From Ostreococcus lucimarinus (lineage: Eukaryota), in the NCBI GenBank assembly GCA_000092065.1, contig CP000582.1: a stretch of 64,000 nucleotides of DNA, one strand, 5' to 3'. The notes under the pieces were generated by a model that saw nothing but the letters and a program-made list of their open reading frames with translations, had not been told where the DNA came from and did no database searches. The position numbers were made by a program, and so were the translations under genes. Shown piece by piece: positions 1-64,000 of the stretch (within the stretch, counting starts at the first letter, position 1; the number at the start of each line of letters is the position of its first letter).

Positions 1-42
1 GCGGAACTAGGAAAAGTATTTTGTCCTTGTCATCTGATTGGA

Positions 43-96
43 CTAGGCACTTTAGTGATCGTAACCTAGGCACTAAAGTGCCTAGGTTACGATTCA
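43..96. repeat. Compound nested inverted repeat: arms atcgtaacctaggcac (58-73) / gtgcctaggttacgat (78-93), plus outer arms ctaggcactttagtg (43-57) / cactaaagtgcctag (71-85)
   Basis: Reverse complements verified by eye. A degenerate copy of the same motif (taaagtgcctaNNNggttacgattc) occurs at 35897..35960. Confidence 0.6.
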
Positions 97-128
97 AATA
101 GCTTTATATTATATTGTTATATGTATGA

Positions 129-150
129 TATGATATGATATCATATCATA
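129..150. promoter_or_regulatory. 22-nt perfect palindrome (tatgatatgatatcatatcata) within a 'atgatat'-rich block 121..156, followed by palindrome cgtggtaccacg (168..179); intergenic, upstream of the glutathione reductase gene
   Basis: Checked by hand: positions 129-139 are the reverse complement of 140-150. A related motif occurs at 63783..63803. Confidence 0.5.
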
Positions 151-253
151 CATATCGTGGTACCACGTGTATGTTTTGTGGAGCCTCGACGGCGCGGTGT
201 GGCCGACCAGGTATGTTCTTTGTCTTTCACGCGGCCGAACTTGACGCATTCGA

Positions 254-1914
254 ATGTTAGTCGCTAAACTATCATCACAAGGATTTAATCTCGTTCGTTT
301 TCAAAAACGGACGGCGCTCCGGGTCGTCGCTTCTGCGAAAAATACGGAGGGTGCCCGCGTGATGCGTACAGCGGCCGTGAGGGGAGCTTCCTCAGAACAT
401 GGTTTCGACTACGATATTTTCGTCATCGGTAAGTCATACTTTCACATCGCGCGTTTCTAAATCGAATGAATATTGGTAGGTGGGGGATCTGGCGGAGTTC
501 GCGCGTCGCGAATGGCTTCAAGCGCGGGTGCAAAAGTTGGACTCTGTGAAATGCCTTACGACCCAATAAGTTCAGATAGGACTGGTGGGCTCGGCGGCAC
601 TTGTGTAATTCGAGGTTGCGTTCCGAAGAAACTATTCGTCTTTGGAAGCGGATTTTCTGCCGATTTCGAAGACGCAAGTGGATTCGGATGGGTGTTGAGT
701 GAACCCAAGCTAGACTGGAAGAGGCTACTCGACGCAAAATTGAAGGAAACAGAGCGTTTAAATGGGATTTATGAAAGGTTACTTGATGGTTCAGGTGTCA
801 CATCCTACGTAGGCGCTGGGAAATTATTGGACAATCACACAGTCGAGATAACTGGACAAGAGGTACGAGAAGTTTTTTTCTCTAAACGTGTGCGTGTTGA
901 AAATGAATATAGGGCTCAAAGGAAAGCGTGACTGCGAGAGATATCCTCATCGCCACCGGGGGGAGAGCTTATGTGCCCGACATCCCTGGTGCAGAGCTTG
1001 GCATAACGTCGGATGAAGCCCTAAACTTGACCGAGCTACCGAAGAAAATGGTGATAGTGGGTAGTGGTTACATTGCAGTCGAGTTTGCTGGTATTTTCGC
1101 TGGACTTGGCGTGGAAGTCGACTTGGTTTATCGTCAAGCCCTTCCTCTTAGAGGCTTTGACGATGATATACGCAGCACAGTCTACTCTAACTTGAAAGAG
1201 AGAGGAATTAATCAAATTTCTAGCTGTCAACTCGTCAGTTTGGACAAACAGTCGGATGGTCGGTTGTTGTTAAGAACGTCTACTGAAGAATTAGAAACGG
1301 ATGTAGTTATCTTTGCGACAGGAAGGATACCAAATACAACTAGACCGAAACTTGGGCTAGAAAGTGTGGGGGTCGAACTTTCTGCAACGGGTGCCATAAA
1401 AGTGGATGAATACAGTAGAACTACGGTGAGCAATATATGGGCTGTTGGTGATGTTACCGATAGAGTCAATTTGACACCGGTTGCGCTTATGGAAGGGATG
1501 GCCTTTGTAGACACAGTCGTAAGGGGTAATCCGACTAAACCGGATTATGAGAATATACCATGTGCAGTATTCTCTCAACCGCCCGTTGCGACCGTCGGTT
1601 TATCAGAAAACGATGCGATTATGAGGGGGGTTCGATGCGATGTTTTCATGTCTTCTTTCACTCCGATGAAATATTCTCTCTCTGGGCGTAAAGAGAAAGC
1701 TCTGATGAAACTGGTAGTTGATTCAGTCAGTCAAAGGGTATTAGGTGTGCACATGGTAGGCCCCGATGCGGCAGAAATACTTCAAGGTTTCGCAACAGCT
1801 CTGAAATGTGGAGCTACCAAGCAGCACTTCGATCAGACTGTTGGTATCCATCCCTCTAGTGCTGAAGAGTTCGTGACAATGCGTTCGTTGACGCGGACAG
1901 TGGGGGGCGAATAG
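254..1914 (+). CDS. Glutathione reductase (pyridine nucleotide-disulfide oxidoreductase); 3 exons 254-428, 479-862, 913-1914; introns 429-478 and 863-912 (50 nt each, GTAAGT..TAG and GTACGA..TAG); ~45 aa N-terminal presequence
   Basis: Joining the three ORF-track pieces gives ...DYDIFVIG|GGSGGVRA...[13 protein letters not shown] (FAD site, redox-active disulfide), then [35 protein letters not shown] (NADPH site), GRIPNT, AVGDV, and C-terminal [12 protein letters not shown] (His-Pro...Glu active site). It is collinear with human GR. The 'GTG-start' ORF 928..1914 is really exon 3. Confidence 0.85.
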
Positions 1915-2151
1915 GATGTAGGTAAGAATCATGGGCAGCGTTCTCAAGCATCAGGCAAGTACGCACGTTAGTCACACGCGAATTCATCATGAACAACCAA
2001 AGGAAAATCATTTGTCGCTTTGGCTCCATAGTCATGTATCGGCTCTACACTCATATTTAGTTTTAATACGACAACGAATCTAAATACCAGTCAAGCCTAC
2101 TCTCGCTGAACGAGAAAATCATCTGTTTTCGCACAGCATACTCGTAATATA

Positions 2152-3066
2152 TTAGCCAAACAGCACATTCAACGGATCAACTCTAGGAACAATCGACGTA
2201 ACCTGAGCATATTTATGTTCAGAATACTTTTCATGAATTGCTTGAAACTGATCTGGCTCATAAGCCATCATATCGGCATGAAGGATGTCGATGCACTGTC
2301 GCAATTTTGGTGTGTCTAAATCTACCAAGAACGGTATAATTTGTGGCTTTTCTCTACACAAGTAAAATTCTGCAAGGACAGTAGCTGCGGCGGCAATAAC
2401 CGCGGGAGGAAATTGCAGAAAAACACTTCGCATCAGCGTTACTTCAGACAAAAATGATGCCAAATGTGAGCACAACTGATCCGCTTTGATTTTCGATAGA
2501 TAAATTGTGAGAAATGTTTTCGTCGTCGTCAGCGTGACAGAGAAATCCAAACATTTTAATATGATTCGTTCCATCTCGATAATCTGAGATCGATCGTACG
2601 AGTTATCTGTTATAAAGCACAACTCTTCGATCTGTGGTGCATAGATTTCCTCATATTTTGCGGCTATGAATACGCATGTTATCCCCAACAACTGAAGTTT
2701 TGAACGACTTATTGGTAGCTGTTGCAAACACATATCCGTGTACGCCACGCTTAAAAATAGTGTTTCGGGTACGAGCTTATACTCTTCTGCAACTTCTATC
2801 ATCCAATCGACTAAAATACGTCTCATACTCATACTGATATCTGGGGAAGAAAGCCCAAGTTTGCTGGGAGGTTCCCGCTGCGACTTCAGAAGGTTGATGT
2901 AAATATCGTCTACAGTTGAGAACTTGTTAGACATTCTAACGTTATTCCCAGTCAGAGATGCCGCGGATACATCTTTGGCGTATCCCTGGCTCGCGCTCTT
3001 GTGAACCTGGTCTTCGGACGCAGAAGTTGATGGTGCTGAACCTGCTAATTTTGAGCTCTCTTTCAA
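2152..3066 (-). CDS. A/B-type cyclin (cyclin box MRRILVDWMIEVAEEYKL...KYEEIYAPQIEELCFITDNSY)
   Basis: The cyclin-box motifs match B-type cyclins (MRAILVDW..VEV.EEYKL..ETL; AAKYEEIY.P). The N-terminus may continue in an upstream exon (the small ORF 2942..3139 is in a different frame). Confidence 0.75.
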   Translation of the reverse strand: MKESSKLAGSAPSTSASEDQVHKSASQGYAKDVSAASLTGNNVRMSNKFSTVDDIYINLLKSQREPPSKLGLSSPDISMSMRRILVDWMIEVAEEYKLVPETLFLSVAYTDMCLQQLPISRSKLQLLGITCVFIAAKYEEIYAPQIEELCFITDNSYDRSQIIEMERIILKCLDFSVTLTTTKTFLTIYLSKIKADQLCSHLASFLSEVTLMRSVFLQFPPAVIAAAATVLAEFYLCREKPQIIPFLVDLDTPKLRQCIDILHADMMAYEPDQFQAIHEKYSEHKYAQVTSIVPRVDPLNVLFG

Positions 3067-3428
3067 AAGAAAGCGGTTTGTGCTCGAGTTCGTGACATCG
3101 CGTAGTATTGTCAGGTGTCCCTAATTGAGAGCAAAACATGAGAAGATGCGGTTTTGCGTTGTTTTAACATCCGTACCGATTCGTCCACTACACCAGGAAC
3201 CATGTCGCGCCACGAGACTCCGTTTTTTTGAATTTGCCGACTTTCACTGCGACTGGCGAACGGTAGAGGGACCGCAGAGCGACGAAGGAGCGACGAAGGA
3301 GCGATCGTAGATCGTAGATTGCGTCCTCTGCAAGACCGCAAATGTCTTAAGGAATCGAGCTTGTGTAACGTGTTGCGATGTGAGTCGTCTGCGATTTTGA
3401 ACGGCGGGGTTCGTTTCGTTCCCAGCAC

Positions 3429-3518
3429 GGAAAAATTTATATATCGCCCCTTTAGAGAGTACCTACACACATGACGAGTCATGAACCGTGGATATATACG
3501 TATTTTACACCGTTTAGT
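3429..3518. repeat. Left terminal inverted repeat (90 nt)
   Basis: ggaaaaatttatatatcgcccctttagagagtacctacacacatgacgagtcatgaaccgtggatatatacgtattttacaccgtttagt; its reverse complement is at 4192..4279. Confidence 0.8.
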
Positions 3519-3519
3519 T

Positions 3520-4086
3520 CTAAAAGTTTGATTCTACAACATCTACGAGGTACTTACTAATGCTAATTTGCTCGCCTTTGCTTGCCTTGCGTTTGTGTTC
3601 ATCGACCATCTTCTCGTGCCAGCCCCTCTTCCTGCTCAACGCCGTATCACCCGCCGCGCCTCTCATAGGAATCGCAACCAGGTTCGACATACCGAGCACA
3701 CCATCGCCGTCCATTTTGCTATTCTTGGACATGTTTTGAGACATCTCTCTGTGTGTCTTCAAGTTGTGCATGAAACGTTGAAGTTTGTCGAGCGCGTCTG
3801 TGATGTGTGCGGCTTCATCAGGCTCGAACGTAAACTCCGGATCGAGTGCGAGTTGTATCATCTCGGTACACGATTGAACCCAGCGTGACTTTACACTCAC
3901 GTTGTCGAAAGCTGCTCCAAGGCTTCTCCGATGAGTTGGTAGAGAGGCTTCAACATTATCTGGAATCGCTGGAGTCACGTGTCTCCTGGAATCGCTGGAG
4001 TCACGTGTCTCCTGGAGCCCGGACGATACGTGAAGAGCATCACCGAACGGATCGTCGAAGGGATCATCGTCGCACTCGTCTTCCAT
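3520..4086 (-). CDS. Hypothetical acidic protein encoded inside the TIR element (188 aa; N-terminal DDDPFDDPF, C-terminal basic SRKRGWHEKMVDEHKRKASKGE)
   Basis: Longest ORF in the element core. It might be the accessory DNA-binding ORF of a Harbinger-type element, but no clear Myb/SANT motif is seen. A 26-nt tandem duplication lies within it. Confidence 0.25.
   Translation of the reverse strand: MEDECDDDPFDDPFGDALHVSSGLQETRDSSDSRRHVTPAIPDNVEASLPTHRRSLGAAFDNVSVKSRWVQSCTEMIQLALDPEFTFEPDEAAHITDALDKLQRFMHNLKTHREMSQNMSKNSKMDGDGVLGMSNLVAIPMRGAAGDTALSRKRGWHEKMVDEHKRKASKGEQISISKYLVDVVESNF
3961..4012. repeat. Tandem duplication, 2 x 26 nt (tggaatcgctggagtcacgtgtctcc)
   Basis: Exact direct repeat read in the sequence. 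Being 26 nt rather than 27, it would shift the frame of any ORF crossing it. Confidence 0.85.
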
Positions 4087-4191
4087 CCGACCATCGCCCG
4101 CACGCGCGACGACAACTGGCGCGACAGGCGTGGAAAAGACACGAGGCGAACGTGTTTTTCACCAAGGTAGGAATACTCTATTGTAGATGGC

Positions 4192-4279
4192 ACTAAACGG
4201 TGTAAAATACGTATATATCCACGGTTCATGACTCGTCATGTGTGTAGGTACTCTCTAAAGGGGCGATATAAATTTTTCC
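4192..4279. repeat. Right terminal inverted repeat (88 nt)
   Basis: Reverse complement of 3429..3518. Confidence 0.8.
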
Positions 4280-4445
4280 CCCCGAACGCGTTTTTTGAAC
4301 GCGCCGGGGTTTAGCGAAACGCGATGGCGCAACCGTCGCGTTCGCGCGCCCGCCAGTGCGCGGTGCGGCCGCGGCCGCCCGCGGGTGCGCGTGAGTAGTT
4401 CGAGGTGATTCCGACGCGTCGCGTCCGCACGTCGTCGCGCGCCGA

Positions 4446-6239
4446 ATGCCTCGCACGTGCGTGTGCACGAACCCGAACTGCGACAAAGATGTCGAGCGAT
4501 TCGCGTTCCAACTCGGCAAGCACTGGAAAGACGACGTGCTCAAATCGATTCTATCGAGTCTCAGACCCGGAGCGGATGCTGATGACGTAGAAAAATACTT
4601 TTTGCGCGCGATGACGAAGCCCGATGGTGTTCGAGTGTCCTCGCAGCACTTCTTCTGGTACCATTTAGCATGGTCTCGAGGAGACCGCCCGAAGCTGGTC
4701 TTCAAAGATGGCGCGCACGTCCGGCCGACGTACATGCTCCATTCGAATCGGCCGACGTACGCGGGCGAACGAATCGTCGATCCGGCTCGTGTAGAATGTT
4801 TATCACCGCGCGAGACGCGTCTGCGCGTGAAGGCGCCGGCACGGGCGCCCCTTTCAGAGATTTCAAATTTGAATGAGGACGACGTGCATGCGACACAAGC
4901 TGGTGTCAGAGTTGGGATTAAACGGCGACGATCTGCTCCTGCGGCAATTTGCTCGCACAATCGCGCGCAAAACATGTCTTTGAACTCGTTTGAACGGGGA
5001 AGGCCGGGGGAAGAGACGTGCCGCGTGCAAGAAGGGACTATCCACAAGTTACGCTGTGATGAGTTGAAGTTGAGCGAGGCGCTGCGGGAAGAGCGTCAGC
5101 ACGCAGACGACGCGCGCGAGGACGTTCGTTTGCTCACGGAAGAACTTGAACGTATTCAAGAAGAAATGCACGACCAGGATCGAAAATCCTCGTTCGTAAC
5201 TATGCGATACTTGCGGGCGACGAGAGCTAGTGATAAGCAAATCAAAGCGCTTACTGGGTGGCCAACTTTGAAAACATTCGATGCTTTGTGGCGTTTCGTC
5301 AACGCGGGCGACCGCAATGCGACGCAAAACTTGTCGATTGTCAAACGAAAATGGAGGGGCGATTCGACGAGCGCGACGGGTTCGCATGGAACGGTCGTTC
5401 CGCGGAAAAAGAGCTTCAAATGGGAAGATGTATTTTTGGCGTGGTGGATGAGAGCGAAGATGGACTTGACCGCGGATCAACTTGCATACTTCGTCGGAAT
5501 ACACAAATCGACGCTTACACGTGCGCTACATCAAATGACATCATTTTTAACGGTTTTTATACGTGCTTACGGTGGCGACCCGATCGATCCCGAATGGATC
5601 CAGATGACAACAGGGGAGGATTGGAAAGAAGCATACGGGCAGAAACCTTATGAGATTATCGACGTGACTGAAGTGCCCATGGAGACTCCAGATGACCCAT
5701 ATATGCAGCGTTTGTTTTACAGTCATTATAAGAAGCGCTACGTGTGCAAATTTCTTGGCGCCTGTCACTCAAATTGTCTTGCCGCTTTCTGTTCAGTTGG
5801 GTTCCCTGGATCCATTTTTGACAATGAAATTTGCTTTGCTGGAAAGGATCATCCGATGCTTAATCATGCGGTACACCGAGCCAGCATCCGCCGGAGGACG
5901 TTCACAGACGAGAACGACGAAAATGTAGTCGTTCCCGAAACAATTGCAGCTGATCGTGGCTTTTGCGAAGGGTTGAATAGACAGTTTGAACGGGATGCGT
6001 TCAGGCTTGTGCACCCTGCGTTTTCAAGAGGCAAGAATGTGGCCTTCTCCAAGGAGGACATTCTCGACACCAGGGCGCAAGCATGTCGCCGAGTGCTAAT
6101 TGAAAATGCTTTCGGTCGCGTCAAGACGATTTGGAAGCGTATGCGCGGTCCAATAGCTATCTCCAAGCTGAAATCGGTGCATCAGGAGTGGCCAATAATA
6201 TTTTTCCTAGCGCTAGATTTACAAGCTTCGCTAAGGTAG
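4446..6239 (+). CDS. PIF/Harbinger-superfamily DDE transposase (DDE_Tnp_4-like), 597 aa, intronless
   Basis: C-terminal catalytic region: IIDVTEVPMETPDD (first D), YYSHYKKRYVCKF, IAADRGF (second D), LIENAFGRVKTIWKRMRG (E; Harbinger IERAFGxLKxRFRIL motif). N-terminal CxC..C zinc-finger-like stretch and an HTH-like ALTGWPTLKTFDALWRF. Preceded by an ~80% GC stretch 4280..4445. Confidence 0.7.
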   Translation: MPRTCVCTNPNCDKDVERFAFQLGKHWKDDVLKSILSSLRPGADADDVEKYFLRAMTKPDGVRVSSQHFFWYHLAWSRGDRPKLVFKDGAHVRPTYMLHSNRPTYAGERIVDPARVECLSPRETRLRVKAPARAPLSEISNLNEDDVHATQAGVRVGIKRRRSAPAAICSHNRAQNMSLNSFERGRPGEETCRVQEGTIHKLRCDELKLSEALREERQHADDAREDVRLLTEELERIQEEMHDQDRKSSFVTMRYLRATRASDKQIKALTGWPTLKTFDALWRFVNAGDRNATQNLSIVKRKWRGDSTSATGSHGTVVPRKKSFKWEDVFLAWWMRAKMDLTADQLAYFVGIHKSTLTRALHQMTSFLTVFIRAYGGDPIDPEWIQMTTGEDWKEAYGQKPYEIIDVTEVPMETPDDPYMQRLFYSHYKKRYVCKFLGACHSNCLAAFCSVGFPGSIFDNEICFAGKDHPMLNHAVHRASIRRRTFTDENDENVVVPETIAADRGFCEGLNRQFERDAFRLVHPAFSRGKNVAFSKEDILDTRAQACRRVLIENAFGRVKTIWKRMRGPIAISKLKSVHQEWPIIFFLALDLQASLR

Positions 6240-8354
6240 ATTCCGCGTCTCGCACGCGTCTGTAACCCTGTGTAAAGTACATTTGTGATTGTTCTCTTTT
6301 TCATATACGTCGAAATACTCCCTGAGAAGTGTTGATGGCTTGTTTCGCGACCACATCGCGCTTACATCAGGTGCAACTTCAGGGAGCTCCAAATCACCGT
6401 CACCGCGAGTGTCCACAGTGCATCGTCGCTTTGCGCGCCCAGCTTCGAATCGATTAAAGTCAATGTTGCTAAGAGGATTTTTGCGATTCATCGGATCCCC
6501 TTCGCCACTCGTGCCGAACCACTCACTTTCGAGCGACGTGCATGGATCAGCTGGTCGTTGCAACTTGGCAAAATACCAGAGCGCTGCGATGACATGGATG
6601 CACCCTCCGAAGTCTCCGCCCGCTCCCGCCTTGCACGCGCACGTCCCACGCTCGACACTGACGACATGGTCATGGACATGTTCATTCGTTTCTTCGTCGA
6701 TGCACCCATACTTGCATAACAAGCATACAGCGACGGCATAACGCTCTGCTTTGAGTGATGCCGGAATACCAACTCGGAACCACACGCGGAAGTGAGTTTG
6801 CATCCACGGATGCCCCACGTGCGCAAAACGAATCGGAAGGGGCGTCCGGGCGTGTATTCGTGCGTATCCTTGTCGATACGCTTTGGATCGAACCGGGTCG
6901 CCGTAAACGGACATCCCCGCGAGCCACGTCGTGATGATGTCCTCACCCATAAGCGGTGACGTCTCGCGGAAAAGCTCAACGTCAGTGCTCCACACTTCAG
7001 CATCCATTGGTGCGTCCAGATCGGGATCTAGCTCAGGGAATTGCGTCACCGGAAGATGAAAATGATGAACCAAATATGTATGAAGACTTTTCCCTTCTGG
7101 ATCCTGGACGTCGCCGTCGACGTCGATATCTAGCTCCTCGTACCGACGCTCAAGCTCCATCCTCTGTATGACCTCTGAGATGATGACATCTTTGTCCCGA
7201 ATATCCTGACATCCGCGGCGGCGATCGTTCCTACGCACGTTCAGCCAACGTATTAAATCCGATTTGGAGTTGTCCTCGACTCTCTTTTCCGGTAAAACGG
7301 CGCCTTTGATGAGATACTTGGGGATTCGTCTCGCCCGTGTTTCACCATGTCTAAAAAGGGCAGCCACTGCAACCAATTCAACGGGTTCGTGAGTATCCGC
7401 ATCGCGCAAACCTAAAGCGAATTCTTCGTTTTCTGAGTGATTTGCGTTGAATATGGTTGCGTCATTGAGCCAGCGTCTCTCTTTCGTCCGCATATCGTAC
7501 ACGATTGCTCGCTCAAAGCCCGCCAGGCTTTCCTCAAGTTTGAGAATTTGCGTGTCCTCATCACTCGCGTCGACGACGTCCTTCTTGACGAGGTATTTCA
7601 CAAAAGAGCGGATACTGAGAGTCTCTGCACTCTGTATGCACGCTACAATGGCTTTCAGAGCCGTTTGGGGTCCAAGTCCGGGAACTTTCCCCTCCCTGTA
7701 ATCACACCCGCTCGCCGCCGCCCACAAGCGCATGGCGGCGTCGCCGTGCATGCACATGAGCTCCGCAACTGTGTTCACCTCGTTCGTGTCTACCGGCATC
7801 CTCAGGTTGTTTCTGTTAAAAACGTTGCACTTTAACGTCGAAACGCTCCAAGACACCTTGTGGACGACCTTGGCGCACCCGAGCACCACTGCATCTGTGT
7901 CATCCGTCAACACGAAATCAACGAGACCACTCGACTCCATGTACTTCAACTGGTGATCTGATTCGTTTGGCGCCACGACGTACACGAATCCACGCTTCCG
8001 CACTTCATTCAGTATCCGAGGCAAATAACATCGTTCGAATTTTTCACCTATCGTACCTGCTCGCTTCGCGTGCGTCTCCTTCTTGTGTGCAGTCCTCGCA
8101 CCGTCGAAAACAAGGACTGGGAAGACACCTGCATTCACGAGCTTCGTAGCGCGCGAAATGACCGTTTCTACAGACGAATCCAGTTTATCCTGAACAGAAC
8201 CAGTTTTTCGCATCGCCCACCCCTGGTGTATCCAGATGTTTGCGTCTACCCCCGCTTTCGCGTTGGCGAACTCGCCGCCGATGGACGTGCGGACGACCGC
8301 ATCGTCGAACGCTTTCCACCCTGCGTCGACGCCCATACGCACCAGAATTTGCAA
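6231..8354 (-). CDS. XPG/Rad2-family (FEN1/EXO1-like) 5' nuclease fused to a C-terminal SWIM-type zinc finger; probable true start MGVDAGWKAF at 8336
   Basis: XPG-N: MGVDAGW...VFPVLVFDGARTAHKKETHAKR. XPG-I: VVAPNESDHQLKYM...VLTDDTDAVVLG. H3TH-like: GKVPGLGPQTALKAIV. C-terminal SWIM-like CxCxnCxH: GTCACKAGAGGDFGGCIHVIAALW. The 3' end overlaps the transposase ORF by 9 nt (convergent). Confidence 0.65.
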   Translation of the reverse strand: MQILVRMGVDAGWKAFDDAVVRTSIGGEFANAKAGVDANIWIHQGWAMRKTGSVQDKLDSSVETVISRATKLVNAGVFPVLVFDGARTAHKKETHAKRAGTIGEKFERCYLPRILNEVRKRGFVYVVAPNESDHQLKYMESSGLVDFVLTDDTDAVVLGCAKVVHKVSWSVSTLKCNVFNRNNLRMPVDTNEVNTVAELMCMHGDAAMRLWAAASGCDYREGKVPGLGPQTALKAIVACIQSAETLSIRSFVKYLVKKDVVDASDEDTQILKLEESLAGFERAIVYDMRTKERRWLNDATIFNANHSENEEFALGLRDADTHEPVELVAVAALFRHGETRARRIPKYLIKGAVLPEKRVEDNSKSDLIRWLNVRRNDRRRGCQDIRDKDVIISEVIQRMELERRYEELDIDVDGDVQDPEGKSLHTYLVHHFHLPVTQFPELDPDLDAPMDAEVWSTDVELFRETSPLMGEDIITTWLAGMSVYGDPVRSKAYRQGYARIHARTPLPIRFAHVGHPWMQTHFRVWFRVGIPASLKAERYAVAVCLLCKYGCIDEETNEHVHDHVVSVERGTCACKAGAGGDFGGCIHVIAALWYFAKLQRPADPCTSLESEWFGTSGEGDPMNRKNPLSNIDFNRFEAGRAKRRCTVDTRGDGDLELPEVAPDVSAMWSRNKPSTLLREYFDVYEKENNHKCTLHRVTDACETRNLP

Positions 8355-8671
8355 ACACGGCTACAACTCGATCAGAAATACATTTTGTCACCTGTTCATG
8401 TGCCTCCGCGATGCCCGACGCGCGTGCGCGCCACGACAGCAGCGTGAAAGTGACGGGGATGCGCGACGGGCCGAGCGAGTTCAAAAAAAGGACGAAAGGG
8501 CACCGGATTCGAGGTTTTCGTCGACAGTGGGTCATGACGAGTCACAAACGTTCGACTTAAATATGTAAAATGATAGGAAAACCTTAATGCAATGGGTCAT
8601 AATAGCTGAATATATATGGTTTCTCGTCGTAATGGACAAAAGTTGCTTTCATAAAAATAAGGATGTAGTTG

Positions 8672-8789
8672 TTACTGAGAGTGGGGTTCGAACCCACGCA
8701 GTCAATGACTACCAGAAATCTCACCAGTTTTTTCGGTGAAGCTTATTCGCACTTGAGTCTGGCCCCTTAGACCACTCGGGCATCCCAGC
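8672..8789 (-). tRNA. tRNA-Leu (anticodon CAA) with a 34-nt intron 3' of position 37; long variable arm; discriminator A73
   Basis: Minus-strand read: GCTGGGA TG CCCGAGTGGTCTAAGGGG C CCAGA CTCAAG[tgcgaataagcttcaccgaaaaaactggtgagat]T TCTGG TAGTCATTGACTGC GTGGG TTCGAAC CCCAC TCTCAGT A. The D-arm is almost identical to yeast tRNA-Leu. Anticodon stem CCAGA/TCTGG and T-stem GTGGG/CCCAC pair perfectly. The acceptor stem has two G-U pairs. A T-run (TTATTTTTA) lies downstream on the minus strand. Confidence 0.75.
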
Positions 8790-8993
8790 ATGCGCAAAGT
8801 GTACAGCTCGCCGAACAAGTACTGTTGTCCCCCCCCATACTGCAGAAAAAAAGTATGGACTCTCATACATCCATGTGACTGACGCGCACGTTCTTACTCG
8901 TTCTTACTGAGTTCATCTTCGCAATGTATGGAGGCCGAAGAGTAATTATATTTTGTAGTTGAGCGCGGTTTTCTGTTCCATCAACGAATATCG

Positions 8994-10454
8994 CTAATCA
9001 AAAAAGCTATGGCTGATTGCGTCTAGTGCACTGATACGATCTTCTCGTTTGGGTGTGAGTAGCGCTGTCGCAAGCGCCCATCCCGCACCTTGTGCTGCGT
9101 CAAGTAAAGCCTCTCCCCTACAGCTTGAGCTCACGACCACACGATCATGTGTTCGCCACTCACTCAGATCATAACGATGGCGAGCAACTTCGTTCTTGAA
9201 TGTTAGTAAGCGTTCAGAATCACGGAGATACGGGAAACATAGCTGTAGCATGACGATACCCACGCTGAACATGTCGAATTTTCCAGGTTGATATATTTCC
9301 CAAAGTTCACTTAAATTGTCTGCAGTTGGTTGTGGTGCAGTCGAAGGAAGCAAATATATATCATCTGCAGAGCAGTATCTAGGGTCGGCTGGTCCTTCAC
9401 CGGGAACATAGTTTTTAGGAACTCCCAAGCACTGAGCAGCGGCACCCAGGTCGATGAACACAACTCCACCTTCTTCTGAGAAAACTATATTATCTGGCTT
9501 GATGTCTCGATGTACAATACCCACCGAATGTAAACTCTCCAAATTCTTCAGAATCGAACGCAGAACGAGTTTTATCATCTCACACTCAGTTGTACTTTGT
9601 GAAAGATTGTAAGCTTTGCGAGTAATTGTTTCGAGTGTTTCAGGTTTACGCAATGCTTCCCCAAGAGTAACCGAGCCACAGTATTCCCACATTAGCCAAA
9701 GGCCAGCTGGTAGCGTACCGTTGTAGATCTGACCTTCTTGACGCTGATCTATTTCGCAACAGCCGAAGAATCGAGCACACGATCCCTTCGCCAACTTGTG
9801 AACTGCCTCGTTCAGCTCAAGCTCTGCGTCTAAGAGCTCAGTCGCACCATACACATTTCTTTTTGCACATTTTAACACGACATCTCTTTCCTTCCACGTA
9901 CCACGGAACACAGTGCCAAAACTACCTTCACCAAGTGGTCCTGATTTTGATATTCGTATATCCTCGGGCTGCACGCCAACCGTTCGACGCAAGACAGCTG
10001 GACTATTCAACCTTTCATTTCGCTTCTTTTCCCAATAAGAGGCCATGTCTTCAGATTCTATCGAAAAAGTCTCAGGTCGTGAAAACGTGAGCTTGACTTG
10101 CACACTTTTTTGAGTAGATATGAAGGAGATGATGTCGTCGAAGTACACACCACTACAACCCGTCAAAGCGACGTTGTTTATTTCAATCGCATCAATAATA
10201 TCACCCACCGAAATAATACCACAATCAGCCGCGTGACTTCTTGGAGAGATGTCGGCAACATAAGCACCCTTATCGTCGTTCTGTGGCTGCAAAATTAAGC
10301 CCAAAGGCCTCTTCAGCGTCGTTTGAAATGACTCTTGTCTTGAGGAACCGCACGTTACACGTTTTCTACCACTGGACAACTTTTTGTTTTTCAACTGTAC
10401 TTTTTTCGATGTCGCCGCATTTACAATAGCGACTAGTGCTAAGCTGCGATTCAT
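8994..10454 (-). CDS. Ser/Thr protein kinase with N-terminal PDZ-like domain
   Basis: Kinase motifs: GEGSFGTVFRG...VVLK (G-loop plus Lys), HRDIKPDNIVF (catalytic loop), IDLGAA (DFG variant). N-terminal GLILQPQNDDKGAYVADI...GDIIDAIEINNV resembles a PDZ fold. Confidence 0.7.
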   Translation of the reverse strand: MNRSLALVAIVNAATSKKVQLKNKKLSSGRKRVTCGSSRQESFQTTLKRPLGLILQPQNDDKGAYVADISPRSHAADCGIISVGDIIDAIEINNVALTGCSGVYFDDIISFISTQKSVQVKLTFSRPETFSIESEDMASYWEKKRNERLNSPAVLRRTVGVQPEDIRISKSGPLGEGSFGTVFRGTWKERDVVLKCAKRNVYGATELLDAELELNEAVHKLAKGSCARFFGCCEIDQRQEGQIYNGTLPAGLWLMWEYCGSVTLGEALRKPETLETITRKAYNLSQSTTECEMIKLVLRSILKNLESLHSVGIVHRDIKPDNIVFSEEGGVVFIDLGAAAQCLGVPKNYVPGEGPADPRYCSADDIYLLPSTAPQPTADNLSELWEIYQPGKFDMFSVGIVMLQLCFPYLRDSERLLTFKNEVARHRYDLSEWRTHDRVVVSSSCRGEALLDAAQGAGWALATALLTPKREDRISALDAISHSFFD

Positions 10455-10617
10455 CTGCGACCGGGTGCACGCGTGGATCGAAAAGCGAGCAACTGTTCAG
10501 CTGTTTTTTGCATCTTACGTTGAGGAAGGGAGGTTTCGCGGGTTCGCTTAGTTTCTTAGTCGTCTTTTCCGTCTTGTCGAAGTGCTCGACGTTAAGTAAT
10601 TTAATATATTTGACATC

Positions 10618-10637
10618 AGAAATAAATATTTATTTCT
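10618..10637. promoter_or_regulatory. 20-nt perfect palindrome agaaataaatatttatttct, 10 nt upstream of the PKS ORF start, in the divergent kinase/PKS intergenic region
   Basis: Self-reverse-complement verified by eye. Confidence 0.45.
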
Positions 10638-10646
10638 TGTGATATA

Positions 10647-13600
10647 GTGACATATGACATCGTATTACAACGTTTTACCCCCACTTCGCAAGGACCGACC
10701 ACCCCATATCCATGTGCTATAAAAGCTAACTCAAAATGGAAGCTCGTACGTCTGAAACGCTTGGCGCTCGAGCGTTTCCGATGTCCGATGTTAACGCGCC
10801 ACAAACCGGAGAGCGTTCAGAATGGTACGCCCCGAAATGAATCACGAATGAGCAATCTAGACACACGCGCTATGTCGAACCCTTACTTTCAGGTCGGGCG
10901 ATGGGACTGCACGGACGAGCTCGAGGGGTGTCAATTCTCCGCGCCACATACGTCGGTGTCAGTTCCTAATTTCGAAGAGATTCAGACCCTTCACTACACC
11001 TGCGTGTATGAAGTGGCGATCACGTGTACACAGCGGCATGATATGCATAACGATGAGTTCGCGCATGTACTTAGTTCTGTCATCGAGCTCGCAAATCGCG
11101 TTGACCTGACACGACTTAGGCAACATCACTCCATAGATAACTTTGCCACACACGTTCTCACTTTTCGGTTCATTCTGGACCTGTTGAGGCAAACTTATCA
11201 GGAATACATCAAAGGAAGCATAGAAAATAATTCGTTTGAGCATGTCGAATTTACTTTCAACAATTGCATGGATGGTACGCACGGAATGGCAACATGCTTT
11301 AAACCGAATAAAAAGCATAGTCACCTTTGTTACATTTTGGATATTTCGCAGGCAGAAAGAAGTTGCAATGGTCGTACTGATGACACAAAATGCGTGCACG
11401 ACAAAATTACTATGAACGATCGCGTTCTTTCCGCGGCTAAGATCCCAGACAACGCAGTGAATAAACAATTCAGTGCTAGTATACTCAATGATGTGTATGG
11501 TTTCGATTCAAGTCTGTTCCATATTTCTCAGTCGGAAACCCTCTGCATGGACCCACAACAACGACTATTACTTCTTGCAGCAGCAGACTTATACCTGAGT
11601 AACACACGTGTTTGTCAACACGACGACTCCTTCTGCGTGCACGTCGGTGTATCGTGGAATGACTTTGAGGAAATTCGCAGAAAGTATAGTGCAGACTTTT
11701 TCTCCACTTATGATTCGACGGGAACATCAATAAGTGTCGCATCGGGTAGAATTGCGTATTATTTTGATTTCAAAGGGTGTGCTGTGACGATTGATACGGC
11801 TTGTTCATCATCTTTGGTTGCGTTGCATCAATCCATGTACGCAGCTGGCTCGCTCCGTGAATCAAGTGCACTTGTATGTGGCATCAACTTGATTTTGACA
11901 ACCACGATGACACATCGATTTCAGCTTGCTGGAATGATGTCTTCAGAGCATCGATGTATGACATTTGATGCACGCGCGGATGGCTACGTCCGGAGTGAGG
12001 CATGCAACATCGTACTCTTACACTTCAATGGCTTCACAAAAACTCATAGGAATGTACTGCGGCATGACGTTCATATGTCATGCGTCGTCAATCAAGATGG
12101 AACATCAACTGGACTTACGGCACCTAATGGAACAGCTCAGCGGAACCTGATGAATGAGTTACTATCGGACGTTTATAACCCTTCAAAACACGTTGGTGCT
12201 AAAATACATGCCCACGGCACAGGTACGCCTCTTGGGGATCCGATAGAGGTGTTTGCTATCAATTCTGCCCTCTCGTTTTCGTCACTGTGCAGGCTGTATG
12301 TGTCAGAAAAGTCGATGCGAGGGCACACAGAACCTGCTTCAGGTCTATGCAGCACCATACTTGCTTTCGTATCAGGTGCACAGTGCAAGCTACATGGTCA
12401 ACCACATTTACAGCAGTTAAACAATCATATACTAACATCGGTTGATGAAAGTATTTTTCAGCGTTCACTGCATTCCAGTTTTCCCTTAACTTCTATGGCG
12501 AGTGTCACCACAGTAAGCTCCTTCGCGTTCCAAGGGACGAACGCAATGGCTTCACTGACATATATCGACAAATGCAGTATTAGAGTGATTCGCAACACGT
12601 CAGGTCTGAGATCTTTGGTCAAGTTGGAGACTGAATCCCCTGTAAGACTCCCGTACACATTTTCTTGCCTTAGCATCGTCAATGGGAAAATGATACAGCT
12701 AACTTCAATGATTCACGACAAAACATTGAAGCGACTTTTGGATCATCGTGTAGCTGATATGCATCTTATGCCAGCCACAGGCCATCTTGAACTTGAAAGA
12801 GAGCTCACGAAGTGCGCTCTCGTAAGGAATGAACCATATCTTCTGACAAAGATCGCATTTATGCTGCCTCTCAAGCTTGATGAAAGCAATCAACTTATCA
12901 CAGAGATGAACACACATGGTCGCTTACGCGTTGGATGTGGCTCTGGCATATCCAATTACTGGTGTAGTACTGCACGACTTCAAATACCAGTAGGACGTGC
13001 CTGGTGCACGGACCGTACTTTTTATCTGACTAGTAAACTCGTTTCTCGGCGTTTCAAAGGTGCGACCGCAACAATAGCAGGGACGACGCCAATTCTCGAT
13101 TCACAAAATGTCGTGAATCCGTGTATCCAGGATGCGAGTCTACAATGCTCTGCATACGTCTTGAACACGTCAGCTTTCGCATCTGATACAACCTACATGG
13201 ACTGCGTATCGTTACTTAAGCTACCAACAACAATTCAAGACGTCATAGTTGTTAATCAGACAGGAAAAATACTTGTTAGATCGACGCATGTTGACATGTT
13301 GCAGAAGACGCAGCATGTGACTGAAAGTAATAACTCTGTCACAAGTAACTCTTCGAGTAACAATAAAACGCAGACATGGATACATCGTTTACTGTGTAAA
13401 GTATCAACCGTACGGATGAAAGCTGGCTTACGCACTCGCACATGCTTGGAACTCGCGAGATTGTTGTACCACGCGAGACAACAAAGAGTGCTGATATCAA
13501 ATATGCAAAACTTGCGTGAAGTAGGCAGTTTACATGCTCCAGAACTGATGCCCATCATGCGCGAAATGGGTCGTAAGTCAATGCAAGATATTAATTCGGC

Positions 13601-16600
13601 TAGTGCCTCTCTTTGCGCGGTTGCGCTGCTGCAGGCTTGCGGCGCTCGTGCGCGCGTTTCCGGCGCCCACGTGCGTGCAAACGACATCGTCCACGAGGAC
13701 GCTTCGGCCGCGCCCGCAGTCTGTGGATCGTGCGTGCGCGCCACCGTGCAATCTTCCGCGCAGGAACGCAGCGAGCCATTGGTGCTGAGTGTCGCGAGCG
13801 CCCCGCACACCGCGCCAGCCCGAGCGTTGCGATCGATCGCCGCCGGGGCGTCGATCGCCGGGGCGCTGTGCGTTGAGCGGCTGCTTCCGGCGTTCGGTCG
13901 CCGGACGCCCGCCGCGTCGCGCGACGGCGCGGCGACGACCACGGCGTCGCCGGCACCGAAAGTCTCGAGCGTGTTCGTGACTGGCGGTCTGGGCGCGTTG
14001 GGTCAGACTTCGGCGGCGTGGTACGCGCATCGAGGCGTTCGCCACGCCTACTTGACTGGTCGCCGCGGGCGCGGAGAGTCCCTTCTGCTGCGATGGTCGT
14101 CGCGCGGCGGTACCGACGTGAGCGCATTGCACGTGCTTCGCGTCGACGCGTGTGCGACCGACGAGGCGTCGTACGGCGGTGCGCGCGCGCACGCGCGCGT
14201 GCGCGCACACGGCGTGCTGCACGCGGGCGGCGTGCTACGCGACTCTTTGACTGCTCGCCAATCCGCGTCGGCCCATCGATACGTGTGGTCGTCCAAAGTA
14301 GTGTCCGCGCACGCATTGCTCCGCCAGTGCGTCGGCGTCGAGCGCGGCGCGCGTCACATCGCGCTGTTCTCGTCGGTGGCGGCGCTGCTGGGGAGTCCAG
14401 GGCAATGCAACTACAGCGCGGCCAACGCCGCGCTGGACGCGCGAGCCGCACACGAGTGGTGCCGCGGGTACGCGGTGCAATCCGTGCAGTGGGGCGCGTG
14501 GGACGGCGCGGGAATGGCGCTGACAAACGCGTCTGTACTCAGGAACGCGCGCACGACAGGCATCGGCGTGCTCGATCCGCAAGCCGGGCTCGGGGCCGTA
14601 CACGTCGCGCTTCAGGGCGCATCAGTGACGGGTCGCTGGCGGGCAATCCAAGGCGTCCTGGCCGTCGTCCCGTTCCAGTGGTCCGTGCTCGCGCGCGCGC
14701 AGCGCTCGCGCGCGCTGATTGCGGAGTACCGCGCGGAGTCGGCGCGGTCGAGCGCTCCAGTCGCCGTCCATCCGGGCGCCGAGGAAGACGCGGCGCGCGA
14801 TGTGTCAGATGAGAGCGTGCGGCAGATCGTGGCCTCCGCCGTGACGCGCGCGCTCGGCAGAGACGTGTCGGTGGACGCGTCGCTCATGGAAGAGGGCCTA
14901 GACTCGCTCGCGGCGGTCGAGCTCGGAGGGGCGTTACAAAAGGAAACGGGCGTGAACATGCCGGCCACGCTGGCATTTGACTACCCGACGATCACCGCGA
15001 TATCTGGGTACCTGAAGGGTGCGATGCTGGCGCGATCGCGTGCGCGCCAATCGAGCGGCGCGGCGTCCAGCGCCGCTCGCACGCGCGCCGCGAGCGGCGC
15101 GGTCGCGCATTCGCGCGACTCGATGCCAGGTATTGCATCCAACGCGCGCGAAATCTTGGGTCTTGCGCCCGTTGTTATGGCCATCAGACGGAGCGTGCGA
15201 CGACTCGACGCGGATGATCGAGAGCCAAAGCCTGCTCGACATGGCGGCTCGGCGTTGTTTTCATCGTTCGTGAGGTGCGTCATGGCAGAGCGAGCCTCTG
15301 AAGATCGCTTCGACACGCCATCGTTGGGCAGGCAGCCGAGCGCGACAGCGCGCGTGGTCTCCTTGACGAAAGCCAGAGATTTCACTACACAAGCTCTCGA
15401 CAGCATGCCGAAATGCAACGAGATTGAGCTGAGCGTCGTCAGCGCTGTGTCGAGTAAGGCATCAGGCGCGCACGATGCCGTGCGTGTGAACAACATGCGA
15501 CATGCGTGCGGCGAAGTGTGTGATCCACAAAGCTCAAAATCGCACGAGTTCGTCGCTCGGCGTCTTGTGCAGTTTGGGTACTTCATCGAGCGCAGCTTGT
15601 TTGACGGGGAGCAGTTCTCCGTAACGGCGCACGAGGCGCGGTTGATGGACCCGCAGCAGCGCGTGCTCCTGGAGAACGCGCTCGCCGCGACGAGTGCGAC
15701 GCCGCACAGCGCGCCGAAGCCAGCCACAGCCGTGTCCGTCGGCGCTTGGACGTCTCAGTACGCAGACATGTGCCGCGTGTACGAGCCAACGCCGGGGCCG
15801 TACTCTGGCGTTGCTTCCGCCTTGAGCGTGCTGTGCGGTCGCGTATCGTACACGTTTGGTATGCGTGGCCCGTCCGTGTGTGTCGACACCGCGTGCTCCT
15901 CCTCGCTCGTGGCCGCGCATGTTGCGAGCTCTCACTTGCGCGATGGATCGTGCGAGGACGCCCTCGTCGCCGGCGTGAGCGTGAACGTCGGCATCGGCAC
16001 CTTCCTCGTGGCCACCGCCGCGAGCATGCTATCGTTCGATGGTCGGTGCAAAACCTTGGATGCCAGCGCCGACGGTTACGCCAAGGGCGAGTGCTGCGTG
16101 GTCCTGCGCGTGTCGGTGGACGGGGCGAGCGCTGGAGCGCCCAAAGCGCCCGATCTTCCAAACGCCGAGTCTCCCTCTCTCGCTCTTCTCGAACAGACCG
16201 GTGTGAACCAGGATGGACGGTCGAGCTCGCTCACCGCACCAAACGGGCCGTCGCAGCAGGCACTCGTGGCCGATGCGCTTCTCCGCTCGGGGCTGCACGG
16301 CGACGCGCTCGGCAGGCTGGAGATGCACGGCACGGGTACTTCGCTGGGAGATCCGATAGAGGTCGGCGCCGCGCTTGAGGTTCTCGCGCCGCCGACGCGC
16401 GCGGACCGGGCGCCGTCCAGGGGCCCCGCGCTCACGCTTGAGGGCGTGAAGCCACGCGCTGGCCACTGCGAACCAGGGGCTGGCGCGGTTGGGTTGCTGT
16501 TTGCGATGGCAAACTTGACGGAGCGAGCCGTCGCGTCCCTCGTCCACCTGCGCCAGCTCAACCCTCACGTCGAGGCCGCGACGCGCCGAAACGCACCGTC

Positions 16601-19600
16601 GCCGCATGCGCGCGCGCCGGTGCTCGCGCGACAAGGCATGCCGCGACCGGATGACGGCGCGTCTGAGGCTGGAGCAGCGGACGCTGCTCGAGCGCGCGTG
16701 CGGCGATCCGGCGTGAGCGGCTTCGCGTTCCAGGGCACAAACGCGCACGCAATCATGGCCCGGGGACCCGGACAGGCGACTGCGCCCGGGTACACGGGAA
16801 GCACGCACACGGCGGCGCGTGCGTGGGAGCGTCAGCGCCACTGGTGCGCGCCAGAACGGCACTGCCTCATCGAGTCCGTGCGCGCTCTGCATCCTCGCGA
16901 GGGAGACTCGAGCGCGTTGGCGCGGTCGTGCGTGCGCCTGTGTCGGTCCGCGTCGCTCGCTGGCATGCTTGATCACGCCGTCGGGCTCCGGACGCTGCTA
17001 CCAGGCACAGCGCACGTCGAGATATGTCGAGCCATGGCGGGCGCGCTGGCAGACCAGCCGCTCGCCGACATCTCGCTGTCGCACGTATCTTTTGCAGCGC
17101 CCCTCGAGCTTCGAGCGCCGACGACCGACGTGCTGTGCGACGTCACGCCGCAAGGCGTGGCCCGCGTGGGCGTGCGCGTGTCGTCGTCCTCTGCCGCCGC
17201 GCCGTTCCTCGCGGGCGCGCTCAGCCGCAGAAGCGCCTCAAGAATTACTGCGTCTCCGGCGCACCTCTCGCGAGGACCGGCGATGCCCGCGCTGGACGTG
17301 CAGCCTTGTGTTCACGGCGCGAGCTGGCTGCGCTCGTCGCAGCGACGAGGCCCGGGCGCGGAGCACCGCGTGTACGGCGACATACGCGCGCGTCAGATGT
17401 CCACGCTGTCGGCTGCGGCGTATCACTCGCCGCCCGCAGTGCTCGATGCCGCGCTGCACGCGCTCAGCGCGTGCGCGCCGCCGCCGGGTAGCGATGCGAC
17501 AGAAGAGAGCCCGCACGTCCCGGCCACGATCGGCGGCGTCCGCACGCGAGGCGGGCACTCGGACATATACCGCGCCCGGTTCGCGCTCGCGACGGCTCCG
17601 CCTGAGCGCGGGGAGCGGAACGCGTCCACGCGCAGATCTCGTCACCACCTGTGGGACTGGTCGAGTCTTTCGGCGGCGCATCGAGGGTGCGTGGTGCACG
17701 CGCTGGAGTCTCGACGACTCGGTGGCGCCGCGGTCGTGCGCTCGCGAGCACAACAGCGCTCGAGGGCACCGCCGCCGCGTCGCGCGGCCGCGCCGCGTGT
17801 GCTTTATGGAGTCGGGCAACAGCGCGCGTGCGGCGCGGCGGATGGCCAGGGCGCGCGTCGACGCTCAACCCTCAACTCGCAGTGCTTTGTGGACGACGCG
17901 TCGCACCGCCGCGAGCTGATGGAGACCCACGCGTCACCATCGATCGCGCAAGGCAGCACGCGAAGCAGCACGCGCGCCTCTCTTTGCGCGGTTGCGCTGC
18001 TGCAGGCTTGCGGCGCTCGTGCGCGCGTTTCCGGCGCCCACGTGCGTGCAAACGACATCGTCCACGAGGACGCTTCGGCCGCGCCCGCAGTCTGTGGATC
18101 GTGCGTGCGCGCCACCGTGCAGTCTTCCGCGCAGGAACGCAGCGAGCCATTGGTGCTGAGTGTCGCGAGCGCCCCGCACACCGCGCCAGCCCGAGCGTTG
18201 CGATCGATCGCCGCCGGGGCGTCGATCGCCGGGGCGCTGTGCGTTGAGCGTCTGCTTCCGACGTTCGGTCGCCGGACGCCCGCCGCGTCGCGCGACGGCG
18301 CGGCGACGACCACGGCGTCGCCGGCACCGAAAGTCTCGAGCGTGTTCGTGACTGGCGGTCTGGGCGCGTTGGGTCAGACTTCGGCGGCGTGGTACGCGCA
18401 TCGAGGCGTTCGCCACGCCTACTTGACTGGTCGCCGCGGGCGCGGAGAGTCCCTTCTGCTGCGATGGTCGTCGCGCGGCGGTACCGACGTGAGCGCATTG
18501 CACGTGCTTCGCGTCGACGCGTGTGCGACCGACGAGGCGTCGTACGGCGGTGCGCGCGCGCACGCGCGCGTGCGCGCACACGGCGTGCTGCACGCGGGCG
18601 GCGTGCTACGCGACTCTTTGACTGCTCGCCAATCCGCGTCGGCCCATCGATACGTGTGGTCGTCCAAAGTAGTGTCCGCGCACGCATTGCTCCGCCAGTG
18701 CGTCGGCGTCGAGCGCGGCGCGCGTCACATCGCGCTGTTCTCGTCGGTGGCGGCGCTGCTGGGGAGTCCAGGGCAATGCAACTACAGCGCGGCCAACGCC
18801 GCGCTGGACGCGCGAGCCGCACACGAGTGGTGCCGCGGGTACGCGGTGCAATCCGTGCAGTGGGGCGCGTGGGACGGCGCGGGAATGGCGCTGACAAACG
18901 CGTCTGTACTCAGGAACGCGCGCACGACAGGCATCGGCGTGCTCGATCCGCAAGCCGGGCTCGGGGCCGTACACGTCGCGCTTCAGGGCGCATCAGTGAC
19001 GGGTCGCTGGCGGGCAATCCAAGGCGTCCTGGCCGTCGTCCCGTTCCAGTGGTCCGTGCTCGCGCGCGCGCAGCGCTCGCGCGCGCTGATTGCGGAGTAC
19101 CGCGCGGAGTCGGCGCGGTCGAGCGCTCCAGTCGCCGTCCATCCGGGCGCCGAGGAAGACGCGGCGCGCGATGTGTCAGATGAGAGCGTGCGGCAGATCG
19201 TGGCCTCCGCCGTGACGCGCGCGCTCGGCAGAGACGTGTCGGTGGACGCGTCGCTCATGGAAGAGGGCCTAGACTCGCTCGCGGCGGTCGAGCTCGGAGG
19301 GGCGTTACAAAAGGAAACGGGCGTGAACATGCCGGCCACGCTGGCATTTGACTACCCGACGATCACCGCGATATCTGGGTACCTGAAGGGTGCGATGCTG
19401 GCGCGATCGCGTGCGCGCCAATCGAGCGGCGCGGCGTCCAGCGCCGCTCGCACGCGCGCCGCGAGCGGCGCGGTCGCGCATTCGCGACGTACAACCATTA
19501 CTCAGCTCCCTCGTCTACGTCTATCATACGTTCCGCATGAAGTCAGCCGACGAACGACTCTTGGCATTAGCGGTCAATATTCTCACGAGCTTAGACACTT

Positions 19601-22600
19601 TAGCTCTGCGGGACCTTCGACCAGTAACTTTGAGGGAGTCCTCTTTGTTCGCATTCATAACTCCACCAAGCCCTTACCCGTGCATCCATATTTCATTGGC
19701 AACTTTTTGCGTTGTGACGAACTCGAGTTCGGCTTGTTTGGCGCACCGCACAGCGAATGGACTACTCTGGACGCGCGGCAGATTCTCTTGATTGAGAGTG
19801 TACACACTATCCAGCTGAACAACAGTTCAGACGTTTCATTGCGCACTCTAGAGACGACGGCTGTTCTTGTTGGAGCACAAGCGGTAGATTCAACTGACGA
19901 GCATAGCGTTGAGATACAGTACAACGCCTACTCTGGCGTTGCTTCCGCCTTGAGCGTGCTGTGCGGTCGCGTATCGTACACGTTTGGTATGCGTGGCCCG
20001 TCCGTGTGTGTCGACACCGCGTGCTCCTCCTCGCTCGTGGCCGCGCATGTTGCGAGCTCTCACTTGCGCGATGGATCGTGCGAGGACGCCCTCGTCGCCG
20101 GCGTGAGCGTGAACGTCGGCATCGGCACCTTCCTCGTGGCCACCGCCGCGAGCATGCTATCGTTCGATGGTCGGTGCAAAACCTTGGATGCCAGCGCCGA
20201 CGGTTACGCCAAGGGCGAGTGCTGCGTGGTCCTGCGCGTGTCGGTGGACGGGGCGAGCGCTGGAGCGCCCAAAGCGCCCGATCTTCCAAACGCCGAGTCT
20301 CCCTCTCTCGCTCTTCTCGAACAGACCGGTGTGAACCAGGATGGACGGTCGAGCTCGCTCACCGCACCAAACGGGCCGTCGCAGCAGGCACTCGTGGCCG
20401 ATGCGCTTCTCCGCTCGGGGCTGCACGGCGACGCGCTCGGCAGGCTGGAGATGCACGGCACGGGTACTTCGCTGGGAGATCCGATAGAGGTCGGCGCCGC
20501 GCTTGAGGTTCTCGCGCCGCCGACGCGCGCGGACCGGGCGCCGTCCAGGGGCCCCGCGCTCACGCTTGAGGGCGTGAAGCCACGCGCTGGCCACTGCGAA
20601 CCAGGGGCTGGCGCGGTTGGGTTGCTGTTTGCGATGGCAAACTTGACGGAGCGAGCCGTCGCGTCCCTCGTCCACCTGCGCCAGCTCAACCCTCACGTCG
20701 AGGCCGCGACGCGCCGAAACGCACCGTCGCCGCATGCGCGCGCGCCGGTGCTCGCGCGACAAGGCATGCCGCGACCGGATGACGGCGCGTCTGAGGCTGG
20801 AGCAGCGGACGCTGCTCGAGCGCGCGTGCGGCGATCCGGCGTGAGCGGCTTCGCGTTCCAGGGCACAAACGCGCACGCAATCATGGCCCGGGGACCCGGA
20901 CAGGCGACTGCGCCCGGGTACACGGGAAGCACGCACACGGCGGCGCGTGCGTGGGAGCGTCAGCGCCACTGGTGCGCGCCAGAACGGCACTGCCTCATCG
21001 AGTCCGTGCGCGCTCTTCATCCTCGCGAGGGAGACTCGAGCGCGTTGGCGCGGTCGTGCGTGCGCCTGTGTCGGTCCGCGTCGCTCGCTGGCATGCTTGA
21101 TCACGCCATCGGGCTCCGGACGCTACTACCAGGCACAGCGCACGTCGAGATATGTCGAGCCATGGCGGGCGCGCTGGCAGACCAGCCGCTCGCCGACATC
21201 TCGCTGTCGCACGTATCTTTTGCAGCGCCCCTCGAGCTTCGAGCGCCGACGACCGACGTGCTGTGCGACGTCACGCCGCAAGGCGTGGCCCGCGTGGGCG
21301 TGCGCGTGTCGTCGTCCTCTGCCGCCGCGCCGTTCCTCGCGGGCGCGCTCAGCCGCAGAAGCGCCTCAAGAATTACTGCGTCTCCGGCGCACCTCTCGCG
21401 AGGACCGGCGATGCCCGCGCTGGACGTGCAGCCTTGTGTTCACGGCGCCATCAGACGGAGCGTGCGACGACTCGACGCGGATGATCGAGAGCCAAAGCCT
21501 GCTCGACATGGCGGCTCGGCGTTGTTTTCATCGTTCGTGAGGTGCGTCATGGCAGAGCGAGCCTCTGAAGATCGCTTCGACACGCCATCGTTGGGCAGGC
21601 AGCCGAGCGCGACAGCGCGCGTGGTCTCCTTGACGAAAGCCAGAGATTTCACTACACAAGCTCTCGACAGCATGCCGAAATGCAACGAGATTGAGCTGAG
21701 CGTCGTCAGCGCTGTGTCGAGTAAGGCATCAGGCGCGCACGATGCTGTGCGTGTGAACAACATGCGACATGCGTGCGGCGAAGTGTGTGATCCACAAAGC
21801 TCAAAATCGCACGAGTTCGTCGCTCGGCATCTTGTGCAGTTTGGGTACTTCATCGAGCGCAGCTTGTTTGACGGGGAGCAGTTCTCCGTAACGGCGCACG
21901 AGGCGCGGTTGATGGACCCGCAGCAGCGCGTGCTCCTGGAGAACGCGCTCGCCGCGACGAGCGCGACGCCGCACAGCGCGCCGAAGCCAGCCACAGCCGT
22001 GTCCGTCGGCGCTTGGACGTCTCAGTACGCAGACATGTGCCGCGTGTACGAGCCAACGCCGGGGCCGTACTCTGGCGTTGCTTCCGCCTTGAGCGTGCTG
22101 TGCGGTCGCGTATCGTACACGTTTGGTATGCGTGGCCCGTCCGTGTGTGTCGACACCGCGTGCTCCTCCTCGCTCGTGGCCGCGCATGTTGCGAGCTCTC
22201 ACTTGCGCGATGGATCGTGCGAGGACGCCCTCGTCGCCGGCGTGAGCGTGAACGTCGGCATCGGCACCTTCCTCGTGGCCACCGCCGCGAGCATGCTATC
22301 GTTCGATGGTCGGTGCAAAACCTTGGATGCCAGCGCCGACGGTTACGCCAAGGGCGAGTGCTGCGTGGTCCTGCGCGTGTCGGTGGACGGGGCGAGCGCT
22401 GGAGCGCCCAAAGCGCCCGATCTTCCAAACGCCGAGTCTCCCTCTCTCGCTCTTCTCGAACAGACCGGTGTGAACCAGGATGGACGGTCGAGCTCGCTCA
22501 CCGCACCAAACGGGCCGTCGCAGCAGGCACTCGTGGCCGATGCGCTTCTCCGCTCGGGGCTGCACGGCGACGCGCTCGGCAGGCTGGAGATGCACGGCAC

Positions 22601-24623
22601 AGGTACTTCGCTGGGAGATCCGATAGAGGTCGGCGCCGCGCTTGAGGTTCTCGCGCCGCCGACGCGCGCGGACCGGGCGCCGTCCAGGCCCCCCGCGCTC
22701 ACGCTTGAGGGCGTGAAGCCACGCGCTGGCCACTGCGAACCAGGGGCTGGCGCGGTTGGGTTGCTGTTTGCGATGGCAAACTTGACGGAGCGAGCCGTCG
22801 CGTCCCTCGTCCACCTGCGCCAGCTCAACCCTCACGTCGAGGCCGCGACGCGCCGAAACGCACCGTCGCCGCATGCGCGCGCGCCGGTGCTCGCGCGACA
22901 AGGCATGCCGCGACCGGATGACGGCGCGTCTGAGGCTGGAGCAGCGGACGCTGCTCGAGCGCGCGTGCGGCGATCCGGCGTGAGCGGCTTCGCGTTCCAG
23001 GGCACAAACGCGCACGCAATCATGGCCCGGGGACCCGGACAGGCGACTGCGCCCGGGTACACGGGAAGCACGCACACGGCGGCGCGTGCGTGGGAGCGTC
23101 AGCGCCACTGGTGCGCGCCAGAACGGCACTGCCTCATCGAGTCCGTGCGCGCTCTTCATCCTCGCGAGGGAGACTCGAGCGCGTTGGCGCGGTCGTGCGT
23201 GCGCCTGTGTCGGTCCGCGTCGCTCGCTGGCATGCTTGATCACGCCATCGGGCTCCGGACGCTACTACCAGGCACAGCGCACGTCGAGATATGTCGAGCC
23301 ATGGCGGGCGCGCTGGCAGACCAGCCGCTCGCCGACATCTCGCTGTCGCACGTATCTTTTGCAGCGCCCCTCGAGCTTCGAGCGCCGACGACCGACGTGC
23401 TGTGCGACGTCACGCCGCAAGGCGTGGCCCGCGTGGGCGTGCGCGTGTCGTCGTCCTCTGCCGCCGCGCCGTTCCTCGCGGGCGCGCTCAGCCGCAGAAG
23501 CGCCTCAAGAATTACTGCGTCTCCGGCGCACCTCTCGCGAGGACCGGCGATGCCCGCGCTGGACGTGCAGCCTTGTGTTCACGGCGCGAGCTGGCTGCGC
23601 TCGTCGCAGCGACGAGGCCCGGGCGCGGAGCACCGCGTGTACGGCGACATACGCGCGCGTCAGATGTCCACGCTGTCGGCTGCGGCGTATCACTCGCCGC
23701 CCGCAGTGCTCGATGCCGCGCTGCACGCGCTCAGCGCGTGCGCGCCGCCGCCGGGTAGCGATGCGACAGAAGAGAGCCCGCACGTCCCGGCCACGATCGG
23801 CGGCGTCCGCACGCGAGGCGGGCACTCGGACATGTACCGCGCCCGGTTCGCGCTCGCGACGGCTCCGCCTGAGCGCGGGGAGCGGAACGCGTCCACGCGC
23901 AGATCTCGTCACCACCTGTGGGACTGGTCGAGTCTTTCGGCGGCGCATCGAGGGTGCGTGGTGCACGCGCTGGAGTCTCGACGACTCGGTGGCCTCACGA
24001 CGAATTCATTTTATCATAGCTTTACGTCTACGCAGGCATATAAGTTGGCTCATATTCCACGGCCAGACATCCTATCGCAGTCTTTCACTTCAATGAAGAC
24101 TATAAATGCTGTCGACAAAGCTAGCAGCACATTTACAGAACGCAGTAGTGATGCGATGGAAATTGTTAACGCCGTGCAACGCGAGATTTTGGAAATTTTA
24201 TCAACATTAACGACCAGTCCTGTAAGTTTAGATGATACACTTGCGAGCCACGGATTGGACTCACTGGGCATTGCATATTTTTTTATTCAAGTTGGCAAAC
24301 GGTTCAATGTTGAAGTGACTGTTGACAGTCTTGGCACGAACACCACAGTCAGTAGTATAGTGCATCAGATATCACAGATGCTTAGTGCAAGGGTGATTTT
24401 CCTACACACCAAGGACCTGGTGCGCGAGCGAAAAGCCGACAGCTCCTCAAGAAGAGGAAGGAGCACTGCGATCACATCGATGGTGTCTGCATACCGTCGA
24501 CACTTGCAGTCAACTGAATTCGAGCCCAAAGCCTGTTTTGCAAGAGGCGTACTTGCTTGCGCAATATTTACTATATTTATCATTGCGTACGGATATCACG
24601 CACACAGATTCGACATGTTTTAG
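10647..24623 (+). CDS. Type I modular polyketide synthase, AT-less (trans-AT-like); domain order KS-DH-[KR-ACP-KS-DH]x2-KS-DH-ACP with a C-terminal hydrophobic tail; 4658 aa, single intronless ORF
   Basis: KS motifs: EAxxMDPQQRLLLE-like CMDPQQRLLLL and RLMDPQQRVLLE; active-site DTACSSSLVALH / DTACSSSLVAAH; HGTGTPLGDPIE / HGTGTSLGDPIE; FQGTNAH. DH motifs: LLDHRVADMHLMPATGHLE and LDHAVGLRTLLPGTAHVE plus DAALHAL. KR motifs: VFVTGGLGALG (NADPH site) and SPGQCNYSAANAALD. ACP motifs: EEGLDSLAAVEL and terminal ASHGLDSLGIAYF. No GHSxG acyltransferase motif and no ER anywhere. The true start Met may be internal (for example MSNLDTRAMSNPYF). Confidence 0.85.
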   Translation: MTYDIVLQRFTPTSQGPTTPYPCAIKANSKWKLVRLKRLALERFRCPMLTRHKPESVQNGTPRNESRMSNLDTRAMSNPYFQVGRWDCTDELEGCQFSAPHTSVSVPNFEEIQTLHYTCVYEVAITCTQRHDMHNDEFAHVLSSVIELANRVDLTRLRQHHSIDNFATHVLTFRFILDLLRQTYQEYIKGSIENNSFEHVEFTFNNCMDGTHGMATCFKPNKKHSHLCYILDISQAERSCNGRTDDTKCVHDKITMNDRVLSAAKIPDNAVNKQFSASILNDVYGFDSSLFHISQSETLCMDPQQRLLLLAAADLYLSNTRVCQHDDSFCVHVGVSWNDFEEIRRKYSADFFSTYDSTGTSISVASGRIAYYFDFKGCAVTIDTACSSSLVALHQSMYAAGSLRESSALVCGINLILTTTMTHRFQLAGMMSSEHRCMTFDARADGYVRSEACNIVLLHFNGFTKTHRNVLRHDVHMSCVVNQDGTSTGLTAPNGTAQRNLMNELLSDVYNPSKHVGAKIHAHGTGTPLGDPIEVFAINSALSFSSLCRLYVSEKSMRGHTEPASGLCSTILAFVSGAQCKLHGQPHLQQLNNHILTSVDESIFQRSLHSSFPLTSMASVTTVSSFAFQGTNAMASLTYIDKCSIRVIRNTSGLRSLVKLETESPVRLPYTFSCLSIVNGKMIQLTSMIHDKTLKRLLDHRVADMHLMPATGHLELERELTKCALVRNEPYLLTKIAFMLPLKLDESNQLITEMNTHGRLRVGCGSGISNYWCSTARLQIPVGRAWCTDRTFYLTSKLVSRRFKGATATIAGTTPILDSQNVVNPCIQDASLQCSAYVLNTSAFASDTTYMDCVSLLKLPTTIQDVIVVNQTGKILVRSTHVDMLQKTQHVTESNNSVTSNSSSNNKTQTWIHRLLCKVSTVRMKAGLRTRTCLELARLLYHARQQRVLISNMQNLREVGSLHAPELMPIMREMGRKSMQDINSASASLCAVALLQACGARARVSGAHVRANDIVHEDASAAPAVCGSCVRATVQSSAQERSEPLVLSVASAPHTAPARALRSIAAGASIAGALCVERLLPAFGRRTPAASRDGAATTTASPAPKVSSVFVTGGLGALGQTSAAWYAHRGVRHAYLTGRRGRGESLLLRWSSRGGTDVSALHVLRVDACATDEASYGGARAHARVRAHGVLHAGGVLRDSLTARQSASAHRYVWSSKVVSAHALLRQCVGVERGARHIALFSSVAALLGSPGQCNYSAANAALDARAAHEWCRGYAVQSVQWGAWDGAGMALTNASVLRNARTTGIGVLDPQAGLGAVHVALQGASVTGRWRAIQGVLAVVPFQWSVLARAQRSRALIAEYRAESARSSAPVAVHPGAEEDAARDVSDESVRQIVASAVTRALGRDVSVDASLMEEGLDSLAAVELGGALQKETGVNMPATLAFDYPTITAISGYLKGAMLARSRARQSSGAASSAARTRAASGAVAHSRDSMPGIASNAREILGLAPVVMAIRRSVRRLDADDREPKPARHGGSALFSSFVRCVMAERASEDRFDTPSLGRQPSATARVVSLTKARDFTTQALDSMPKCNEIELSVVSAVSSKASGAHDAVRVNNMRHACGEVCDPQSSKSHEFVARRLVQFGYFIERSLFDGEQFSVTAHEARLMDPQQRVLLENALAATSATPHSAPKPATAVSVGAWTSQYADMCRVYEPTPGPYSGVASALSVLCGRVSYTFGMRGPSVCVDTACSSSLVAAHVASSHLRDGSCEDALVAGVSVNVGIGTFLVATAASMLSFDGRCKTLDASADGYAKGECCVVLRVSVDGASAGAPKAPDLPNAESPSLALLEQTGVNQDGRSSSLTAPNGPSQQALVADALLRSGLHGDALGRLEMHGTGTSLGDPIEVGAALEVLAPPTRADRAPSRGPALTLEGVKPRAGHCEPGAGAVGLLFAMANLTERAVASLVHLRQLNPHVEAATRRNAPSPHARAPVLARQGMPRPDDGASEAGAADAARARVRRSGVSGFAFQGTNAHAIMARGPGQATAPGYTGSTHTAARAWERQRHWCAPERHCLIESVRALHPREGDSSALARSCVRLCRSASLAGMLDHAVGLRTLLPGTAHVEICRAMAGALADQPLADISLSHVSFAAPLELRAPTTDVLCDVTPQGVARVGVRVSSSSAAAPFLAGALSRRSASRITASPAHLSRGPAMPALDVQPCVHGASWLRSSQRRGPGAEHRVYGDIRARQMSTLSAAAYHSPPAVLDAALHALSACAPPPGSDATEESPHVPATIGGVRTRGGHSDIYRARFALATAPPERGERNASTRRSRHHLWDWSSLSAAHRGCVVHALESRRLGGAAVVRSRAQQRSRAPPPRRAAAPRVLYGVGQQRACGAADGQGARRRSTLNSQCFVDDASHRRELMETHASPSIAQGSTRSSTRASLCAVALLQACGARARVSGAHVRANDIVHEDASAAPAVCGSCVRATVQSSAQERSEPLVLSVASAPHTAPARALRSIAAGASIAGALCVERLLPTFGRRTPAASRDGAATTTASPAPKVSSVFVTGGLGALGQTSAAWYAHRGVRHAYLTGRRGRGESLLLRWSSRGGTDVSALHVLRVDACATDEASYGGARAHARVRAHGVLHAGGVLRDSLTARQSASAHRYVWSSKVVSAHALLRQCVGVERGARHIALFSSVAALLGSPGQCNYSAANAALDARAAHEWCRGYAVQSVQWGAWDGAGMALTNASVLRNARTTGIGVLDPQAGLGAVHVALQGASVTGRWRAIQGVLAVVPFQWSVLARAQRSRALIAEYRAESARSSAPVAVHPGAEEDAARDVSDESVRQIVASAVTRALGRDVSVDASLMEEGLDSLAAVELGGALQKETGVNMPATLAFDYPTITAISGYLKGAMLARSRARQSSGAASSAARTRAASGAVAHSRRTTITQLPRLRLSYVPHEVSRRTTLGISGQYSHELRHFSSAGPSTSNFEGVLFVRIHNSTKPLPVHPYFIGNFLRCDELEFGLFGAPHSEWTTLDARQILLIESVHTIQLNNSSDVSLRTLETTAVLVGAQAVDSTDEHSVEIQYNAYSGVASALSVLCGRVSYTFGMRGPSVCVDTACSSSLVAAHVASSHLRDGSCEDALVAGVSVNVGIGTFLVATAASMLSFDGRCKTLDASADGYAKGECCVVLRVSVDGASAGAPKAPDLPNAESPSLALLEQTGVNQDGRSSSLTAPNGPSQQALVADALLRSGLHGDALGRLEMHGTGTSLGDPIEVGAALEVLAPPTRADRAPSRGPALTLEGVKPRAGHCEPGAGAVGLLFAMANLTERAVASLVHLRQLNPHVEAATRRNAPSPHARAPVLARQGMPRPDDGASEAGAADAARARVRRSGVSGFAFQGTNAHAIMARGPGQATAPGYTGSTHTAARAWERQRHWCAPERHCLIESVRALHPREGDSSALARSCVRLCRSASLAGMLDHAIGLRTLLPGTAHVEICRAMAGALADQPLADISLSHVSFAAPLELRAPTTDVLCDVTPQGVARVGVRVSSSSAAAPFLAGALSRRSASRITASPAHLSRGPAMPALDVQPCVHGAIRRSVRRLDADDREPKPARHGGSALFSSFVRCVMAERASEDRFDTPSLGRQPSATARVVSLTKARDFTTQALDSMPKCNEIELSVVSAVSSKASGAHDAVRVNNMRHACGEVCDPQSSKSHEFVARHLVQFGYFIERSLFDGEQFSVTAHEARLMDPQQRVLLENALAATSATPHSAPKPATAVSVGAWTSQYADMCRVYEPTPGPYSGVASALSVLCGRVSYTFGMRGPSVCVDTACSSSLVAAHVASSHLRDGSCEDALVAGVSVNVGIGTFLVATAASMLSFDGRCKTLDASADGYAKGECCVVLRVSVDGASAGAPKAPDLPNAESPSLALLEQTGVNQDGRSSSLTAPNGPSQQALVADALLRSGLHGDALGRLEMHGTGTSLGDPIEVGAALEVLAPPTRADRAPSRPPALTLEGVKPRAGHCEPGAGAVGLLFAMANLTERAVASLVHLRQLNPHVEAATRRNAPSPHARAPVLARQGMPRPDDGASEAGAADAARARVRRSGVSGFAFQGTNAHAIMARGPGQATAPGYTGSTHTAARAWERQRHWCAPERHCLIESVRALHPREGDSSALARSCVRLCRSASLAGMLDHAIGLRTLLPGTAHVEICRAMAGALADQPLADISLSHVSFAAPLELRAPTTDVLCDVTPQGVARVGVRVSSSSAAAPFLAGALSRRSASRITASPAHLSRGPAMPALDVQPCVHGASWLRSSQRRGPGAEHRVYGDIRARQMSTLSAAAYHSPPAVLDAALHALSACAPPPGSDATEESPHVPATIGGVRTRGGHSDMYRARFALATAPPERGERNASTRRSRHHLWDWSSLSAAHRGCVVHALESRRLGGLTTNSFYHSFTSTQAYKLAHIPRPDILSQSFTSMKTINAVDKASSTFTERSSDAMEIVNAVQREILEILSTLTTSPVSLDDTLASHGLDSLGIAYFFIQVGKRFNVEVTVDSLGTNTTVSSIVHQISQMLSARVIFLHTKDLVRERKADSSSRRGRSTAITSMVSAYRRHLQSTEFEPKACFARGVLACAIFTIFIIAYGYHAHRFDMF
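13605..23993. repeat. 10.4-kb block of near-identical tandem segmental duplications inside the PKS ORF. Segments: a 13605-15115 = 17976-19486 (KR-ACP). b2 15182-15800 = 21449-22067 (linker plus KS N-terminus). c 15801-17320 = 19929-21448 = 22068-23587 (KS core plus DH N-half). d 17321-17975, partial copy 23588-23993. Order is a-b-c-d-a-b'-c-b2-c-d'.
   Basis: The offsets 4371, 4128 and 6267 nt were verified at several junctions. Copies differ by only a few SNPs (for example caatcttcc/cagtcttcc, gagcggctg/gagcgtctg, RRLVQ/RHLVQ, SRGP/SRPP). The block is about 70% GC against about 47% in the flanks. Confidence 0.85.
19487..19928 (+). repeat. Divergent low-GC paralogue (b') of the linker / KS-N-terminus segment, replacing the 685-nt GC-rich b segment in module copy 2
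   Basis: It encodes FGLFGAPHSEWTTLDARQILLIESVHTIQ...TAVLVGAQAVDSTDEHSVEIQYNAYSGVAS. This aligns with FSVTAHEARLMDPQQRVLLENALAATSA...TAVSVGAWTSQYADMCRVYEPTPGPYSGVAS of the other copies. Nucleotide composition resembles the host flanks. Confidence 0.7.
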
Positions 24624-24726
24624 TTACCAACGTCACGGCGGTAGGCTCATTGCCCTTGTAATTCAACTCCGTTCTCAAAAAGTTGTCTGTTAAGTACTTT
24701 GAGCACTGTTCAGCTCTCACCGCTGA

Positions 24727-24795
24727 CTCCCGACAGGAGTTAGCTAAAACTCCTGACAGGAGTTAGCTAAAACTCCTGACAGGAGTTAGCGAAAG
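24727..24795. repeat. 3 x 23-nt tandem repeat (ctcc[c/t]gacaggagttagc[t/g]aaa[a/g]), each unit containing a near-palindrome ctcctgacaggag; immediately upstream of ORF 24796
   Basis: Direct repeats read in the sequence. Only three units and no spacers, so not a CRISPR array. Confidence 0.8.
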
Positions 24796-25677
24796 GTGAT
24801 GCCGAGGCGCACATCATTAGCCAACGGCAGCTCGCTGTACGACGGGTTGCGATTTAAGTCGAGCGGGTTCAAGCGTTCGGGCAGGAAAGTGAACTTTTAC
24901 ACGTGTAGTACGATCGACGACTCGGACAGAAACGCGTCCTCGACGGGGAGATGCACGTTCGAGGCGGAGATCCGGCACAGAGCCGCGACGGACGAGTACT
25001 TCATCACCAAGTACGTCGGCCATTCGTTCGGTTGCACCGCGCTCTCGCCCCACATCGACGGGGAAACGCGAGCCGAGCTCGTCGATGACGTGCAAATGCA
25101 AGCCATATCCCTGCAACGAGGTCGCGTCGCTGTACAATCGTGTATCGATTACGTGTTCCGGCGCTACTCGTACGTCGTCGACGAAGCGCCGGCTGCGTCG
25201 TTACTTCAGTGCGTGCGGCGACGAAGTTCGGTGGCCACTCGCAGAGAGGCTCTTAAGCGCTTCGCTCAGACGAAAGTGCGATCGAAATTACAGGGCGAAC
25301 TCATGACCTGCATCGCGCACTCGCGCCAAGTCATAACCTCGTTGAGCCTGACCGAACGCCCGACGTCACGCGACATTCGAAAGTATTATCATGTGTTCGG
25401 ATTGCTGCACACGCACTGCAGTCGTCTTCCGGAGTTCGACTCGCTCGCAACCGTATGGATGGCCGCAGATACGACTAGCAGCGCCGCGCTCATTCATGCG
25501 CTCGAGCTCGGCATCAAAAAATTCGACAACGCACTGCGCACCGTTCGCCCCGCGACTGCCTCACAAACTGAAGCCTTGCACAACGCTCACGGCCATCTTC
25601 CTCCTTACGATCTCAGTGAAGCCGAGGCGTTGACGGCTCTTCGTAGTATAGCGCGTTCTGCCCAAACACGTTCGTAG
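24796..25677 (+). CDS. Hypothetical protein (293 aa), no recognisable domain; immediately downstream of the PKS
   Basis: Long ORF with host-like composition, preceded by the 23-nt tandem repeat. I could not recognise any motif. Confidence 0.35.
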   Translation: MMPRRTSLANGSSLYDGLRFKSSGFKRSGRKVNFYTCSTIDDSDRNASSTGRCTFEAEIRHRAATDEYFITKYVGHSFGCTALSPHIDGETRAELVDDVQMQAISLQRGRVAVQSCIDYVFRRYSYVVDEAPAASLLQCVRRRSSVATRREALKRFAQTKVRSKLQGELMTCIAHSRQVITSLSLTERPTSRDIRKYYHVFGLLHTHCSRLPEFDSLATVWMAADTTSSAALIHALELGIKKFDNALRTVRPATASQTEALHNAHGHLPPYDLSEAEALTALRSIARSAQTRS

Positions 25678-26194
25678 CGAAGCTTCTTTGTTAAAGATGT
25701 CAAACATCGTTAACTATGTCATCTTTCCATAGTTTAAACCTCGTTTGCCTTTTTCACCATCAAGCGAAGCGAACCTATTGGATTTCACAACCCTCGTTGA
25801 CGTGTCACTTGAGGTCCAGCTCAGCTCGCCGTCATCGTCAGGACGCGGAAGAATCACACTGCGTTGCGCGCTGACCGGACTTCAAGAGCAAGAACAAAAT
25901 TGGTCGCTAATCCACAGCCAGTGCAACGATAGCAGTACAGTTCCTCTCTTCCGACAGCTCTGGTGTGTTTCCCAGCTCATGCCTGGCTCAGAGCCGCCGC
26001 CCACCATGGACCGGACGGACATAGCCACGTCTAGAAAACTCAGCCCGGAAGGCACGAGTCAAGGCGACCGTGAAATGATGAGCTGGAGCCTTGCTTACGC
26101 GAGCAGGATACTACATACTCGAAAAAAATCGAAAGGGAAGCGCAAGTTCACATTTCAAGTGCGTGCTTTTATTACTTCATATTTTTTTCCTTAA

Positions 26195-29100
26195 ATGTGC
26201 CGACAGCCAGTTGCCGACCAGCTTACAGCGATCAATATCGCCCCGTATCCTGACAGTGCGTTTGATCTCAATGTGCGACAACAGGCATTCGGTACTTGTC
26301 TACAACACGCCTTGCTTCACTGGCAGGAATTATGTTGCTCAAACGACTTCAACAGTTTCGCAGCAAAGGCTTCTATCAGGTGCCTCAGTCTACCTCAGCT
26401 CATTTTACACAAAAAGGAAGTAATGGGAGCTCTTTTGAATGGCATTAGATCAGGAAAATGCTATTCTCTTGAAGCGCTCTTTCATTGTCTCGTTGCCATA
26501 GCGAAAGATCTTGGTGCTAGCTTTGTCACATATTTTCCACTTTCAGTTGAGGCAATCACTTGCTGTCTGGAAGGAACTATGGAATTGGACGCGAACCACG
26601 TGGAGTCGGCGTTTCGGTGCCTCGCTACGCTCTGCACATTACTATGGCGGTCAGGCAAAGTTACAATGCTGCATATTTTAGAGTGTACGCGGCATATTAG
26701 AAACCATCCAAAGCAACATGTGCGCAAACTAGCAGCCCAAGCGGTTGCTCCGGCTGTACGAAGTTCGACTAATGAAATCATCTTAGCTAGTGTCAGAAAT
26801 CTCATCATGGAACACTCTATACTGTGTGAGTCAAGTCAGCAGGAACACAGGATAGAAGCAACGACATTCATGTTACACTACATTGCTGTTGGTCATGCGA
26901 GCGCGCTTCACTCAAAGTCGGACAGCGTGCTGAGAGCAGTTTTCGATCCAGACTTCGTACCTGAGGTACGGGGAACTGTCCGTCTAGTCATAGTTCAGAA
27001 CTTACTTGTTTCACTTGATGCATCTCTACCCAAGAGCGCCTTCAAAGAACTATGGAATTCATTTTTACATGTTATCAGTTCTTGTGCTGCTCAAGTGGGT
27101 AACAAGAACATATCAGAAGTCATGTACTTATCTGAGATAGCTATATCCATATGTTCTACAAGGTTCGAATTGTGTACAGATAGCTACAATAAGCTTTCTG
27201 ATTTCGTACACGCTTACTTCTTGTTTTGTACAACCAGTGCAAAACCAGTTGAGCAATCAAGTGTCACTACTTTTGTGCGGCTGCTGGCGGCACTTTCTTC
27301 ACGTAACGAGTTCAAAGCAATGCCAGTGTTAACATCTTTTCCTTGGTGTGATCTGATACGGACTATTGACAACTCTTCGATTACGCTGATACTAAGGGTG
27401 CTGATACAAAACATTGAACTGGGATGCGTCACAGCTCATTACATGAGTGAAGCCTTACTGATAGATTCGTCGCACTTGATTTTTCTTAGAGGATTCGAAA
27501 ACTCTTTAATGTTGGGCAAGATTATTCAAAAGGTGGCAGAATTTTCGAAGGATTTACACTCGAAGTTGATGCGAATCGACGATGCACTCTTGAAGTGGCA
27601 CTTCGAGTGTAAGCTGACATCGCTTGATTTTAGTGAAATATGGTCAACTCTCCAAATTTTACCGTATTTTGCCGACACTCGACTGGTGCAGAGCGTCATT
27701 ACTACCATGGTCTCATATGTCAAGCGTTCAAAAGAGGCAAGTGTGGATCAAAATGCCCTTTCCAGTGGTGCATCGGCTCTTCTCATGTCTTCACTTGAAG
27801 CTGATATACTTTGTCGAGAACTTGATACATCTTCAAATTGCAAGTTCTCGTTTGAACTTATTCGTTTCACTCTCTCATGTCGTATTTCTTCGCCGGCTGT
27901 GTGGTCTTCGTTAGCACGTCTAACTTCTTTGATTATACGGCGAGCCGATGAAATACCAGCCGAACTTATGCCAAGTGATCTGACAGAATGCATACGATCC
28001 CAAAATCGTCTTTTAAGGGTTTCTGTTCTTGAGTATTTAGCGATTATTGCAAACAATCATATGGGCATGTCACCCAAGTCGACTGAGTGTGTTACAGCCT
28101 TTTTGTATATGAACAGGTTGTCTCGTGATAGTGGAAGTATACTCGAATATTCCAGGAAGAGTATCAATTTGATCAGATCCTTGACTCGGAAACTCAGCGA
28201 CTTTGATGCCTCTGATCACGTTGCGGTGTTGAATATGGCTCTGGGAGCGTTGTATCTTCGTTTCAATCCACTATGGGATCCACTTGTAGAACTGATTGGT
28301 GTCTTGAGTGGATCCGATTCTACAGCGCTTCAGTTATTACAGGCAGAAATCCTTCGAACCAAGCAGGAAGTAATTGCTGACCACGATGTCCAAGAAACGA
28401 TTATTTTGTTCCCCACCGACAGCGATCAGACACGTGATGAAGTTTGTGAAGCTCTCAATCCTCAAGAGCGGAGTGTAGAACAGTCTCAACGTTTACAGCT
28501 GTTGATTACGTCTCTGCAGTACTGCACACTTATGGACCAAACTTTTGTACTTGATCTCTTTTTGGATGTTTATTCAGTCTGCCGTAGAAATGAATATAGA
28601 TATGTTGCTACACGGTATTCAGGCATAATTTTAGCTCTCTTAAAGCTTATGCAGAGTAAAGATGAGGTTCGTTCTCTCCTTCTTCGGACAAAATTAGATG
28701 CGCATCAGTTATACGAAGGCGTTTTCACAGCTTTGAAAGCTTTAGTGGGTGATGACAACGCGAACTTGGCATCAGAAGCGCTGAAGTGTATGGGCCTTTT
28801 GAAGTTAGATTATCTCCCTAATATTAGAGTTTCGCAACTATGCTTGCTGACGGATGTTCAGTCAGTGAAGCGCGCGTTAACTTCAATACAATTCGAAGAA
28901 GGTTCAGAGGATTCTGAAGTTTCACATGAGTTTCCTAAGATCCAAGAACGGCACCGGGAGGATGTCATCAGTATCATAGTAAGCATCCTGTCAAAATATA
29001 TTCTCTCAGGGAAAACTTCATTTAGCTCACTAAAGTCGATCATTTTGAGATGGTTCAGCTGTTTGAGATGTGCTGAAATGGAACCATTTATACATGGGCT

Positions 29101-32100
29101 GTTTGTACCCTTGATGAGACCTCATGAAATCAGACTACGTCATGGTACTACTGTATTCTCTACTCAAGCGATAAACTCAGCGATATCAGAAGCTTCACAT
29201 GGTACCTTGATCGCATTGATGTCACAGCTGCGAGAAGTGCATAAAGCGGTACCAATGCATTTGAGAAACTCCACGGATCTTATTCTTTCGGTGATGTTCC
29301 AAATTTTCATGAGAGCATGCAAGCGTCAAGATATCCAAAATGATGAGTTGCTTCGACTTAAAATCTTGCGGTCAAATTCGCTTCGGATGATTGCGCGCAT
29401 TATACCGATTGTGAAGTTCGAAGGTATAGAGCGCCATTGGCTCGATGCGAGTGAATGTTTGATAAATACTGTTAAGGGCTTGGAAAACGAATGCTCCGGC
29501 TCACAAGAACCCGCAGTGCTGTGCCTGCTTTCTTCAATCACACAACGTGTAGATCTCATCAAACTCCTCGAAACTCCCACCGGTCACAAACTTCTCGAAT
29601 ATGTTTTCGCTGTATTGAGCAGCCCAAAGACATCTGAACCATGTAGAAGAACAATTTTGAGCATGATCACCATGCTCCTCAACTCCGTAAATTCTGAGTT
29701 GGGTAATGATTGCACTGTCGCAAATCTGTCCGAAAAAATCGCTGCAGGCGTTCGTATGTCACTTATAAACGAGCTAAAACGCGGAAGAATACCGACATCA
29801 AAGCAATTTGGCGAAGATATGCTCTCTGAAATTCAGATTCTTGAACAATTAAGCAAATTTGAACGCTGCAGTCCGTGGAATATTTGTATGTTCAAAGATG
29901 TGTTAGAGATGGCGTGTACGAAACGTCTGAACAGTGGAAAACGTACTGAGTTGCTCGTTATGTTAAACTCTATACTTTCAGCACTATCTTTGGATGAGCA
30001 ACTCAGACGTGAGTCAGTTGAGAGGTTAGCATTTTTATATGCGACATTGAGAGCACCGTGCTCTAGGAGAGCATTGTTAGATCTCTTCAAAGCACTCGAT
30101 TATTCGCAAGACGGATATAGAGTTCGCATACTTCATGATTTGAATGCTTACTTGGATGGGCGCATTGGCGAAGTGGATCACGGTAGAAGAATTCGGGCAT
30201 ACGCCAAGTTGCAATCACGCTGGGGTGGAGAAGATGAAACATCAATGCAACTGTGGATTTATAACTCGCTGCATGATATATGTTCAAATGACAGCATTCT
30301 TCGTAATTCTGCAAAACTATTGATATATCGGTGTTTGGAAGTTGGTTCAACAGCGTCCTACAACTTCCAGCATGGGCCAAGTTCACGGCTAGTGGTGAAC
30401 ACTGTGTTGCCCTGGGTCGCAGAGCTACTCGGTAGACGGGACCCTCTTATTCGCAATTGTGGTATAGAACTATTAAGATATGCGGTGGTCCGAGGGCATA
30501 TTCTTGATTTTTGCTGTTTGTGTGATCAGAATGAAGAAGTCGATGTATTTCTGAACCTGTGCCACATCCAATCTCACAGGAGAGCCCGGGCAATACGACA
30601 ACTGCATGCGCCTGAAGTTTTAAGCTCTGTGGAGCCCAGACTATATTGGACGTATGTGATTCCTCTTTTCATGGTGTTTTTGGGCGATCCAAGTGCAGAT
30701 GTCGCAGCTACGGCCGTAGATGCTTTGGGTCACACGGTAAAAATACTCGAGTCTGCGGAATATGTCAAGGTTATTTGCCGCCTGTTGCACCTTGCGCACA
30801 GGGCCTCAGAATTACAGAAATTTCATCTGCGCGGTGCGACTTGCATGCTAGAAAATTTGAGAACACACTATGAACCTTACGGCGATTTTGATGATCGGTT
30901 AGTTCGCCGTGGTGAAGCGGCAGATTTGGGGGCTTTATATTCCACTGCACTTCCACTGGCACAGGCATGTATTACTTTGAGACGTGACGCTCAAAGTAGC
31001 GAACAAGGCTCAAGTCAATATCTACAGACAAGTGCAATTTCATGTGTTTCGAGTATGTTGGCACTTTTTGATCATGAAAAATCCGAAGCAGGGACACTTT
31101 GTATGCTCAAGTTCATCATCGAAAACATGAGCAGTCGGTCAGAGAAGTTGCGCGATAATGCAATGACAGCTCTCAAGTTCATTTCAATCAAATTGGGCGA
31201 AAGGCACTTGCCGTTGATCATTCGTGTTCTGCGAAATGGACGGACAACAGGCTTCCATCTCCATGTTCTCGGCAAAGCGATTCATGTGTTAGTGAGTAAC
31301 TGTGTGAACATGTCTCCAGAAATCGCCACAGTCGTTTTTGTGGAAATTGTTCCTACCCTGCAAGCAAATCTCTTCGGAAGCGCGCGAGATCGTATGGATT
31401 CAAAATCTACCAAACCCGTTGTTGAGGCTAAACCAAGTTATTCCTTGAAAACCATAAGCTTAATTGCCGCACTTTTGAAGGACGGAGATTCTTTGATCAA
31501 GTTTGTTCGTACATTTGTTAGGATGCTACCAGAGTCACCAGACAGCAGAAGTCAAAAGAATTTCGAGCTAATTTTACACGCTTTACATGAAGGATTGTTG
31601 CGAAATGCAAGTCTAGGGGTTCAAAATCTTACTTATCTTGCTGGTTCGCTCGTTGAAGAATACATCACTTCCTCCACCGTGGATACCGATTGTGATACGG
31701 ACACAAGTTTGCTTGCGTCAGAGTATTGTGTGAAAATTCATCAATTCGCAATCAGTTTACTATATGATGCACTCAAGTGTGCGGAAAAATTGCGTGATGA
31801 AAGACTTCCATGTGAAAGCGACCTCGAGGCTTTGAAAACGACGATCGCTTTGATGATGCGATGCTTGCTGAGCACGTCATATGAAGTACAGGTCGGGGCA
31901 ACGCGCATCTTAGCAAAACTTTTACGCTCCGGCTTGCTCGCGAAAGAAATTTCCGCAGAAAACTTAACTAAACGGATTATTCGTACACTTAAGTCGTGCA
32001 AGTCTGTGAAAGACCATCTTGCTCAGAACTGCTTGAAGATCCTTGCACACATTATGAAAACTCATCACCAGATAACACTCACATTGCCACAAGTGTCGTT

Positions 32101-33493
32101 TGTGCTGTCATTTTCATTTAAAAATTTGTCAGATGATGCGCAGGACCTGAAAAACTCGTTTCTGTTACTCAATTCTCTCATATCGCGGAGAGTGGTCCAG
32201 AACGACATGTATGCTCTTATGCATGAACTACTGTTGACGATTGCGAAGGGTCAATCGATGCAAGTTCGAAGTATGTGTTCGCACGTATTCATTCGTTTCG
32301 TGTTATCGTATCCCATTGGTGAGAGGAAAGTAGAAGATATGCTTCGAACGCTGATTTCTTCTTTAGAATATCCTCAAGCAGACGGTCGCATGTCTGTGCT
32401 GTCAACGATACATGCACTTCTTTTGAAGTTGCCCGAAGTCGCTCTCAAATCTAACGGGCCTCTCTTCTTCTTTCCACTAGTGCTCCGCGTTGCATCAGAT
32501 ACGCATTCACAGTGCAGTGAGTTGGCAAATAGAGCACTCGATTGCTTATTTTCACGAGTCGATGAGACGCAAATGATGAAATTTCTCTCTTGTACGATCG
32601 TATGGTCAAAAAGGCAAGATATGCTTCAACGTGCGGCATACCAAGTTTTACTGTTGGGATTTTCTAGACATGCCAGTATTACATTTGAAGTGTACTCGCA
32701 AGTTGAAGGTCACATGATAAAAAGAATACGTGCGGCTCTTCAACGTAAAGACGGAGTGGACTGGTCTATTACGTATTGTCAGCTGATTTGCTTTGAACGG
32801 GCAGTCAGCCATCGAAGTCAATGTCTGGATAGTGAGCATTCAGACGCATTCAGCAGTGAAGCTGATTTCGCAATGGTACACATCCTTCCACACGCCGTTT
32901 CTTACGATCATCTTTGGATTCAGGCATCTGCGTTGCGCGTTCTCAGATCTTACCTTCAGGCCGAAACTCGAATGGAAAAGTCTTTCACAATATTGTCTGA
33001 CGTCAATATTGAACTCATCGTTGATGCATTGATTACGGTCATTGAACGACAATCACGAACTAAGAAAGTCGAGCATGCAAACATGGGCGATGTTTTGTTA
33101 TGTTTGACGGCAATCATGACTTCAGTACACGCAAAGGCGATCAGCGAAAAATATAGTTCACAAATATTCCATAGACTTCATAAGTCCGCTTTTTCGTCCC
33201 CAGAGCTCAAGCGTACAATACTCCAATCGATGGCTGCTTTAGTCTCCGCAAACAAATCGCCAATTGATTCGAGTAACATGGTATTATATCATGCATTGCT
33301 TTTATCTTATCATTGCATGGATCGAACAATAGAAGGTTGCGACACCAAGGAAGACTTACAGAGCTATGCAATCGCAGGAGACATATTTTCCAGTCTGCAG
33401 CTGATACTGCCTCCCGAGATTTTTCTTGTGATGTTCGAGCGTGTGAAAACTGACTTAACTAAGAAAGGAAGAAGCGGTACTGTGATTAGCTAG
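26195..33493 (+). CDS. Large (2432 aa) alpha-helical HEAT/ARM-repeat protein, intronless ORF. A nucleolar pre-rRNA-processing scaffold (UTP20/URB1-type) is a guess only. The 5' exon(s) may lie in 25745..26194.
   Basis: Uninterrupted 7.3-kb ORF with leucine-rich helical repeat character throughout. No catalytic motifs. Confidence 0.5.
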   Translation: MCRQPVADQLTAINIAPYPDSAFDLNVRQQAFGTCLQHALLHWQELCCSNDFNSFAAKASIRCLSLPQLILHKKEVMGALLNGIRSGKCYSLEALFHCLVAIAKDLGASFVTYFPLSVEAITCCLEGTMELDANHVESAFRCLATLCTLLWRSGKVTMLHILECTRHIRNHPKQHVRKLAAQAVAPAVRSSTNEIILASVRNLIMEHSILCESSQQEHRIEATTFMLHYIAVGHASALHSKSDSVLRAVFDPDFVPEVRGTVRLVIVQNLLVSLDASLPKSAFKELWNSFLHVISSCAAQVGNKNISEVMYLSEIAISICSTRFELCTDSYNKLSDFVHAYFLFCTTSAKPVEQSSVTTFVRLLAALSSRNEFKAMPVLTSFPWCDLIRTIDNSSITLILRVLIQNIELGCVTAHYMSEALLIDSSHLIFLRGFENSLMLGKIIQKVAEFSKDLHSKLMRIDDALLKWHFECKLTSLDFSEIWSTLQILPYFADTRLVQSVITTMVSYVKRSKEASVDQNALSSGASALLMSSLEADILCRELDTSSNCKFSFELIRFTLSCRISSPAVWSSLARLTSLIIRRADEIPAELMPSDLTECIRSQNRLLRVSVLEYLAIIANNHMGMSPKSTECVTAFLYMNRLSRDSGSILEYSRKSINLIRSLTRKLSDFDASDHVAVLNMALGALYLRFNPLWDPLVELIGVLSGSDSTALQLLQAEILRTKQEVIADHDVQETIILFPTDSDQTRDEVCEALNPQERSVEQSQRLQLLITSLQYCTLMDQTFVLDLFLDVYSVCRRNEYRYVATRYSGIILALLKLMQSKDEVRSLLLRTKLDAHQLYEGVFTALKALVGDDNANLASEALKCMGLLKLDYLPNIRVSQLCLLTDVQSVKRALTSIQFEEGSEDSEVSHEFPKIQERHREDVISIIVSILSKYILSGKTSFSSLKSIILRWFSCLRCAEMEPFIHGLFVPLMRPHEIRLRHGTTVFSTQAINSAISEASHGTLIALMSQLREVHKAVPMHLRNSTDLILSVMFQIFMRACKRQDIQNDELLRLKILRSNSLRMIARIIPIVKFEGIERHWLDASECLINTVKGLENECSGSQEPAVLCLLSSITQRVDLIKLLETPTGHKLLEYVFAVLSSPKTSEPCRRTILSMITMLLNSVNSELGNDCTVANLSEKIAAGVRMSLINELKRGRIPTSKQFGEDMLSEIQILEQLSKFERCSPWNICMFKDVLEMACTKRLNSGKRTELLVMLNSILSALSLDEQLRRESVERLAFLYATLRAPCSRRALLDLFKALDYSQDGYRVRILHDLNAYLDGRIGEVDHGRRIRAYAKLQSRWGGEDETSMQLWIYNSLHDICSNDSILRNSAKLLIYRCLEVGSTASYNFQHGPSSRLVVNTVLPWVAELLGRRDPLIRNCGIELLRYAVVRGHILDFCCLCDQNEEVDVFLNLCHIQSHRRARAIRQLHAPEVLSSVEPRLYWTYVIPLFMVFLGDPSADVAATAVDALGHTVKILESAEYVKVICRLLHLAHRASELQKFHLRGATCMLENLRTHYEPYGDFDDRLVRRGEAADLGALYSTALPLAQACITLRRDAQSSEQGSSQYLQTSAISCVSSMLALFDHEKSEAGTLCMLKFIIENMSSRSEKLRDNAMTALKFISIKLGERHLPLIIRVLRNGRTTGFHLHVLGKAIHVLVSNCVNMSPEIATVVFVEIVPTLQANLFGSARDRMDSKSTKPVVEAKPSYSLKTISLIAALLKDGDSLIKFVRTFVRMLPESPDSRSQKNFELILHALHEGLLRNASLGVQNLTYLAGSLVEEYITSSTVDTDCDTDTSLLASEYCVKIHQFAISLLYDALKCAEKLRDERLPCESDLEALKTTIALMMRCLLSTSYEVQVGATRILAKLLRSGLLAKEISAENLTKRIIRTLKSCKSVKDHLAQNCLKILAHIMKTHHQITLTLPQVSFVLSFSFKNLSDDAQDLKNSFLLLNSLISRRVVQNDMYALMHELLLTIAKGQSMQVRSMCSHVFIRFVLSYPIGERKVEDMLRTLISSLEYPQADGRMSVLSTIHALLLKLPEVALKSNGPLFFFPLVLRVASDTHSQCSELANRALDCLFSRVDETQMMKFLSCTIVWSKRQDMLQRAAYQVLLLGFSRHASITFEVYSQVEGHMIKRIRAALQRKDGVDWSITYCQLICFERAVSHRSQCLDSEHSDAFSSEADFAMVHILPHAVSYDHLWIQASALRVLRSYLQAETRMEKSFTILSDVNIELIVDALITVIERQSRTKKVEHANMGDVLLCLTAIMTSVHAKAISEKYSSQIFHRLHKSAFSSPELKRTILQSMAALVSANKSPIDSSNMVLYHALLLSYHCMDRTIEGCDTKEDLQSYAIAGDIFSSLQLILPPEIFLVMFERVKTDLTKKGRSGTVIS

Positions 33494-33785
33494 TTACCTT
33501 CGCGATCGTTTGTATGATATTTGTATTTAGAGAAACGTAGTCGAGTTGTCCCTTTACCACACCACAATTCAACATCCTCAGACTTCGCCTCTTCTCAACG
33601 CTACGATTTCATCATCGACCAAATCGACATCACGCGTTCATTCACATAACGTTCTCAGGTTCGAGCAGCCTCGTTAATTTTTTGGCGCCGCGAAAAATAG
33701 CGGTCGACACGTTCTCCAACCGAACACAAGATACGAAAAGCGCTTAACACAGAAAGGTAGGCACGCAGTATCTACACGCTTCCGC

Positions 33786-35111
33786 GTGCAGTTCAAGTGG
33801 CGTTCCAACATGGGTAGAACAAGTGTTGCGTCACCCATCTGCTCGTCCATCCACATCCTGAGCTCAAACTGCCAGCTACTTTTGTCCAGGGACTGGCGGG
33901 GAGAGGTGCCGTCTGAATGCTTGAAACGATTAATACAGGATCTTGCGAACAATTTAGAGAACTCTGTCTCCGCTCCAATCGTTGCCGATAGTCAATCTGA
34001 TCTTCGTCTCATGTTCGTTCCGCACAACGATTTAATTATCGCATGCGTTGCGGCAAGCAGCGCCGACATCGGGACTGTTTTTACTTTCCTCCACAGACTA
34101 GTAGGCATATTCTGTGCATATTTTGAGTCTTTCATGGAAGAATCTGTGCGTGATAATTTCGTTATCATATATGAGCTACTCGATGAGGTTGTCGATAACG
34201 GTTATCCTCAGCTTACAGAACCTGCAGTCCTTGGGGAGTTCATCAAAATCCGTGCTCACCGTCTTGAGGCACCAAGCCTGCCTTCAGCTGCTACCAATAC
34301 AATTTCATGGCGAAAGAACGGGATTTTTTACAAAAAGAACGAAGTCTTCTTAGATGTTATTGAGAGATGCAGCTTATTAGTCGATGGAAATGGAAAGGAA
34401 ACGCATTCACAACTTACAGGGACTCTTACTGTACGCTCTCAGTTGTCTGGCCTACCAGTGTGTCAGCTCAGTCTCAACGAACGAGCTACACGGAAAGCCT
34501 TCGACTCTTCGCCAAGTGGTCATGGGTTTCTTGAGGATATGACTTTCCATCCTTGCGTCGATCTGGCGACGTTCAGGATGAAACACCTCCTGTGCTTTAC
34601 TCCGCCTGATGGAAAATTTGACCTCATGACATACCGCACGCTCCACCCTGCAAAGCCACTCATCAATATCAATGCGACAATGTCATCGACAAACTCCAGC
34701 AGAATAGAGTATGCTGTCAGTCTTTCGACTCTCTTTAAAGAACAAAATATTGCTAGTAACATTCAGGTTGAGATTCCTGTGAGCCCTGATACAACTTCTC
34801 CAGAAATTCAGTGTAGCTGTGGCACTGTTGTGTACGATCCCGAGAAAGATGCACTTTTGTGGACGCTTCGAAATATCAAGGGTAAACGAGAATTCAAGTT
34901 ACAGGCTAAACTATGCGTACCATCCACTGGAATTGTAACTCAGTCTCCTGGAATGACTCCGGTGAGAGTTACTTTTGAGATTCCTTACAATACAGCGAGT
35001 GGCTTGCAGGTAAAATATCTCAAGGTTGTAGAAAAAGATGGCTATAGTGCTTTGCCTTGGGTACGTTACATAACACGCTCAAACGGTTATGAATTCCGAT
35101 TCAGAAAATGA
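33786..35111 (+). CDS. Adaptor protein complex medium (mu) subunit, AP-1/AP-2-mu-like; likely start MGRTSV at 33813
   Basis: N-terminal longin-like domain (ILSSNCQLLLSRDWRGEV; EESVRDNFVIIYELLDEVVDNGYPQ) nearly identical to AP-1/AP-2 mu signature motifs. C-terminal mu-homology domain ending WVRYITRSNGYEFR. Confidence 0.8.
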   Translation: MQFKWRSNMGRTSVASPICSSIHILSSNCQLLLSRDWRGEVPSECLKRLIQDLANNLENSVSAPIVADSQSDLRLMFVPHNDLIIACVAASSADIGTVFTFLHRLVGIFCAYFESFMEESVRDNFVIIYELLDEVVDNGYPQLTEPAVLGEFIKIRAHRLEAPSLPSAATNTISWRKNGIFYKKNEVFLDVIERCSLLVDGNGKETHSQLTGTLTVRSQLSGLPVCQLSLNERATRKAFDSSPSGHGFLEDMTFHPCVDLATFRMKHLLCFTPPDGKFDLMTYRTLHPAKPLININATMSSTNSSRIEYAVSLSTLFKEQNIASNIQVEIPVSPDTTSPEIQCSCGTVVYDPEKDALLWTLRNIKGKREFKLQAKLCVPSTGIVTQSPGMTPVRVTFEIPYNTASGLQVKYLKVVEKDGYSALPWVRYITRSNGYEFRFRK

Positions 35112-35146
35112 GCTTCCCTTTACACAACTGTGTTGCAGTTAATTAG

Positions 35147-35701
35147 TCAACAAGAAAGACCAAAAACAGCTGCCACTAGTGAAACATCAACCCGAACTGG
35201 CATTCGGGGCATCGTCTTCCCATTGTCATACCTCGATCGAATCAATGAATCTATCGCGAATAGATTATCTAGTATCATCTTCAGATCCGCTTGTGAGACA
35301 TCAGCACCGGTGCGTGCACACTCGAAACGTTCTAGTAAAGTGGTATTTTCTTTAAGCAGCTTTTCAATGCTTAGAATAGCAGGCTCCCCATCGCCTCTCG
35401 AATAGCCGAGACCAAGTGTGTCCGTTCCGACTCCCACATTCGTCGCGTGGGAATTAAATCGACGCATTTCGATGAAATCGCCCAGAGGGAGCTTGGAGGA
35501 AAACTGCGCAGTTGGTATTTCAGAGTTGCCCTTAAGCCAGCGGACGCGAATAGCGACGTCGCGCGCGAGTTTGTTGGGTAGAAGAGCCGCAATAGAAACA
35601 CATGTTGCTAGGTGCGATGTTTGCGGATCACTGGCTGAACGCCTCAGCTCTTGCGCCAATATGCGCGATTCAGTCTCTGTCCAGGTATTCCGGGACCCCA
35701 T
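35147..35701 (-). CDS. Hypothetical protein (184 aa)
   Basis: Clean ORF between the AP-mu and BiP genes. No confident motif (a possible SANT-like WTETESRILAQEL stretch). Confidence 0.3.
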   Translation of the reverse strand: MGSRNTWTETESRILAQELRRSASDPQTSHLATCVSIAALLPNKLARDVAIRVRWLKGNSEIPTAQFSSKLPLGDFIEMRRFNSHATNVGVGTDTLGLGYSRGDGEPAILSIEKLLKENTTLLERFECARTGADVSQADLKMILDNLFAIDSLIRSRYDNGKTMPRMPVRVDVSLVAAVFGLSC

Positions 35702-35896
35702 GCGCGCGACTGGTTATCCCCGTTAGAAAAGCGTCAATCGTCCTACAAGGAGAACATGTGGGCACGCAAGATACCGATGCGCACGAAGCACTTGCCTTGA
35801 ACACGCTTTCTCTCCCGTTCGTGCGAGAAGCGAGTTGCTCGTTCACAGGGTCTTGCCAAGTCAGGAGGTTTTGTGCTTATTGTACTCTTTGGGGGG

Positions 35897-35960
35897 TAAC
35901 CTATAGGCGAGGTGTATGTAACCAGTCACTATAAAGTGCCTACTGGTAGGTTACGATTCC
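35897..35960. repeat. Second, degenerate copy of the 5'-end palindromic motif (ggtaacctataggcga...cactataaagtgcctactggtaggttacgattcc) in the BiP upstream region
   Basis: Shares taaagtgcctaNNNggttacgattc and gtaacctaNNggc with 58..96. Confidence 0.5.
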
Positions 35961-36169
35961 ACATTACCTATATGGTACGTGGAATATGTACTTTACTTCA
36001 TATGTTGAAAAAACACGCAAAAGCGAGAGTTCTCCCGACGCACGACCAATCATTTTTCACTATTTAGAAAAATGCTTGATTTTGATTGGCTACGTGATGA
36101 GCTCGCACGCTTCAAGGAGCCACGAGCGCACCGCTCGGCAGACTGCGACGCGATCACCCTTTCGACAAG

Positions 36170-38158
36170 ATGCCGATCAAAAGAGCGTCATACCGCAACG
36201 CGGTGGTGTGCGCTTGCGCTTCTCTTTTCCTCTTCGCCGTTTGCGCTTTGCCAATCAACGCCGAAAATCCTACTGAAATCACGGGCACGGTGATCGGCAT
36301 AGATCTCGGCACGACGTACTCTTGCGTTGGTGCATACGTAAACGGTAAAGTCGAGATCATCGCTAATGATCAAGGGAACAGAATCACACCATCTTACGTC
36401 GCATTCACCGATTCTGAAAGACTAATCGGAGATTCGGCCAAGAACCAGGCGTCTGCCAATCCTACTCGGACGGTGTTTGATGCAAAGCGGCTCATCGGCC
36501 GAAAATTCACGGACAAAGAAGTACAACGCGATCTTAAGATGTTCCCATTCAAAGTTGTGGACAAAGACAGTAAGCCATGCATTGAAGTTGAACTCAAAGA
36601 AGGCAAGAAGGTTTTCCAGGCTGAAGAAATTTCAGCGATGGTTCTCACGAAGATGAAGGAGACCGCCGAGGCGTACCTGGGTAAGGATATCAAACACGCC
36701 GTCGTAACTGTCCCAGCGTATTTCAACGACGCACAGCGTCAAGCGACAAAAGATGCTGGTGTTATCGCTGGCTTAAACGTCGCCCGCATCATTAACGAAC
36801 CCACAGCTGCGGCGATTGCATATGGGTTGGACAAGAAAGGCGAGAAAAACATTCTTGTTTTTGATCTCGGAGGAGGTACGTTCGACGTATCGATTCTCAC
36901 GATCGACAACGGTGTTTTTGAAGTCATCTCCACGAACGGAGATACTCATTTAGGCGGTGAGGACTTCGATCAACGTATCATGGAATATTTCATGAAACTC
37001 ATCAAGCGCAAGCACGGCAAGGACGTATCAGGCGACGTGAAGGCTGTGCAAAAGCTTAGACGTGAAGCCGAAAGGGCTAAGCGAACTCTTTCCAATCAAC
37101 ATCAAGTGCGAGTCGAAATCGAAGCTCTTTTCGATGGGATCGATTTCTCTGAACCCCTTACTCGCGCCCGATTTGAAGAGCTGAACAACGACCTCTTCCG
37201 CAAGACCATGGGACCTGTCAAAAAAGCCATGGATGACGCGGGCATGAAGAAGAGCGAAATCGACGAAATTGTGTTGGTCGGTGGTTCGACTCGAATCCCG
37301 AAGGTTCAGGACCTCCTTCGAGACTTCTTCGACGGCAAGGAACCAAACAGAGGAGTCAATCCTGACGAAGCTGTTGCGTACGGCGCCGCTGTGCAAGGTG
37401 GAATACTTTCGGGTGAAGGCGGCGATGAAACCAAAGATATCCTCTTATTAGACGTGGCACCGCTTACTCAAGGTATTGAAACTGTTGGAGGAGTTATGAC
37501 GAAGCTCATCCCCCGTAATACGGTTATCCCAACTAAGAAGTCACAAACTTTCACCACTTATCAGGACAACCAGCAGACGGTAATGATCCAGGTTTTCGAA
37601 GGCGAACGAGCGATGACTAAAGATAATCATCTTTTGGGTAAGTTCGAGCTCACCTCAATCCCTCCAGCTCCTCGCGGTGTGCCTCAGATTGAGGTCACTT
37701 TTGAAATCGACGCAAATGGCATCCTGAACGTTGGCGCTGAAGACAAGGGAACAGGCAAATCAGAAAAGATCACCATAACGAACGACAAAGGACGGTTGTC
37801 GCAAGAAGAAATTGAGCGCATGGTCGAAGAAGCAGAAGAATTTGCGGAAGAGGATAGGAAGACGAAGGAACGCATTGACTCGCGTAATAGTCTTGAGACG
37901 TTTGCGTACAACATGAAAAACACGATTTCTGACTCCGACAAACTCGCTGACAAGCTCGACGACGACGACAAAAACACGATTGAGGAAGCAGTCAAAGAGA
38001 CTCTTGACTGGTTGGATGAAAATCAAAGCGCTGAAAAAGAAGACTACGACGAACAGCTGAAGCAGCTCGAAGAAGTCTGCAACCCTATTGTGGCCAAAGC
38101 GTATCAGAGCGCGGAAACGGACGATTCGGAGACTGTTGACGAACACGACGAACTTTAA
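36170..38158 (+). CDS. HSPA5: ER-lumenal Hsp70 chaperone BiP/GRP78, with signal peptide and C-terminal HDEL
   Basis: Signal peptide [31 protein letters not shown]. Hsp70 signatures: [38 protein letters not shown]. The protein ends ...VDEHDEL. Intronless. Confidence 0.9.
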
Positions 38159-38276
38159 TGTCTGTTCACGGTGGCACGCTTGAAGATTGCAACGCGTAAG
38201 AGACGTAAGAGATTGAGTAGCATGATTTTGTATTAAGCAGTGCCTTCATCCTTCCATGTTTTCGTTTACATCTGAG

Positions 38277-39130
38277 CTATCCCGCCCTCAACCGTACAGA
38301 GTGCCGTTGAATCAGAATGCCGTTGAATCGATCAATGCCCTCTTCGCTAAACTTAGTACCACAGAGTTTAAAAAATGTGAAAGCAGTCAGCAAACTATCA
38401 CTTCCAGCTTGATGTTGTGGACCAATCCTCTCTACTTGCAATAAATCAGCGAGTTTGTTCAGTCCACCGTGTATATTGCCTAGTCGCTTCATCATGAGTT
38501 TCATATCGTAAACTTGTGGGAAGTACTGGTTCAACAGCTCAAAGAACTCGCTTTCTTTTTCTGGAAGTTCTTTACAAGTTGGCAGTTTCAGCAAGTACCC
38601 GAAATCGTAGCCACTGTGAAATGTGATCCAACTCTCTTCATCATTCAATACTACATCACTGACCATCAACAACTCCCCAAACTTTTTGACGTCGATACCG
38701 CGCACTTCGAAGGTAACAAAATCAATGCCGCTTTGTTTCAAAAGCTCTATTGAGTCGCGCGCGTATACATCTTCCCGGAGGCTGAACTCTTTGAAATTGA
38801 ATTGCCAGATACAGTATTGACCATTTACGTGTGCAAGATGTCCGTCGCCGTCAGTGAATGTCAGCCCTAACTGTATAAAGCATATCAACGTTGCAACGCA
38901 GCATGTGATAGTGAAAATCGGACTGTATATAGGGTTGAAAGCCCTTGACTATTGACTTCGTATATTGCGAGGAATTACGGTCTATGTATTCTCCGTTTCG
39001 GCGAATCCAGCTAAAAACGCTTCGGCACAGTTTTTGTGCCGTTGAGCGTCCAGAGGCGTGCTAGCTGAAGTCGGAACAACAACGCCCACCATCGGGTAGC
39101 CACTAGAACACAATAGTAACATCTGCATCA
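38277..39130 (-). CDS. CCR4-NOT deadenylase subunit CAF1/POP2 (CNOT7/8-like), with an apparent frame discontinuity near 38886-38895
   Basis: ORF 38277..38888 gives ICFIQLGLTF...HSGYDFGYLLK...GPQHQAGSDSLLT (DEDDh nuclease motifs). Immediately upstream, in a different frame, SDFHYHMLRCNVDML aligns with the conserved ADYQYQLLRCNVDLL. The two frames differ by +1 with no room for an intron. The 5' end beyond ~39000 is unresolved. Confidence 0.6.
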
Positions 39131-39160
39131 TAATCTAATCTGTCATTTGGTTATCGAACA

Positions 39161-40642
39161 ATGAAGACTGATCCGAGGCCATTTCACGAACGAGAGTATG
39201 CTAGAGCGTGCCAGGAGAACCTGAATGTCTTCCTTACCGAGCGGAGTTGTCCCTTCCACATACCGGAGCAAGAATTTTGGAACACTGCTGTTCCAGGAGA
39301 CATAGATTCCGTCGTTTTGTTTGTTCTAAAACTGGTAGAAAACGACGTAGGTGCAGATAGAGTTGAACATTTTAAATTTGCGCTGAAGTGTTTAAAATAT
39401 CCTTTTCCAGTCAATACTACGGCGCTTGGAAAGAAATACAGTTCAGAACAGCACGTGATACCTTTCTTAACGTGGCTAATTTATTTATTCGTATACGAGG
39501 ATAACCACGAAATGAAAAGTGAGACAAGCGAGAACAAAGGGAGGTTACTTTATTTACAGACAAAGGCGCTATATCAGGATTTTCTGCGAGGTGTGGAAGT
39601 GTACGAGCTCAAAACTGCTGAGCGTTTTCTTTGTCGGTCACCACTATCGAAGGAGCAAGTGCACATAGCAAACAATCGTTTGCAAGGTTTGAAATATGCC
39701 GTTTCAAAGAGAAAGGTAGAGTTGCAACAATACACTGCCACTAAACGGAGCTTCATAACAACACTGAGGAACTTAAAACAGCGAAAGATAGCTGCACTTG
39801 AGCGCCTAGATACGACTCCATCACGCATTTCCATCCAACAGCGACTCTATAGTGGCCTCCAGAATAGCTTGCAGGACTATCGCAAAAAGATTCATATTTC
39901 TGTGGACCGACAAACGCAAAATCGACCTGTGCTTAAACAAGTAGAGTCAGACTCAGACTCTCTTGTGAATACTGAGTCATCCATCTCTATATATAGTGCG
40001 CCACTTGCTGACTTAAAAGAATCACTAGAGAAGCAATATGAGGAATATGTTGGACTGTTGGCTACTTTAGGACTCCCGTGGTCGAGAAGAGGTGTTTTGA
40101 ATGAAGGAAAACTGTTGCAGGTTTTGGAAAATTTTGGCATGCATGAGAAAGAGAATAGTGAGAATTTTCGTGAGTTTCGTGCTTTGTTGGAAAGTGAGTT
40201 ATCGCGAATAAGAGCCAGGAATATTGCCACGCTCGACAGACTAAGAAATACGGAAAGCACAGTACAATTTAACTCGGCAGTGAAAGAGAAACAAATTTCC
40301 GAGTGCGTTTCACTTCAGAAGCAACTTCACAAAGCAGACGTTCATTATCAGCAAGAGCGCCAACGCTGTGATGACGAAATACAGGGACTTGTTCAAAATC
40401 TTCGTGAAATAGAGAAACAAGTTCAGTTGATCACTCATGATGCAAATCCGTCACATGTATCAACTGTGATGGAACGATTGCAGAGTGGTTACGACGAAGC
40501 GTCTCAGTTGTTTTCACACGAGAAAGCAACCATACAGGGCAGTTTACTTATTGCGTTAGACTTACTGATGTTGCATAAGCAACGAAATCACGAACTCTTG
40601 AACAACTGGAGCTTACATACTGACTCCGCTGGTACCGTTTAG
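39161..40642 (+). CDS. NDC80: Kinetochore protein NDC80/HEC1-like (N-terminal calponin-homology domain plus coiled coil), 493 aa
   Basis: EHFKFALKCLKYPFPVNTTALGKKYSSEQHVIPFLTWLIYLF matches the NDC80 CH-domain motif (LK.LGYPF..SKS....G.PH.WP..L..L.WL). The C-terminal half is heptad-rich. Confidence 0.55.
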   Translation: MKTDPRPFHEREYARACQENLNVFLTERSCPFHIPEQEFWNTAVPGDIDSVVLFVLKLVENDVGADRVEHFKFALKCLKYPFPVNTTALGKKYSSEQHVIPFLTWLIYLFVYEDNHEMKSETSENKGRLLYLQTKALYQDFLRGVEVYELKTAERFLCRSPLSKEQVHIANNRLQGLKYAVSKRKVELQQYTATKRSFITTLRNLKQRKIAALERLDTTPSRISIQQRLYSGLQNSLQDYRKKIHISVDRQTQNRPVLKQVESDSDSLVNTESSISIYSAPLADLKESLEKQYEEYVGLLATLGLPWSRRGVLNEGKLLQVLENFGMHEKENSENFREFRALLESELSRIRARNIATLDRLRNTESTVQFNSAVKEKQISECVSLQKQLHKADVHYQQERQRCDDEIQGLVQNLREIEKQVQLITHDANPSHVSTVMERLQSGYDEASQLFSHEKATIQGSLLIALDLLMLHKQRNHELLNNWSLHTDSAGTV

Positions 40643-41959
40643 TTTGTTAAGATGAGGGTCGAGACCTAACACTCGACGTGAGTCGCTCGTCAGCGTATCT
40701 AATTTCAGCGTTCTTGCTACTTTCATGTGCTTGTGGATAGCTTTAGATCTCGCGTAGAACTGCTGTTTGGATATCCCGTGACTTTTAAAGGCCTTGATAA
40801 ATTGTGCCATTCGAGGGTTGGAGCTATTATTTGGTACGGAACCGTGAACAATGCGCTGATCCCAGACTAAAAAGCTACCAGCCCGAAGTGAAATTCTGCG
40901 TTTCAAATTGTGAATAGGGTCCACAGCCGCAAACTTGAAGCTCCCTGCACCGTGACCTCGCCACACGAGCCTATTTGTACTGGAATCGTTGTGGTTCGTA
41001 TATTTGTTCATGGCCCCCAAATGTTCGACCCAATCTGAAAACACGCTATGGAAGCCAGGAACGAGCACCGTGCCGCCATCTTCGTTTTTGTTCTCCGTGA
41101 TCGATAGAATCCCTTGTAGGTGTGGCCCAGTTACCTGTGTAACACTGTTCATCTCTTTGCTAAAATCGCGCAAGTTTTTGTAGTCCAGCGTCTGTGAAGG
41201 TACATTCCCATTTATATACATCCAAGGATTCAAATCCAAGTGAAGATTACTCGGTGTTTTCCAGGTGGGCATGTCCATGAAGTGTTGGCTATTTTTTATA
41301 CTTATACTTTTTGTTGGTCTGTAGAAGCACCAGCGGTCATGTGACAATAATATATCCGCGTGCCCCAATAAAAGTCGCAGTGCCTTGACCACATACTCGT
41401 TACATCTGTTTCTTATCATCTGTGCTGTGAATAGTGCTGGTTCGGGTGCAAGGCCATAGGTCTTGGAAGATAACACTGAATAAGTGTGTGGGACGCCACG
41501 TTGAAGACTGGGATTCCTGGCCTCCAAGTGGTCCCAAATTTCTTTTGCAGTTTCTTCGCACTCTTCAGGACCGATGATATCGCGAAAGATTACGAACCCG
41601 TACGTTTTAAAAAAATCCAAGAGTTCGTGTTTGTCCGTCTCTGGACCACTGAGTACTTGTCCAGCAGGAAAGGACGTTACAAAGCCCTCGTCATCTGTAG
41701 GTATACTGCACGCCCGTGGATAGAGATTTGCACAGTTGTCAACGACCTTCCGGCGCGTCCTGTTTTTGTGCTCTAAGCGAATATCATCTTTAATCGAACG
41801 AAGAACTGTTGCTGCGTTGCGCAACTGAACTTTCTCCGCTCCGCTGCTTTGTAACTGTTTTATCCGTCGTATTTGTGAACGGTACCGCCGCTGCAACTGG
41901 TCTAACTGAACGCTCTTATTTTCTGTAGTACATTGGTCCACCATTCGATTCTTACGCAC
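40613..41959 (-). CDS. Phytanoyl-CoA dioxygenase (PhyH)-family 2OG-Fe(II) oxygenase with N-terminal coiled-coil
   Basis: HxD...H facial-triad candidates (LHLDLNPW; WDQRIVHGSVPN; RISLRAGSFLVW). The 3' end overlaps NDC80 by 30 nt (convergent). Confidence 0.45.
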   Translation of the reverse strand: MRKNRMVDQCTTENKSVQLDQLQRRYRSQIRRIKQLQSSGAEKVQLRNAATVLRSIKDDIRLEHKNRTRRKVVDNCANLYPRACSIPTDDEGFVTSFPAGQVLSGPETDKHELLDFFKTYGFVIFRDIIGPEECEETAKEIWDHLEARNPSLQRGVPHTYSVLSSKTYGLAPEPALFTAQMIRNRCNEYVVKALRLLLGHADILLSHDRWCFYRPTKSISIKNSQHFMDMPTWKTPSNLHLDLNPWMYINGNVPSQTLDYKNLRDFSKEMNSVTQVTGPHLQGILSITENKNEDGGTVLVPGFHSVFSDWVEHLGAMNKYTNHNDSSTNRLVWRGHGAGSFKFAAVDPIHNLKRRISLRAGSFLVWDQRIVHGSVPNNSSNPRMAQFIKAFKSHGISKQQFYARSKAIHKHMKVARTLKLDTLTSDSRRVLGLDPHLNKLNGTSGVSM

Positions 41960-42181
41960 TCTAGTGCATGTTTTATCGGTGCGCGCTTGAGATGCGCGAG
42001 TCTGAAGGCTGTTCGGGAAGAGATGAAGAGTTCGAGAATTGTCACGTTTTTTTATTTGTCCGAGCTAGAACTGTAGAAAATGTAAGCTAACCTGACAGCG
42101 TCATCTTCACGCGCGCTCTTCCCGCGCGAACGGCATCGTGAGATTCGGACCATCATATCATAGACGGCGAAGAAGAAGATA

Positions 42182-42440
42182 CATGTCGAACTCGAGTACT
42201 ACTAAGAAAACGCCGACGGAGGAGGCAGAGTTGTACATTTTGAAACATTTACTTGCAGCGAAGGTAAGAAGATATGAAAACACCGAATGTTGGGTCTAGC
42301 AATATTCATGTTCAGTACTTTTGGCGATTTTAAGCACATTAAGGAACTCGAATATAACTAGTTTGCCACGTTACCACCTTCGATTGACCATGAAGTTAGT
42401 CACTGCTCCAACGGCGCCAAGTGCAGTTAAGTGCTTGTGA
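42182..42440 (+). CDS. Tentative small two-exon gene (about 73 aa): MSNSSTTKKTPTEEAELYILKHLLAAK | intron gtaaga..tctag | QYSCSVLLAIL...
   Basis: An ATG-initiated exon ends at a GTAAGA donor. A 36-nt intron with an AG acceptor restores the frame. No homology recognised. Confidence 0.2.
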
Positions 42441-42720
42441 GAAGAGGGCCCACGCCCTGACGCTCGATATGCAGGCGAAAAAATTCAATAATGTCATCAC
42501 TCAGTATCGTACAACATTGGCCCGGCAGCGATTACACCGGCTTCAACAGTCCTTGTACATTTCATCGACTCGTTTGAACTGGTTATCGAGGTGTCCACGT
42601 AGAACTACAAGCCGCAAAATATGTTAAGGAAACTTTCAGCACGAAAAAGTCTACCGGGCCTGTGCGCACTTAAAATCGACTTGCTACTTTAGAATCATCA
42701 CGTCGCTAGCTTCGAGCGTT

Positions 42721-44121
42721 TCATGCATTTGTTTGCCGAGAGCAAACTCGATACGTGAGTATGCGACCCCTCGCATTCGCGACGGCCAGAAGTGTGCCAT
42801 CGTTGTTGAAAGCTGTCGACGAGACGTAGTGTAAAGGGGTTGAGCTAGTTGGCCAAGCTTTGACCATCGATAACGTAGGGACGTGGAAGGCTCGTAAAGC
42901 GTTCTTCTTGAATGATGACGACATGATGATGATATCACCATGAGGATCTGAACTTAGTGATGTGACCGATGTCGAAAGACTTGATATGCGCTTTGCTGGA
43001 CTCTGCGTTCTTCTCTTATATGGATCACTCCAGTCCACATCTGCGAATCTATGGACGCTGACTATGCCATTGCCTTGCCCCGTGATGATTTTCTCACCGT
43101 CAGGTGTCAAACATATACATTTTGTGTCATCAAAACCAGCTGCTTTTTTCAGACAACGCTGCATCCGAACATCCCAACAATAAAGCAATCCATCATCTGT
43201 GACGCCGATTATCTCCATCCCGGCGTGTGAAAATACACATGCACGAACCGACGTACCAGTAGTATTGAGTTTCATAACACACGTGCGGCTCGTTTGTGAA
43301 ATTATATTCACTTCGGATGATCCTGGAATACCTAACAAGTCTGTGCCTGGAGCTTGAGCAAAGGTACCGCGGACGAGCGTCTCTCTACGCATGTGGACCC
43401 TCTCAACGGTGTTTCTCTCAAGATGGCCCAATAATAAGTTCCCTTTGCCGCATATAATAGTGTAATCGCTACTCCTGCTGAATTCTACGTTCTTAATTGA
43501 TACATTTTCTATCGACAGTGTCTGAAACAGCTTGTTGTTTTTACCGTCCACCCTAAATATATTCACCCGAGAGTCGGCACTAGCACTCAAGGCCAACTCA
43601 CGTTTGTGGTGAAAATGCACACAAATAGCTGCACTCTCAGGGGGGCCGTCAAAATCAAAATCTTTCACCCTCGTAAAATCAAGAAGATTCAGGTTGCGCC
43701 GAGCTTCCAGCCCTACACGAACTGCGGAGTTTCCAACTTCTGGGAAAGCACGACCGGTGCTGGTATGGGTACCATCGGACCAACGCTTGACTACTTTCGA
43801 CCCGATGAAGGAAATAGATTCTTCGTCTGGCTGAGAAAGAGCCAATTCAGAACCCGCAAACTCAACTGCCTCCACCCGTCGCTTGTTCGCAAAATTTCCG
43901 CAGAAACCGCCGTCACCATGGTCGTCTATCCAGGCACGGCCACGTGAGCCTCCCATCTCGACTAGCGTACGCGACGTCAAGTCGAGCGCGATATGATATC
44001 GCCTACACAGATGGTCTTCTGCACAAGCGAGACTCTCGCGCGCGCGTCGACTTTCTTTGCGAGAGAAACAAAAAAAGCGACGCCAGCCGACTTGACTGCG
44101 AGTGGACGGACATAAGTACAA
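42721..44121 (-). CDS. WD40-repeat protein (possibly UTP18/WDR50-like small-subunit processome component)
   Basis: Multiple WD-like repeats (...GDIIIMSS..., TLLAVANARGRILTYRV) in a 466-aa intronless ORF. The UTP18 assignment is tentative. Confidence 0.5.
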   Translation of the reverse strand: MYLCPSTRSQVGWRRFFCFSRKESRRARESLACAEDHLCRRYHIALDLTSRTLVEMGGSRGRAWIDDHGDGGFCGNFANKRRVEAVEFAGSELALSQPDEESISFIGSKVVKRWSDGTHTSTGRAFPEVGNSAVRVGLEARRNLNLLDFTRVKDFDFDGPPESAAICVHFHHKRELALSASADSRVNIFRVDGKNNKLFQTLSIENVSIKNVEFSRSSDYTIICGKGNLLLGHLERNTVERVHMRRETLVRGTFAQAPGTDLLGIPGSSEVNIISQTSRTCVMKLNTTGTSVRACVFSHAGMEIIGVTDDGLLYCWDVRMQRCLKKAAGFDDTKCICLTPDGEKIITGQGNGIVSVHRFADVDWSDPYKRRTQSPAKRISSLSTSVTSLSSDPHGDIIIMSSSFKKNALRAFHVPTLSMVKAWPTSSTPLHYVSSTAFNNDGTLLAVANARGRILTYRVCSRQTNA

Positions 44122-44441
44122 AATGGTAGGCTACGAAGCGTGCATTGTGTGTAAATGATCCGATATATTACACATTCAATATACGGATATACAATATATA
44201 GCGTGTAGATGTCGCATCAGTATGGAAAGAAATGTAACCAATAGGACCCGTTCTAAACCCTAGATTTGATAAAGGCGGCACGAGGGCCGTTCTCGATTTC
44301 TGCGTAGCTGGTTACCACAGAGACGCAGGAGCTCTTCCTTCCAAGTGAAACGATTCAGCGTCAAAGTATGAATCGTACGCTGTACTATCCTTCGTGATGA
44401 AACTACGTGATGAAGTTGCGAATGCACTTTGAACTTCAAGT

Positions 44442-45728
44442 GTGACTGGACAAGCACTGTTTAAGCTCTTTGAAATGACCTCTTTCGACAAGCTTGGTTT
44501 AAGCGGCGTACTGCTACGTAATATTCGGCAGCTAGGTTTTACAGAGCCTAGTTCTGTGCAAAAGTCTTGCATCCCGCCGATCCTTCAGGGAAGGGATGTC
44601 ATCGGCATTGCCAACACAGGAAGTGGAAAAACAGCTGCCTTTGCCCTGCCCGTTGTGCACGTATTGAGTGTAGACCCACATGGCGTCTTTGCGCTCTGCC
44701 TTAGCCCTACGCGGGAACTGGCCTATCAGATAGCTGAACAGTTTGCAGTTTTCAGCGTCGGAATGTCTCTCAGGTGTGAAGTGGTAATTGGTGGTGAGGA
44801 CCTACTTCGACAGGCCAGCTCACTATCGAAACGTCCGCATATTGTTGTCGCAACGCCTGGACGTTTACTAGAGCACTTCATGCACTCCTCTGATACCATA
44901 GAATGCTTTCAGAGACTCAAGTTCTTGATTTTAGACGAGGCGGATAGACTTCTAGATTCCTCCTTTGAGGCTGAGCTCCGATATCTGTTGACAAATTTGC
45001 CACAGAAGCGCCAGACTCTGATGTTTTCTGCCACCATAACACCAAGCGTTATAGCACTCAAGCCACTCCTCGGTCAACGTGCTTTCTACTATGAAGAAAA
45101 AGGTGAATTAACGACGCCCACCGGGTGCGCGCAATACTACTGTTTCATGCCCGAAAAAGTCAAGGATACGTACTTGGTTCACGTGTTGAGAGAACTTGTG
45201 TCAAGCAAGTCCACACGCGCCATGATATTTTGCCCTACAGTTCAGAAGTGTGAGATGGTATCGCATATGCTTCATAATCTCGGTATAGCTGCATGTTCTC
45301 TACATGCAGCGAAGAAACAGAGAGATCGACACTCCACATTGAACGCTTTTAAGAGTACAATGGTGAAGATTTTAGTCGCGACAGATGTTGCGGCGCGAGG
45401 ACTTGACTTGCCTGACGTTGAATTGGTGGTCAACTACGATATACCCTCAGATCCTCGTCAGTACATTCACCGAATCGGTCGAACTGCTCGATTTCACGCG
45501 ACTGGTCAAGCTATATCGCTCGTCACGCAGTATGATGTAGGAAAAATCAAGAAAATAGAAAAACACCTTGGGCACGAACTCGAAGAATTTCATGTGCAAG
45601 AAGCAGATGTTAATAAGTTGGTGGGAGAAGTTTTTGCTTCTAGAAAGATGGCCAAATTACACATGGCTTCCCCAGGCGGATTCGATGAGCAGCTCAGTGC
45701 AAAGAAGAAGCGACAATCGGCTAAGTAA
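44442..45728 (+). CDS. DEAD-box ATP-dependent RNA helicase, DDX49/Dbp8-like
   Basis: Q motif FDKLGLS...SSVQ. Motif I ANTGSGKTAAF. Ia PTRELAYQI. Ib ATPGRLLEH. II LDEADRLLD (DEAD). III SAT. VI HRIGRTARFHATG. Close to Dbp8/DDX49. Confidence 0.85.
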   Translation: MTGQALFKLFEMTSFDKLGLSGVLLRNIRQLGFTEPSSVQKSCIPPILQGRDVIGIANTGSGKTAAFALPVVHVLSVDPHGVFALCLSPTRELAYQIAEQFAVFSVGMSLRCEVVIGGEDLLRQASSLSKRPHIVVATPGRLLEHFMHSSDTIECFQRLKFLILDEADRLLDSSFEAELRYLLTNLPQKRQTLMFSATITPSVIALKPLLGQRAFYYEEKGELTTPTGCAQYYCFMPEKVKDTYLVHVLRELVSSKSTRAMIFCPTVQKCEMVSHMLHNLGIAACSLHAAKKQRDRHSTLNAFKSTMVKILVATDVAARGLDLPDVELVVNYDIPSDPRQYIHRIGRTARFHATGQAISLVTQYDVGKIKKIEKHLGHELEEFHVQEADVNKLVGEVFASRKMAKLHMASPGGFDEQLSAKKKRQSAK

Positions 45729-45831
45729 TGTTTAGACATTTTGTTTTATATACCTATATATAGGTACCTAGTATTGTAATATTACACGGTACTACGCCAG
45801 ATTACGTAGTTTTTTTATCGCATATTGCTGA

Positions 45832-45867
45832 GAAACCTTGGGGCGTGGTTCCACGCCCCAAGGTTTC
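45832..45867. repeat. Perfect 17-nt-arm hairpin, gaaaccttggggcgtgg tt ccacgccccaaggtttc, ~100 nt downstream of the DDX49 stop; also a 16-nt palindrome tacctatatataggta at about 45758-45773
   Basis: Reverse complement verified by eye. A possible 3'-end or regulatory hairpin. The cccaaggtttc core recurs at 46036-46046. Confidence 0.55.
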
Positions 45868-45910
45868 CAGAAAGTAATACATACTGATATCATACGTTCG
45901 CCGACATATA

Positions 45911-46134
45911 GAGAATGAACCCAATCCCGTATTATAGTGGTTCTAACGCATATGTCTACACTACATGACCTAGACCTACATATAGACTTAGCGCGTATGA
46001 ATAAGCATCGGACAAGCACGCACGGCATCCATCGCGACTTATAAACCCAAGGTTTCTCAATTTAGACTTTCGCCGTTTTGCGATGGTGTATAATAAGCGT
46101 TGACAACACTATAATACAGGATTGGGTTCATCTC
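45911..46134. mobile_element. MITE-like element (about 224 bp) with about 38-bp imperfect terminal inverted repeats, lying in the promoter of the aconitase B gene
   Basis: Left TIR gagaatgaacccaatcccgtattatagtggttctaacgc (45911-45949). Reverse complement of the right TIR (46097-46134) is gagatgaacccaatcctgtattatagtgttgtcaacgc, about 33/38 identical. The core is AT-rich and non-coding. Confidence 0.55.
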
Positions 46135-46159
46135 ATGTGTCAATATCTCTCAGCCACAG

Positions 46160-49006
46160 GTGTGGCGCAGCACTCGGTCGATCACAGTTTTTTTATTCAG
46201 CTGCACCAGTTCGCACGCGGAATTTTCCATAACTCGCGACCCGAACCCGATGAATGTACGAGCAGCGCACCGTACGCTTCAATCACTTGTGAGAGTGCGA
46301 AGTTTCGGGCTACTCGGCTGCCGGCTCGCACGGTGTACGTCAGACTTAGCGGACAGCTCAACAACTCTGTTGCCGTTGTTGCGTACACGAAGTACAGGCG
46401 TAATACCGGTTATCAACGTGCAGTCGAGCCGTAGCGCATGCGTCGGTACAAGGGGGATTCTAGATGAGTATGAACAGCATAAAAACGACAGGGCCCAACT
46501 CGGTATACCCGCAAAACCTCTCTCTGCGAAGCAAGTATCAGAACTGATTGCCTTGCTGGAAGCACCGATCAGCGAAGAAGAAGACCGCATATATGATATG
46601 CTAGTAAACTGCATTTCACCTGGTGTCGATGAAGCGGCATATGTTAAGGCAGGTTGGCTTGCAAGTGTAAGCAAAGGCAAGACTGTGAGCCCGTTAGTAT
46701 CGCGGGAAGATGCCGTCCGTATCCTTGGCACCATGCAGGGTGGATACAACATCTCGCCTCTTATTGATGCACTTGATTATGACGACTTGGGTCGCATTGC
46801 CGCTGCCGCTCTTTCTGACACCCTGTTGATATTCGATGCATTTTACGATGTTCAAGAGAAAGCAGATAAAGCAAATAAGTATGCCATGCAAGTAGTGCAG
46901 AGTTGGGCGGACGCAGAATGGTTCACAAAGAAGAGCCCACCACCATCAAAAATCACTGTAACAGTGTTCAAAGTGCCAGGTGAAACAAATACCGATGATC
47001 TTTCGCCCGCTCAAGATGCATGGAGTCGCCCCGATATTCCTCTGCACGCCCTTGCGATGCTCAAATCACCGCGTGAAGGAATTCAAAACCCGATTTCTCA
47101 AATCGACGAACTCAAAAAACTTGGATATCCACTGGCGTATGTTGGCGACGTCGTTGGGACTGGTTCGTCACGTAAGTCTGCAACGAATTCTGTCTTGTGG
47201 CACATGGGTATTGACATTCCGAACGTTCCCAATAAACGCACTGGAGGAGTATGCATCGGTGGTAAAATTGCTCCAATTTTCTTCAACACAATGGAGGACA
47301 GTGGGGCATTCCCTATCGAGATGGACGTGAAGAATATACACATGGGTGATGTCATAGATATATTCCCGTATGAGGGTTTAGTCAAGAAACATGGCACAAA
47401 TGAGGTTATCACAACTTTTTCCCTGAAGAGTCCTGTGCTATTGGATGAAATTCAGGCTGGTGGGCGCATCCCACTCATTATTGGTCGATCGTTGACTGAT
47501 AAAGCTAGAAATGCATTGGGTCTAGAGCCTTCTGAAGTATTTCAAGTGCCCCAGGTCTCTAAATCACGTTCTAAGGGGTTTACACTCGCACAGAAGATGG
47601 TGGGGAAGGCATGTGGTGTGGCTGGGATACTTCCCGGCACATACTGCGAACCTCGTGTAACGACTGTGGGGAGTCAAGATACGACTGGTCCTATGACACG
47701 TGACGAGTTGAAGGATCTGGCTTGTCTTGGTTTCACCGCCGATTTAGTCATGCAGTCTTTTTGCCATACGGCTGCATATCCCAAGCCTGTTGATGTTGAC
47801 ACTCACCACACTCTCCCCACTTTTATTCGCAACCGTGGCGGTGTATCGCTTAGACCAGGAGATGGGGTCATACACAGCTGGCTGAATCGTATGCTCTTAC
47901 CTGATACAGTAGGTACAGGTGGCGACTCGCACACTCGATTCCCGATTGGGATTTCGTTTCCAGCTGGCTCTGGTTTAGTAGCATTCGGTGCTGCCACTGG
48001 AGTTATTCCTCTCGACATGCCAGAATCAGTACTTGTTCGTTTCACTGGGCATCTACAGCCAGGTATTACTTTGCGGGATCTTGTCCACGCTATTCCACTG
48101 CAGGCAATTGAAGATGGATTACTTACAGTCGCAAAAGAAGACAAAGTCAACGCCTTTAGTGGGCGTATTTTGGAAATTGAAGGTCTTGAGCATCTGAAGT
48201 GTGAACAAGCATTTGAACTGTCAGACGCTAGTGCTGAAAGAAGTGCGGCTGGCTGTACAATTAAGCTCGACGAAGCAAGCGTAAAGGAGTATCTTACTAG
48301 TAACGTTGCTCTTCTTAAGTGGATGATAGCCAATGATTATGGTGAGGTTCGTACTCTCGAGCGCAGAATCCTCGCGATGCAACAATGGCTCGCTGCCCCA
48401 GAGCTTTTACGGGCTGATGATGATGCTGAGTACGCTGCGACGATCGAAATTGATTTGAACGCAATCACAGAACCTATATTATGTGCACCGAATGATCCAG
48501 ATGACGCACGTACACTTTCTTCTGTAGTTGGTGATAAAGTTGACGAGGTGTTCATAGGCTCTTGCATGACGAACATTGGTCATTTCAGAGCTGCGGCAAA
48601 GCTTTTGAACGACAATCTCAGTCAGCTTCCCACTCGACTTTGGGTGGCACCCCCAACAAAGATGGACGAATTGCAGCTGAAAGTTGAAGGACATTACAGC
48701 ACTTTTGCTACGGTAGGCGCGAGGACAGAGATGCCAGGGTGCTCTTTGTGTATGGGAAACCAAGCGAGAGTTGCTGAAAAGAGCACAGTAGTTTCTACAA
48801 GTACTCGGAACTTTCCCAATCGTCTTGGTAAAGGTGCAAATGTTTATCTAGCATCTGCAGAACTTTCTGCTGTTTGCGCGATTCTAGGCCGAATACCATC
48901 AAAGGAAGAATACTTGAGCCATGTTGAAGTGCTTACGAACAGTACTGACACGTACCAGTACCTCAACTTCGACAAATTGAGCTATTACACAGATGTACGC
49001 GAGTAA
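46160..49006 (+). CDS. acnB: Bacterial-type aconitate hydratase B (AcnB family), with about 90-aa N-terminal presequence (probable mitochondrial targeting; likely start [10 protein letters not shown] at about 46250)
   Basis: After the presequence, [37 protein letters not shown]...[19 protein letters not shown] is collinear with E. coli AcnB MLEEYRKHVAERAAEGIAPKPLDANQMAALVELLKNP...[19 protein letters not shown]. Fe-S ligand region [27 protein letters not shown] and SCMTNIGH are present. Intronless. Confidence 0.8.
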
Positions 49007-49052
49007 TACTCTGAAGAAGTAGTTACATTTACAATATTAGGCTACGTCGAGT

Positions 49053-50149
49053 TATTCGTCAGAAATGTAATCGTAAAATGCCCTGACTTTCTTGCCAAGC
49101 TGTTCCACAGTTTTGTCGTCTGATGAAAAGTCGACATCGTGCCCAAATTCTAGAATTAGTACTGGCTTCTACATATTTCCCGATCCAAGGCGCAACCAAA
49201 CATGGTGAGTTCATGCTTTTGTGTCAAAAGCTCGATACTGACATACCTTTTTAAATTGACTACACATGTGGTCTGTCACAAAACCTATCGTTAAGGTCTC
49301 CTGATGTTTTTTCCCGACCGTGAGCGCTCTCACATCCTGGTTGGGAATGTCATTAACCTCAATTTCAACTTAACAATTTCGTAATACTTGTAACAGCCAC
49401 TTTTCATGTTTGTAGTGTAGTGATTCAAGGTACTCGAGTGTGATGTTAAGCTCCTCACCACGCGCCCGCCGCTGAAGCCGCTCCATGCACACATCTGGCT
49501 CAACTCTCAAATATATAAACCCATCTGGAATCAGGGAGGGTAAGGCCTTCAGCTACACGTCAGTGCACTTGATAGAGAAACTCAAATCTACTTCACGCAC
49601 ATTTATCATGGGATACAACCAAGCGTTGTAGAGATCAGCCTCAAGCTCGGATAACCAGCCTTGTTCGTGCACTGACTCGACAAATACGTTTCGGTCAGAA
49701 AAAACACTGCGTTCAGTTATTCTTAGTAGTTTCGATGTTCCTGCGCTTTGTCGCTCTTGCAAATACCGAGTCATAAAAACATAATTCTGGAACACATATG
49801 CATATCTTTCTGGATTGGTGTAAAATTCTTTGAGCAAGTTATGAGGAGGATTGCTTGCACTTTTTCGCGGCACGCTTTGCCAACTTTGAACCGGTTCTGG
49901 GACAGTGTACACCAGATCCTATATTCACCAAATGAGTAGAGAGTATAACAAACCGAATCACATACTTCTAGGCGTGAGGCGCTTGAGAGCACCTCTGACA
50001 AAAATGTACTTTTGCCTGAACTGATGTTCCCTTCTACGCAAAGGCTGACCTGGAAAACATTTATCTCGAACTGTTTGTCAAGAAGACGGAACTTACCTTG
50101 TAAGCTGTGTCAAGCGCTTGACGAGAACTGCAAGTGACGTCAGAGAGCA
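49053..50149 (-). CDS. Deoxyribonucleoside kinase (dCK/dGK family), 6 exons with 5 short introns (about 47, 46, 57, about 50, 77 nt; all GT..AG)
   Basis: Spliced minus-strand reading: [18 protein letters not shown]|[28 protein letters not shown] (P-loop)|[13 protein letters not shown]...[13 protein letters not shown]...[13 protein letters not shown]|[46 protein letters not shown]|[10 protein letters not shown]...|[19 protein letters not shown]...ISDE*. This is collinear with human dCK (ISIEGNIAAGKST; EVVPEPVARW; ERSVYSDRYIFA; DGIIYLQATPETCLHRI; EYLEKLHYKHESWLL). Confidence 0.7.
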
Positions 50150-50219
50150 TTAAGTACGTATGTATTGCACTTTCCAACGATACATTCGGAGAACTTGGCG
50201 ATGCCCTCTTCGCCGCGTT

Positions 50220-50241
50220 GTTTGAGAAACGTTTCTCAAAC
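50220..50241. promoter_or_regulatory. 22-nt perfect palindrome gtttgagaaacgtttctcaaac, in the divergent promoter region between the dNK (-) and ASNSD1-like (+) genes
   Basis: Self-reverse-complement verified by eye. Confidence 0.45.
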
Positions 50242-50713
50242 AGACAAGTCGCTCAAACTGTCTCGTGGGCGTAAGCCGACAGGGCATAGATGGCACTGAG
50301 TCGGTAAAATTTGAGGAGAATATGACGTGAAACTTTGTGCGAATAATGCGGCCCCCGTGACGGTCGTATTGGAAGAAGCAGTGAAGAAAAGTTGTGAACG
50401 TTTTGAGGAGGTTGTCTGGTCAGTATGTCTGTATTTGTCGCTAATACTGTGGAATACATGCGACTGAATACTGTACTTGTACCGTGGTATCATTTGTACG
50501 TAAAACTGCATCACGGTATCATAGGAAGATTTGGAATCCCGCCGTTTCCGCTTAGCTCGCACGACTGTCGCGCAAGAACGTAGCGTTAGTGATGACAACG
50601 CTATCGGAGGAGTTATGATGAACGGCTTTTGTCGTTGTATTTTGTTTCCAGGGCACGGTAGACACCAGACAGAGGGCGTCACTGCTCAAACAAGTTAAAC
50701 AAGTTTACTGAAG

Positions 50714-52360
50714 ATGTGCGGTGTCGTTCTAGTCGTTGAAGAAAGTAGTTCGAGTTATCGTTTGTCGGACGTGAAACCACTAGCTTCTATGGTAGACTGT
50801 ACGTCCGACATAGATATTGGACTCAGCTGTGCTTTATCCCGTCGAGGACCTGATGCGTGTGCCACGTTCAATCACGCCAGCCACAAGTTTTGTATTCGCT
50901 TAACAGCTGCGATATTGCAGCTCAGAGGCGAAGAGATGGTAGACAGCCCTTTGATGGTAGCTAATGATTGTGCGATGGCATTCAATGGTGAAATTTATAG
51001 TGGTCTACCTTATCAAGACTCTACTCAACGTGACGCAGCACTCTTATTTCGAGCACTGGGTGATGCCAAAGAAGAAAGCTCGAAGATAGAACTTTTGTCT
51101 GGCGTGCGGGGTCCTTGGGCGATTGTATATTTTGATATGAAAAACGAGAATATTTTGATCGGAAAAGATATCTTTGGAAGGAGAAGTCTTTTGCTACACA
51201 TCCCTGATCACCATGATAGGCGCTTGATTGTATGCTCGACTGGCGCATCCAAACACTGCAGCGTGAAGTTTTGGACCGAGATTGGTTGCGGTGTGCACCG
51301 CATAGACCTAAGAGCCCCAACGCTAGAAGTGATAAAGCTAGACTGGAAGCATAACGTCGCCACTACATGCGGGATGCTCGGTGAAGAATGTAGGCAGCTA
51401 CCAACCTTTCTCTCAAGCCTGCACAGCAAGTGCTCACTGCGTTCGTTCATGCGGTTGCTCGATCGTTCAATGGAAATCAGGGTAACGATGAACTCTCGGA
51501 AGGAGTTATGCGCACCCCCACATGATAAGATGGCTCAGGTTCTTGTTCTCTTCTCAGGGGGGCTCGACAGCACAACCATCGCGTCGTTGGCTCACAGACA
51601 TGTCCCTGCCGGTGAAGTCATCGACCTTTGCAGCGTCTGTTTTCGAGATGGAACCTCTCCGGATCGATTAGCTGCTAAGGATGCTTTAACAGAGCTAAGG
51701 TCGATTTCACCTGGCAGAGTATGGCGATTTATCGAGGCAGACGTGAGTGTGGAAGAGGTTCTCAGGCATTTCTACCACATTCGTTCACTCATTCAACCAC
51801 AAAATAGCACCATGGCTTACAACATTGGAGTGGCCCTATGGTTTGCGTCGCGAGCGAAAGGAACCGCTACGCTCTACAACGTACATGGACCAATTGAAAT
51901 ATCTAGGAATTACATATCGGACGCAAGAGTTGTTCTCTTGGGTCACGGTGCTGATGAAGTCCTTGGTGGGTATCGTAGACATAGAACTGCTTTTGAGCAA
52001 GGTGGGATGATCTCTCTTGCGAGAGAAATTAAATTGGATATAGACCGTCTATGGATTAGAAATCTGGGAAGAGATGATCGCGTTGTGTCAGATTCAGGTC
52101 GAGAGGGTAGGTATCCTTTCCTTGATGAAGAGCTTGTGCGTTCGGTAACAACCAGTTCTTTTCGCGGTGTATTCAACTTTAGTCTTCCACCAGGTCAGGG
52201 CGATAAGCTTATCCTTCGAAAGACAGCGTGCCACCTCGGCTTATTGCATACTTCGAGAAGGCCCAAATGCGCGCTACAGTTTGGGAGCAAAGTTAATCGC
52301 TTTGAGAGTGAGTTGAAACTACGAAATAGTGCCGACGAAGCAGCGTGTAAAAGTGATTGA
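50714..52360 (+). CDS. Asparagine synthetase domain-containing protein (ASNSD1-like): N-terminal Cys2 class-II glutamine amidotransferase plus PP-loop synthetase domain
   Basis: Starts MCG (Ntn nucleophile Cys2). PP-loop VLFSGGLDSTTIASLA (SGGxDS). Confidence 0.65.
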   Translation: MCGVVLVVEESSSSYRLSDVKPLASMVDCTSDIDIGLSCALSRRGPDACATFNHASHKFCIRLTAAILQLRGEEMVDSPLMVANDCAMAFNGEIYSGLPYQDSTQRDAALLFRALGDAKEESSKIELLSGVRGPWAIVYFDMKNENILIGKDIFGRRSLLLHIPDHHDRRLIVCSTGASKHCSVKFWTEIGCGVHRIDLRAPTLEVIKLDWKHNVATTCGMLGEECRQLPTFLSSLHSKCSLRSFMRLLDRSMEIRVTMNSRKELCAPPHDKMAQVLVLFSGGLDSTTIASLAHRHVPAGEVIDLCSVCFRDGTSPDRLAAKDALTELRSISPGRVWRFIEADVSVEEVLRHFYHIRSLIQPQNSTMAYNIGVALWFASRAKGTATLYNVHGPIEISRNYISDARVVLLGHGADEVLGGYRRHRTAFEQGGMISLAREIKLDIDRLWIRNLGRDDRVVSDSGREGRYPFLDEELVRSVTTSSFRGVFNFSLPPGQGDKLILRKTACHLGLLHTSRRPKCALQFGSKVNRFESELKLRNSADEAACKSD

Positions 52361-52998
52361 CCACGCCATGGGCGCGGATGGCGCCGTGTACTGTTGACGT
52401 TCAGTGGTATGTCCCACGTGAGGTCCCTGCGATTTGTTTCTTTCATGAGTCTACCTTATACCCACCTTGACTGTGTACAACTTTGCCACTAAACTGAACA
52501 CTCGAGTTCTCGTCAAGAAGTCAGGCTGTCCCCTTGTGTACTGTGTTGTAGAGCTGGTGCCGCAGCACACAGCGCGGACGCATCAACGGCAACGCTGCGA
52601 ACTCTTTCCATCAATGCCTCTTCCGTAGCATCTCTTTCCTCATGACTTAGCGAACGTGTGCGTTCCTTGTTTTTGTTGTCTGTTTTTCCCCAAGAGTTTG
52701 ATGTGCGTGCGCCACCACTAAAAATCTTAAAGGTTGTATTTGTATCATCAAAGTTCATGAATGGAGTATACTCTCACTATTAGGATTCGTCACGGGCGAA
52801 CAGCTCTGGCAAGTAACTCAGAAAGAGAGTCGCGGCGAGCCGAAATCCGTCACGACGGTGTACGAAGTAACAAAGAGATAGGTTTACAGTATAGGTTATA
52901 TGAATCTCGATCTTGTTTTTTTCGTCCAGTAACCAAATAAAAGAAACGACGCGAACGCGAGATACGTACAGCCGACACGTCGCAGTTGCAGTGCAAGA

Positions 52999-53868
52999 AT
53001 GATACGTTTGGTTACAGACATCGCGAATAAGAGTCTACTGATACTGTCGTGCTCATATGCAGCTATTTTAGGTGCTCTTTGTCTCTTTCAACGGAAGCTT
53101 CAGTACTTCCCCACTGCAGAAGTGCCAACTCTAGATAGCCTTCCAACCGCTTTCCGTCGTGTCGAGGAGTTTGAAGTGCACGTGATTGACGGGCTGAAAC
53201 TGAAAGGCTGGTTATGGCGACAGAAGTCTTCACCAGTGTTGATACTGCATTTGCACGGAAACGCAGGAAATCGATTTCACCGTCTATACTGGGCGAATGA
53301 AATCGTGAAACGGACAAGCTGTTCTGTCGCACTTTTTGATTACCGAGGTTTTGGTGGGAATCCTGGTCGTATCTCAGAGGATGGTCTGATTAAAGACGCG
53401 GTGGCAGCCATAACGTGGGCATACACGAATGCGAAACGAAATTCACAAAAGCTTGTTCTACACCTGGAAAGCATCGGTAGTGCTGTGGGCCTGAGTGCTC
53501 TGCTCAAAATGGCAGTCGAAGTTCGGGTCGATGGAATCGTCGTAGAGGGCGGATTGTGCTCGTGTTATGATTTAGCACGTTCTATGCTACCTTTCGTACC
53601 AGTTAAATTATTATTACGCGACAAATGGAACCTTACCATTCAAGGCGCTCAGGAGCTGGATGAAGATATCAACTTCCTCAGCCTGCACGGGAAGGCTGAT
53701 CGGATAGTGCCACTCTGGTGTGGGACGAAATTGTTCGAAGCAGTGTCTTGTCGTCACAAAAAATTTATAGCGTTTGAATTTGGCGACCATAACGATTTGA
53801 TTATCCAACCTGGTTATCTTGATGCACTTCTTGAATTTTATGCTGAAGTTGAGCGTAAAGACACTTGA
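52999..53868 (+). CDS. Alpha/beta-hydrolase, ABHD13/Bem46-like
   Basis: ILHLHGNAGNRFHRL (oxyanion-region HGN.G). Nucleophile-elbow-like LHLESIGSAVG. Size and layout match the ABHD13/Bem46 family. Confidence 0.55.
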   Translation: MIRLVTDIANKSLLILSCSYAAILGALCLFQRKLQYFPTAEVPTLDSLPTAFRRVEEFEVHVIDGLKLKGWLWRQKSSPVLILHLHGNAGNRFHRLYWANEIVKRTSCSVALFDYRGFGGNPGRISEDGLIKDAVAAITWAYTNAKRNSQKLVLHLESIGSAVGLSALLKMAVEVRVDGIVVEGGLCSCYDLARSMLPFVPVKLLLRDKWNLTIQGAQELDEDINFLSLHGKADRIVPLWCGTKLFEAVSCRHKKFIAFEFGDHNDLIIQPGYLDALLEFYAEVERKDT

Positions 53869-53910
53869 TGGACCAGAGTGCAGTTCCAATCTATCACACT
53901 CACTTTTTCG

Positions 53911-54657
53911 CTACAAACCCTGCAAAACATTAACGAAATCGCCAATACCAGTACCCTGTATTGCAGAGACACCTACAATATTTAGATGCTCATAGAACTC
54001 TTGTAAAATCAAGTTGAGCGATGAAGTTAATGCAGAGGAAAAGTTACTTGCATTCTCAAGTTTTTCCTGAAAGATATTGACATCGGTTAGCAATTTAAGT
54101 AGCGGAGCATGAGGAGCAACGTCAATTTTATTGAAAACTAACACCACATTGAGACGGCTCCTGTATAGTACACTCACGGCTTGCAACATGTTGCTCATCA
54201 ATATCTGTGGATTTTGGCACTGGGGGGTATCCATAACGAAAAGAATGTCCGTGCTAAAGCTACTAGCAATCATTTCTGTGATCATCATACCACTGGCCGA
54301 CCAAGTAAAAATTTCGATCTGTCCAGGAGTATCTACAAAGAAGTACTCATACTCTGTCGCTCTCTGCTCACATATGCTGATAACCTTGTCGAACCTGGTT
54401 GCAAACAGATTCGCTGCGGTGAGTATTGCACCATTCGGACCTAAACTATACTCTTTCATAACGGCTTTGTAGTCAATCGTATCGCGGATATCTATGTTAG
54501 CCTGATAAGGTAAGTTGTGCGCTGCAGGGTCGAGGTTGATTACGTATGACGATTTCCCAGCGGCGTGCGTGAAATCCACAAGCCTTTCCAGCAGCGAAGT
54601 TTTACCCGAACCTGCCATACCAACAAGTATGCACACTCTACCGCGTTGAACGCTCAT
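53911..54657 (-). CDS. GPN-loop GTPase (GPN2/GPN3-like)
   Basis: P-loop VGMAGSGKTS; GPN motif SLGPNGAI; NLDPA. Confidence 0.7.
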   Translation of the reverse strand: MSVQRGRVCILVGMAGSGKTSLLERLVDFTHAAGKSSYVINLDPAAHNLPYQANIDIRDTIDYKAVMKEYSLGPNGAILTAANLFATRFDKVISICEQRATEYEYFFVDTPGQIEIFTWSASGMMITEMIASSFSTDILFVMDTPQCQNPQILMSNMLQAVSVLYRSRLNVVLVFNKIDVAPHAPLLKLLTDVNIFQEKLENASNFSSALTSSLNLILQEFYEHLNIVGVSAIQGTGIGDFVNVLQGL

Positions 54658-54914
54658 GTTTCCTTCTTCACGCAGCTCTACGGATGCGGCGCGCCGACAT
54701 AAACCGGTGCCCCCTTCGCTCAGTCGCGACGTCGATCTTGTGACGTCGAATTCGGCCTTTCAGATGGGCGATCGAACAGTGCAAATATGGGAAAATCCAT
54801 AACATACCAAAATACAAAAAGAAAATACAATTACAAAAACTAACGGTTTTGGCTCGCTGGAGACTTCCTTGCACCGACTAAATAAATCACTACGGCAGTG
54901 GGTCGCAAACGCGA

Positions 54915-57480
54915 ATGGCACGGTCCAGAGAGATACTCGAGTGCTTCTTCCCAGTATGTCAATTTTCATTTCAGCAATATGAAAATAATCTCTGTGACGA
55001 CTGTACACGACCGGTAAAACGTTTTGGCCAGAGAGAGAAATCTATCACAGCTTTCTCGCAGTCGGAGATGCACAACGCCAATTTCATGCTACTGATGCTC
55101 GATTCCCCAAAAGCTCATGGGGCAGCACTGCGCCACACTATGTTACGGCGCATCCAGCGCGTGTTTGCAAAACAACAAGTTACTTGGGTAAGTTCTGTGA
55201 TTCTGTATTTTCATACAACCTTAGCCAAAGTTGAAAGACCGGATTTCAAGTAACGCTACCCTGCGAAGGAAGTCCAAGAATTAAGAAACCAAGCTTCTCT
55301 CTGCAAGTAGCGAAAATTAGTTCTCGAGACGGCAACCATTTACTTTATGAGCCTGGTGAGTGCTTTATTTCAACACTTCGAAGCGGCGATGACTTATTTT
55401 CGTTAGTGGACACGCGTATCGTGGTAAAAGCTCGAGAAAATGAATTTGTACCTTACAAGCACACGATGGTAGTATCACAGGATTTTCGTGCTCGATTTGA
55501 GGCTGTGAAGTCAGCACTTATTCGTCTGTCCTCACCGCTTAACTGCAGCGTATGTCATACCAAGACTACAAATGATGTTTGCTGACTCGTCCAAAGTCAG
55601 GTCGGCTAGCGTCTGACACACCTTTACTTCTCAAACAGTCGTCAAAGCACTTTTTGCGCTGGCTACAGTCAAAGTTGCAGTCGAGTGTTCGCATGCAATC
55701 ACGAGTTATTTCATGCCAATACTTAGTGTTGTTAAAATCTCAAAAACAAGTAAGGAGTGCACAGATTCTTAGAAGATACAAAGCTAAAAACACGAGTAGA
55801 TTAGTTTGATCATAGAACGAGCCCTTACGGGTATCGACTCTGATACTGCTTTGATTTTGGAAGACGTGGATGTTCTTGTTAAAGATAAAGATGGACTCAA
55901 TTTGCAATGTTTGCTATCTACACTGAACGACATTGCAGACTTTCGCACAATCCAAGGTGCGCTTGATCTGAGTAAGACGTTTCAATTGACGCATGACTCA
56001 GGCTCTTTCCATACGTTTATAATTGGAACAACCGCAGAATTTAAGGTGCATTCAGATTTACATCGCCACTTTCCATTGCAGGTATGTTGAACACGCTGAG
56101 CTGTAAGAAAAACTGTTAATTTTGTATTCTCTTCGCAAGATTCCAAGTCCTTCACAAGACAGCGATGTCCATGTACAGCAGATAAGACGCGATGAAGGAT
56201 TGAAGCAAATTCGTTTAAAGGTTCAGAGTGCACTATCCATCGGAGGGCACCGACAACAAAAGGCAATGCGAATTGTACCACTCTCTACGAGCCAACAGGT
56301 AAGTCTTACTATGTCGTGATATTTTCAGGCTAACACGATCAAATAGAACAACGGAAATGTTCGCTGGGATGACGTCGGTGGTCTAGAAGATATAAAAGCT
56401 GCTTTGTGCGACATGCTGAAATGGCCTATTAAATTCCCGAAGCTTTTCAAGAATTACTCGAAAGGAGCTCTCCTTCACGGTCCACCGGTGAGGAAGATGT
56501 AAATATGTCCATTCTTACGTGATGAGTGTCAATAGGGCACAGGGAAGACTCTCATAGCAAAAGCTGCAAGTGTCGAATCAGGCTTGACATTTTTCAACGT
56601 CAAAGGACCAGAGCTTCTAGGGATGTATGTCGGTGAAAGCGAGGTGAACTCTTTCTCTCCTCGATGTACTTCATTTTGACCTCTTAATAGAAATGTGTGC
56701 GAGAACTATTTAACAAAGCCCGAGAATTGGCCCCCGCATTGATTTTCTTTGATGAATTTGATTCTCTCTGCATGGTGTGTTTCTCAGTTGGAATGCCTGT
56801 GTTAAAGTGACGAATCTGTAGGTTGATGCACCGCCTGGAACACTAATAAGCCGTGTCATCAGTCAAGTCGTTACGGAATTGGATTCGCTGAAGGTGTTCA
56901 CGTCTTAGATTCCAGCACTCTTCAATTGATAACAGTTTTCCAGGGGTCTCAAGTATTTGTATTGGCAGCTAGCAACAGATTAGAACTTATTGAACCGACA
57001 ATTCTGCGGTCTGGGCGGTGAGTCAGCTCACGCTTTTTTACTCAAAAACCAACGGAAACTTTCAGACTTGACCGAGTTCTACATGTTCCTCTTCAGAACG
57101 ACGTTCGCTCAAAGGTTGCAATTTTCAAGGTTTGTTGTCAAAACCACTGAGTCAAAGGTCGTCTTAACTTGGCAACCCAGGCTCTAACCAAAAACTTCAT
57201 ATTTTCATCAAACTTCGAGATTGGTCAGGTAATCTTAGATAGGAACAATTGATGAAACTCTGACTGAAAATTGTCTCAAGTTGGCGTTAGTTAGTGAAGA
57301 TGTTAGTGGCGCTGACATCTACTCTGCGTGTGTACGAGCTTGGATCAAGGCTGCCAAGCGGGCGATAGCGTACAATTCCACCGGTATAGTGGTTCAGACG
57401 ATGGATTTCTATTAAAAACAGAAAACACAATTTTCGCCTGCTTCACCAACCGGACTTCCATAATGAAAGTAATATTACTT
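54915..57480 (+). CDS. Type-II AAA+ ATPase, PEX6/PEX1-like (degenerate D1, canonical D2); multi-exon with at least 10 very short introns; 3' limit approximate
   Basis: Exon 1 is ORF 54915..55190, ending at GTAAGT. D2, reassembled across introns: [42 protein letters not shown]|[35 protein letters not shown]|[27 protein letters not shown]|...|[25 protein letters not shown]|[21 protein letters not shown]|[16 protein letters not shown]|[34 protein letters not shown]. It is collinear with human PEX6 D2. Introns are 47-55 nt, GT..AG. Confidence 0.6.
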
Positions 57481-57509
57481 CTTTTTTCTCTACTCGGGCA
57501 CCTACAGGT

Positions 57510-59216
57510 GTGCAACTTGCGTTTCGTTCGACAACGTTCGCCCTACGTGGCATTAGCCTGGTTCGCGCGCCCTTCGTAGCACTAGCCTGGCTCGCGCGCG
57601 CGCGTTCATTCAACCTCGTCCGCGGCGAGCAAAAGCGGATGCCCACTCTAAAACAAGTATCGGTCTTTTCACGCGGTGGGCTTGTTCTCGTGCACGAGTG
57701 TTTCACGAAAGAGGTCGTTCTTCTGACCGAACTTTCAGAATGCGCGCATACCTTGAAAAGCGATTCAGATCGATCTATTGAGTCAAGAATTGCAGCCTAC
57801 GATTCTCAGAAGAGCAAAGTTATTTGGCTAAGTGACGCTGTCACTGGTTTGACGTTTATACTCTCCTTCGAAGAGGCTTTAGAGAAACACGAGGCAGACG
57901 ATTTACTCAGGACAAGCAAAGACGCATTTGCTGAATACTACGAACATGATCGATTCGACTACAGTGAATTCCTACCCGCTCTCCAAGCACGGATTCAGCA
58001 ATTGGAAAGGTCTAATGAGCACTGCGAGCTTGGTGCTGCTAGTGAACGGTCAGGCGTGGATAACTCTGTTTCCGACAGTAAACTGCCTTCACGCGATTTT
58101 GGACGTACAAAGAGGCAGCATCACTACCATGACCCATCCGTGCCCAGATCTCGCCATTCAGAAAGGCTCGATTCACTCGATTTCTCAGAGCCGTCACAGG
58201 TTGCTCAGCCGCCGATTTTTCCAGAGCCTTCAAGCACTCAATCAAAACATACTCAAGCTATTAAGCACGAGGGGGGGAAACGTCTGGGCTTGAGCTGGTG
58301 CCGTGATCTTGTTAGTTTCCGTGAAACACACATTAGTGAGGAATCTTTGTTACCTCTCACAGCGTCAATCAAACACAAATTGACTCAAAAAAATGTGACG
58401 AGCGATATAGCTGATTTACTGGTGACAGAAGTTGCACAGAAACTCGTAGGGAAAAAAGTTTCTACATTCCAGTCACTAGCAAGCATAGTCTACCGTTCAC
58501 TTGAGGAGTCAATCATTCGTATACTGAGTTCTGCGAAGAAAATTGACCTATTGACTGAGGTCGGAAGCGCTCGTAAGAGTAGAAGACCTTTCGTGATTGC
58601 GTTTGTTGGCGTGAACGGTGTCGGTAAAAGTACGAGTCTATCGAAGGTAGTACATTGGCTTAGTCAGCAAAATTTCTCAGTGATGGTTGCTGCATGTGAC
58701 ACGTTTCGTGCTGGTGCAGTAGAGCAACTACGGACACACTGTCAACGTCTTGACTGTGCGCTTTTTGAGAGAGGCTACGAAAGAGATCCATCAGTTATCG
58801 CTCAACAAGCTATTCAGCAAGCCACGCGACAAGGTATTGATGTCGTCATGATAGATACTGCAGGGCGCATGCAAGACAACGAACCATTAATGCGAGCACT
58901 TGCAAAACTCTTGAGTGTAAACCTGCCTGATTTGACACTGTTTGTAGGCGAAGCACTGGTCGGAAATGATGGCGTGAGCCAAATTTTGCAGTTTGAGCAT
59001 AGATTACAAGCATTGATGCAAACGGAGAAGAAATGTGTCATAGATGGCATCTTCCTTTCAAAATTCGACACCATCGACAATAAAGTTGGCACTGCTTTAT
59101 CGTTAGTGTATGCGTCTTCGATTCCCATCATGTTTGTTGGTACTGGGCAGATGTATAAGGATGTTCGTACTTTTCAGGCTGAAAATATTGCAACCGTACT
59201 TCTTGCTGATTCATGA
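57510..59216 (+). CDS. SRPRA: Signal recognition particle receptor alpha subunit (SR-alpha/FtsY family); probable start MPTLKQVSVFSRGGLVLV at about 57640
   Basis: SRX-like N-terminus. NG domain: FVGVNGVGKSTSLSKV (G1), DTAGRMQD (G3), SKFDTIDNKVG (G4), GTGQ. Confidence 0.8.
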   Translation: MQLAFRSTTFALRGISLVRAPFVALAWLARARSFNLVRGEQKRMPTLKQVSVFSRGGLVLVHECFTKEVVLLTELSECAHTLKSDSDRSIESRIAAYDSQKSKVIWLSDAVTGLTFILSFEEALEKHEADDLLRTSKDAFAEYYEHDRFDYSEFLPALQARIQQLERSNEHCELGAASERSGVDNSVSDSKLPSRDFGRTKRQHHYHDPSVPRSRHSERLDSLDFSEPSQVAQPPIFPEPSSTQSKHTQAIKHEGGKRLGLSWCRDLVSFRETHISEESLLPLTASIKHKLTQKNVTSDIADLLVTEVAQKLVGKKVSTFQSLASIVYRSLEESIIRILSSAKKIDLLTEVGSARKSRRPFVIAFVGVNGVGKSTSLSKVVHWLSQQNFSVMVAACDTFRAGAVEQLRTHCQRLDCALFERGYERDPSVIAQQAIQQATRQGIDVVMIDTAGRMQDNEPLMRALAKLLSVNLPDLTLFVGEALVGNDGVSQILQFEHRLQALMQTEKKCVIDGIFLSKFDTIDNKVGTALSLVYASSIPIMFVGTGQMYKDVRTFQAENIATVLLADS

Positions 59217-59308
59217 AGGGTGTATTTAGAGTAGAAGGGCTTTTTATTCAATTGAAGCTAACTCCTAGCGCAGTCTTTTGAAATATATCTGTGTCTCTGT
59301 TTCCTCTT

Positions 59309-60414
59309 CTAGTCCGATAGTACCTGTGGAAACGCTTCATGATAGTTTTTTGAACATGGCAATGGATTCACCTTGTCTATCAAGCCATATTTCACTGCTT
59401 CGGTAGGGTCGAAGTAAAGAGGGCGATTTATATCGCTTTCAACGGTGGCGATGTCCTTGCCGGTCGTCTTCGCTAATATCTCCAGCTGTAGGGAAAGATA
59501 ACATGATTCCTAGGTCAACTAGTTAAAACAGTTACATACCATTTGTCTTTTAGTATTTCGCATCTCCTGGCGTTGAATTTCCAACTCAGATGCCTAATCG
59601 AAGTTAAAATGGCCACAACGCTCAGTATGCAAATGCAAATGTTCACCTGTCCACGAAAAGCGCTCAATGGTTGCTTCAACATAATACTGGCAGAAGGCAA
59701 CGCCGCGCGATTACCCTGTGCCATATTTATCATAGGCTGAGAACGAACAAATTCAAGCGTACCCTACTACCTGCAGCCAACAACATCGCAGCCTCACCCC
59801 AAGCTGTTCCTACTGCTATGGTGTGTACAGGAGGAGATACATACTGGATTGTATCATATATAGCAAACGCCTCAGTATCATACCCATATTTTTGCCCATC
59901 CTTGGTTCGTATTAGTTGCAGTCCATAACATCGATGATATTCGAACCTTCGAAGACCCTGTCGAGTTAATGTACAGTTGTATTGGCTTTTTCTTATCTTC
60001 ATACTGCAAGTAGAGCAGTTCGGCAAGAATCAACTCTGTCACTGAAGGTACAAGGGTCATGCCCTGGTTTGAGAGCTGAGCTGATGACGTTATTGTTTGA
60101 GCATAGTATTACCAAGTAAACGATCCTCTCTTTGAAAATGAAGGATGGAAGATCAGGAGGAGACTGAGTGGACGCATCCCCTTGCAAGCTCGGTATGACC
60201 TGTTGTAAAAATTGAAGTTTGTTCTTTATCGTGGCGGTGAAAGAAAGCCGACCTGCGTAATAGCATGTCGCCCGCGGTCGTTCATAATGATGCGGCGACT
60301 AGTCTTCTGCAAAACTTCTGGAAATGGCTCGCCAGGGCGGAACTTGCTCGCCCGTGAAGCTCGCACGCGAACAGAGCTAGAGCTCGCCGTCACTGTAGGG
60401 GTGAGACGAAACAT
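59309..60414 (-). CDS. ClpP-family protease subunit lacking the catalytic Ser and His (ClpR-type inactive paralogue), with S/R-rich N-terminal presequence; at least 6 exons
   Basis: Spliced minus-strand reading: presequence [24 protein letters not shown]... | [16 protein letters not shown] | [37 protein letters not shown] | [46 protein letters not shown] | [23 protein letters not shown] | [18 protein letters not shown] | [38 protein letters not shown] | VLSD*. It is collinear with E. coli ClpP. The GQAASMG serine corresponds to GTAWGEAAM (no Ser). RVMIHQP corresponds to ASIMLKQP (His replaced by Lys). Introns 46-53 nt, GT..AG. Confidence 0.65.
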
Positions 60415-60936
60415 GTAACTTGTAACTCGTTACGATGAGTTCTGTAAGTCTGACCCACTATTCAAACGTGGGTAACTTCGACTCGGCGTGCAACTGGATC
60501 AGTAATCTACGCCGACGCGTGTTTTAGGCGGACCCCACGGGACGAAAACCTGCGACCAGCAGCGAACTGGCGAACCCTTCAGGGTTGAGCGCGGTTCGGC
60601 AACGCAACCCATCCGGATAAAGCCCTTTGGAGAATGAAATAAGAGAAAATATAAGGATGAAAGTATGAGATCGGTGTTGGTGTCGGCATTGAAAATAGCC
60701 TCATATATTAATATAGACAGCATCTATCATTCACTTTTCTTTCATCGCCTTGCTTCGCCTCGCAGCCGCGGTCAAACGCTGTCGCGTCGCGTGTGAATTA
60801 CCCCGACAGGCCGCACTGAAACGTGTATCCTATATCGTGCCGACAGGAGCGTACTGCGTCTAAGCTTAGGGACAGTGTTGCGAGCGCGCATTACGGCAAT
60901 CACACGTAGCGTTGCTCGTCAAAATAGCAGCACGCG

Positions 60937-63177
60937 ATGTACACGTCTTCAACTCGACTGGCACTGGCTCAAAACCTCAACCAGACTCGAGTCGCGCGCC
61001 CGCGATGTGCTGGGGGGCACGGACGAAACGCCGACAGTCTTCGCCCCGTGATTACGCGAAAATTGAGCGCACGTGCGCGTAATGGGCGCTCAGGCACACG
61101 GTTCGTGCCAAATCGTGGTTCTGAGCAGGATATCTTATCTGAACTTGAAGAAGCGCAAGAAGGAGGAATTGCTGGCTACGGCGTCATCTCGTCCAAACCT
61201 ACGACACCCCTTTTGGATACCGTGCAGTTTCCGAGCCATTTGAAGGGTTTAAACATGGATCAACTCAAGCAAGTCGCGAAAGAACTACGTGCAGACCTAA
61301 TCTACAACGTATCTCAGACAGGAGGGCATCTTGGTTCGAGCCTCGGAGTTATTGAGCTCACCGTCGCACTCAATTACGTATTCGACCAACCGAACGACAA
61401 AATCATATGGGACGTGGGGCATCAAGCTTACCCTCACAAAATTTTGACGGGAAGGAGGGACCAAATGAACACCATGAGACAAACAGGCGGGTTATCACCT
61501 TTCACGAAGAGAAGCGAAAGTCCTTATGACTGCTTTGGGGCGGGACACAGTAGTACGTCCATTTCGGCAGGTCTTGGAATGGCTGTCGCTCGGGATATGC
61601 AAGGCGGCGATAATCATGTCATCAGCATAATCGGAGACGGGGCAATCACGGGGGGGATGGCGTATGAAGCTATGAACAATGCTGGATTTCTGGACACGAA
61701 CATGATCATCATCTTAAATGATAACCAGCAAGTGTCGCTTCCTACGCAATACAACAGTATGAATCAAGATCCAGTGGGTGCGCTTTCGTCGACATTCGCT
61801 CGTCTTCAGTCGTCGCGCCCTCTACGCGAGTTGCGCGAGTCTGCCAAGGCGATTACCAAACAGATGCCAACCCCTGTGCAAGAGGTCACCGCAAAAGTTG
61901 ACGAGTATGCGCGTGGTATGATTAGTGGATCTGGCTCGACTCTATTTGAAGAGCTCGGACTATATTACATCGGAACTGTTGATGGGCATAATTTGGAGGA
62001 TTTGGTCGCCATTCTGCAAGAAGTAAAAGAGACAAAGAGCGTTGGTCCCGTGTTGATTCACATCGTGACCGAGAAGGGCCGAGGCTACTCTTATGCCGAA
62101 GACGCTCAAGACAAGTACCACGGTGTATCCAAATTCGATCTCGCTTCCGGTGAACAAAGCAAATCAACAGATACAATCCCCACTTACACGAAGGTGTTCG
62201 CCGATGCCTTGATTGGAGAAGCCATGGCTGATGAAAAGGTTGTGGCCGTGCACGCTGCCATGGGCGGGGGAACGGGATTAAACCATTTCGAGAAATATTT
62301 CGCCGATAGAACGTACGACGTCGGCATTGCGGAGCAACATGCCGTGACTTTCGCTGCGGGTCTTGCATGTGAGGGATTGAAACCCATGTGTACGATTTAT
62401 TCAACATTTTTGCAACGTGGCTGGGATCAAGTTGTTCACGACGTAGCGCTGCAGAAACTTCCGGTGAGGTTTGCGATGGACCGTGCTGGCTTGGTTGGCG
62501 CGGATGGACCAACTCATGCTGGTGCGTACGATGTGACGTTCATGGCGTGCCTTCCCGATATGGTCGTTATGGCGCCGATGGACGAGGCAGAGCTGTGTCA
62601 TATGGTTGCAACATCTTTAGCTATTGACGATCGTCCCTCCTGTTTCCGCTATCCTCGGGGTGCGGGCGTTGGGGTCAACATGGAAAATGAGAGCGTCAAA
62701 GTGCTCAATCCAGGATACAAGGGTATGGTGTTAGACATTGGGAAAGGCCGAGTTCTACGCGAAGGAACCGATGTCGTTCTGTTGGGTTATGGTACTCCAA
62801 CGAATAACTGTTTGCTGGCTGCCCAAATGTTGCAAGAGTTCGGCGTCAGCGCCACCGTGGCGGATGCTCGATTCTGCAAACCTCTGGACGTCGAACTCAT
62901 TCGTCGCTTGGCAAAATCACACCCAGTTTTCATAACGGTAGAGGAAGGTTCCATAGGCGGCTTTGCGTCTCACGTGTTGCACTTCCTAGCGACTGACGGA
63001 CTGCTCGACGGCGGCTTGAAGGTTCGACCAATGGTACTTCCCGATCGTCCAATTGATCACGGTTCGTATGCATTCCAGCTTAACGAGGCTGGACTTAGCG
63101 TTTCGCACATCGCATCTACGGCGCTTTCGCTTGTCGGGAAGCAAAATGAGTCTCTCGAGGTTTTAGCAAGAGTCTAG
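60937..63177 (+). CDS. DXS: 1-deoxy-D-xylulose-5-phosphate synthase (MEP pathway), with about 60-aa N-terminal targeting presequence
   Basis: [20 protein letters not shown]; [16 protein letters not shown]; thiamine-diphosphate motif [18 protein letters not shown]...NDN; [17 protein letters not shown]; transketolase C-terminal domain. The S/T/R-rich N-terminus [14 protein letters not shown]...[13 protein letters not shown] reads as a transit-peptide-like region. Confidence 0.85.
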
Positions 63178-63363
63178 AGAAACTTATAATTCAATTTGCC
63201 AACGCTGCTGAAGCTCCCGCAACGCTACTCGGAGGATTTCCGAGTAGTTCGAAGAAAGCTGGATAGGCGAGCCACGTCACAGCCACTACAATAACCAATA
63301 TTCATCACGAATTCACCCACGTGAGTCGCCGAGTCAACTCTCAGACGTGTGTCTACTATGCAG

Positions 63364-63750
63364 CTATGGCGCGGCGACGTCGCGAAATAAGAAATATTGA
63401 TTGATGTACTTACTTCCAGCGCCGAAACCGACACCCCACGCAAGACCAACGCCTACGCCACAACCACCACCTATACCTAAGCCCCAAAACCCAATCGGTA
63501 CCCCTGGGTGAAGTGGTAAACTGCGTGTCATAGTATTTAAGTTAAACGACTCACCGCCAAAGCCCCAACCTAAACCGAATCCGCAGCCCAATCCGATCCC
63601 TACGCCGAAAAAGTTGAGCGAAAGTATGTCTACACATGGCGTGAACGCACCGACCCCAACTCCTCTGCCTACGAGTCTCCGATCCTTACTCGGCGGCATG
63701 AGACCACTTCTGCAGTACTGACGTAAGTTAGGCTCGCCGTATTGGGACAT
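63364..63750 (-). CDS. Small glycine-zipper membrane protein (Tim17/OEP16-like or Gly-rich TM protein); tentative
   Basis: The 128-aa ORF is dominated by GxxxG-type repeats (GVGIGLGCGFGLGWGFGG; GLGIGGGCGVGVGLAWGVGFGAG). Confidence 0.3.
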   Translation of the reverse strand: MSQYGEPNLRQYCRSGLMPPSKDRRLVGRGVGVGAFTPCVDILSLNFFGVGIGLGCGFGLGWGFGGESFNLNTMTRSLPLHPGVPIGFWGLGIGGGCGVGVGLAWGVGFGAGSKYINQYFLFRDVAAP

Positions 63751-64000
63751 CAGGACACACTTTTTTTATCGAATTTCAGACGGTATGATATGATATCATA
63801 TAAATCACTCTTTACGTCCTATAAAGCTGTGGAGAACAACTCCATGAAGTCCGGAATGTTGCTTCCTCAGGCAGAGATTGCTAAAATTCTCCAAGTTAGC
63901 GACCATTTAGCTGGTTTGAAAATGTGAAAAAGGGATTGCTCTCACTGCTGCAAAAGCTCAGGCGCGCGGCCGTTTTACAATTCGGCACTTTGACTCGACT

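Follow-up and report, generated by a model that had tools for sequence, protein, structure and literature searches.

A PKS gene of the minute marine green alga Ostreococcus lucimarinus, located in the window (the whole 64,000-nucleotide stretch of DNA that was analyzed), contains a 4.1-kb cassette, X (KR-ACP-KS-DH), that is tandemly duplicated around a 249-nt spacer, g2. New here is the match between a homogenized repeat unit and a GC island within a single PKS open reading frame (ORF). In what we consider the probable history of this trans-AT PKS of the BOC1 region, an ancestral cassette duplication was followed by concerted evolution, cassette loss, and GC-biased conversion.

The ORF is ~14 kb long, is uninterrupted, and encodes 4658 aa from its first open codon. 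Its likely start is Met48 at position 10788 of a frame that is open from 10647, which gives a product of 4611 aa. The gene is apparently absent from the GenBank protein set. Pfam recognizes four KS domains, with the motifs DTACSSS, HGTGT, and RAGHCE/MRGHTE readable in the translation, and three carrier domains (PP-binding matches, with GLDSL in a1, a2, and T). The catalytic histidines of KS sit in the HGTGT and ..GH.. motifs; the proposal that KS0 is inactive, made from “GTNAM” in place of “GTNAH,” was withdrawn, both of these motifs being present. No integrated AT domain (Acyl_transf_1) was detected anywhere in the 4658-aa ORF, and a Pfam scan of the 16 neighboring ORFs of at least 290 aa found no free-standing AT. 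Chlorophytes have been reported to have free-standing ATs (Shelest et al. 2015, PMC4661987). By its predicted domain content, the gene, which is predicted to be intronless, is an AT-less (trans-AT-type) type I PKS, composed of the following parts:

10788..24623, plus strand: PKS coding sequence, KS0-(DH0)-KR-ACP-KS-DH-KR-ACP-KS*-DH(N-half)-KS-DH-ACP, no AT
10788..13604, plus strand: U, unique 5' part; GC 45%, GC3 0.44; KS0 (aa 266-576), weak DH-like match
13605..15115, plus strand: a1, KR-ACP of cassette X copy 1; 71% GC, GC3 0.80
15116..15179, plus strand: g1, 64 nt of the ACP-KS linker; single in CCE9901, in both units of wild two-cassette contigs
15180..15800, plus strand: b1, ACP-KS linker and KS N-terminus; 62% GC; orthologous to the linker of the sister lineage
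15801..17320, plus strand: c1, KS core and DH N-half; Cys/His/His motifs present
17321..17726, plus strand: d1, DH C-half (DAALH); right end of cassette X copy 1
17727..17975, plus strand: g2, 249-nt inter-cassette spacer; 73% GC; single in the window
17976..19486, plus strand: a2, KR-ACP copy 2; differs from a1 at 3 sites, none beyond the first 286 nt
19487..19928, plus strand: g3, orphan 442-nt linker and KS N-terminus; GC 50%, GC3 0.49; open in frame
19929..21448, plus strand: c2, third copy of KS core and DH N-half; mosaic; no DH C-half, KR, or ACP after it
21447..22067, plus strand: b3, second copy of b; 2-nt (GC) overlap with the end of c2, a junction found only in the CCE9901 reference
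22068..23587, plus strand: c3, KS core and DH N-half; belongs to the most diverged copy
23588..23993, plus strand: d3, DH C-half; right end of the GC island
23994..24623, plus strand: T, unique 3' part; GC 44%; terminal ACP

Self-BLAST of the window, combined with a repeat search, aligns 13605-15115 with 17976-19486 without gaps (1511 nt, 3 mismatches, offset 4371). By self-BLAST, the 1520-nt segment c occurs in three ungapped copies (15801-17320, 19929-21448, and 22068-23587; adjacent copies are offset by 4128 and 2139 nt and differ at 3 positions per pair), and 15180-17726 is repeated at 21447-23993 (2547 nt, 10 mismatches, offset 6267). Within the window, the copies are 99.6 to 99.8% identical and differ by 0.2 to 0.4%; each of the four offsets is divisible by 3, and the whole block lies within one ORF, 10647-24623. 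Identity on the kilobase scale cannot be due to chance, and the length of cassette X corresponds to one module. These data bear out the original prediction of near-identical tandem module duplications, including the two copies of segment a, the three of segment c, and the offsets of 4371, 4128, and 6267 (to which 2139 can be added). All the residue changes that it listed (SRGP/SRPP, DHAV/DHAI, SDIY/SDMY, and RRLV/RHLV) were recovered, along with LPAF/LPTF. Its domain assignments agree with the Pfam matches, a being KR-ACP, b plus c the KS and DH N-half, and d the DH C-half with DAALH, and the DH of the middle copy is truncated as it stated: c2 lacks d and, besides, KR and ACP. Two of its details needed revision. 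The segments that it listed separately as b2 (619 nt) and d do occur twice, but b is 621 nt long and b-c-d makes up one continuous 2547-nt repeat. The junctions are in frame as claimed, but the short microhomologies ascribed to them can be demonstrated only at c2|b3, where they amount to 2 nt (GC), expected by chance in ~1 of 16 cases; no donor was identifiable for the other junctions, so that no microhomology is demonstrable there. The prediction made no mention of the 70% GC island that the repeat block forms against a 45% GC background, nor of the eukaryotic source.

The neighboring proteins are exact matches to those of O. lucimarinus CCE9901, all on one 895,087-bp record, which we take to be chromosome 2. 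The background GC of the window is 42-49%, well under that of the standard Ostreococcus genome, for which the literature gives ~60% versus ~40% in the outlier region. PKS genes have been placed within the low-GC, recombination-suppressed BOC1 of O. lucimarinus (Valiadi et al., bioRxiv 10.1101/2025.04.21.649811), and the locus is assigned here to this outlier region, a candidate mating-type region. A bacterial (actinomycete) origin of the GC-rich block was rejected: the neighboring genes are eukaryotic, the closest relatives are PKSs of Ostreococcus and other chlorophytes, and Streptomyces matches, at 33-39%, are no nearer. Recent copying of a GC-rich paralog from another genomic location was rejected as well, nothing above 60% identity being found outside the locus. 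There is no MULE in or adjoining the gene; a nearby DDE_Tnp_4 element lies 4.4 kb upstream.

The age of the duplication can be judged from a contig of an uncultured sister lineage (L010), in which a single unbroken ORF of 3981 codons, its domains ordered as in O. lucimarinus, contains a 4176-nt direct repeat (99.83% identity, offset 4377) whose copies flank a 201-nt spacer. The unit breakpoints of the two lineages agree within 1-3 codons at both ends, and their spacers have identical first residues after ESRRLG(G). The homology of the spacers consists of one ~38-residue alignment between the two lineages, with a score of 50 against 26.6 ± 5.1 for shuffled sequences (3 of 2000 shuffles reach 50); orthologous U-ends, the positive control, score 47 (2 of 2000 shuffles), so that the spacer signal is equally strong. 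At the nucleotide level, the unit copies share 99.5-100% identity inside a lineage but 61-65% across lineages. At identical residues, the share of fourfold sites that agree between O. lucimarinus and the sister lineage is 35% for the island and 21% for the flanks, compared with a chance expectation of ~26%, which means that synonymous sites are saturated between the lineages. Because the breakpoints and a homologous spacer are common to lineages that have diverged to saturation, the duplication appears to be ancestral and the near-identity of its copies a result of ongoing homogenization. At the level of these alignments, the U-X-spacer-X-T arrangement is shown to predate the split of O. lucimarinus from the sister lineage.

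The distribution of differences among the copies points the same way. Segment c2 is a mosaic, with 5' alleles as in c1 and 3' alleles as in c3, and b3-c3 has 8 private alleles (six in c3 and two in b3), three of those in c3 being shared with c2. All 7 inter-copy differences of L010 fall in the first 145 nt of the unit (P = 6e-11), which makes 4.8% over 145 nt, and all 3 differences between a1 and a2 are in the first 286 nt, at the left edge of the unit (P = 0.007). Diverged edges combined with an identical interior are the signature of an old duplicate with a homogenized interior. Such patterns show that the copies have evidently been kept alike by repeated homologous exchange, through gene conversion or unequal crossing-over, that is, by concerted evolution. 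The spacer g2 is identical in two wild contigs (L004 and L005), is also present in L006 and L007, and is homologous to the spacer of the sister lineage. Its derivation from a decayed T-start plus U-end, as predicted by simple unequal crossing-over, was rejected (8 of 8 comparisons non-significant); the spacer showed no homology to the U-end or T-start in these comparisons.

The repeat block has 70% GC within a 45% GC background (GC3 0.80 versus 0.44). Between adjacent 150-nt bins, GC rises from 0.44 to 0.69 at the left unit edge (13605) and falls from 0.71 to 0.43 at 23993/23994, so that the homogenized unit and the GC island coincide within tens of bases, inside one ORF. GC3 dips at all four unit edges, and g3, which is unique, is at background GC. 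The island of the sister lineage has the same boundaries as that of O. lucimarinus. Fourfold-site GC is 0.78 in the O. lucimarinus island, 0.52 in the sister island, and 0.40 in both flanks, despite saturation. In a third lineage, represented by L011, the repeated parts have 46.2% GC, the unique PKS parts 38.4%, and the flanks 36.2%; here, GC follows the repeated blocks and not domains as such, with KS0 and the linkers being low. In a repeat-free PKS (L012), GC is flat. Young private mutations comprise 12 S>W and 4 W>S changes (p = 0.038-0.055; the counts are small and some may be sequencing errors), and the equilibrium GC that they imply, 0.37-0.44, equals that of the background.

GC-biased gene conversion best fits, as a candidate process, an island that coincides with the homogenized unit and recurs in three lineages. 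On balance, we favor the view that exchanges between the copies pushed the homogenized unit to 70% GC (GC3 0.80) and left the unique parts of the ORF at 45%; GC would have risen in the unit because Ostreococcus gene conversion is GC-biased and allelic recombination is otherwise suppressed here. Only tentatively do we take the further step of viewing the island as a sharply bounded footprint of GC-biased conversion from inter-cassette exchange, set in a region that became GC-poor through lost recombination. GC1 and GC2 are raised along with GC3, so part of the GC signal is amino-acid composition. In addition, the spacer, although present just once in two-cassette alleles, is as GC-rich as X, so ectopic conversion would suffice only with longer arrays or with allelic conversion.

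A different origin of the island, which we regard as rather unlikely, would be the insertion, between DH0 and the terminal ACP, of a foreign or autosome-derived cassette that was GC-rich on arrival, or GC kept high by selection or local chromatin, the island and the repeat coinciding only because the inserted cassette was later duplicated. A complete KS-DH-ACP module remains without X, which makes an insertion history plausible, and conservation is higher in X (59-63%) than in U or T (23-43%). However, a compositional relic should have decayed, given the saturated synonymous sites, whereas both lineages keep high fourfold GC within the same boundaries; the young mutations favor AT and imply an equilibrium GC near 0.4; and there is no GC-rich donor closer than 54-60% identity. 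The increase of GC1 and GC2, along with a GARP-rich island protein, and the presence of the island in one-cassette haplotypes would also suit an explanation other than conversion, as would the distinct methylation and MNase profiles reported for BOC1 PKS regions (bioRxiv 10.1101/2025.04.21.649811). Set against these are the background GC of g3, the only never-duplicated coding piece inside the island, the drop of GC3 at the poorly homogenized unit edges, and the L011 pattern, where GC tracks repeated blocks rather than domains; the location of U and T in the same transcript argues against expression-linked selection.

The number of cassettes varies in nature, as emerged from the comparison with related strains that had been proposed for this purpose: in both lineages, some wild contigs have a single cassette and others have two. 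In O. lucimarinus, two contigs have the one-cassette form (L001 and L008, 2522 aa) and two have the two-cassette form (L004 and L005, 3979 aa); the sister lineage has three contigs of the former type (L002, L003, and L009) versus the two-cassette L010. The one-cassette form is found, with no internal repeat, on a 53-kb indel-rich contig that is probably derived from long reads. L004 and L005 come from short-read assemblies and their two units are 100% identical, which could reflect one repeat-graph loop traversed twice, so they indicate at least two units, not exactly two; as an assembler loop would mimic homogenization, this identity was left out of the evidence for it. Short-read assemblies collapse or break at this locus. 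A cassette-free (U-T) allele, suggested by a 1150-aa protein, was rejected, the protein being a fragment of the two-cassette L010. In the one-cassette haplotype L008, T is 5.4% diverged, the divergence beginning 4 nt past the d3|T boundary. In this contig (ERZ10646592 contig_16714), divergence goes from ~0.1% to 5% at d|T; it is a consensus contig and may be chimeric.

Homologous exchanges would also delete cassettes, yielding one-cassette alleles, and the existing one-cassette alleles would be such deletion derivatives because deletion cannot regenerate the spacer. Each intact extra cassette would add one KS-DH-KR-ACP elongation module, so that the predicted polyketides of the alleles would differ by one extension unit.

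The g3-c2 insertion is present in no public assembly besides the CCE9901 reference. No g3 homolog was found among 1.84 billion representative proteins, in JGI metagenome contigs, or by searching public proteins, L011 has no g3 ortholog, and the c|b junction has no match in JGI metagenomes or public proteins. Nevertheless, g3 resembles KS and keeps an open frame, as do 20 of 20000 shuffles. Its interpretation as an O. tauri-type linker was rejected (28% identity to O. tauri over 106 aa, compared with 30% over 83 aa for b). CCE9901 would have undergone a private rearrangement in which g1 was replaced by g3 and an extra KS-DH(N-half) copy. Its simplest origin would be one illegitimate join, with a 2-nt overlap, of U-X-g2-a-g3-c to b-c-d-T from another chromatid or haplotype, after which a conversion patch between c2 and c3 may have followed. 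The predicted ACP-less KS-DH(N-half) insert may be inert or disruptive.

An assembly artifact, the alternative given in the original prediction, seems unlikely to us; it would mean that the Sanger reference of 2007 put a collapsed repeat in the wrong order or counted too many copies of it. In a strong form, this artifact would affect the whole block and, in a weak form, just the g3-c2/c|b part; with the latter, a clean PKS of three modules, U-X-g2-a-g3-c-d-T, could be the true gene. For the 4371-nt repeat, the idea fails on the d|g2|a junction, which is found in four independent assemblies (L004, L005, L006, and L007); for g3-c2, seen only in the reference, it retains some force. The absence of g3 and of the c|b junction from other public proteins and JGI metagenome contigs speaks for an artifact, as do the mere 2-nt overlap at c|b, which produces a biochemically odd KS-DH(N-half) without ACP, and one difference, GG>CC in a G/C run, that is typical of Sanger compressions. 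However, g3 comprises 442 nt of unique, open, KS-like sequence and must be real DNA between a and c, and the three c haplotypes are distinguished by SNPs whose spacing of 466-663 nt fits into a single Sanger read, an indication of three real copies. L011, moreover, naturally has a unit in which its own divergent low-GC linker is joined to the homogenized KS core at the same point. The flanks of L006 are 99.97-99.99% identical to CCE9901 and this contig is without g3-c2, which would favor the artifact, but its breaks are blunt and located at repeat-graph nodes, which makes it unreliable. L006 was also rejected as a near-isogenic check on the reference: it has two extra blunt-ended deletions, one at a repeat-graph node and one frameshifting, and is probably misassembled.

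A very recent duplication, by unequal crossing-over shortly before the isolation of CCE9901, would make the copies alike simply because they are young, and they do differ by only 0.2-0.4%. Closely related wild strains also differ in copy number, and the g3-c2 insert with its c|b junction, private to CCE9901, may be truly recent. As regards the 4371-nt repeat, this view appears largely refuted, and we consider it very improbable overall, in light of the matching breakpoints and homologous spacer in a lineage that is 61-65% identical and saturated at synonymous sites, and of the L010 edges, 4.8% diverged over 145 nt next to an identical interior. Of the recent unequal crossing-over or gene conversion initially proposed, the homologous exchange survives, being recorded in the c2 mosaic, but the “very recent” expansion does not, since the sister lineage shares the duplication. 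Even less credible are independent parallel duplications, on the premise that only in-frame duplicates at the DH|KR boundary give a working enzyme and the same cassette was therefore duplicated twice. This view could draw on the position of the breakpoints in linkers between domains, where joins should be acceptable to selection, on how often modules are duplicated in algal PKSs (Shelest et al. 2015, PMC4661987), and on the differing extents of the repeated blocks in L011. Against it, the two lineages have homologous spacers, as alike as orthologous linkers and with a shared start after ESRRLG(G), and at both breakpoints they match to within 1-3 codons.

With an ancestral duplication kept uniform by exchange as the preferred reading, near-identical algal PKS modules need not be recent duplicates; here, an old duplication appears to be continually homogenized. 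Wild populations of this culturable alga offer a natural allele series for a single assembly line (one module, two modules, or two plus a partial one), so the relation of module number to product is testable without engineering. If the island is a conversion footprint, one gene holds both a treated tract and an untreated control for the hypothesis, currently the leading explanation, that the outlier/mating-type regions of Mamiellales are GC-poor as a result of having lost GC-biased gene conversion. It would also follow that conversion alone can shift coding GC3 from ~0.44 to 0.80 and reshape amino-acid composition. The one- and two-cassette alleles would then represent a structural polymorphism that persists across lineages or is regenerated by deletion, and a heritable, possibly mating-type-linked series of predicted polyketide chain lengths.

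Module duplications have been described in chlorophyte trans-AT type I PKSs, e.g., modules 1-3 of OluPKS3 (Shelest et al. 2015, PMC4661987). As in the present case, these are near-identical modules of one AT-less multimodular PKS, with KS and ACP domains 98-100% identical. That study worked at the protein level, took the similarity as (recent) duplication, and did not deal with gene conversion, concerted evolution, or GC content; beyond it, the duplication analyzed here is apparently older than a deep lineage split, polymorphic in copy number, and coincident with a GC island. In O. tauri, long reads revealed intraspecific length variation of PKSs and extra modules (Valiadi et al., bioRxiv 10.1101/2025.04.21.649811). 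The Mamiellales BOC1 loci of that work likewise have PKS genes in the low-GC outlier region, with stretches of atypical methylation and MNase signal; MULE transposons were suggested as possible drivers, and gene conversion, tandem cassettes, and GC islands were not discussed.

The GRINS (Nivina et al. 2021, PMC8256042) are similar in being long intragenic PKS repeats that are more alike within a PKS than between homologs and are tied to gene conversion and unusual base composition. They are defined as duplicates of >500 bp with >80% identity within the same PKS and a mean absolute GC/TA skew of >0.15 in 150-nt windows, the two skews usually being correlated (PMC8256042). The duplicates described here are 1.5-2.5 kb long at 99.6-99.8% identity, but the mean |GC skew| is 0.064 (shuffled, 0.084) and the mean |TA skew| is 0.144 (shuffled, 0.127), with r = -0.11; with both skews below 0.15 and at or near shuffled values, membership in GRINS was rejected. 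In contrast to GRINS, the anomaly concerns G+C content, and the unit comprises an entire 4.1-kb module rather than 0.3-1.4 kb.

The palindromes of primate sex chromosomes (PMC8981503) are also >99% identical duplicates that undergo intrachromosomal conversion in regions of reduced recombination, and their arms are GC-richer than the flanks, with the spacers raised too (Galtier 2003 as cited there). Unlike these inverted non-coding arms, the O. lucimarinus copies are direct tandem repeats within coding sequence. The GC effect, as deduced here from composition, is ~5 times that of the palindromes (25 GC points versus ~5). Extreme inter-module nucleotide identity is reportedly also a property of the mycolactone PKS of Mycobacterium ulcerans, encoded on pMUM001, where it is said to be attributed to duplication and recombination, with deletions from strain to strain. 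The mycolactone PKS is bacterial, plasmid-borne, and cis-AT, and is regarded as recently evolved; it is not known to have a compositional island. The O. lucimarinus system differs from it in being eukaryotic, ancient, and GC-shifted.

All repeats lie within a single ORF (10647-24623) for a giant type I polyketide synthase (PKS), the start of which was placed by independent contigs at Met48 (nt 10788), giving a protein of 4611 aa. Comparison of the window with itself recovered, without gaps, every repeat listed in the original prediction. These repeats, and the domains found when the pieces of the ORF were scanned separately against Pfam, are as follows.

Repeats and domains of the PKS ORF
13605-15115 and 17976-19486: 1511 nt, 3 mismatches, offset 4371
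15801-17320, 19929-21448 and 22068-23587: 1520 nt, offsets 4128 and 2139, 3 mismatches between each adjacent pair
15180-17726 and 21447-23993: 2547 nt, 10 mismatches, offset 6267
U (unique 5' part), to 13604: KS0 and a weak DH-like match
a: KR-ACP
b+c: KS and the N-terminal half of DH
d: C-terminal half of DH with DAALH
T (unique 3' part), from 23994: terminal ACP

The pieces are arranged in the order U, a1, g1, b1, c1, d1, g2, a2, g3, c2, b3, c3, d3, T, where g1 to g3 are linkers or spacers. Every offset is divisible by three and one ORF runs across the repeats, so the junctions are in-frame, as had been proposed; of the short microhomologies suggested at them, 2 nt at c2/b3 could be demonstrated and no others. 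The middle copy, c2, lacks d, which bears out the predicted truncation of its DH, and also lacks KR and ACP. Pfam detected no AT domain in the entire PKS ORF, and the window contains no AT gene or biosynthetic cluster.

The 90%-identity cluster of the PKS protein contains several lengths, and the contigs behind them were compared with the window. This cluster has no NCBI-sourced member, while the neighboring genes do have GenBank proteins, and none of the PKS homologs found is named O. lucimarinus; the gene at 10788-24623 is probably unannotated or fragmented in public annotation. An 8.6-kb ENA contig, L001, equals the window minus exactly 17727-23993 and encodes 2522 aa in the order U-X-T, with a single cassette X (a-g1-b-c-d, 4122 nt); its private SNPs indicate another strain. 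A 53-kb ENA contig, L008, indel-rich and probably assembled from long reads, likewise carries one cassette and no internal repeat. Two cassettes, U-X-g2-X-T (3979 aa), are found in L004 (ENA, 25.6 kb) and L005 (JGI, 14.1 kb), and the d/g2/a junction is spanned by the 976-bp contig L007 and present in the 360-kb contig L006 (JGI 3300047157). The latter is otherwise 99.97-99.99% identical to CCE9901 but, through two blunt deletions (L006 9870/9872 and 17813), lacks 12837-13604 and 23443-24237 of the window; one deletion, which shifts the reading frame, stops exactly where segment a begins. Both are probably mis-joins at repeat-graph nodes, and the structure of this contig is therefore not trusted. 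Since the unique d/g2/a junction recurs in four assemblies, the 4371-nt duplication is real and not the assembly artefact offered as an alternative in the original prediction. The variation in copy number among related strains that was to be checked does exist, with one or two cassettes in wild contigs, although for short-read contigs these numbers are lower bounds, because the units are 100% identical and loop traversal by an assembler would give the same result.

The remaining, CCE9901-specific part (g3 and the c2/b3 junction) had no match among 5.8 billion clustered proteins, among 1.84 billion representative proteins (HMMER), or in JGI metagenome contigs. However, the unique 442-nt g3 is open in frame (20 of 20000 shuffles stay open) and the Pfam KS model extends its alignment into it; c1, c2, and c3 are three distinct haplotypes with defining SNPs 466-663 nt apart, inside one Sanger read. 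On these grounds, we favor this part as real and consider it quite likely to be correct as assembled.

The catalytic motifs of X are intact in the sequence. The one-cassette allele would encode KS0-DH0-KR-ACP followed by KS-DH-ACP, the two-cassette allele would add one KS-DH-KR-ACP module, and the CCE9901 allele would contain a further chimeric KS, with its N terminus from g3, and half a DH, without a carrier domain. Roughly 8 nonsynonymous and 10 synonymous differences across copies and strains suggest purifying selection.

Three contigs (L002, L003, and L009) represent an uncultured Ostreococcus-like lineage with a syntenic kinase-PKS-UTP20-AP mu region and a one-cassette PKS. The contig of L002 and its relatives is found in a GenBank MAG labeled “Euryarchaeota archaeon” (MBI20455-MBI20462; PKS ortholog, MBI20461.1), which is a case of bin contamination by a eukaryotic contig. 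L010, from the same lineage (99.6-99.8% identity to L002), carries a 4176-nt direct repeat (99.83% identity, offset 4377) flanking a 201-nt spacer, inside one intact ORF of 3981 codons with the architecture KS0-[KR-ACP-KS-DH]-spacer-[KR-ACP-KS-DH]-ACP. Its unit breakpoints agree with those of O. lucimarinus to 1-3 codons, the left one lying before ASLCAVALLQ versus ACLHATALLQ and the right one after ESRRLGG versus ESRRLG. Both spacers start with AA, and a stretch around PRVLY is collinear between them; their BLOSUM62 local alignment score is 50 versus 26.6 +/- 5.1 for shuffles, 3 of 2000 of which reached at least 50 (for orthologous U-ends, the positive control, a score of 47 was reached by 2 of 2000). 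Because the breakpoints match and the spacers align, the two duplications are regarded as the same one. Judged by sequence, the two lineages are deeply diverged: amino acid identity to O. lucimarinus is 58-63% in the sister lineage versus 69-74% in O. tauri, and the two lineages agree at 35% of island and 21% of flank fourfold-degenerate sites (counted at identical residues), with about 26% expected by chance. The expansion, originally described as very recent, is thus old.

Cassette copies are 99.5-100% identical inside each lineage versus 61-65% across lineages, a textbook pattern of concerted evolution. Of the original suggestion of recent crossing-over or gene conversion, the exchange stands and its recency does not. 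Further signs agree with concerted evolution: c2 is a mosaic with 5' alleles as in c1 and 3' alleles as in c3; all 7 inter-copy differences in L010 fall within the first 145 nt of the unit (P = 6e-11), as do all 3 between a1 and a2 of CCE9901 within the first 286 nt (P = 0.007). Differences at the left edge are expected, because conversion tracts seldom extend to the end of homology. Since deletion cannot recreate the spacer, the favored reading of the one-cassette alleles in both lineages is that they arose by deletion. Separately, near-identical strains show 4-7 differences in X, whereas U together with the sequence upstream of it (3-5 kb) shows none (Fisher p = 0.014-0.04).

The genes around the PKS are eukaryotic (UTP20, XPG, Ndc80, AP mu subunit, BiP/Hsp70, cyclin, SRP receptor, and DXS), on a background of 42-49% GC. 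Five of the neighboring proteins are identical to proteins of O. lucimarinus CCE9901 encoded on a record of 895,087 bp. According to the literature, the PKS genes of O. lucimarinus are located in BOC1, a big-outlier region of low GC in which recombination is suppressed and which is a candidate mating-type locus. Within one reading frame, the repeat block forms a 70% GC island, with GC1/GC2/GC3 of 0.72/0.60/0.80 in a, c, and d (U, 0.49/0.43/0.44; T, 0.44/0.44/0.45). In adjacent 150-nt bins, GC rises from 0.44 to 0.69 at 13605 and falls from 0.71 to 0.43 at 23994, coinciding with the repeat edges, and the island edges are identical in the sister lineage. Fourfold-site GC is 0.78 in the O. lucimarinus island and 0.52 in that of the sister (flanks, 0.40 and 0.39).

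We lean slightly toward viewing this GC richness as a footprint of GC-biased gene conversion, which has been documented in O. tauri. GC3 is lower in the outermost 150 nt at 4 of 4 unit edges; the poorly homogenized left edge of L010 has a near-background GC3 of 0.46; and g3, unique in mid-island and without a conversion partner, has background composition (GC3, 0.49). A third Mamiellales-like lineage, L011 (ENA ERZ10645735 contig_14208), encodes at 4987-17205 a three-KS PKS of the same architecture, on a 36% GC background, in which homogenization is confined to the KR block (99.7% identity) and the KS-DH block (96%); GC is 46.2% in the repeated blocks, 38.4% in unique PKS parts, and 36.2% in the flanks, so that the homogenized blocks exceed the unique parts by about 8-10 GC points, and its two ACP-to-KS linkers are unrelated to one another and low in GC. 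Its homogenized KS block begins within 7 codons of the start of c in CCE9901, a natural precedent for a2-g3-c2. In the repeat-free PKS of another long contig, L012, GC is flat. Against GC-biased conversion, the GC content of the single-copy spacer g2 is as high as that of the repeats, and part of the signal reflects amino acid composition, because GC1 and GC2 are also raised. A passive remnant of foreign or autosomal DNA rich in GC is disfavored, since synonymous sites are saturated and its GC should have decayed; private young mutations in X comprise 12 changes from G/C to A/T versus 4 in the opposite direction (marginal, p = 0.04-0.055), and these 16 changes imply a mutational equilibrium GC of 0.37-0.44, equal to background.

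Several other features of the window were observed. A 5.2-kb block at 3430-8599 (52-53% GC versus 45% background) is missing from L008, a wild haplotype collinear elsewhere, and looks like a strain-variable mobile insertion. The additional features are as follows.

Other features of the window
3429-3518 and 4192-4279: 90-bp inverted repeat
4446-6239 (+): DDE_Tnp_4 (PIF/Harbinger-type) transposase ORF, in the 5.2-kb block
6231-8354 (-): XPG-like nuclease ORF, in the 5.2-kb block
8673-8789 (-): tRNA (Rfam, 42 bits; no ARAGORN match), probably intron-containing because the match covers 117 nt
24796-25901: hypervariable PKS-UTP20 interval, 56-61% GC, richer than its surroundings; 31 mismatches in about 950 nt to L004 (near-identical elsewhere) and about 280 gap columns to L008
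24796-25677: 293-aa ORF without a Pfam match
46160-49006 (+): bacterial-type aconitase B (Aconitase_B_N + Aconitase_2_N) in a eukaryotic nuclear region

Divergence of L008 from CCE9901 is mosaic: it is low at 1-3000 (0.2%), in U (0.03%), and in X (0.24%) and higher at 8600-10070 (2.3%), in T (5.4%), and in UTP20 (4.3%), switching within 4 nt of the d/T boundary. Either U and X were recently transferred from one BOC1 haplotype to another, diverged one, in a tract that stops at the end of homology, or this metagenome contig is chimeric.

PKS module duplication in Ostreococcus has been published and interpreted as duplication only (Shelest et al. 2015, PMC4661987), as has the structural variability of BOC1 PKS loci, with transposons as possible drivers (Valiadi et al., bioRxiv 10.1101/2025.04.21.649811). 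The finding here is that tandem PKS modules undergo concerted evolution in a eukaryotic and ancient setting, in which cassette number varies within two or more lineages and the marker is a G+C island rather than skew. GRINS (PMC8256042) are the nearest named element in PKS genes, but their defining skews are missing from this repeat (|GC skew| of 0.064 and |TA skew| of 0.144, both at or near shuffled values), which therefore is not a GRINS. The nearest analogue is found in the primate X-chromosome palindromes, with arms of 46% GC versus 41% in the flanks (PMC8981503).

Follow-up and report, generated by a model that had tools for sequence, protein, structure and literature searches.

A low-GC, single-copy segment amid near-identical GC-rich module parts of a giant polyketide synthase gene in Ostreococcus lucimarinus

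A 442-nt segment of low GC content, here called b', lies within an array of GC-rich repeats in a giant polyketide synthase (PKS) gene of O. lucimarinus. On balance, and with slightly more confidence than doubt, we read b' as a single-copy, fast-evolving piece of the PKS amid GC-rich module parts homogenised by recombination, that is, as an outcome of concerted evolution. b' is a real coding sequence and part of the PKS. Judged from their sequences, b' and its GC-rich counterpart b are paralogues that parted long ago, and b did not arise directly from b'.

The analysed window is a stretch of 64,000 nt from contig CP000582.1 (assembly GCA_000092065.1), and its mean GC content, the PKS core aside, is about 45%. 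Such a value characterises the atypical low-GC "outlier" region of O. lucimarinus chromosome 2, a recombination-suppressed candidate mating-type locus (PMC5498103), not that of the whole genome, and the description of b' as "host-like" in the original prediction was therefore misleading. The ORF list, the translation and a Pfam scan place a type I (AT-less) PKS ORF of 4658 codons at 10,647-24,623 on the plus strand, with four ketosynthase (KS), two KR and three ACP domains in addition to DH matches, in the order KS1-DH / KR-ACP / KS-DH / KR-ACP / KS(b')-half DH / KS-DH / ACP-tail. Near-identical modules have been reported in O. lucimarinus PKSs, whose KS domains number 14, 4 and 4 (PMC4661987), and according to a preprint the big outlier region of the Mamiellales, BOC1, characteristically harbours giant PKS genes of variable structure, a feature that is conserved (bioRxiv 10.1101/2025.04.21.649811). 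The window also encodes HSP70, STN7-like kinase and DXS proteins, each matching a protein of O. lucimarinus CCE9901 exactly.

The ORF, whose features are all on the plus strand, begins with a low-GC first module, KS1-DH (10,647-13,604; 45% GC, GC3 0.44), which shares no more than about 28% identity with the GC-rich KS-DH modules, and ends with a low-GC tail carrying the terminal ACP (23,994-24,623; 44% GC). Between them, self-BLAST delineated a set of repeats. Segment A, comprising KR-ACP and the start of the post-ACP linker, is present as A1 (13,605-15,115) and A2 (17,976-19,486), which are 99.8% identical (3 differences in 1511 nt). A1 is followed by x+b (15,116-15,800), which encodes the ACP-KS linker and the KS N-terminus and whose sub-segment b (15,180-15,796) recurs at 21,447-22,063; by c1 (15,797-17,320), with the KS core and its active-site Cys and His, the KS C-terminal domain and the first half of the DH; by d1 (17,321-17,726), the second half of the DH, repeated at 23,588-23,993; and by the single-copy segment e (17,727-17,975). 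The block b-c-d (15,180-17,726) returns with 99.6% identity (10 differences in 2547 nt) as b3-c3-d3, the third GC-rich linker-KS-DH unit (21,447-23,993), and c is present three times (15,797-17,320, 19,926-21,448 and 22,064-23,587) at 99.7% identity.

b' (19,487-19,928) is located between A2 and c2, at the position filled in copy 1 by the 685-nt x+b, exactly the substitution that had been predicted, and the length gap of 243 nt preserves the reading frame. The segments flanking b' are 99.7-99.9% identical to their counterparts in adjacent modules, and in the junction alignments identity is 100% up to every breakpoint, with no similarity past the breakpoints. A 12/15-nt direct repeat, GTACAACCATTACTC / GTACAACGCCTACTC, flanks b' on either side. 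Segment c2 (19,926-21,448) runs from the KS core to the middle of the DH domain, where it is joined straight to b3 via 2-3 nt of microhomology; the join truncates the DH and leaves the b'-bearing module as a KS and half a DH fused to the next linker, with its own KR and ACP absent. Three variable sites in the 5' part of c2 match c1 and three in the 3' part match c3, which indicates that c2 is a recombinant of the two. The differences among repeat copies number only 13 and are unpolarised.

GC content broadly follows copy status. GC3 is 0.77-0.80 in the repeated segments A, c and d (A, 71% GC and GC3 0.80; c, 70% GC and GC3 0.77) and 0.72 in the repeated b (x+b, 62% GC). Among the single-copy segments, GC3 is 0.50 in b' and 0.44 in the KS1 module and tail, the low-GC gene ends having 45% GC overall. 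With 49.8% GC (GC1/2/3 of 0.56/0.44/0.50), b' is close to the 48% first estimated. The exception is e, which is single-copy yet has 73% GC and a GC3 of 0.77, so low GC in single-copy sequence is no strict rule.

b' is open in the PKS frame only, each of the five other frames containing 4-12 stops. Its codon-usage log-odds score is +21.8 bits in the PKS frame and -20 to -66 in the other five, and in-frame 441-nt windows of nearby low-GC genes score 30.4 ± 9.4; in its first 70 codons the coding signal from codon usage is ambiguous. The original prediction recognised a KS N-terminus here, and both pairs of peptides that it compared (LDARQILLIES with MDPQQRVLLEN, TAVLVGAQAV with TAVSVGAWTS) are present in the translation. 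The b' peptide alone gave no match to Pfam PF00109 even at E<=10 (b alone, 33.8 bits), BLASTP of b' against b returned E=0.26, and nucleotide comparison of the two detected no similarity. A custom profile built from 160 PKS KS N-termini, leaving out the PKS gene that carries b', scored b' alone at 15.4 bits, a value that 0 of 1000 shuffles attained (shuffle maximum 5.1). On the same profile b'+c scored 179.2, c alone 145.4 and shuffled b'+c 148.5 ± 2.3 (maximum 163.9), b' adding about +34 bits in context. The alignment is collinear, with no break or indel at the b'|c junction, and sets b' residues 71-147 (19,698-19,928) at profile positions 56-135, while PF00109 in context aligns from b' residue 76.

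Since the profile match is confined there, the recognisable KS N-terminus is limited to the C-terminal portion of b', and it is strongly diverged. The conserved DPQQR motif is replaced by LDARQI in b', and the O. tauri PKS fragment likewise lacks DPQQR at this place (LNVQQL). AlphaFold assigned a pLDDT of 23-37 to residues 1-49, and modelled residues 50-147 with strands at 50-65, helices at 81-122 and a strand at 124-129 (pLDDT 58-93). Sequence profiles and structural models together support a predicted disordered ACP-to-KS linker in approximately the first 49 codons (19,487-19,634), which have no KS profile match, followed by a diverged KS N-terminal subdomain (residues ~50-147; 19,635-19,928). 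Like the β-ketoacyl synthase N-terminal domain PF00109, this subdomain sits at the first ~135 profile columns, has a matching predicted secondary structure and runs on into c with its DTACSSS active site; it departs from PF00109 in that b' alone falls under the Pfam detection threshold and in the change of DPQQR to DARQI.

b' and b share only about 22% amino-acid identity. The sequence most closely related to b' comes from the corresponding position in a PKS fragment on O. tauri chromosome 2 (Smith-Waterman z=11.3, ~30% identity), in an alignment that begins at b' residue 12 and is weak in the linker part, and this makes the b'-like lineage look old. In twelve alignment columns b' agrees with O. 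tauri and not with b, and at 8 of these the shared residue differs from the consensus of the other aligned KSs; overall, the O. tauri segment is about equally near b (27%) and b' (30%). b has a clear relative of its own, P0128/L018 (43% identity, z=30), and by these comparisons both lineages, b-type and b'-type, look old. Segments A and c are 73% and 75% identical, respectively, to O. tauri. The GARP/FYMINK ratio across flank, linker and flank is 4.4 / 1.0 / 4.0 in O. tauri, a GC mosaic read from amino-acid composition and not from DNA, against 5.7 / 1.2 / 5.3 in O. lucimarinus, and because O. tauri has the same mosaic, GC-rich-type flanks with a low-GC-type linker appear to be older than the species split. 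Contig L018, which carries a related tandem PKS, likewise has a drop in GC at the linker and KS N-terminus, to 51-56% versus 60-68% elsewhere.

The locus is structurally polymorphic, with at least three haplotype structures including that of the window. TARA and JGI scaffolds (L011-L014) run from A2 into x+b, and the length of their gene, 3979 aa, is that expected of the structure A-x-b-c-d-e-A-x-b-c-d-tail. A 360-kb JGI contig (L005 + L020) has A2 followed by x-b-c, plus two more deletions. The presence of x+b in other natural haplotypes of the species is what one would expect if the homogenised segment can replace b'. b' was absent from 5.8 billion proteins in a word-indexed search, from 1.84 billion cluster representatives searched with HMMER, and from JGI metagenome contigs and IMG/VR, negatives weakened by the fact that among the matches listed in the word-indexed PKS searches none was longer than ~1650 aa and that short-read assemblies break at the PKS repeats (L007-L010, L015-L016). 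No public record of the exact full-length b'-bearing PKS protein was found. With no other public match, the presence of b' rests on one assembly.

In the reading that we favour, b' represents the ACP-to-KS linker (~49 residues) and the N-terminal subdomain (~98 residues) of the third KS in a four-KS AT-less PKS. Intragenic recombination, through unequal crossing-over or gene conversion, would keep A and c near-identical across modules, and b' would be left out of this homogenisation because a near-identical partner is absent from the gene. Once excluded, b' would evolve like the surrounding recombination-suppressed low-GC region, fast and toward ~45-50% GC, with the homogenised segments staying at ~70% GC and a GC3 of ~0.8. 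GC-biased gene conversion in the PKS repeats is plausible, and has been inferred in O. tauri (PMC5498103); it may keep the repeats GC-rich, and exclusion from conversion may have caused the low GC of b'. Because b and b' are too different to start conversion, the A and c flanks must supply the homology for any replacement between them, and no direct replacement event of this kind was observed. Which haplotype is the derived one, that with b' or that with x+b, is something we infer under this reading. The b'-bearing haplotype has undergone illegitimate recombination, as its module is odd and microhomology-fused, and b' could belong to that history.

Taken in full, the original prediction would make b' ancestral, the GC-rich b and its block a younger variant produced or spread by GC-biased conversion, and b' the last piece still to be overwritten. 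Its concerted evolution of the GC-rich flanks is borne out, as their copies are 99.6-99.9% identical to one another compared with 73-75% to O. tauri, and c2 is a recombinant. These homogenised flanks, the x+b found after A2 in other haplotypes, and the b'-like low-GC-type segment between GC-type flanks in O. tauri are also compatible with b' being an older sequence under replacement. The derivation of b from b' by GC enrichment, however, does not hold: the low identity and the lack of nucleotide similarity rule out b as a recent GC-shifted derivative, b has its own independent relative, and the O. tauri segment is equally near both. Nor is the GC-rich block evidently younger, a claim contradicted by the O. 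tauri amino-acid composition mosaic and by the fact that O. tauri also has A and c of the GC-rich type, no more diverged than orthologues ordinarily are. We therefore regard the full polarity as unlikely. A secondary import of b' seems to us comparably unlikely. The array would once have been uniformly x+b, and b' would have entered by ectopic recombination or template switching, in the same event as the c2|b3 join, from another low-GC PKS module or a divergent opposite mating-type haplotype. The absence of b' from all other haplotypes and databases searched, the neighbouring DH-truncating microhomology join, the direct repeat on both sides and the two anciently diverged haplotypes of the chromosome-2 low-GC region reported in O. 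tauri (PMC5498103) are in keeping with such an event, but the donor sequence was found nowhere in our searches, O. tauri has the same arrangement of A, low-GC-type linker and c, and a b'|c junction that is in frame, free of indels and at the homologous KS position would be improbable for an illegitimate join.

Decay is less probable again. The KS(b') unit would be nonfunctional, its N-terminus drifting to the local AT-rich equilibrium, as the aberrant architecture (no own ACP or KR, truncated DH), the loss of DPQQR, the very weak Pfam signal and the ambiguous first 70 codons might suggest. Against this, the frame is open for 147 codons at 50% GC with gene-like codon usage, residues 50-147 are predicted to be folded, and the annotated O. 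tauri PKS fragment is also without DPQQR. An assembly artefact, with wrongly joined repeats and a b' that is chimeric or in the wrong place, is very improbable. Repeats of 1.5-2.5 kb at 99.7% identity invite such errors, b' has not been sighted elsewhere, and other assemblies resolve the locus differently; an assembler nonetheless cannot create a 442-nt in-frame, gene-like segment that continues the KS profile and resembles O. tauri, and the four KS domains found here agree with the published count of four for two O. lucimarinus PKSs (PMC4661987).

Viewed as a single-copy piece among homogenised repeats, b' makes a tidy, unsurprising case of concerted evolution. Giant variable PKS genes in this region were already known, and the Mamiellales BOC1 PKS loci share with ours the chromosome region, the gene class, and the gain, loss and rearrangement of modules between strains. 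The accessible text of the BOC1 preprint deals with architecture, transposons, methylation and MNase coverage (bioRxiv 10.1101/2025.04.21.649811); a text search for "GC-rich" and "gene conversion" had no match in it, and the within-gene GC mosaic and low-GC island are apparently not covered there. Concerted evolution between modules is also known for bacterial assembly-line PKSs, the mycolactone PKS being an extreme case (PMC4256081; PMC8256042). As in those systems, paralogous module segments in O. lucimarinus are far closer than orthologous ones, homogenised tracts have sharp ends, and, as in the bacterial model (PMC4256081), over-diverged segments escape homogenisation. Unlike the bacterial genes, this one is eukaryotic and lies in a recombination-suppressed low-GC region, there is a gap of 20-25 GC points between the parts of it that are homogenised and those that are not, and it lacks the GRINS skew signature.

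Enrichment in GC through GC-biased non-allelic gene conversion has also been invoked for multicopy sequences such as histone genes, rDNA and Y-chromosome palindromes. The biased gene conversion hypothesis for such enrichment goes back to Galtier et al. 2001, as cited in PMC5498103. The O. lucimarinus PKS differs from those systems in that the single-copy e is also GC-rich and that the conversion bias is one we infer; it resembles them in that co-converting repeats are GC-rich (GC3 ~0.8) and the single-copy sequences next to them, lying in a region that does not recombine, are AT-rich (GC3 0.44-0.50).

The open reading frame that contains b' runs for 4658 codons on the + strand (10647-24623), and a Pfam scan recovered four KS, two KR and three ACP domains together with DH fragments. 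No AT domain was found, which makes the product a modular type I PKS of the AT-less kind. The GC composition forms a sharp mosaic along the gene, in which a GC-rich block (13605-23993, about 70% GC) is set between a low-GC 5' part (10647-13604, 45% GC) and a low-GC tail (23994-24623, 44% GC). Based on self-BLAST, the repeat segments of the block, all on the + strand, are the KR-ACP repeat A (A1, 13605-15115; A2, 17976-19486; 99.8% identity), b (15180-15796 and 21447-22063), the KS core to mid-DH repeat c (c1, 15797-17320; c2, 19926-21448; c3, 22064-23587; 99.7% identity) and the second DH half d (17321-17726 and 23588-23993), along with the single-copy segments x (15116-15179) and e (17727-17975). 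The segment b' (19487-19928, + strand) lies between A2 and c2, is 442 nt long with 49.8% GC and a GC3 of 0.50, and stands where copy 1 has x+b (15116-15800), which is 685 nt long at 62% GC. At the A2/b' and b'/c2 junctions, 100% identity falls to no similarity within a few bases, which confirms the position, the low GC and the replacement of b in copy 2 that had been described from the sequence. The low-GC first module (KS1-DH, 10647-13604) retains the catalytic motifs DTACSSS and HGTGT, but shares only about 28% identity with the protein's own GC-rich KS-DH units and no more than 37-39% with any database match listed, and is therefore fast-evolving, like b'.

The neighbouring ORFs are eukaryotic (UTP20, XPG, AP-mu, HSP70 and DXS), and three proteins match O. 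lucimarinus CCE9901 entries exactly: HSP70 (ABO94474.1), a kinase annotated as chloroplast STN7 (ABO94720.1) and DXS (ABO94483.1), all on a single contig. This eukaryotic region also encodes an aconitase of bacterial type (AcnB), with Aconitase_B_N and Aconitase_2_N domains (46160-49006). Recombination is suppressed in the low-GC region of chromosome 2, a candidate mating-type locus whose low GC has been attributed to weak biased gene conversion; GC-biased conversion is inferred genome-wide in O. tauri (PMC5498103). Because of this outlier setting, the composition of b', originally called host-like, is that of an atypical region and not that of the genome. Giant type I PKS genes are reported in a preprint (bioRxiv 10.1101/2025.04.21.649811) to be conserved in precisely this region while varying greatly in structure, and the PKSs of O. 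lucimarinus are reported to have 14, 4 and 4 KS domains and near-identical modules (PMC4661987).

Within b', the PKS frame alone is open, each other frame having 4-12 stops. Codon-usage log-odds trained on eleven neighbouring low-GC genes scored the PKS frame at +21.8 bits and the remaining frames at -20 to -66, compared with a mean of 30.4 +/- 9.4 for in-frame 441-nt windows of the training genes; most of the b' signal comes from the last 77 codons. The claim that b' encodes a recognisable, diverged KS N-terminus holds with a qualification. The b' peptide alone had no match to the curated Pfam profile PF00109 at E<=10 (b alone, 33.8 bits), BLASTP of b' against b returned E=0.26, and no nucleotide similarity between the two was found. 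On b'+c, however, the PF00109 alignment starts within b', at residue 76 and profile position 68, with a whole-domain score of 117.4 bits versus 145.1 bits for the copy with b. A family profile built from 160 PKS KS N-terminal halves, with this gene left out, scored b' alone at 15.4 bits, a value reached by 0/1000 shuffles (maximum 5.1). The same profile gave 179.2 bits for b'+c, 145.4 for c alone, 148.5 +/- 2.3 for shuffled b'+c and 220.3 for b+c, and aligned b' residues 71-147 with positions 56-135, gap-free across the b'|c junction. Alignment of b' with b and the Pfam search thus failed, while the family profile detected a collinear homology to type I PKS KS N-termini beyond chance.

An AlphaFold2 model of b'+KS, made from a 50-sequence alignment, left b' residues 1-49 disordered (pLDDT 23-37) and predicted strands at 50-65, helices at 81-122 and a strand at 124-129. 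Residues 50-147 (pLDDT 58-93) were modelled as packed against a confident KS core, a predicted fold compatible with KS. Together, the family-profile match and the model indicate that b' is an ACP-KS linker of about 49 residues followed by a strongly diverged KS N-terminal subdomain.

Several other identities were considered for b'. A hypermutated copy of b did not hold up, since base and purine/pyrimidine-recoded local alignments were no better than shuffles, and a copy of another sequence in the window was rejected because blastn and tblastn matched b' itself only. A spliceosomal intron would be at odds with the open frame and gene-like codon usage, and removal of b' would delete the KS N-terminal subdomain. 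A transposable-element insertion was discarded given the lack of terminal inverted repeats, the lack of other copies in the window and in the public collections searched, and a content of KS coding sequence. A separate observation concerns b' residues 66-89 (HPYFIGNFLRCDELEFGLFGAPHS, 19683-19754), which weakly match PKS residues 78-102 (NPYFQVGRWDCTDELEGCQFSAPHTS, 10878-10952), part of the low-GC leader at the N-terminus (E=0.006-0.046; 2/500 shuffles attain the Smith-Waterman score). This leader stretch is not KS-like by profile, and either represents a possible second relic of the b' lineage or matches by chance.

Searched alone, b' had no match in a word-indexed search of 5.8 billion proteins, in HMMER run over the full set of 1.84 billion cluster representatives, or in JGI metagenome contigs and IMG/VR; the whole PKS protein was not on record in an exact look-up. 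A relative was found in P0124, an O. tauri chromosome-2 PKS fragment that spans KR-ACP, linker/KS N-terminus and KS core and sits on the same contig as the O. tauri DXS. Its linker/KS N-terminus (181 residues), which had no match when scanned against the metagenome, aligns with b' residues 12-136 at a Smith-Waterman score of 85 (z=11.3, 0/1000 shuffles) and with b at 78 (z=9.9). Over the 95 residues preceding the KS core, a multiple alignment gave identities of 30% for b' and O. tauri, 27% for b and O. tauri, 22% for b and b', and 43% for b and P0128. The last is a PKS from the metagenome contig L018, which carries tandem PKS modules, and it scored z=30 against b versus z=0.6 against b'. Twelve alignment columns unite b' with O. 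tauri against b, eight of them off the consensus of the other KS sequences aligned, and 11 unite b with O. tauri against b'. Departures shared by b' and O. tauri include EW for EA and LIE[ST]V for LLExx, and the DPQQR motif is absent from both. From these comparisons, the b type and the b' type read to us as two old paralogous lineages, the O. tauri segment being perhaps slightly nearer b'. The proposal that b is a recent GC-shifted derivative of b' does not fit the low identity of b and b', their lack of nucleotide similarity, or the separate affinity of b to P0128.

The flanks of b' behave differently. Copies of A, b, c and d within the gene are 99.6-99.9% identical, far closer than the O. 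tauri orthologue P0124, which shares 73% of amino acids in A and 75% in c (30% in b'). Only three sites differ between A1 and A2, and 10 between copies 1 and 3 of b-c-d. Since c2 agrees with c1 at three 5' sites (G/G/G at 16334, 16422 and 16423) and with c3 at three 3' sites (T/A/A at 16889, 16980 and 16997), it is a recombinant, and variants are distributed among copies as a mosaic. The concerted evolution suggested for the GC-rich flanks is hence well founded. It is plausible, and has parallels in other multicopy sequences, that GC-biased conversion would keep the homogenised parts GC-rich; the copy differences (n=13) are not polarisable, and GC3 correlates with copy status, with the single-copy segment e (GC3 0.77) as an exception. 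The first roughly 200 nt of the c copies (15775-16000, 19900-20125 and 22075-22225) have T over A, with AT skew of -0.32 to -0.51 and a GC skew of 0.02-0.05; both skews are small elsewhere in the block. A GRINS reading was rejected, as it calls for repeated regions in which intense GC and TA skews are correlated and each exceed 0.15; here, a TA skew of 0.3-0.5 goes with a GC skew of about 0.03.

That the GC-rich block is the younger part, as the original prediction had it, is made less likely by O. tauri. The GARP/FYMINK amino-acid ratio, a GC proxy that reads protein composition and not DNA, is 5.7 in A, 1.2 in b', 2.2 in x+b and 5.3 in c of O. lucimarinus, and 4.4, 1.0 and 4.0 in the A, linker/KS N-terminus and c of O. 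tauri. With the cross-species identities, this shared mosaic suggests that the arrangement of a GC-type KR-ACP, an AT-type fast-evolving linker/KS N-terminus and a GC-type KS core predates the species split. In L018 (61.6% GC overall), the linker/KS N-terminus likewise dips to 51-56% versus 60-68% elsewhere. Another contig (L019, ENA contig_14208; 39% GC, picoeukaryote-like) has several PKS modules of 42-48% GC between flanks of 32-38% GC, and a higher GC in PKS modules than in the DNA around them may therefore be a general feature.

Other natural haplotypes have flanks 99.9% identical to those of the window and a different structure. In scaffolds L011-L014, A2 leads into x+b where the window has b', and the gene length (3979 aa) is exactly that of A-x-b-c-d-e-A-x-b-c-d-tail. 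A 360-kb JGI contig (L005 + L020) reads A2-x-b-c and is then joined to 24238. The second c copy ends early there (window 17175-equivalent, at L020 8044), and the haplotype, in which d is missing and the tail is short of its initial 244 nt, is a third structural allele of the PKS. It also lacks 12837-13604 (768 nt of low-GC PKS directly upstream of A1), with 12836 fused to 13605 at L005 7618/7619 and at about L020 102, where the gene caller splits the PKS. Short-read contigs (L007-L010, L015-L016) break at block edges, and some haplotype paths may therefore be the assembler's choices. Outside the PKS, 3430-8598 (5169 nt, 52.6% GC) is present in the window and in L005, whereas L007-L010 have about 61 nt of unrelated sequence in its place; its ORFs encode a DDE_Tnp_4 (Harbinger-type) transposase, an XPG/FEN1-like nuclease and two smaller products, and its ends showed no terminal inverted repeats.

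The best-supported account of b' is its exclusion from intragenic recombination. As a single-copy, module-specific linker/KS N-terminus, b' would be left out of the exchange that homogenises neighbouring segments, and would match the non-recombining region around it in base composition and in its strong divergence. With module 1 as template and the A and c flanks as homology, conversion could turn a b' haplotype into an x+b haplotype. The opposite direction, a secondary import of b' into this haplotype, would need a donor sequence; we nevertheless keep it alive in view of two features. One is the c2|b3 junction (21440-21455, TTCACGGCGC|CATCAGACGG), a join with 2-3 nt of microhomology that truncates the DH domain and loses segment x, leaving c2 ending mid-DH and fused to b3 and the b'-KS unit thus without a KR or ACP of its own; it looks like the product of an illegitimate recombination, or of the b-c unit having been duplicated in tandem with a period of 2139-2141 nt. 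The other is an imperfect 15-nt direct repeat bracketing b' (19489-19503, GTACAACCATTACTC; 19919-19933, GTACAACGCCTACTC), 12/15 matching and 430 nt apart, for which a rough estimate puts a chance match at both spots below 1%. An assembly artefact is unlikely because of the frame, codon usage, profile continuity and O. tauri similarity.

A broader idea, decidedly tentative, can also be put forward. In a recombination-suppressed, AT-drifting candidate mating-type region, non-allelic conversion between PKS modules might alone have held about 10 kb of coding DNA near a GC3 of 0.8 since before O. tauri and O. lucimarinus split, while pieces that lose their conversion partner (b', the KS1 module and the tail) would slide to a GC3 of about 0.45. 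If so, b' would be a built-in negative control for measuring the strength of GC-biased conversion without allelic recombination.

The Mamiellales chromosome 2 outlier region is thought to be AT-rich through suppressed recombination, and hence suppressed GC-biased conversion. A PKS gene with repeated parts at 70% GC and single-copy parts at 45-50% GC in that region offers a compact natural test of this idea, and would further illustrate the effect of module homogenisation on eukaryotic PKS genes. For PKS biology, it shows that an ACP-KS linker and KS N-terminus specific to one module can persist next to interchangeable catalytic cores. Haplotype-level structural variation in O. lucimarinus is added to that described for O. 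tauri. These findings on b' do not overturn current views: concerted evolution of bacterial PKS modules, near-identical Ostreococcus modules and PKS structural variation in this region are already known. A difference of 20-25 GC points within a single gene of the low-GC region, between its homogenised parts and those that escape homogenisation, seems undescribed. Unlike GRINS, the O. lucimarinus PKS repeats do not carry a GC/TA skew signature; they resemble bacterial PKS modules, for which the same homogenisation, with diverged segments escaping concerted evolution, is established (PMC4256081, PMC8256042).

Follow-up and report, generated by a model that had tools for sequence, protein, structure and literature searches.

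Probable nested transposon relics, including opposed copies of a 165-bp repeat, upstream of the aconitase gene AcnB in Ostreococcus lucimarinus

The AcnB upstream region and its chromosomal setting

The window, by which we mean the whole stretch of 64,000 nucleotides analysed here (Ostreococcus lucimarinus, GCA_000092065.1, contig CP000582.1), is eukaryotic nuclear DNA, and a Pfam domain search found eukaryotic housekeeping genes throughout. Its gene content includes a cyclin, an XPG nuclease, UTP20, an AP-complex mu subunit, Hsp70, Ndc80, a WD40 protein, a DEAD-box helicase, an SRP receptor, a DXP synthase and a modular polyketide synthase of 4658 aa. Giant polyketide synthases are a reported trait of Mamiellales outlier regions. 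The present one is an uninterrupted ORF (10647-24623) for a modular type I enzyme in which several of the KS, KR, DH and ACP domains are repeated; the ORF has a GC content of 66-71%, compared with about 45% around it, and inverted-repeat pairs inside it recur 4.37 kb apart. Once this gene is set aside, the GC content of the window is about 45%, which fits the low-GC "outlier" part of chromosome 2, a chromosome part known in Mamiellales (bioRxiv 10.1101/2025.04.21.649811). The window is taken to be part of the chromosome 2 low-GC outlier region of O. lucimarinus. The O. tauri orthologue of Ile-tRNA synthetase and O. tauri AcnB both lie on one chromosome 2 contig, and this linkage is consistent with the outlier region.

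Read from the ATG at 46250, AcnB is residue for residue XP_001416185.1, the aconitate hydratase of O. lucimarinus CCE9901, and the extra 70 or so aa at its N terminus resemble an organelle transit peptide. The GTG at 46160 is the start of a mechanical ORF only, while the annotated start is the ATG at 46250. An earlier note had described a MITE-like insertion at 45911-46134, ending 25 nt before the AcnB ORF; that distance is true only of the mechanical ORF from GTG 46160. Counted from the ATG, the first-drawn end (46134) is 115 nt upstream and the true right end (46152) is 97 nt upstream. Between the helicase and AcnB, pieces of two repeat families, here called A and B, were delineated as follows, where L061 is a locus of the sister lineage described below.

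45729-45828 (+): unique DNA past the DEAD-box helicase stop codon, probably the helicase 3' UTR; 45756-45842 is 79% identical to L061
45829-45842 (-): 14-nt remnant TGAGAAACCTTGGG, reverse complement of the family A 3' terminus (profile positions 153-165)
45832-45867 (no strand): perfect hairpin with a 17-bp stem, from an inverted-repeat search
45870-45890 (+): relic of a family B terminal inverted repeat, GAAAGTAATACATACTGATAT; its 21 nt are found exactly at 3 other distinct sites
45903/45913-46059 (+): family A copy without its first 11-18 nt, ending ...CCCAAGGTTTCTCA; nhmmer profile 19-165 at 45913-46059, E = 5.6e-49
46060-46086 (no strand): unique spacer ATTTAGACTTTCGCCGTTTTGCGATGG, 27-33 nt between two family A pieces; no repeat match elsewhere by blastn
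46086/46092-46152 (-): 5' fragment of a second family A copy, TGAGAGATATTGACACATGAGATGAACCC..., 61-67 nt; nhmmer profile 1-61 at 46152 to 46092, E = 3.4e-12; blastn 46086-46153
46153-46249 (+): unique DNA up to the ATG, a conserved block adjoining the AcnB start codon and probably its core promoter and 5' UTR; 46153-46260 is 81% identical to L061
46250-49006 (+): AcnB-type aconitase, 918 aa (Pfam Aconitase_B_N, Aconitase_2_N and Aconitase)

Within the intergenic region, only the family A segments and the family B relic recur elsewhere. The transposon-relic stretch covers about 425 bp from the helicase 3' end to the conserved AcnB block, and the cluster itself about 325 bp. A terminator-like stem with a T-run at 45791-45820 was returned by a bacterial promoter/terminator scan, which is not meaningful here because the host is eukaryotic. 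An Rfam match in 45000-47000 (rliH, 13.7 bits against a cutoff of 100) was sub-threshold and was discarded as chance only. As a difference between strains, L057-L059 carry an 11-nt deletion at 45762-45772, just past the helicase stop codon.

The inverted repeat of the earlier note does exist at its place. Its arms (45915-45953 and 46093-46131) are 39 nt long, 85% complementary and 139 nt apart; with gaps they reach 45903-45961 and 46086-46141 (about 57 nt) at 81%. The 25-nt arm core occurs exactly twice in the 64-kb window, both times in the arms, where shuffles expect 0.00. Folded as single-stranded DNA, 45895-46160 gave -40.5 kcal/mol compared with -24.5 ± 3.4 for shuffles (z = -4.76), and none of 200 shuffles was as good. 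The note had also pointed to a motif common to the element and the hairpin at 45832-45867, and this motif (CCCAAGGTTTC) was found again. It is 14 nt long and inverted, with TGAGAAACCTTGGG at 45829-45842 set against 46046-46059; the 13-nt motif pattern gave 2 matches with 0.04 expected. As the motif cccaaggtttc is the 3' end of the family A unit, the suspected relation between the element and the hairpin 60 nt upstream proved correct: the hairpin carries that 3' terminus.

Copies, unit and target sites of family A

The arm core GAACCCAATCCNGTATTATAG was used as the query in one scan of JGI metagenome contigs, which returned 45 stretches. Two of them were the AcnB locus itself and two were chance matches without shared flanks, while the rest came down to about 13 sites told apart by their flanks. 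Family A therefore occupies at least 13 distinct sites besides the AcnB locus in metagenome contigs of the same species complex. At least six sites are found in assembly JACLAB01 alone, and up to three lie on a single contig of 135-187 kb. With these copy numbers and the 5-bp target-site duplications described below, the multi-copy family that the earlier note had proposed to look for is present in the metagenome contigs. GC content is low at all family A loci and averages 47%. Some of the contigs have islands of 98-99% identity in common with the window, and hence they come from the same species complex. A scan of viral and prokaryotic genome collections for the core gave no matches.

Multiple alignment and a profile (165 nt) defined family A as a non-coding unit of 163-169 bp. 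Its ends read 5'-TGAGAGATAATG...CCCAAGGTTTCTCA-3', or at greater length 5'-TGAGAGATAATGACACATGAGATGAACCCAATCCCGTATTATAGTG...CGCGACTTATAAACCCAAGGTTTCTCA-3'. The termini are 5'-TG...CA-3', and the unit's own terminal inverted repeat is only 5-7 nt long (TGAGAGA / TGAGAAA). Six of the eight distinct full-length copies read TGAGAGA...TTTCTCA, and the remaining two end in TCG or TAA. Exact 5-bp target-site duplications flank five of the eight full-length sites (TGGAC, CCTTC, AATAC, CTCTT and ATCTC), and a sixth shows TTGGG once an 11-nt tandem duplication of the terminus is discounted. A 5-mer match of this kind would arise by chance about once in 1000 cases, which identifies family A as a transposed unit with a size of 165 bp. 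It is this unit that the duplications bracket, and not an inverted-repeat pair. No inverted partner of the terminus was present within 2.5 kb at any family A site outside the AcnB locus. The full-length copies in L020 and L028 are without target-site duplications and have 140 nt in common past the unit's 3' end; this extension contains no recognisable primer-binding site (no TGG) adjoining the unit.

Several family A sites offered observations of their own. L012 contains a further AcnB gene at 2722-5340 (-), about 72% identical to every fetched Ostreococcus AcnB, and a family A copy with a bracketing target-site duplication at 6231-6393, about 0.8 kb upstream of that gene. This divergent AcnB could be a paralogue, the other haplotype or a gene of another taxon. 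In L054, the same family A site lies some 6 kb away from an Hsp70 gene 100% identical to that of the window. L042 (2047-2188) and L019 differ by a 142-nt insertion/deletion, which lies about 40 nt downstream from a family A copy and directly adjoins a family B end. It shows no clear target-site duplication.

Structure and origin of the composite

When the window was compared with these copies, the inverted repeat resolved into separate pieces. The (+) copy, which differs from the family consensus by about 5% and shares 87-93% identity with copies at other sites (blastn, alignments from 45903), provides the left "TIR" and the "core" as first noted, and the (-) fragment at 46086/46092-46152 provides the right "TIR". 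Both of these "TIRs" of about 38 bp are thus 5' regions of two opposed family A copies and not the ends of one MITE. The boundaries drawn at 45911-46134 shifted as well: the right end is 46152, and the left arm corresponds to the 5' part of a copy short of its first 11-18 nt. No target-site duplication, which the earlier note had suggested looking for, flanks 45911-46134 or 45903-46152. What remains of the MITE claim is the derivation from a mobile element of a multi-copy family; the single element bounded by terminal inverted repeats of about 38 bp does not. An inverted pair of partial repeats can pass for a MITE, and a plausible misreading is hereby put right.

The exact AcnB protein is encoded on many marine metagenome contigs, and their intergenic DNA equals that of the window save for a 5-nt indel. 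The composite was present in all eight compared contigs of the window's lineage, two AcnB variants one residue apart being included among them. Only point differences were seen, some of them inside the composite.

A sister lineage (L061-L063) has its AcnB in the same 90%-identity cluster, with coding DNA 92-95% identical and the gene order kept. At the same spot it carries one complete, diverged family A copy in (-) orientation (E ~1e-18), whose left junction is the window's TGAGAAACCTTGGG. Just right of this copy in L061, GACTTTCGCCGTTTTGCGATG of the spacer (46065-46085) is matched at 20 of 21 positions. Where the window has the (-) 5' fragment, L061 has about 73 unrelated nt, and the fragment is absent from the sister lineage. 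The roughly 100 nt by the ATG and 90 nt past the helicase are 79-81% identical between the window and L061. Since the same-site copy of L061-L063 has the same left junction and right-flank sequence, the old (-) copy predates the lineage split. The window's (+) copy is only 67% identical to the L061 copy at the same site, as opposed to 87-93% to copies elsewhere; it thus arrived later or was converted. Its right junction (TCA|ATT) nevertheless falls at the same point as that of the old (-) copy in L061. No family A copy was found at the AcnB loci of O. tauri (L003) and of the P0002, P0003 and P0005 lineages, where the intergenic DNA is unalignable and AcnB is 76-81% identical to that of the window. 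The comparison of AcnB promoters proposed in the earlier note showed a family A copy in another arrangement in the sister lineage and none in distant relatives. The absence in the latter shows only that the element is lacking there.

The left edge of the composite contains traces of another family. In L050, family B is a 3.7-kb copy with inverted ends at about 4457-4480 and 7940-7969 and an ORF at 5866-7269 (-) with a DDE_1 domain (E = 1.7e-8). Judged from these sequence features, family B is a pogo/Tc1-mariner-like DNA transposon. The likeness to pogo and Tc1-mariner elements lies in the inverted ends and the DDE_1 ORF of the related L050 copy, whereas the window relic keeps only about 21-30 nt of one end. 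Tc1/mariner elements are known from Ostreococcus outlier regions (bioRxiv 10.1101/2025.04.21.649811). All family B ends read ...ACTGATA(T/C), so that the exact terminus, and hence a TA target-site duplication, is ambiguous. The end GGGACGTGGAAAGTAATACAT is uninterrupted in L015, L050, L027, L035 and L042. In the window, GCGTGG and AAAG are separated by 22 extra nt, whereas the two adjoin directly in all other family B ends. The right arm and loop of the hairpin (about 45849-45870) accordingly look like a 22-nt inverted duplication inserted in the family B end relic, to which GGGGCGTGG at 45840-45848 probably also belongs. Another difference between strains is a 5-nt GATAT repeat gain in L001 at window position 45887, at the end of this relic.

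L015 (2517-3650) and L050 (4231-8033) hold one family A copy split by a 175-nt piece of no known kind and a family B element. The two contigs differ in the length of the latter, which measures 3.7 kb and has the DDE_1 ORF in one of them but measures about 1 kb in the other; this site thus carries an autonomous family B copy and its deletion derivative.

The composite is probably a set of ordinary nested transposon relics, with two family A copies of about 165 bp in opposite orientations, most likely solo LTRs or LTR-derived, and no function indicated. The data show that an old (-) family A copy was in place before the sister-lineage split, with only its last 14 nt still recognisable in the window as the remnant at 45829-45842. 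They also show a (+) copy that lacks its first 11-18 nt and, 27-33 nt beyond it, the (-) 5' fragment of 61-67 nt. In this scenario the (+) copy would have followed the old one, and a further event would have left the fragment. We infer the order of these events, and also the loss of the first 11-18 nt of the (+) copy by later insertion and deletion, including that of the pogo-like element with its end at 45870-45890. Because the 5' regions of separate copies face each other, giving the apparent "TIRs", the inverted repeat would be a by-product of separate insertions. The gap may be the sole stretch of this compact gene pair where insertions survive. A nested insertion, in which the (-) fragment and the 14-nt remnant were the halves of one copy split by the (+) copy, was rejected: the spacer at 46060-46086 is unique DNA and lies outside the copy in L061. 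The arrangement resembles the clusters of nested transposons that occupy intergenic "safe havens" in compact genomes, where several families and insertions, some truncated or set side by side in inverted orientation, crowd into a few hundred bp between essential genes. It differs from them in nothing unusual, apart from being tiny.

Two other origins were weighed against separate insertions. If one MITE of about 224-260 bp, bearing terminal inverted repeats of 38-60 bp, had inserted whole upstream of AcnB, this would account for the inverted repeat, which is real and folds significantly better than shuffles, and the arm sequence is indeed repeated in the population's genomes. The second arm, however, is found at none of the approximately 13 other sites; the target-site duplications bracket the 165-nt unit and none flanks the composite. 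Moreover, the right arm is the unit's first 61-67 nt reversed, the left arm derives from the 5' part of a copy lacking its first 11-18 nt, and the 27 nt of unique DNA between the pieces are shared with a sister lineage lacking the right arm. We consider such a single element extremely unlikely. Less implausible, although still improbable, is a palindrome formed in place when the one ancestral (-) copy underwent inversion, fold-back or template-switch rearrangement. On both outer sides, the block 45829-46059 has the same junctions as the L061 (-) copy, the unit's 3' end stands at both edges in inverted form, and the neighbouring perfect hairpin resembles a templated inverted duplication. Given the coinciding right junctions, independent insertion requires an added deletion at microhomology (TCTCA), and in-place rearrangement thus stays a minor rival. 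It is opposed by the identity values of the (+) copy, which at 87-93% to other sites but 67% to the L061 copy, with flanks at 79-81%, bespeak a newer arrival or conversion. The (-) 5' fragment, situated beyond the shared unique spacer and without a counterpart in L061, likewise argues for separate insertions.

Class and significance of family A

Family A is not a TIR-MITE. It is, like MITEs such as Stowaway and Tourist, small, non-coding and multi-copy, with target-site duplications and locations beside genes. Unlike them, it has no terminal inverted repeats of 10 nt or more and its duplication is 5 bp rather than TA or TWA, the 38-bp "TIRs" coming from two copies. Micromonas, a related picoalga of the Mamiellales, has introner elements, which are short repeats (<200 bp). 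Compared by location only, they differ from family A, whose copies are intergenic and not in introns.

The TG...CA ends, the short terminal inverted repeat and the constant 5-bp duplication are together a signature of integrase-type (DDE) integration. In L020 and L028 the whole unit is followed by 140 shared nt, which fits an LTR with internal sequence better than a transposon terminus. We therefore lean, by a modest degree, towards a solo LTR. Solo LTRs and miniature LTR derivatives of the Ty1/copia or gypsy type are similar in their TG...CA ends, short terminal inverted repeat and 5-bp duplications, and also in being non-coding, scattered over intergenic sites, nested and truncated. O. tauri has documented LTR retrotransposons as well as miniature derivatives, e.g. 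retrostreo2 and its TRIM (PMC5082852). Family A departs from this picture in that 165 bp is at the short end for an LTR. Paired direct copies, a primer-binding site, a polypurine tract and gag-pol were not found in the 584 kb of fetched loci, in which a crude motif scan gave no reverse transcriptase hits either. Sites s12 and s2, 15 kb apart on one contig, were tried as the two LTRs of one element and rejected, as ERCC1, Ile-tRNA synthetase and eIF3c lie between them.

A less likely assignment, which deserves some weight, is a non-autonomous DNA transposon with minimal terminal inverted repeats, e.g. one moved by an integrase-like DDE transposase; the architecture of the composite would be unchanged by it. 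The uniform length of 163-169 bp, the non-coding nature, the TGAGAGA / TGAGAAA ends and the exact 5-bp duplications agree with such an element. So does the failure to find LTR-retrotransposon coding sequence or paired copies in 584 kb, and DDE transposons do occur in the same region (PIF/Harbinger in the window, the pogo-like element in L050). On the other hand, TG...CA ends with a 5-bp target-site duplication are the classic LTR signature, a terminal inverted repeat of 5-7 nt is far below typical MITE length, and in L020 and L028 the unit is complete including its 3' end before the 140 nt in common. No autonomous partner with family A ends was seen in the window or in the 584 kb of loci, the L015/L050 case being family A interrupted by other elements.

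As to function, the composite appears to have no required one, and the core promoter would lie in the conserved block at 46153-46249. The earlier note had suggested that the element could donate regulatory sequence to AcnB. The sequence comparison speaks against this, for about 100 nt by the ATG are conserved in the sister lineage in spite of its different transposon arrangement. Co-option of the composite for AcnB regulation or for helicase transcript termination, through a cruciform or hairpin or through a donated TATA box (TATAAA at 46040-46045, pointing to AcnB), would suit its presence in the eight compared contigs and its strong predicted fold. LTRs are also able to carry promoters. Their promoter capacity is discussed in PMC5082852. 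However, the TATAAA is about 205 nt from the ATG, point differences between strains fall within the composite, the AcnB loci of distant relatives are without a family A copy, and the sister lineage retains its ATG-proximal block. Co-option is thus very unlikely, and the composite is of little consequence for gene function.

We regard it as unlikely, too, that family A represents a recently active and previously undescribed miniature element (LTR-derived or of another integrase type) that is confined to the low-GC outlier region of O. lucimarinus and prefers sites just upstream of genes. If this were true, the repeated hits at AcnB (old copy, young copy and fragment) together with the L012 copy about 0.8 kb upstream of its AcnB would mean promoter-targeted integration and not survivorship. 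Family A is a new element of an already known kind, and its nested arrangement here is ordinary. Domain-based surveys have called the outlier region of O. lucimarinus transposon-poor (bioRxiv 10.1101/2025.04.21.649811). The region does contain small non-coding mobile elements, of a sort that domain-based surveys would miss. With its clean 5-bp duplications and its variants between contigs, family A could mark structural change in a hypervariable chromosome region.

Other repeats and variants were noticed in the window. A true TIR element of about 851 bp lies at 3429-4279, with terminal inverted repeats of 86-90 nt that are 97% identical. It encloses an ORF at 3520-4086 (-) without a Pfam hit, its interior recurs in L013 and L035 at 90-93% identity, and a PIF/Harbinger DDE_Tnp_4 ORF (4446-6239) adjoins it. 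Kinship of family A with this element was rejected, since the alignment score did not exceed that of shuffles. Two stretches match other loci as islands of 98-99% identity only, with both flanks unrelated: 24833-25780 (a 293-aa ORF) in L014 and L051, and 35956-38925 (Hsp70 and its neighbour) in L054. On the sequences compared, such island-only matches suggest mosaic or haplotype-like structural variation in this chromosome region. Family A site s3, which is absent from the window, is about 2.4 kb from one such island in the metagenome contigs. At 119-155 the window has a perfect palindrome with 18-nt arms (ATATGTATGATATGATAT / ATATCATATCATACATAT), and ATATGATAT-type runs resembling it occur within the old family A copy of L061.

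What the first reader, a model, noticed from the sequence alone, without database searches (positions are those of the whole stretch)
46160..49006. Bacterial-type aconitase B with a eukaryotic targeting presequence
AcnB-family aconitases are characteristically bacterial. Here a full-length, intronless AcnB homologue, collinear with E. coli AcnB from residue 1, carries an about 90-aa arginine-rich N-terminal extension. That implies organellar (mitochondrial) import, probably reflecting an old horizontal or endosymbiotic acquisition that replaced or supplements the canonical mitochondrial aconitase.
Basis: partly seen in the sequence, partly recalled or inferred. Interest (0 to 1): 0.5.

Follow-up and report, generated by a model that had tools for sequence, protein, structure and literature searches.

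The report
Green-alga aconitase B with mitochondrial leader

Summary
The AcnB call is correct. The ORF scores 1455 bits against NCBIfam TIGR00117 acnB (cutoff 1287). It aligns without a break to the solved E. coli AcnB (1L5J residues 2-854), and all three Fe-S cysteines are kept.

The protein from the first ATG (46250) is 918 aa and identical to Ostreococcus lucimarinus CCE9901 XP_001416185.1. Its neighbours are ordinary eukaryotic genes.

The N-terminal extension is real but is 69 aa, not about 90. The ORF start at 46160 is a GTG artefact of the bacterial code. There is no in-frame Met near 46430, and the next one (46598) would truncate the enzyme.

Features of the extension:
- 14.5% Arg, 2.9% acidic residues, net charge +8, no hydrophobic core.
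- Indel-free against a sister strain, with dN/dS about 0.35.

Every eukaryotic AcnB recovered carries a similar but non-homologous basic leader, and many end in R-x-F-(A/S)-S. Bacterial AcnBs start exactly where the leader ends. Mitochondrial import is therefore the best reading, but it is untested.

The closest bacterial relatives are gammaproteobacteria (68-73% identity). AcnB occurs in several algal lineages, so the acquisition is old and not obviously endosymbiotic.

Published work already notes mamiellophycean AcnB and mitochondrial signals on eukaryotic ACNB. Novelty: already known. Interest: low.

The parts
46250..49006 (+). Complete intronless coding sequence of the AcnB precursor: 918 codons plus a TAA stop.
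   Evidence: Identical to O. lucimarinus CCE9901 XP_001416185.1 / ABO94478.1 / UniRef A4RSV0 (P0121). TIGR00117 acnB scores 1455 bits. Aligns to 1L5J with 1377 bits.
46250..46456 (+). N-terminal extension of 69 codons, the presumed mitochondrial presequence: [69 protein letters not shown].
   Evidence: Absent from all bacterial AcnBs, which begin at the equivalent of residue 70. It has 10 Arg, 0 Lys and 2 Asp, net charge +8; the first acidic residue is at position 32, and the maximum Kyte-Doolittle 15-residue mean is 1.04. Against sister-strain contig L005 it is 93% identical in DNA with no indels and dN/dS 0.35.
46160..46249 (+). 5' leader, not coding. It forms the first 30 codons of the table-11 ORF, which starts at a GTG.
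   Evidence: No ATG lies in frame between the stop at 46112 and 46250. It is 84% identical to L005, with indels of 2, 3 and 1 nt.
46466..46924 (+). AcnB-specific N-terminal HEAT-like domain (domain 5).
   Evidence: Pfam PF11791 Aconitase_B_N, E = 3e-59, ORF residues 103-255, full model length.
46958..47581 (+). Swivel domain (domain 4). It lies N-terminal to the catalytic domains, which is the AcnB permutation.
   Evidence: Pfam PF06434 Aconitase_2_N, E = 1.4e-96, ORF residues 267-474, model positions 1-204 of 204.
47582..48898 (+). Catalytic aconitase domains 1-3, which bind the [4Fe-4S] cluster.
   Evidence: NCBIfam PRK00402 matches ORF residues 475-913. Pfam PF00330 Aconitase matches residues 563-910.
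48563..48565 (+). Codon for Cys772, which aligns with the E. coli AcnB Fe-S ligand Cys710.
   Evidence: The column is aligned; the sequence context [11 protein letters not shown] was confirmed.
48740..48751 (+). Codons for Cys831 and Cys834 in the motif [10 protein letters not shown], which align with E. coli Cys769 and Cys772.
45729..46159 (.). Intergenic region upstream of AcnB, presumably holding the promoter. It contains a perfect 17-nt-arm palindrome (45832-45867) and a 39-nt inverted-repeat pair (45915-45953 and 46093-46131).
   Evidence: Only 55% identical to sister-strain contig L005, with many gaps.

Best explanation
The locus is the single-exon nuclear gene for aconitase B of Ostreococcus lucimarinus.

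Proposed mechanism:
1. The gene is translated from the ATG at 46250 into a 918-aa precursor.
2. The first 69 or so residues form a positively charged, acid-poor leader of the mitochondrial presequence type.
3. The precursor is imported through TOM/TIM23 and the leader is removed by the matrix processing peptidase. Candidate cleavage sites are after R-S-A (residues 61-63) or T-R-G (residues 67-69).
4. The mature enzyme of about 850 aa receives a [4Fe-4S] cluster on Cys772, Cys831 and Cys834 and interconverts citrate, cis-aconitate and isocitrate in the TCA cycle.
5. It probably retains 2-methylisocitrate dehydratase capacity.

What is shown: enzyme family, domain order, conserved ligands, the start codon, that the leader is coding and under constraint, its composition, and its absence from bacterial homologues.

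What is inferred: the destination organelle, cleavage, activity in vivo, and that it is the main or only aconitase of this alga.

The gene belongs to an old eukaryotic AcnB lineage that is shared with other prasinophytes, haptophytes and dinoflagellates and is most similar to gammaproteobacterial AcnB.
For: Family:
- TIGR00117 acnB 1455 bits (cutoff 1287) and PRK09238 1430 bits; AcnA and mitochondrial-aconitase models score only 19-39 bits.
- Pfam domain order is Aconitase_B_N, Aconitase_2_N, Aconitase.
- 1L5J aligns over residues 71-915, and the three Cys ligands are kept.

Nuclear eukaryotic context:
- The flanking genes encode HSP70, CAF1, Ndc80, a WD40 protein, a DEAD-box helicase, dNK, asparagine synthase, a GPN GTPase and SRP54. 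The same neighbours recur on many independent environmental contigs.
- The protein is identical to XP_001416185.1.

The leader is translated:
- 46250 is the only in-frame ATG that yields a complete enzyme.
- The frame is conserved without indels from the ATG onward, whereas the 90 nt upstream carry indels of 2, 3 and 1 nt.
- dN/dS is 0.35 for the leader against 0.09 for the core.

The leader looks like a presequence:
- 14.5% Arg, 2.9% Asp+Glu, 23% Ser+Thr, net charge +8, no signal-peptide-like hydrophobic run.

Comparative evidence:
- All 38 eukaryote-type homologues carry extensions of 22-129 aa (one is truncated to 10 aa). These are not alignable to one another but share the same composition. 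Bacterial AcnBs start at offset 0.
- Leaders from haptophyte and dinoflagellate-type sequences have no signal peptide and end in R-x-F-(A/S)-S, the classical R-3 processing motif.

Literature:
- The Chloropicon AcnB orthologue was predicted mitochondrial by one of two predictors, with E = 0 orthologues in Ostreococcus, Micromonas and Bathycoccus.
- ACNB is listed among eukaryotic enzymes with mitochondrial targeting signals.

Likely the main aconitase:
- In a published aconitase-family alignment, the only Ostreococcus and Bathycoccus rows are LeuC (118.8 bits to leuC against 49 bits to mitochondrial aconitase). Micromonas contributes a true mitochondrial-type aconitase.
Against: - There is no experimental localisation, and no dedicated predictor (TargetP, MitoFates, PredAlgo) could be run.
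- The amphipathic-helix signal is not significant: maximum hydrophobic moment 0.577, reached by 8% of shuffles.
- 69 aa is long for an algal presequence.
- The second half of the leader is Ser/Thr-rich and could equally pass for a green-algal chloroplast transit peptide.
- The second predictor used for the Chloropicon orthologue gave 'other'.
- The junction in this species has only weak R-2/R-3 candidates, not the clear R-x-F-S motif seen in other lineages.
- The sole-aconitase inference rests on another group's orthologue table, which also gave a LeuC-like row for Chlorella and so is not fully reliable.
Confidence: 0.75

Rival explanations
1. The leader is a chloroplast transit peptide or a dual-targeting peptide, so AcnB works wholly or partly in the plastid.
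For: Green-algal transit peptides resemble presequences. Residues 30-69 are rich in Ser/Thr and poor in charge, and the 69-aa length is typical of transit peptides. The amphipathicity test is not significant. One predictor did not call the Chloropicon orthologue mitochondrial.
Against: Orthologues from algae with secondary plastids lack the signal peptide that plastid import needs, and they end in the mitochondrial R-x-F-S motif. The first 29 residues carry 6 Arg and no acidic residue. No canonical mitochondrial aconitase is evident for Ostreococcus in the published alignment, so the TCA cycle would lack an aconitase. A survey assigns mitochondrial signals to ACNB.
Confidence: 0.15
2. The extension is translated but is not a targeting signal. 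The protein would stay in the cytosol, with a disordered N-terminal tail that has some other role or none.
For: Localisation is untested. The leader is under weaker constraint than the core, with dN/dS 0.35 against 0.09.
Against: The composition is strongly biased in the direction expected for import signals, and the bias recurs in independently diverged leaders across all eukaryotic AcnBs. A neutral tail would not keep this bias or stay free of indels.
Confidence: 0.06
3. The extension is an annotation or ORF artefact, and translation really starts downstream to give a bacterial-length cytosolic AcnB.
For: The first 30 codons of the ORF as given (46160-46249) are indeed an artefact of the bacterial start-codon rule.
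Against: No in-frame ATG exists between 46250 and 46598, and a start at 46598 would delete 47 conserved residues of the HEAT-like domain. Conservation of the frame begins exactly at 46250.
Confidence: 0.02
4. The gene is bacterial contamination, or a very recent bacterial transfer specific to this strain.
For: It is 72-73% identical to enterobacterial and Vibrio AcnB, and it has no introns.
Against: It sits among eukaryotic housekeeping genes on dozens of independent contigs and in a diverged sister strain with the same gene order. Its GC content (47%) matches the surrounding region. Orthologues with leaders occur across Mamiellophyceae and other algae.
Confidence: 0.01

Closest known systems
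Escherichia coli aconitase B (AcnB, PDB 1L5J)
   Same: Same domain order: HEAT-like domain 5, swivel domain 4, then catalytic domains 1-3. Collinear over 845 residues with about 72% identity. Identical Fe-S ligand motifs ([18 protein letters not shown]).
   Different: The algal protein has a 69-aa basic N-terminal leader, is nuclear-encoded, lacks the last 10 or so residues of the E. coli C-terminus, and has a 7-residue deletion near E. coli residue 210. The RNA-binding and iron-sensing roles of E. coli apo-AcnB are untested here.
Ostreococcus lucimarinus CCE9901 XP_001416185.1 / UniRef A4RSV0 'Aconitate hydratase B'
   Same: Identical over all 918 residues. This is the public annotation of the same gene.
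   Different: Nothing in the sequence differs. The database entry gives no localisation.
AcnB orthologues of other marine algae (Bathycoccus, Mantoniella, Micromonas-type, Pyramimonas obovata, Chloropicon primus, haptophyte and dinoflagellate MMETSP transcripts)
   Same: Cores are 71-81% identical. Each carries an N-terminal Arg/Ser/Ala-rich, acid-poor leader. They cluster apart from bacterial AcnBs in NJ trees.
   Different: Leaders are not homologous in sequence and range from 22 to 129 aa. Many end in R-x-F-(A/S)-S, which the O. lucimarinus leader lacks.
Canonical eukaryotic mitochondrial aconitase (ACO2/mAcn; TIGR01340) and AcnA/IRP1
   Same: Same superfamily, same reaction, same type of Fe-S cluster, and the same presumed compartment.
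   Different: The domain order is permuted, with the swivel domain C-terminal in mAcn and AcnA, and they have no HEAT-like domain. The window protein scores only 38.5 bits on TIGR01340 (cutoff 825) and 23 bits on AcnA (cutoff 945).

Membership tests
Aconitase B (AcnB; TIGR00117 / PRK09238) | The whole-protein score exceeds the curated equivalog cutoff. | tested here: met
   TIGR00117 scores 1455.1 bits against a cutoff of 1287.2. NF006690 scores 1429.9 bits against 782. The match is end to end, model positions 1-844.
Aconitase B (AcnB; TIGR00117 / PRK09238) | Permuted architecture: an N-terminal HEAT-like domain 5 and swivel domain 4 precede catalytic domains 1-3. | tested here: met
   Pfam finds PF11791, PF06434 and PF00330 in that order. 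The protein is collinear with 1L5J residues 2-854.
Aconitase B (AcnB; TIGR00117 / PRK09238) | Three cysteine ligands of the [4Fe-4S] cluster (E. coli Cys710, Cys769, Cys772). | tested here: met
   Cys772, Cys831 and Cys834 lie in identical motifs.
Aconitase B (AcnB; TIGR00117 / PRK09238) | Aconitate hydratase and 2-methylisocitrate dehydratase activity. | not testable with these tools
   Inferred from 72% identity to the characterised E. coli enzyme.
   TIGR01341 AcnA scores 23.1 bits (cutoff 945) and TIGR01340 mitochondrial aconitase scores 38.5 bits (cutoff 825).
Mitochondrial matrix-targeting presequence | An N-terminal extension that is absent from the prokaryotic homologues. | tested here: met
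   The extension is 69 aa, whereas bacterial AcnBs start at alignment offset 0. 1L5J residue 2 aligns to residue 71.
Mitochondrial matrix-targeting presequence | Rich in Arg and hydroxylated residues, nearly free of acidic residues, net positive charge, and no hydrophobic signal-peptide core. | tested here: met
   Arg 14.5%, Asp+Glu 2.9%, Ser+Thr 23.2%, net charge +8, first acidic residue at position 32, maximum KD15 1.04. Binomial P = 8e-4 for Arg and 5e-3 for acidic residues, against the mature part.
Mitochondrial matrix-targeting presequence | Ability to form an amphipathic helix. | tested here: inconclusive
   The maximum 18-residue hydrophobic moment is 0.577, against a shuffle mean of 0.429 (sd 0.105); 8% of shuffles reach it.
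Mitochondrial matrix-targeting presequence | A processing-peptidase motif (Arg at -2 or -3, or R-x-F/Y followed by S/A) near the junction with the mature protein. | tested here: inconclusive
   This protein has only the weak candidates R61-S-A and R68-G. Orthologues show clear R-x-F-(A/S)-S motifs directly before the core.
Mitochondrial matrix-targeting presequence | Demonstrated import into mitochondria and cleavage. | not testable with these tools
   No experiment or organelle proteome was found in the literature searched.
Chloroplast transit peptide (rival) | A Ser/Thr-rich, uncharged N-terminus that directs plastid import. | tested here: inconclusive
   Residues 30-69 fit loosely, but residues 1-29 are strongly basic. 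No algal predictor was available.

The most novel reading that the evidence does not exclude
In Ostreococcus and Bathycoccus, the bacterial-type AcnB may be the only aconitase. That would mean it has fully replaced the ancestral mitochondrial aconitase, which Micromonas still keeps (there apparently fused to a monomeric isocitrate dehydrogenase). The TCA cycle of these iron-limited picoalgae would then run on an enzyme that in E. coli is unusually sensitive to iron and oxidative stress and that moonlights as an mRNA-binding regulator. A related point is that marine giant viruses carry AcnB genes with similar short basic leaders, which hints at virus-encoded aconitase being imported into host mitochondria.
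Probability: 0.5. Interest if true: 0.35.

Novelty: already known. Interest (0 to 1): 0.15.

Why it matters
It matters little as a discovery. The gene is annotated, and both the presence of AcnB in mamiellophycean algae and the mitochondrial signals on eukaryotic ACNB are published. It is a clean example of a bacterial-type central-metabolism enzyme that was retargeted to an organelle by gaining a leader. If AcnB is indeed the sole aconitase of Ostreococcus, that would bear on how these abundant picoalgae run respiration and sense iron in iron-poor seas.

Tried and rejected
1. I searched the large protein database with a 78-aa fragment of Micromonas mitochondrial-type aconitase, to see whether Ostreococcus has an orthologue. 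It returned only fragments of 80-137 aa without useful names, so it was uninformative.
2. I tried to name distant AcnB representatives through cluster look-up. No organism names came back, so they served only as outgroups.
3. The supplementary data of the 2025 central-carbon-metabolism paper are not held. The Chloropicon supplements contain no K01681 row. Neither could settle presence or absence of canonical aconitase.
4. The hydrophobic-moment test for an amphipathic helix was not significant and is not used as support.
5. The NJ phylogeny does not resolve the deep topology:
   - Eukaryote monophyly had 61% bootstrap without viral sequences and 27.5% with them.
   - Monophyly of the bacterial ingroup had 23% and 80% respectively.
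   - I therefore claim only that the eukaryotic sequences cluster apart from the gammaproteobacterial ones and are closest to them.
6. I considered and rejected three ideas: a downstream start (no ATG), bacterial contamination (eukaryotic context), and a strain-specific recent transfer (wide algal distribution).
7. PMC4653902 looked from its title as if it might discuss this gene as an annotation anomaly. It does not.
Full report
**What is at the coordinates**

The + strand holds an uninterrupted frame that ends at 49006. Under the bacterial code used by the ORF lister it begins at a GTG at 46160 and runs for 948 codons.

Three lines of evidence identify the product as aconitase B.
- Pfam finds Aconitase_B_N (E = 3e-59), Aconitase_2_N (E = 1.4e-96) and Aconitase (E = 9e-43), in that order.
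- NCBIfam's equivalog model TIGR00117 acnB scores 1455.1 bits against a cutoff of 1287.2. The match covers model positions 1-844 and ORF residues 100-945. Models for AcnA and for mitochondrial aconitase reach only 19-39 bits.
- The only solved AcnB, E. coli 1L5J, aligns from its residue 2 to residue 854 with residues 71-915 of the ATG-initiated protein, at 1377 bits and with two small gaps.

The three Fe-S ligand cysteines (E. coli 710, 769 and 772) are conserved as Cys772, Cys831 and Cys834, in identical motifs.

**Start codon and size of the extension**

This is a eukaryotic gene (see the next section), so the GTG at 46160 is irrelevant.
- The in-frame stop upstream is at 46112.
- The only in-frame ATG before the AcnB core is 46250.
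- The ATGs at 46438, 46464 and 46470 are out of frame.
- The next in-frame ATG, at 46598, lies 47 residues inside the conserved HEAT-like domain.

The precursor is therefore 918 aa and the extension is 69 aa (46250-46456), not about 90. The proposed alternative start near 46430 does not exist.

A diverged sister-strain contig (L005) gives independent support.
- The intergenic DNA is only 55% identical, with many gaps.
- The 90 nt before the ATG are 84% identical and carry indels of 2, 3 and 1 nt.
- From the ATG onward there are no indels at all: the leader is 93.2% identical and the core 96.7%.
- Nei-Gojobori dN/dS is 0.35 for the leader (7 synonymous and 7 non-synonymous changes, so small numbers) and 0.09 for the core.

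The leader is coding and constrained, though less tightly than the enzyme. This is the usual behaviour of targeting peptides.

**Organism and context**

The 918-aa product is identical to Ostreococcus lucimarinus CCE9901 XP_001416185.1 / ABO94478.1 / UniRef A4RSV0. Those entries are annotated "aconitate hydratase" and "Aconitate hydratase B", and the gene lies on an 895,087-bp record that I take to be chromosome 2.

A one-residue variant (A5S) occurs on at least 24 marine metagenome contigs with the same neighbours: HSP70, CAF1, Ndc80, a WD40 protein, a DEAD-box helicase, AcnB, deoxynucleoside kinase, asparagine synthase, a GPN-type GTPase and SRP54. The sister strain keeps the same gene order. 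Bacterial contamination and a strain-specific recent transfer are excluded.

**Nature of the leader**

The composition is 10 Arg, 0 Lys, 2 Asp and 0 Glu (net charge +8), with 23% Ser+Thr.
- The first acidic residue is at position 32.
- No hydrophobic stretch would suggest a signal peptide or membrane anchor (maximum 15-residue Kyte-Doolittle mean 1.04).
- Relative to the mature part, the Arg excess (P about 8e-4) and the acidic depletion (P about 5e-3) are significant.
- The amphipathic-helix measure is not significant: 8% of shuffles reach the observed value.

The strongest argument is comparative. Among the 120 best database hits, every bacterial AcnB (851-869 aa) starts at the position equivalent to residue 70. 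The 38 eukaryote-type sequences carry extensions of 22-129 aa (one is truncated to 10 aa). These extensions cannot be aligned with one another but share the Arg/Ser/Ala-rich, acid-free composition.

The leaders on haptophyte- and dinoflagellate-type sequences, for example those of Polarella and Scyphosphaera, lack a signal peptide, which plastid import in those algae would require. Many end in R-x-F-(A/S)-S immediately before the core. From general knowledge, this is the classical R-3 motif of the mitochondrial processing peptidase.

In O. lucimarinus the junction offers only weaker candidates (R61-S-A and R68-G).

Published predictions agree in part.
- The Chloropicon primus AcnB, which has E = 0 orthologues in O. 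tauri, O. lucimarinus, Micromonas and Bathycoccus, was called mitochondrial by one predictor and "other" by a second.
- A 2025 survey names ACNB among enzymes of non-alphaproteobacterial origin that carry mitochondrial targeting signals.

I put mitochondrial import at about 0.75. A plastid or dual destination is the main rival, because green-algal transit peptides are similar and the second half of this leader is Ser/Thr-rich.

**Origin**

The nearest bacterial sequences are gammaproteobacterial.
- Named database hits include Vibrio, Salmonella, Rahnella, Pectobacterium, Gayadomonas and Methylomarinum, at 71-73% identity.
- 78 of the 80 best loci from a scan of one genome per prokaryotic species are gammaproteobacteria at 68-73% identity. 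Examples are Rheinheimera, Alkalimonas, Methylomicrobium, Pseudoalteromonas and Pseudomonas. No cyanobacterium or alphaproteobacterium appears.

In neighbour-joining trees rooted with distant AcnB representatives, the eukaryotic sequences cluster together and apart from the bacteria. Support is weak and depends on sampling: eukaryote monophyly is 61% without viral sequences and 27.5% with them, and bacterial monophyly is 23% and 80% respectively.

Together with the wide algal distribution, this favours an old acquisition, or a few old acquisitions, of a proteobacterial-type gene. It does not favour a plastid or mitochondrial endosymbiotic origin. I do not regard the donor as established.

**Replaced or supplementing**

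I could not search the genome directly. A published alignment of "ACO3 orthologues" drawn from pico-PLAZA contains exactly one row for each of O. lucimarinus, O. tauri, RCC809, O. mediterraneus and Bathycoccus.

That row scores 118.8 bits on leuC against 49 bits on mitochondrial aconitase, so it is isopropylmalate isomerase. The Micromonas rows score 132.9 bits on mitochondrial aconitase.

This suggests that Ostreococcus and Bathycoccus have no AcnA or mAcn-type gene, and that AcnB is their only aconitase. The evidence is second-hand, however, and the same table gives a LeuC-like row for Chlorella, so it is not fully reliable.

**Comparison with what is known, and verdict**

The protein meets every sequence-testable criterion for AcnB. 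It differs from the bacterial enzyme essentially by its leader.

The gene is in public databases under the correct name. Mamiellophycean AcnB is mentioned explicitly in the Chloropicon genome paper (PMC6731263), and eukaryotic ACNB with mitochondrial signals appears in PMC11976288.

The finding is real and the reading essentially right, but it is already known. What remains untested is the actual compartment, the cleavage site and whether AcnB is the sole aconitase. Interest is low (0.15).

Noticed in passing
window 10647-24623 (+): A single uninterrupted 4658-codon ORF encodes a modular type I polyketide synthase with 4 KS, 2 KR, 3 ACP and 3 DH matches and near-identical repeated modules. Within this one ORF the GC content jumps from about 45-50% to 66-71% between roughly 14.0 and 24.0 kb. 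The rest of the window is 42-54% GC.
   Followed up: partly
whole window, 1-64000: Apart from the PKS repeats, the window is 42-54% GC. AcnB has a GC3 of only 41%. From memory, the O. lucimarinus genome averages about 60% GC, so this looks like the low-GC outlier part of chromosome 2. This was not verified against the genome.
   Followed up: no
window 45832-45867: A perfect palindrome with 17-nt arms (GAAACCTTGGGGCGTGG TT CCACGCCCCAAGGTTTC) lies about 105 nt after the stop codon of the DEAD-box helicase gene. The RNA fold is -36.1 kcal/mol with z = -7.4. It is unique in the window. It may be a 3'-end hairpin.
   Followed up: partly
window 45915-45953 and 46093-46131: A 39-nt inverted-repeat pair, 85% complementary and 139 nt apart, lies just upstream of the AcnB start. 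It is the only copy in the window. It could be the termini of a MITE-like element or a promoter palindrome. This intergenic stretch aligns poorly with the sister strain.
   Followed up: partly
off-window: supplementary alignment of PMC8331168 (rows MP14G01310, MRCC299_08G00100, OL01G00690 and others): The Micromonas mitochondrial-type aconitase rows carry a long N-terminal part that begins KIWWTLTDEAPALATHAFLP. This looks like a monomeric isocitrate dehydrogenase, so it may be an IDH-aconitase fusion. The Ostreococcus and Bathycoccus rows labelled as ACO3 orthologues are LeuC, not aconitase.
   Followed up: partly
off-window: loci L087, L095-L121 (IMG/VR giant-virus MAG contigs): More than 20 giant-virus MAG contigs (23-38% GC) encode full-length AcnB-type aconitase that is 55-66% identical to the algal core. 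They form one clade with 100% NJ bootstrap. Several begin with short basic leaders ending in R-x-F/Y-S-S/T, for example MLHRLRTNRNILNRTFSTLK. These look like mitochondrial presequences.
   Followed up: partly
off-window: protein P0143 (NCBI MBI20060.1): A 917-aa AcnB annotated as coming from a 'Euryarchaeota archaeon' MAG falls in the same 90% cluster as an Ostreococcus-like sequence (P0005). It carries a eukaryote-type basic leader of about 66 aa. The 54.5-kb contig is probably a mis-binned picoeukaryote fragment.
   Followed up: partly
window 26195-33493 (+): An uninterrupted 2432-codon ORF has a UTP20 domain and encodes a nucleolar pre-rRNA processing protein. It is an ordinary eukaryotic gene, noted only for completeness.
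   Followed up: partly
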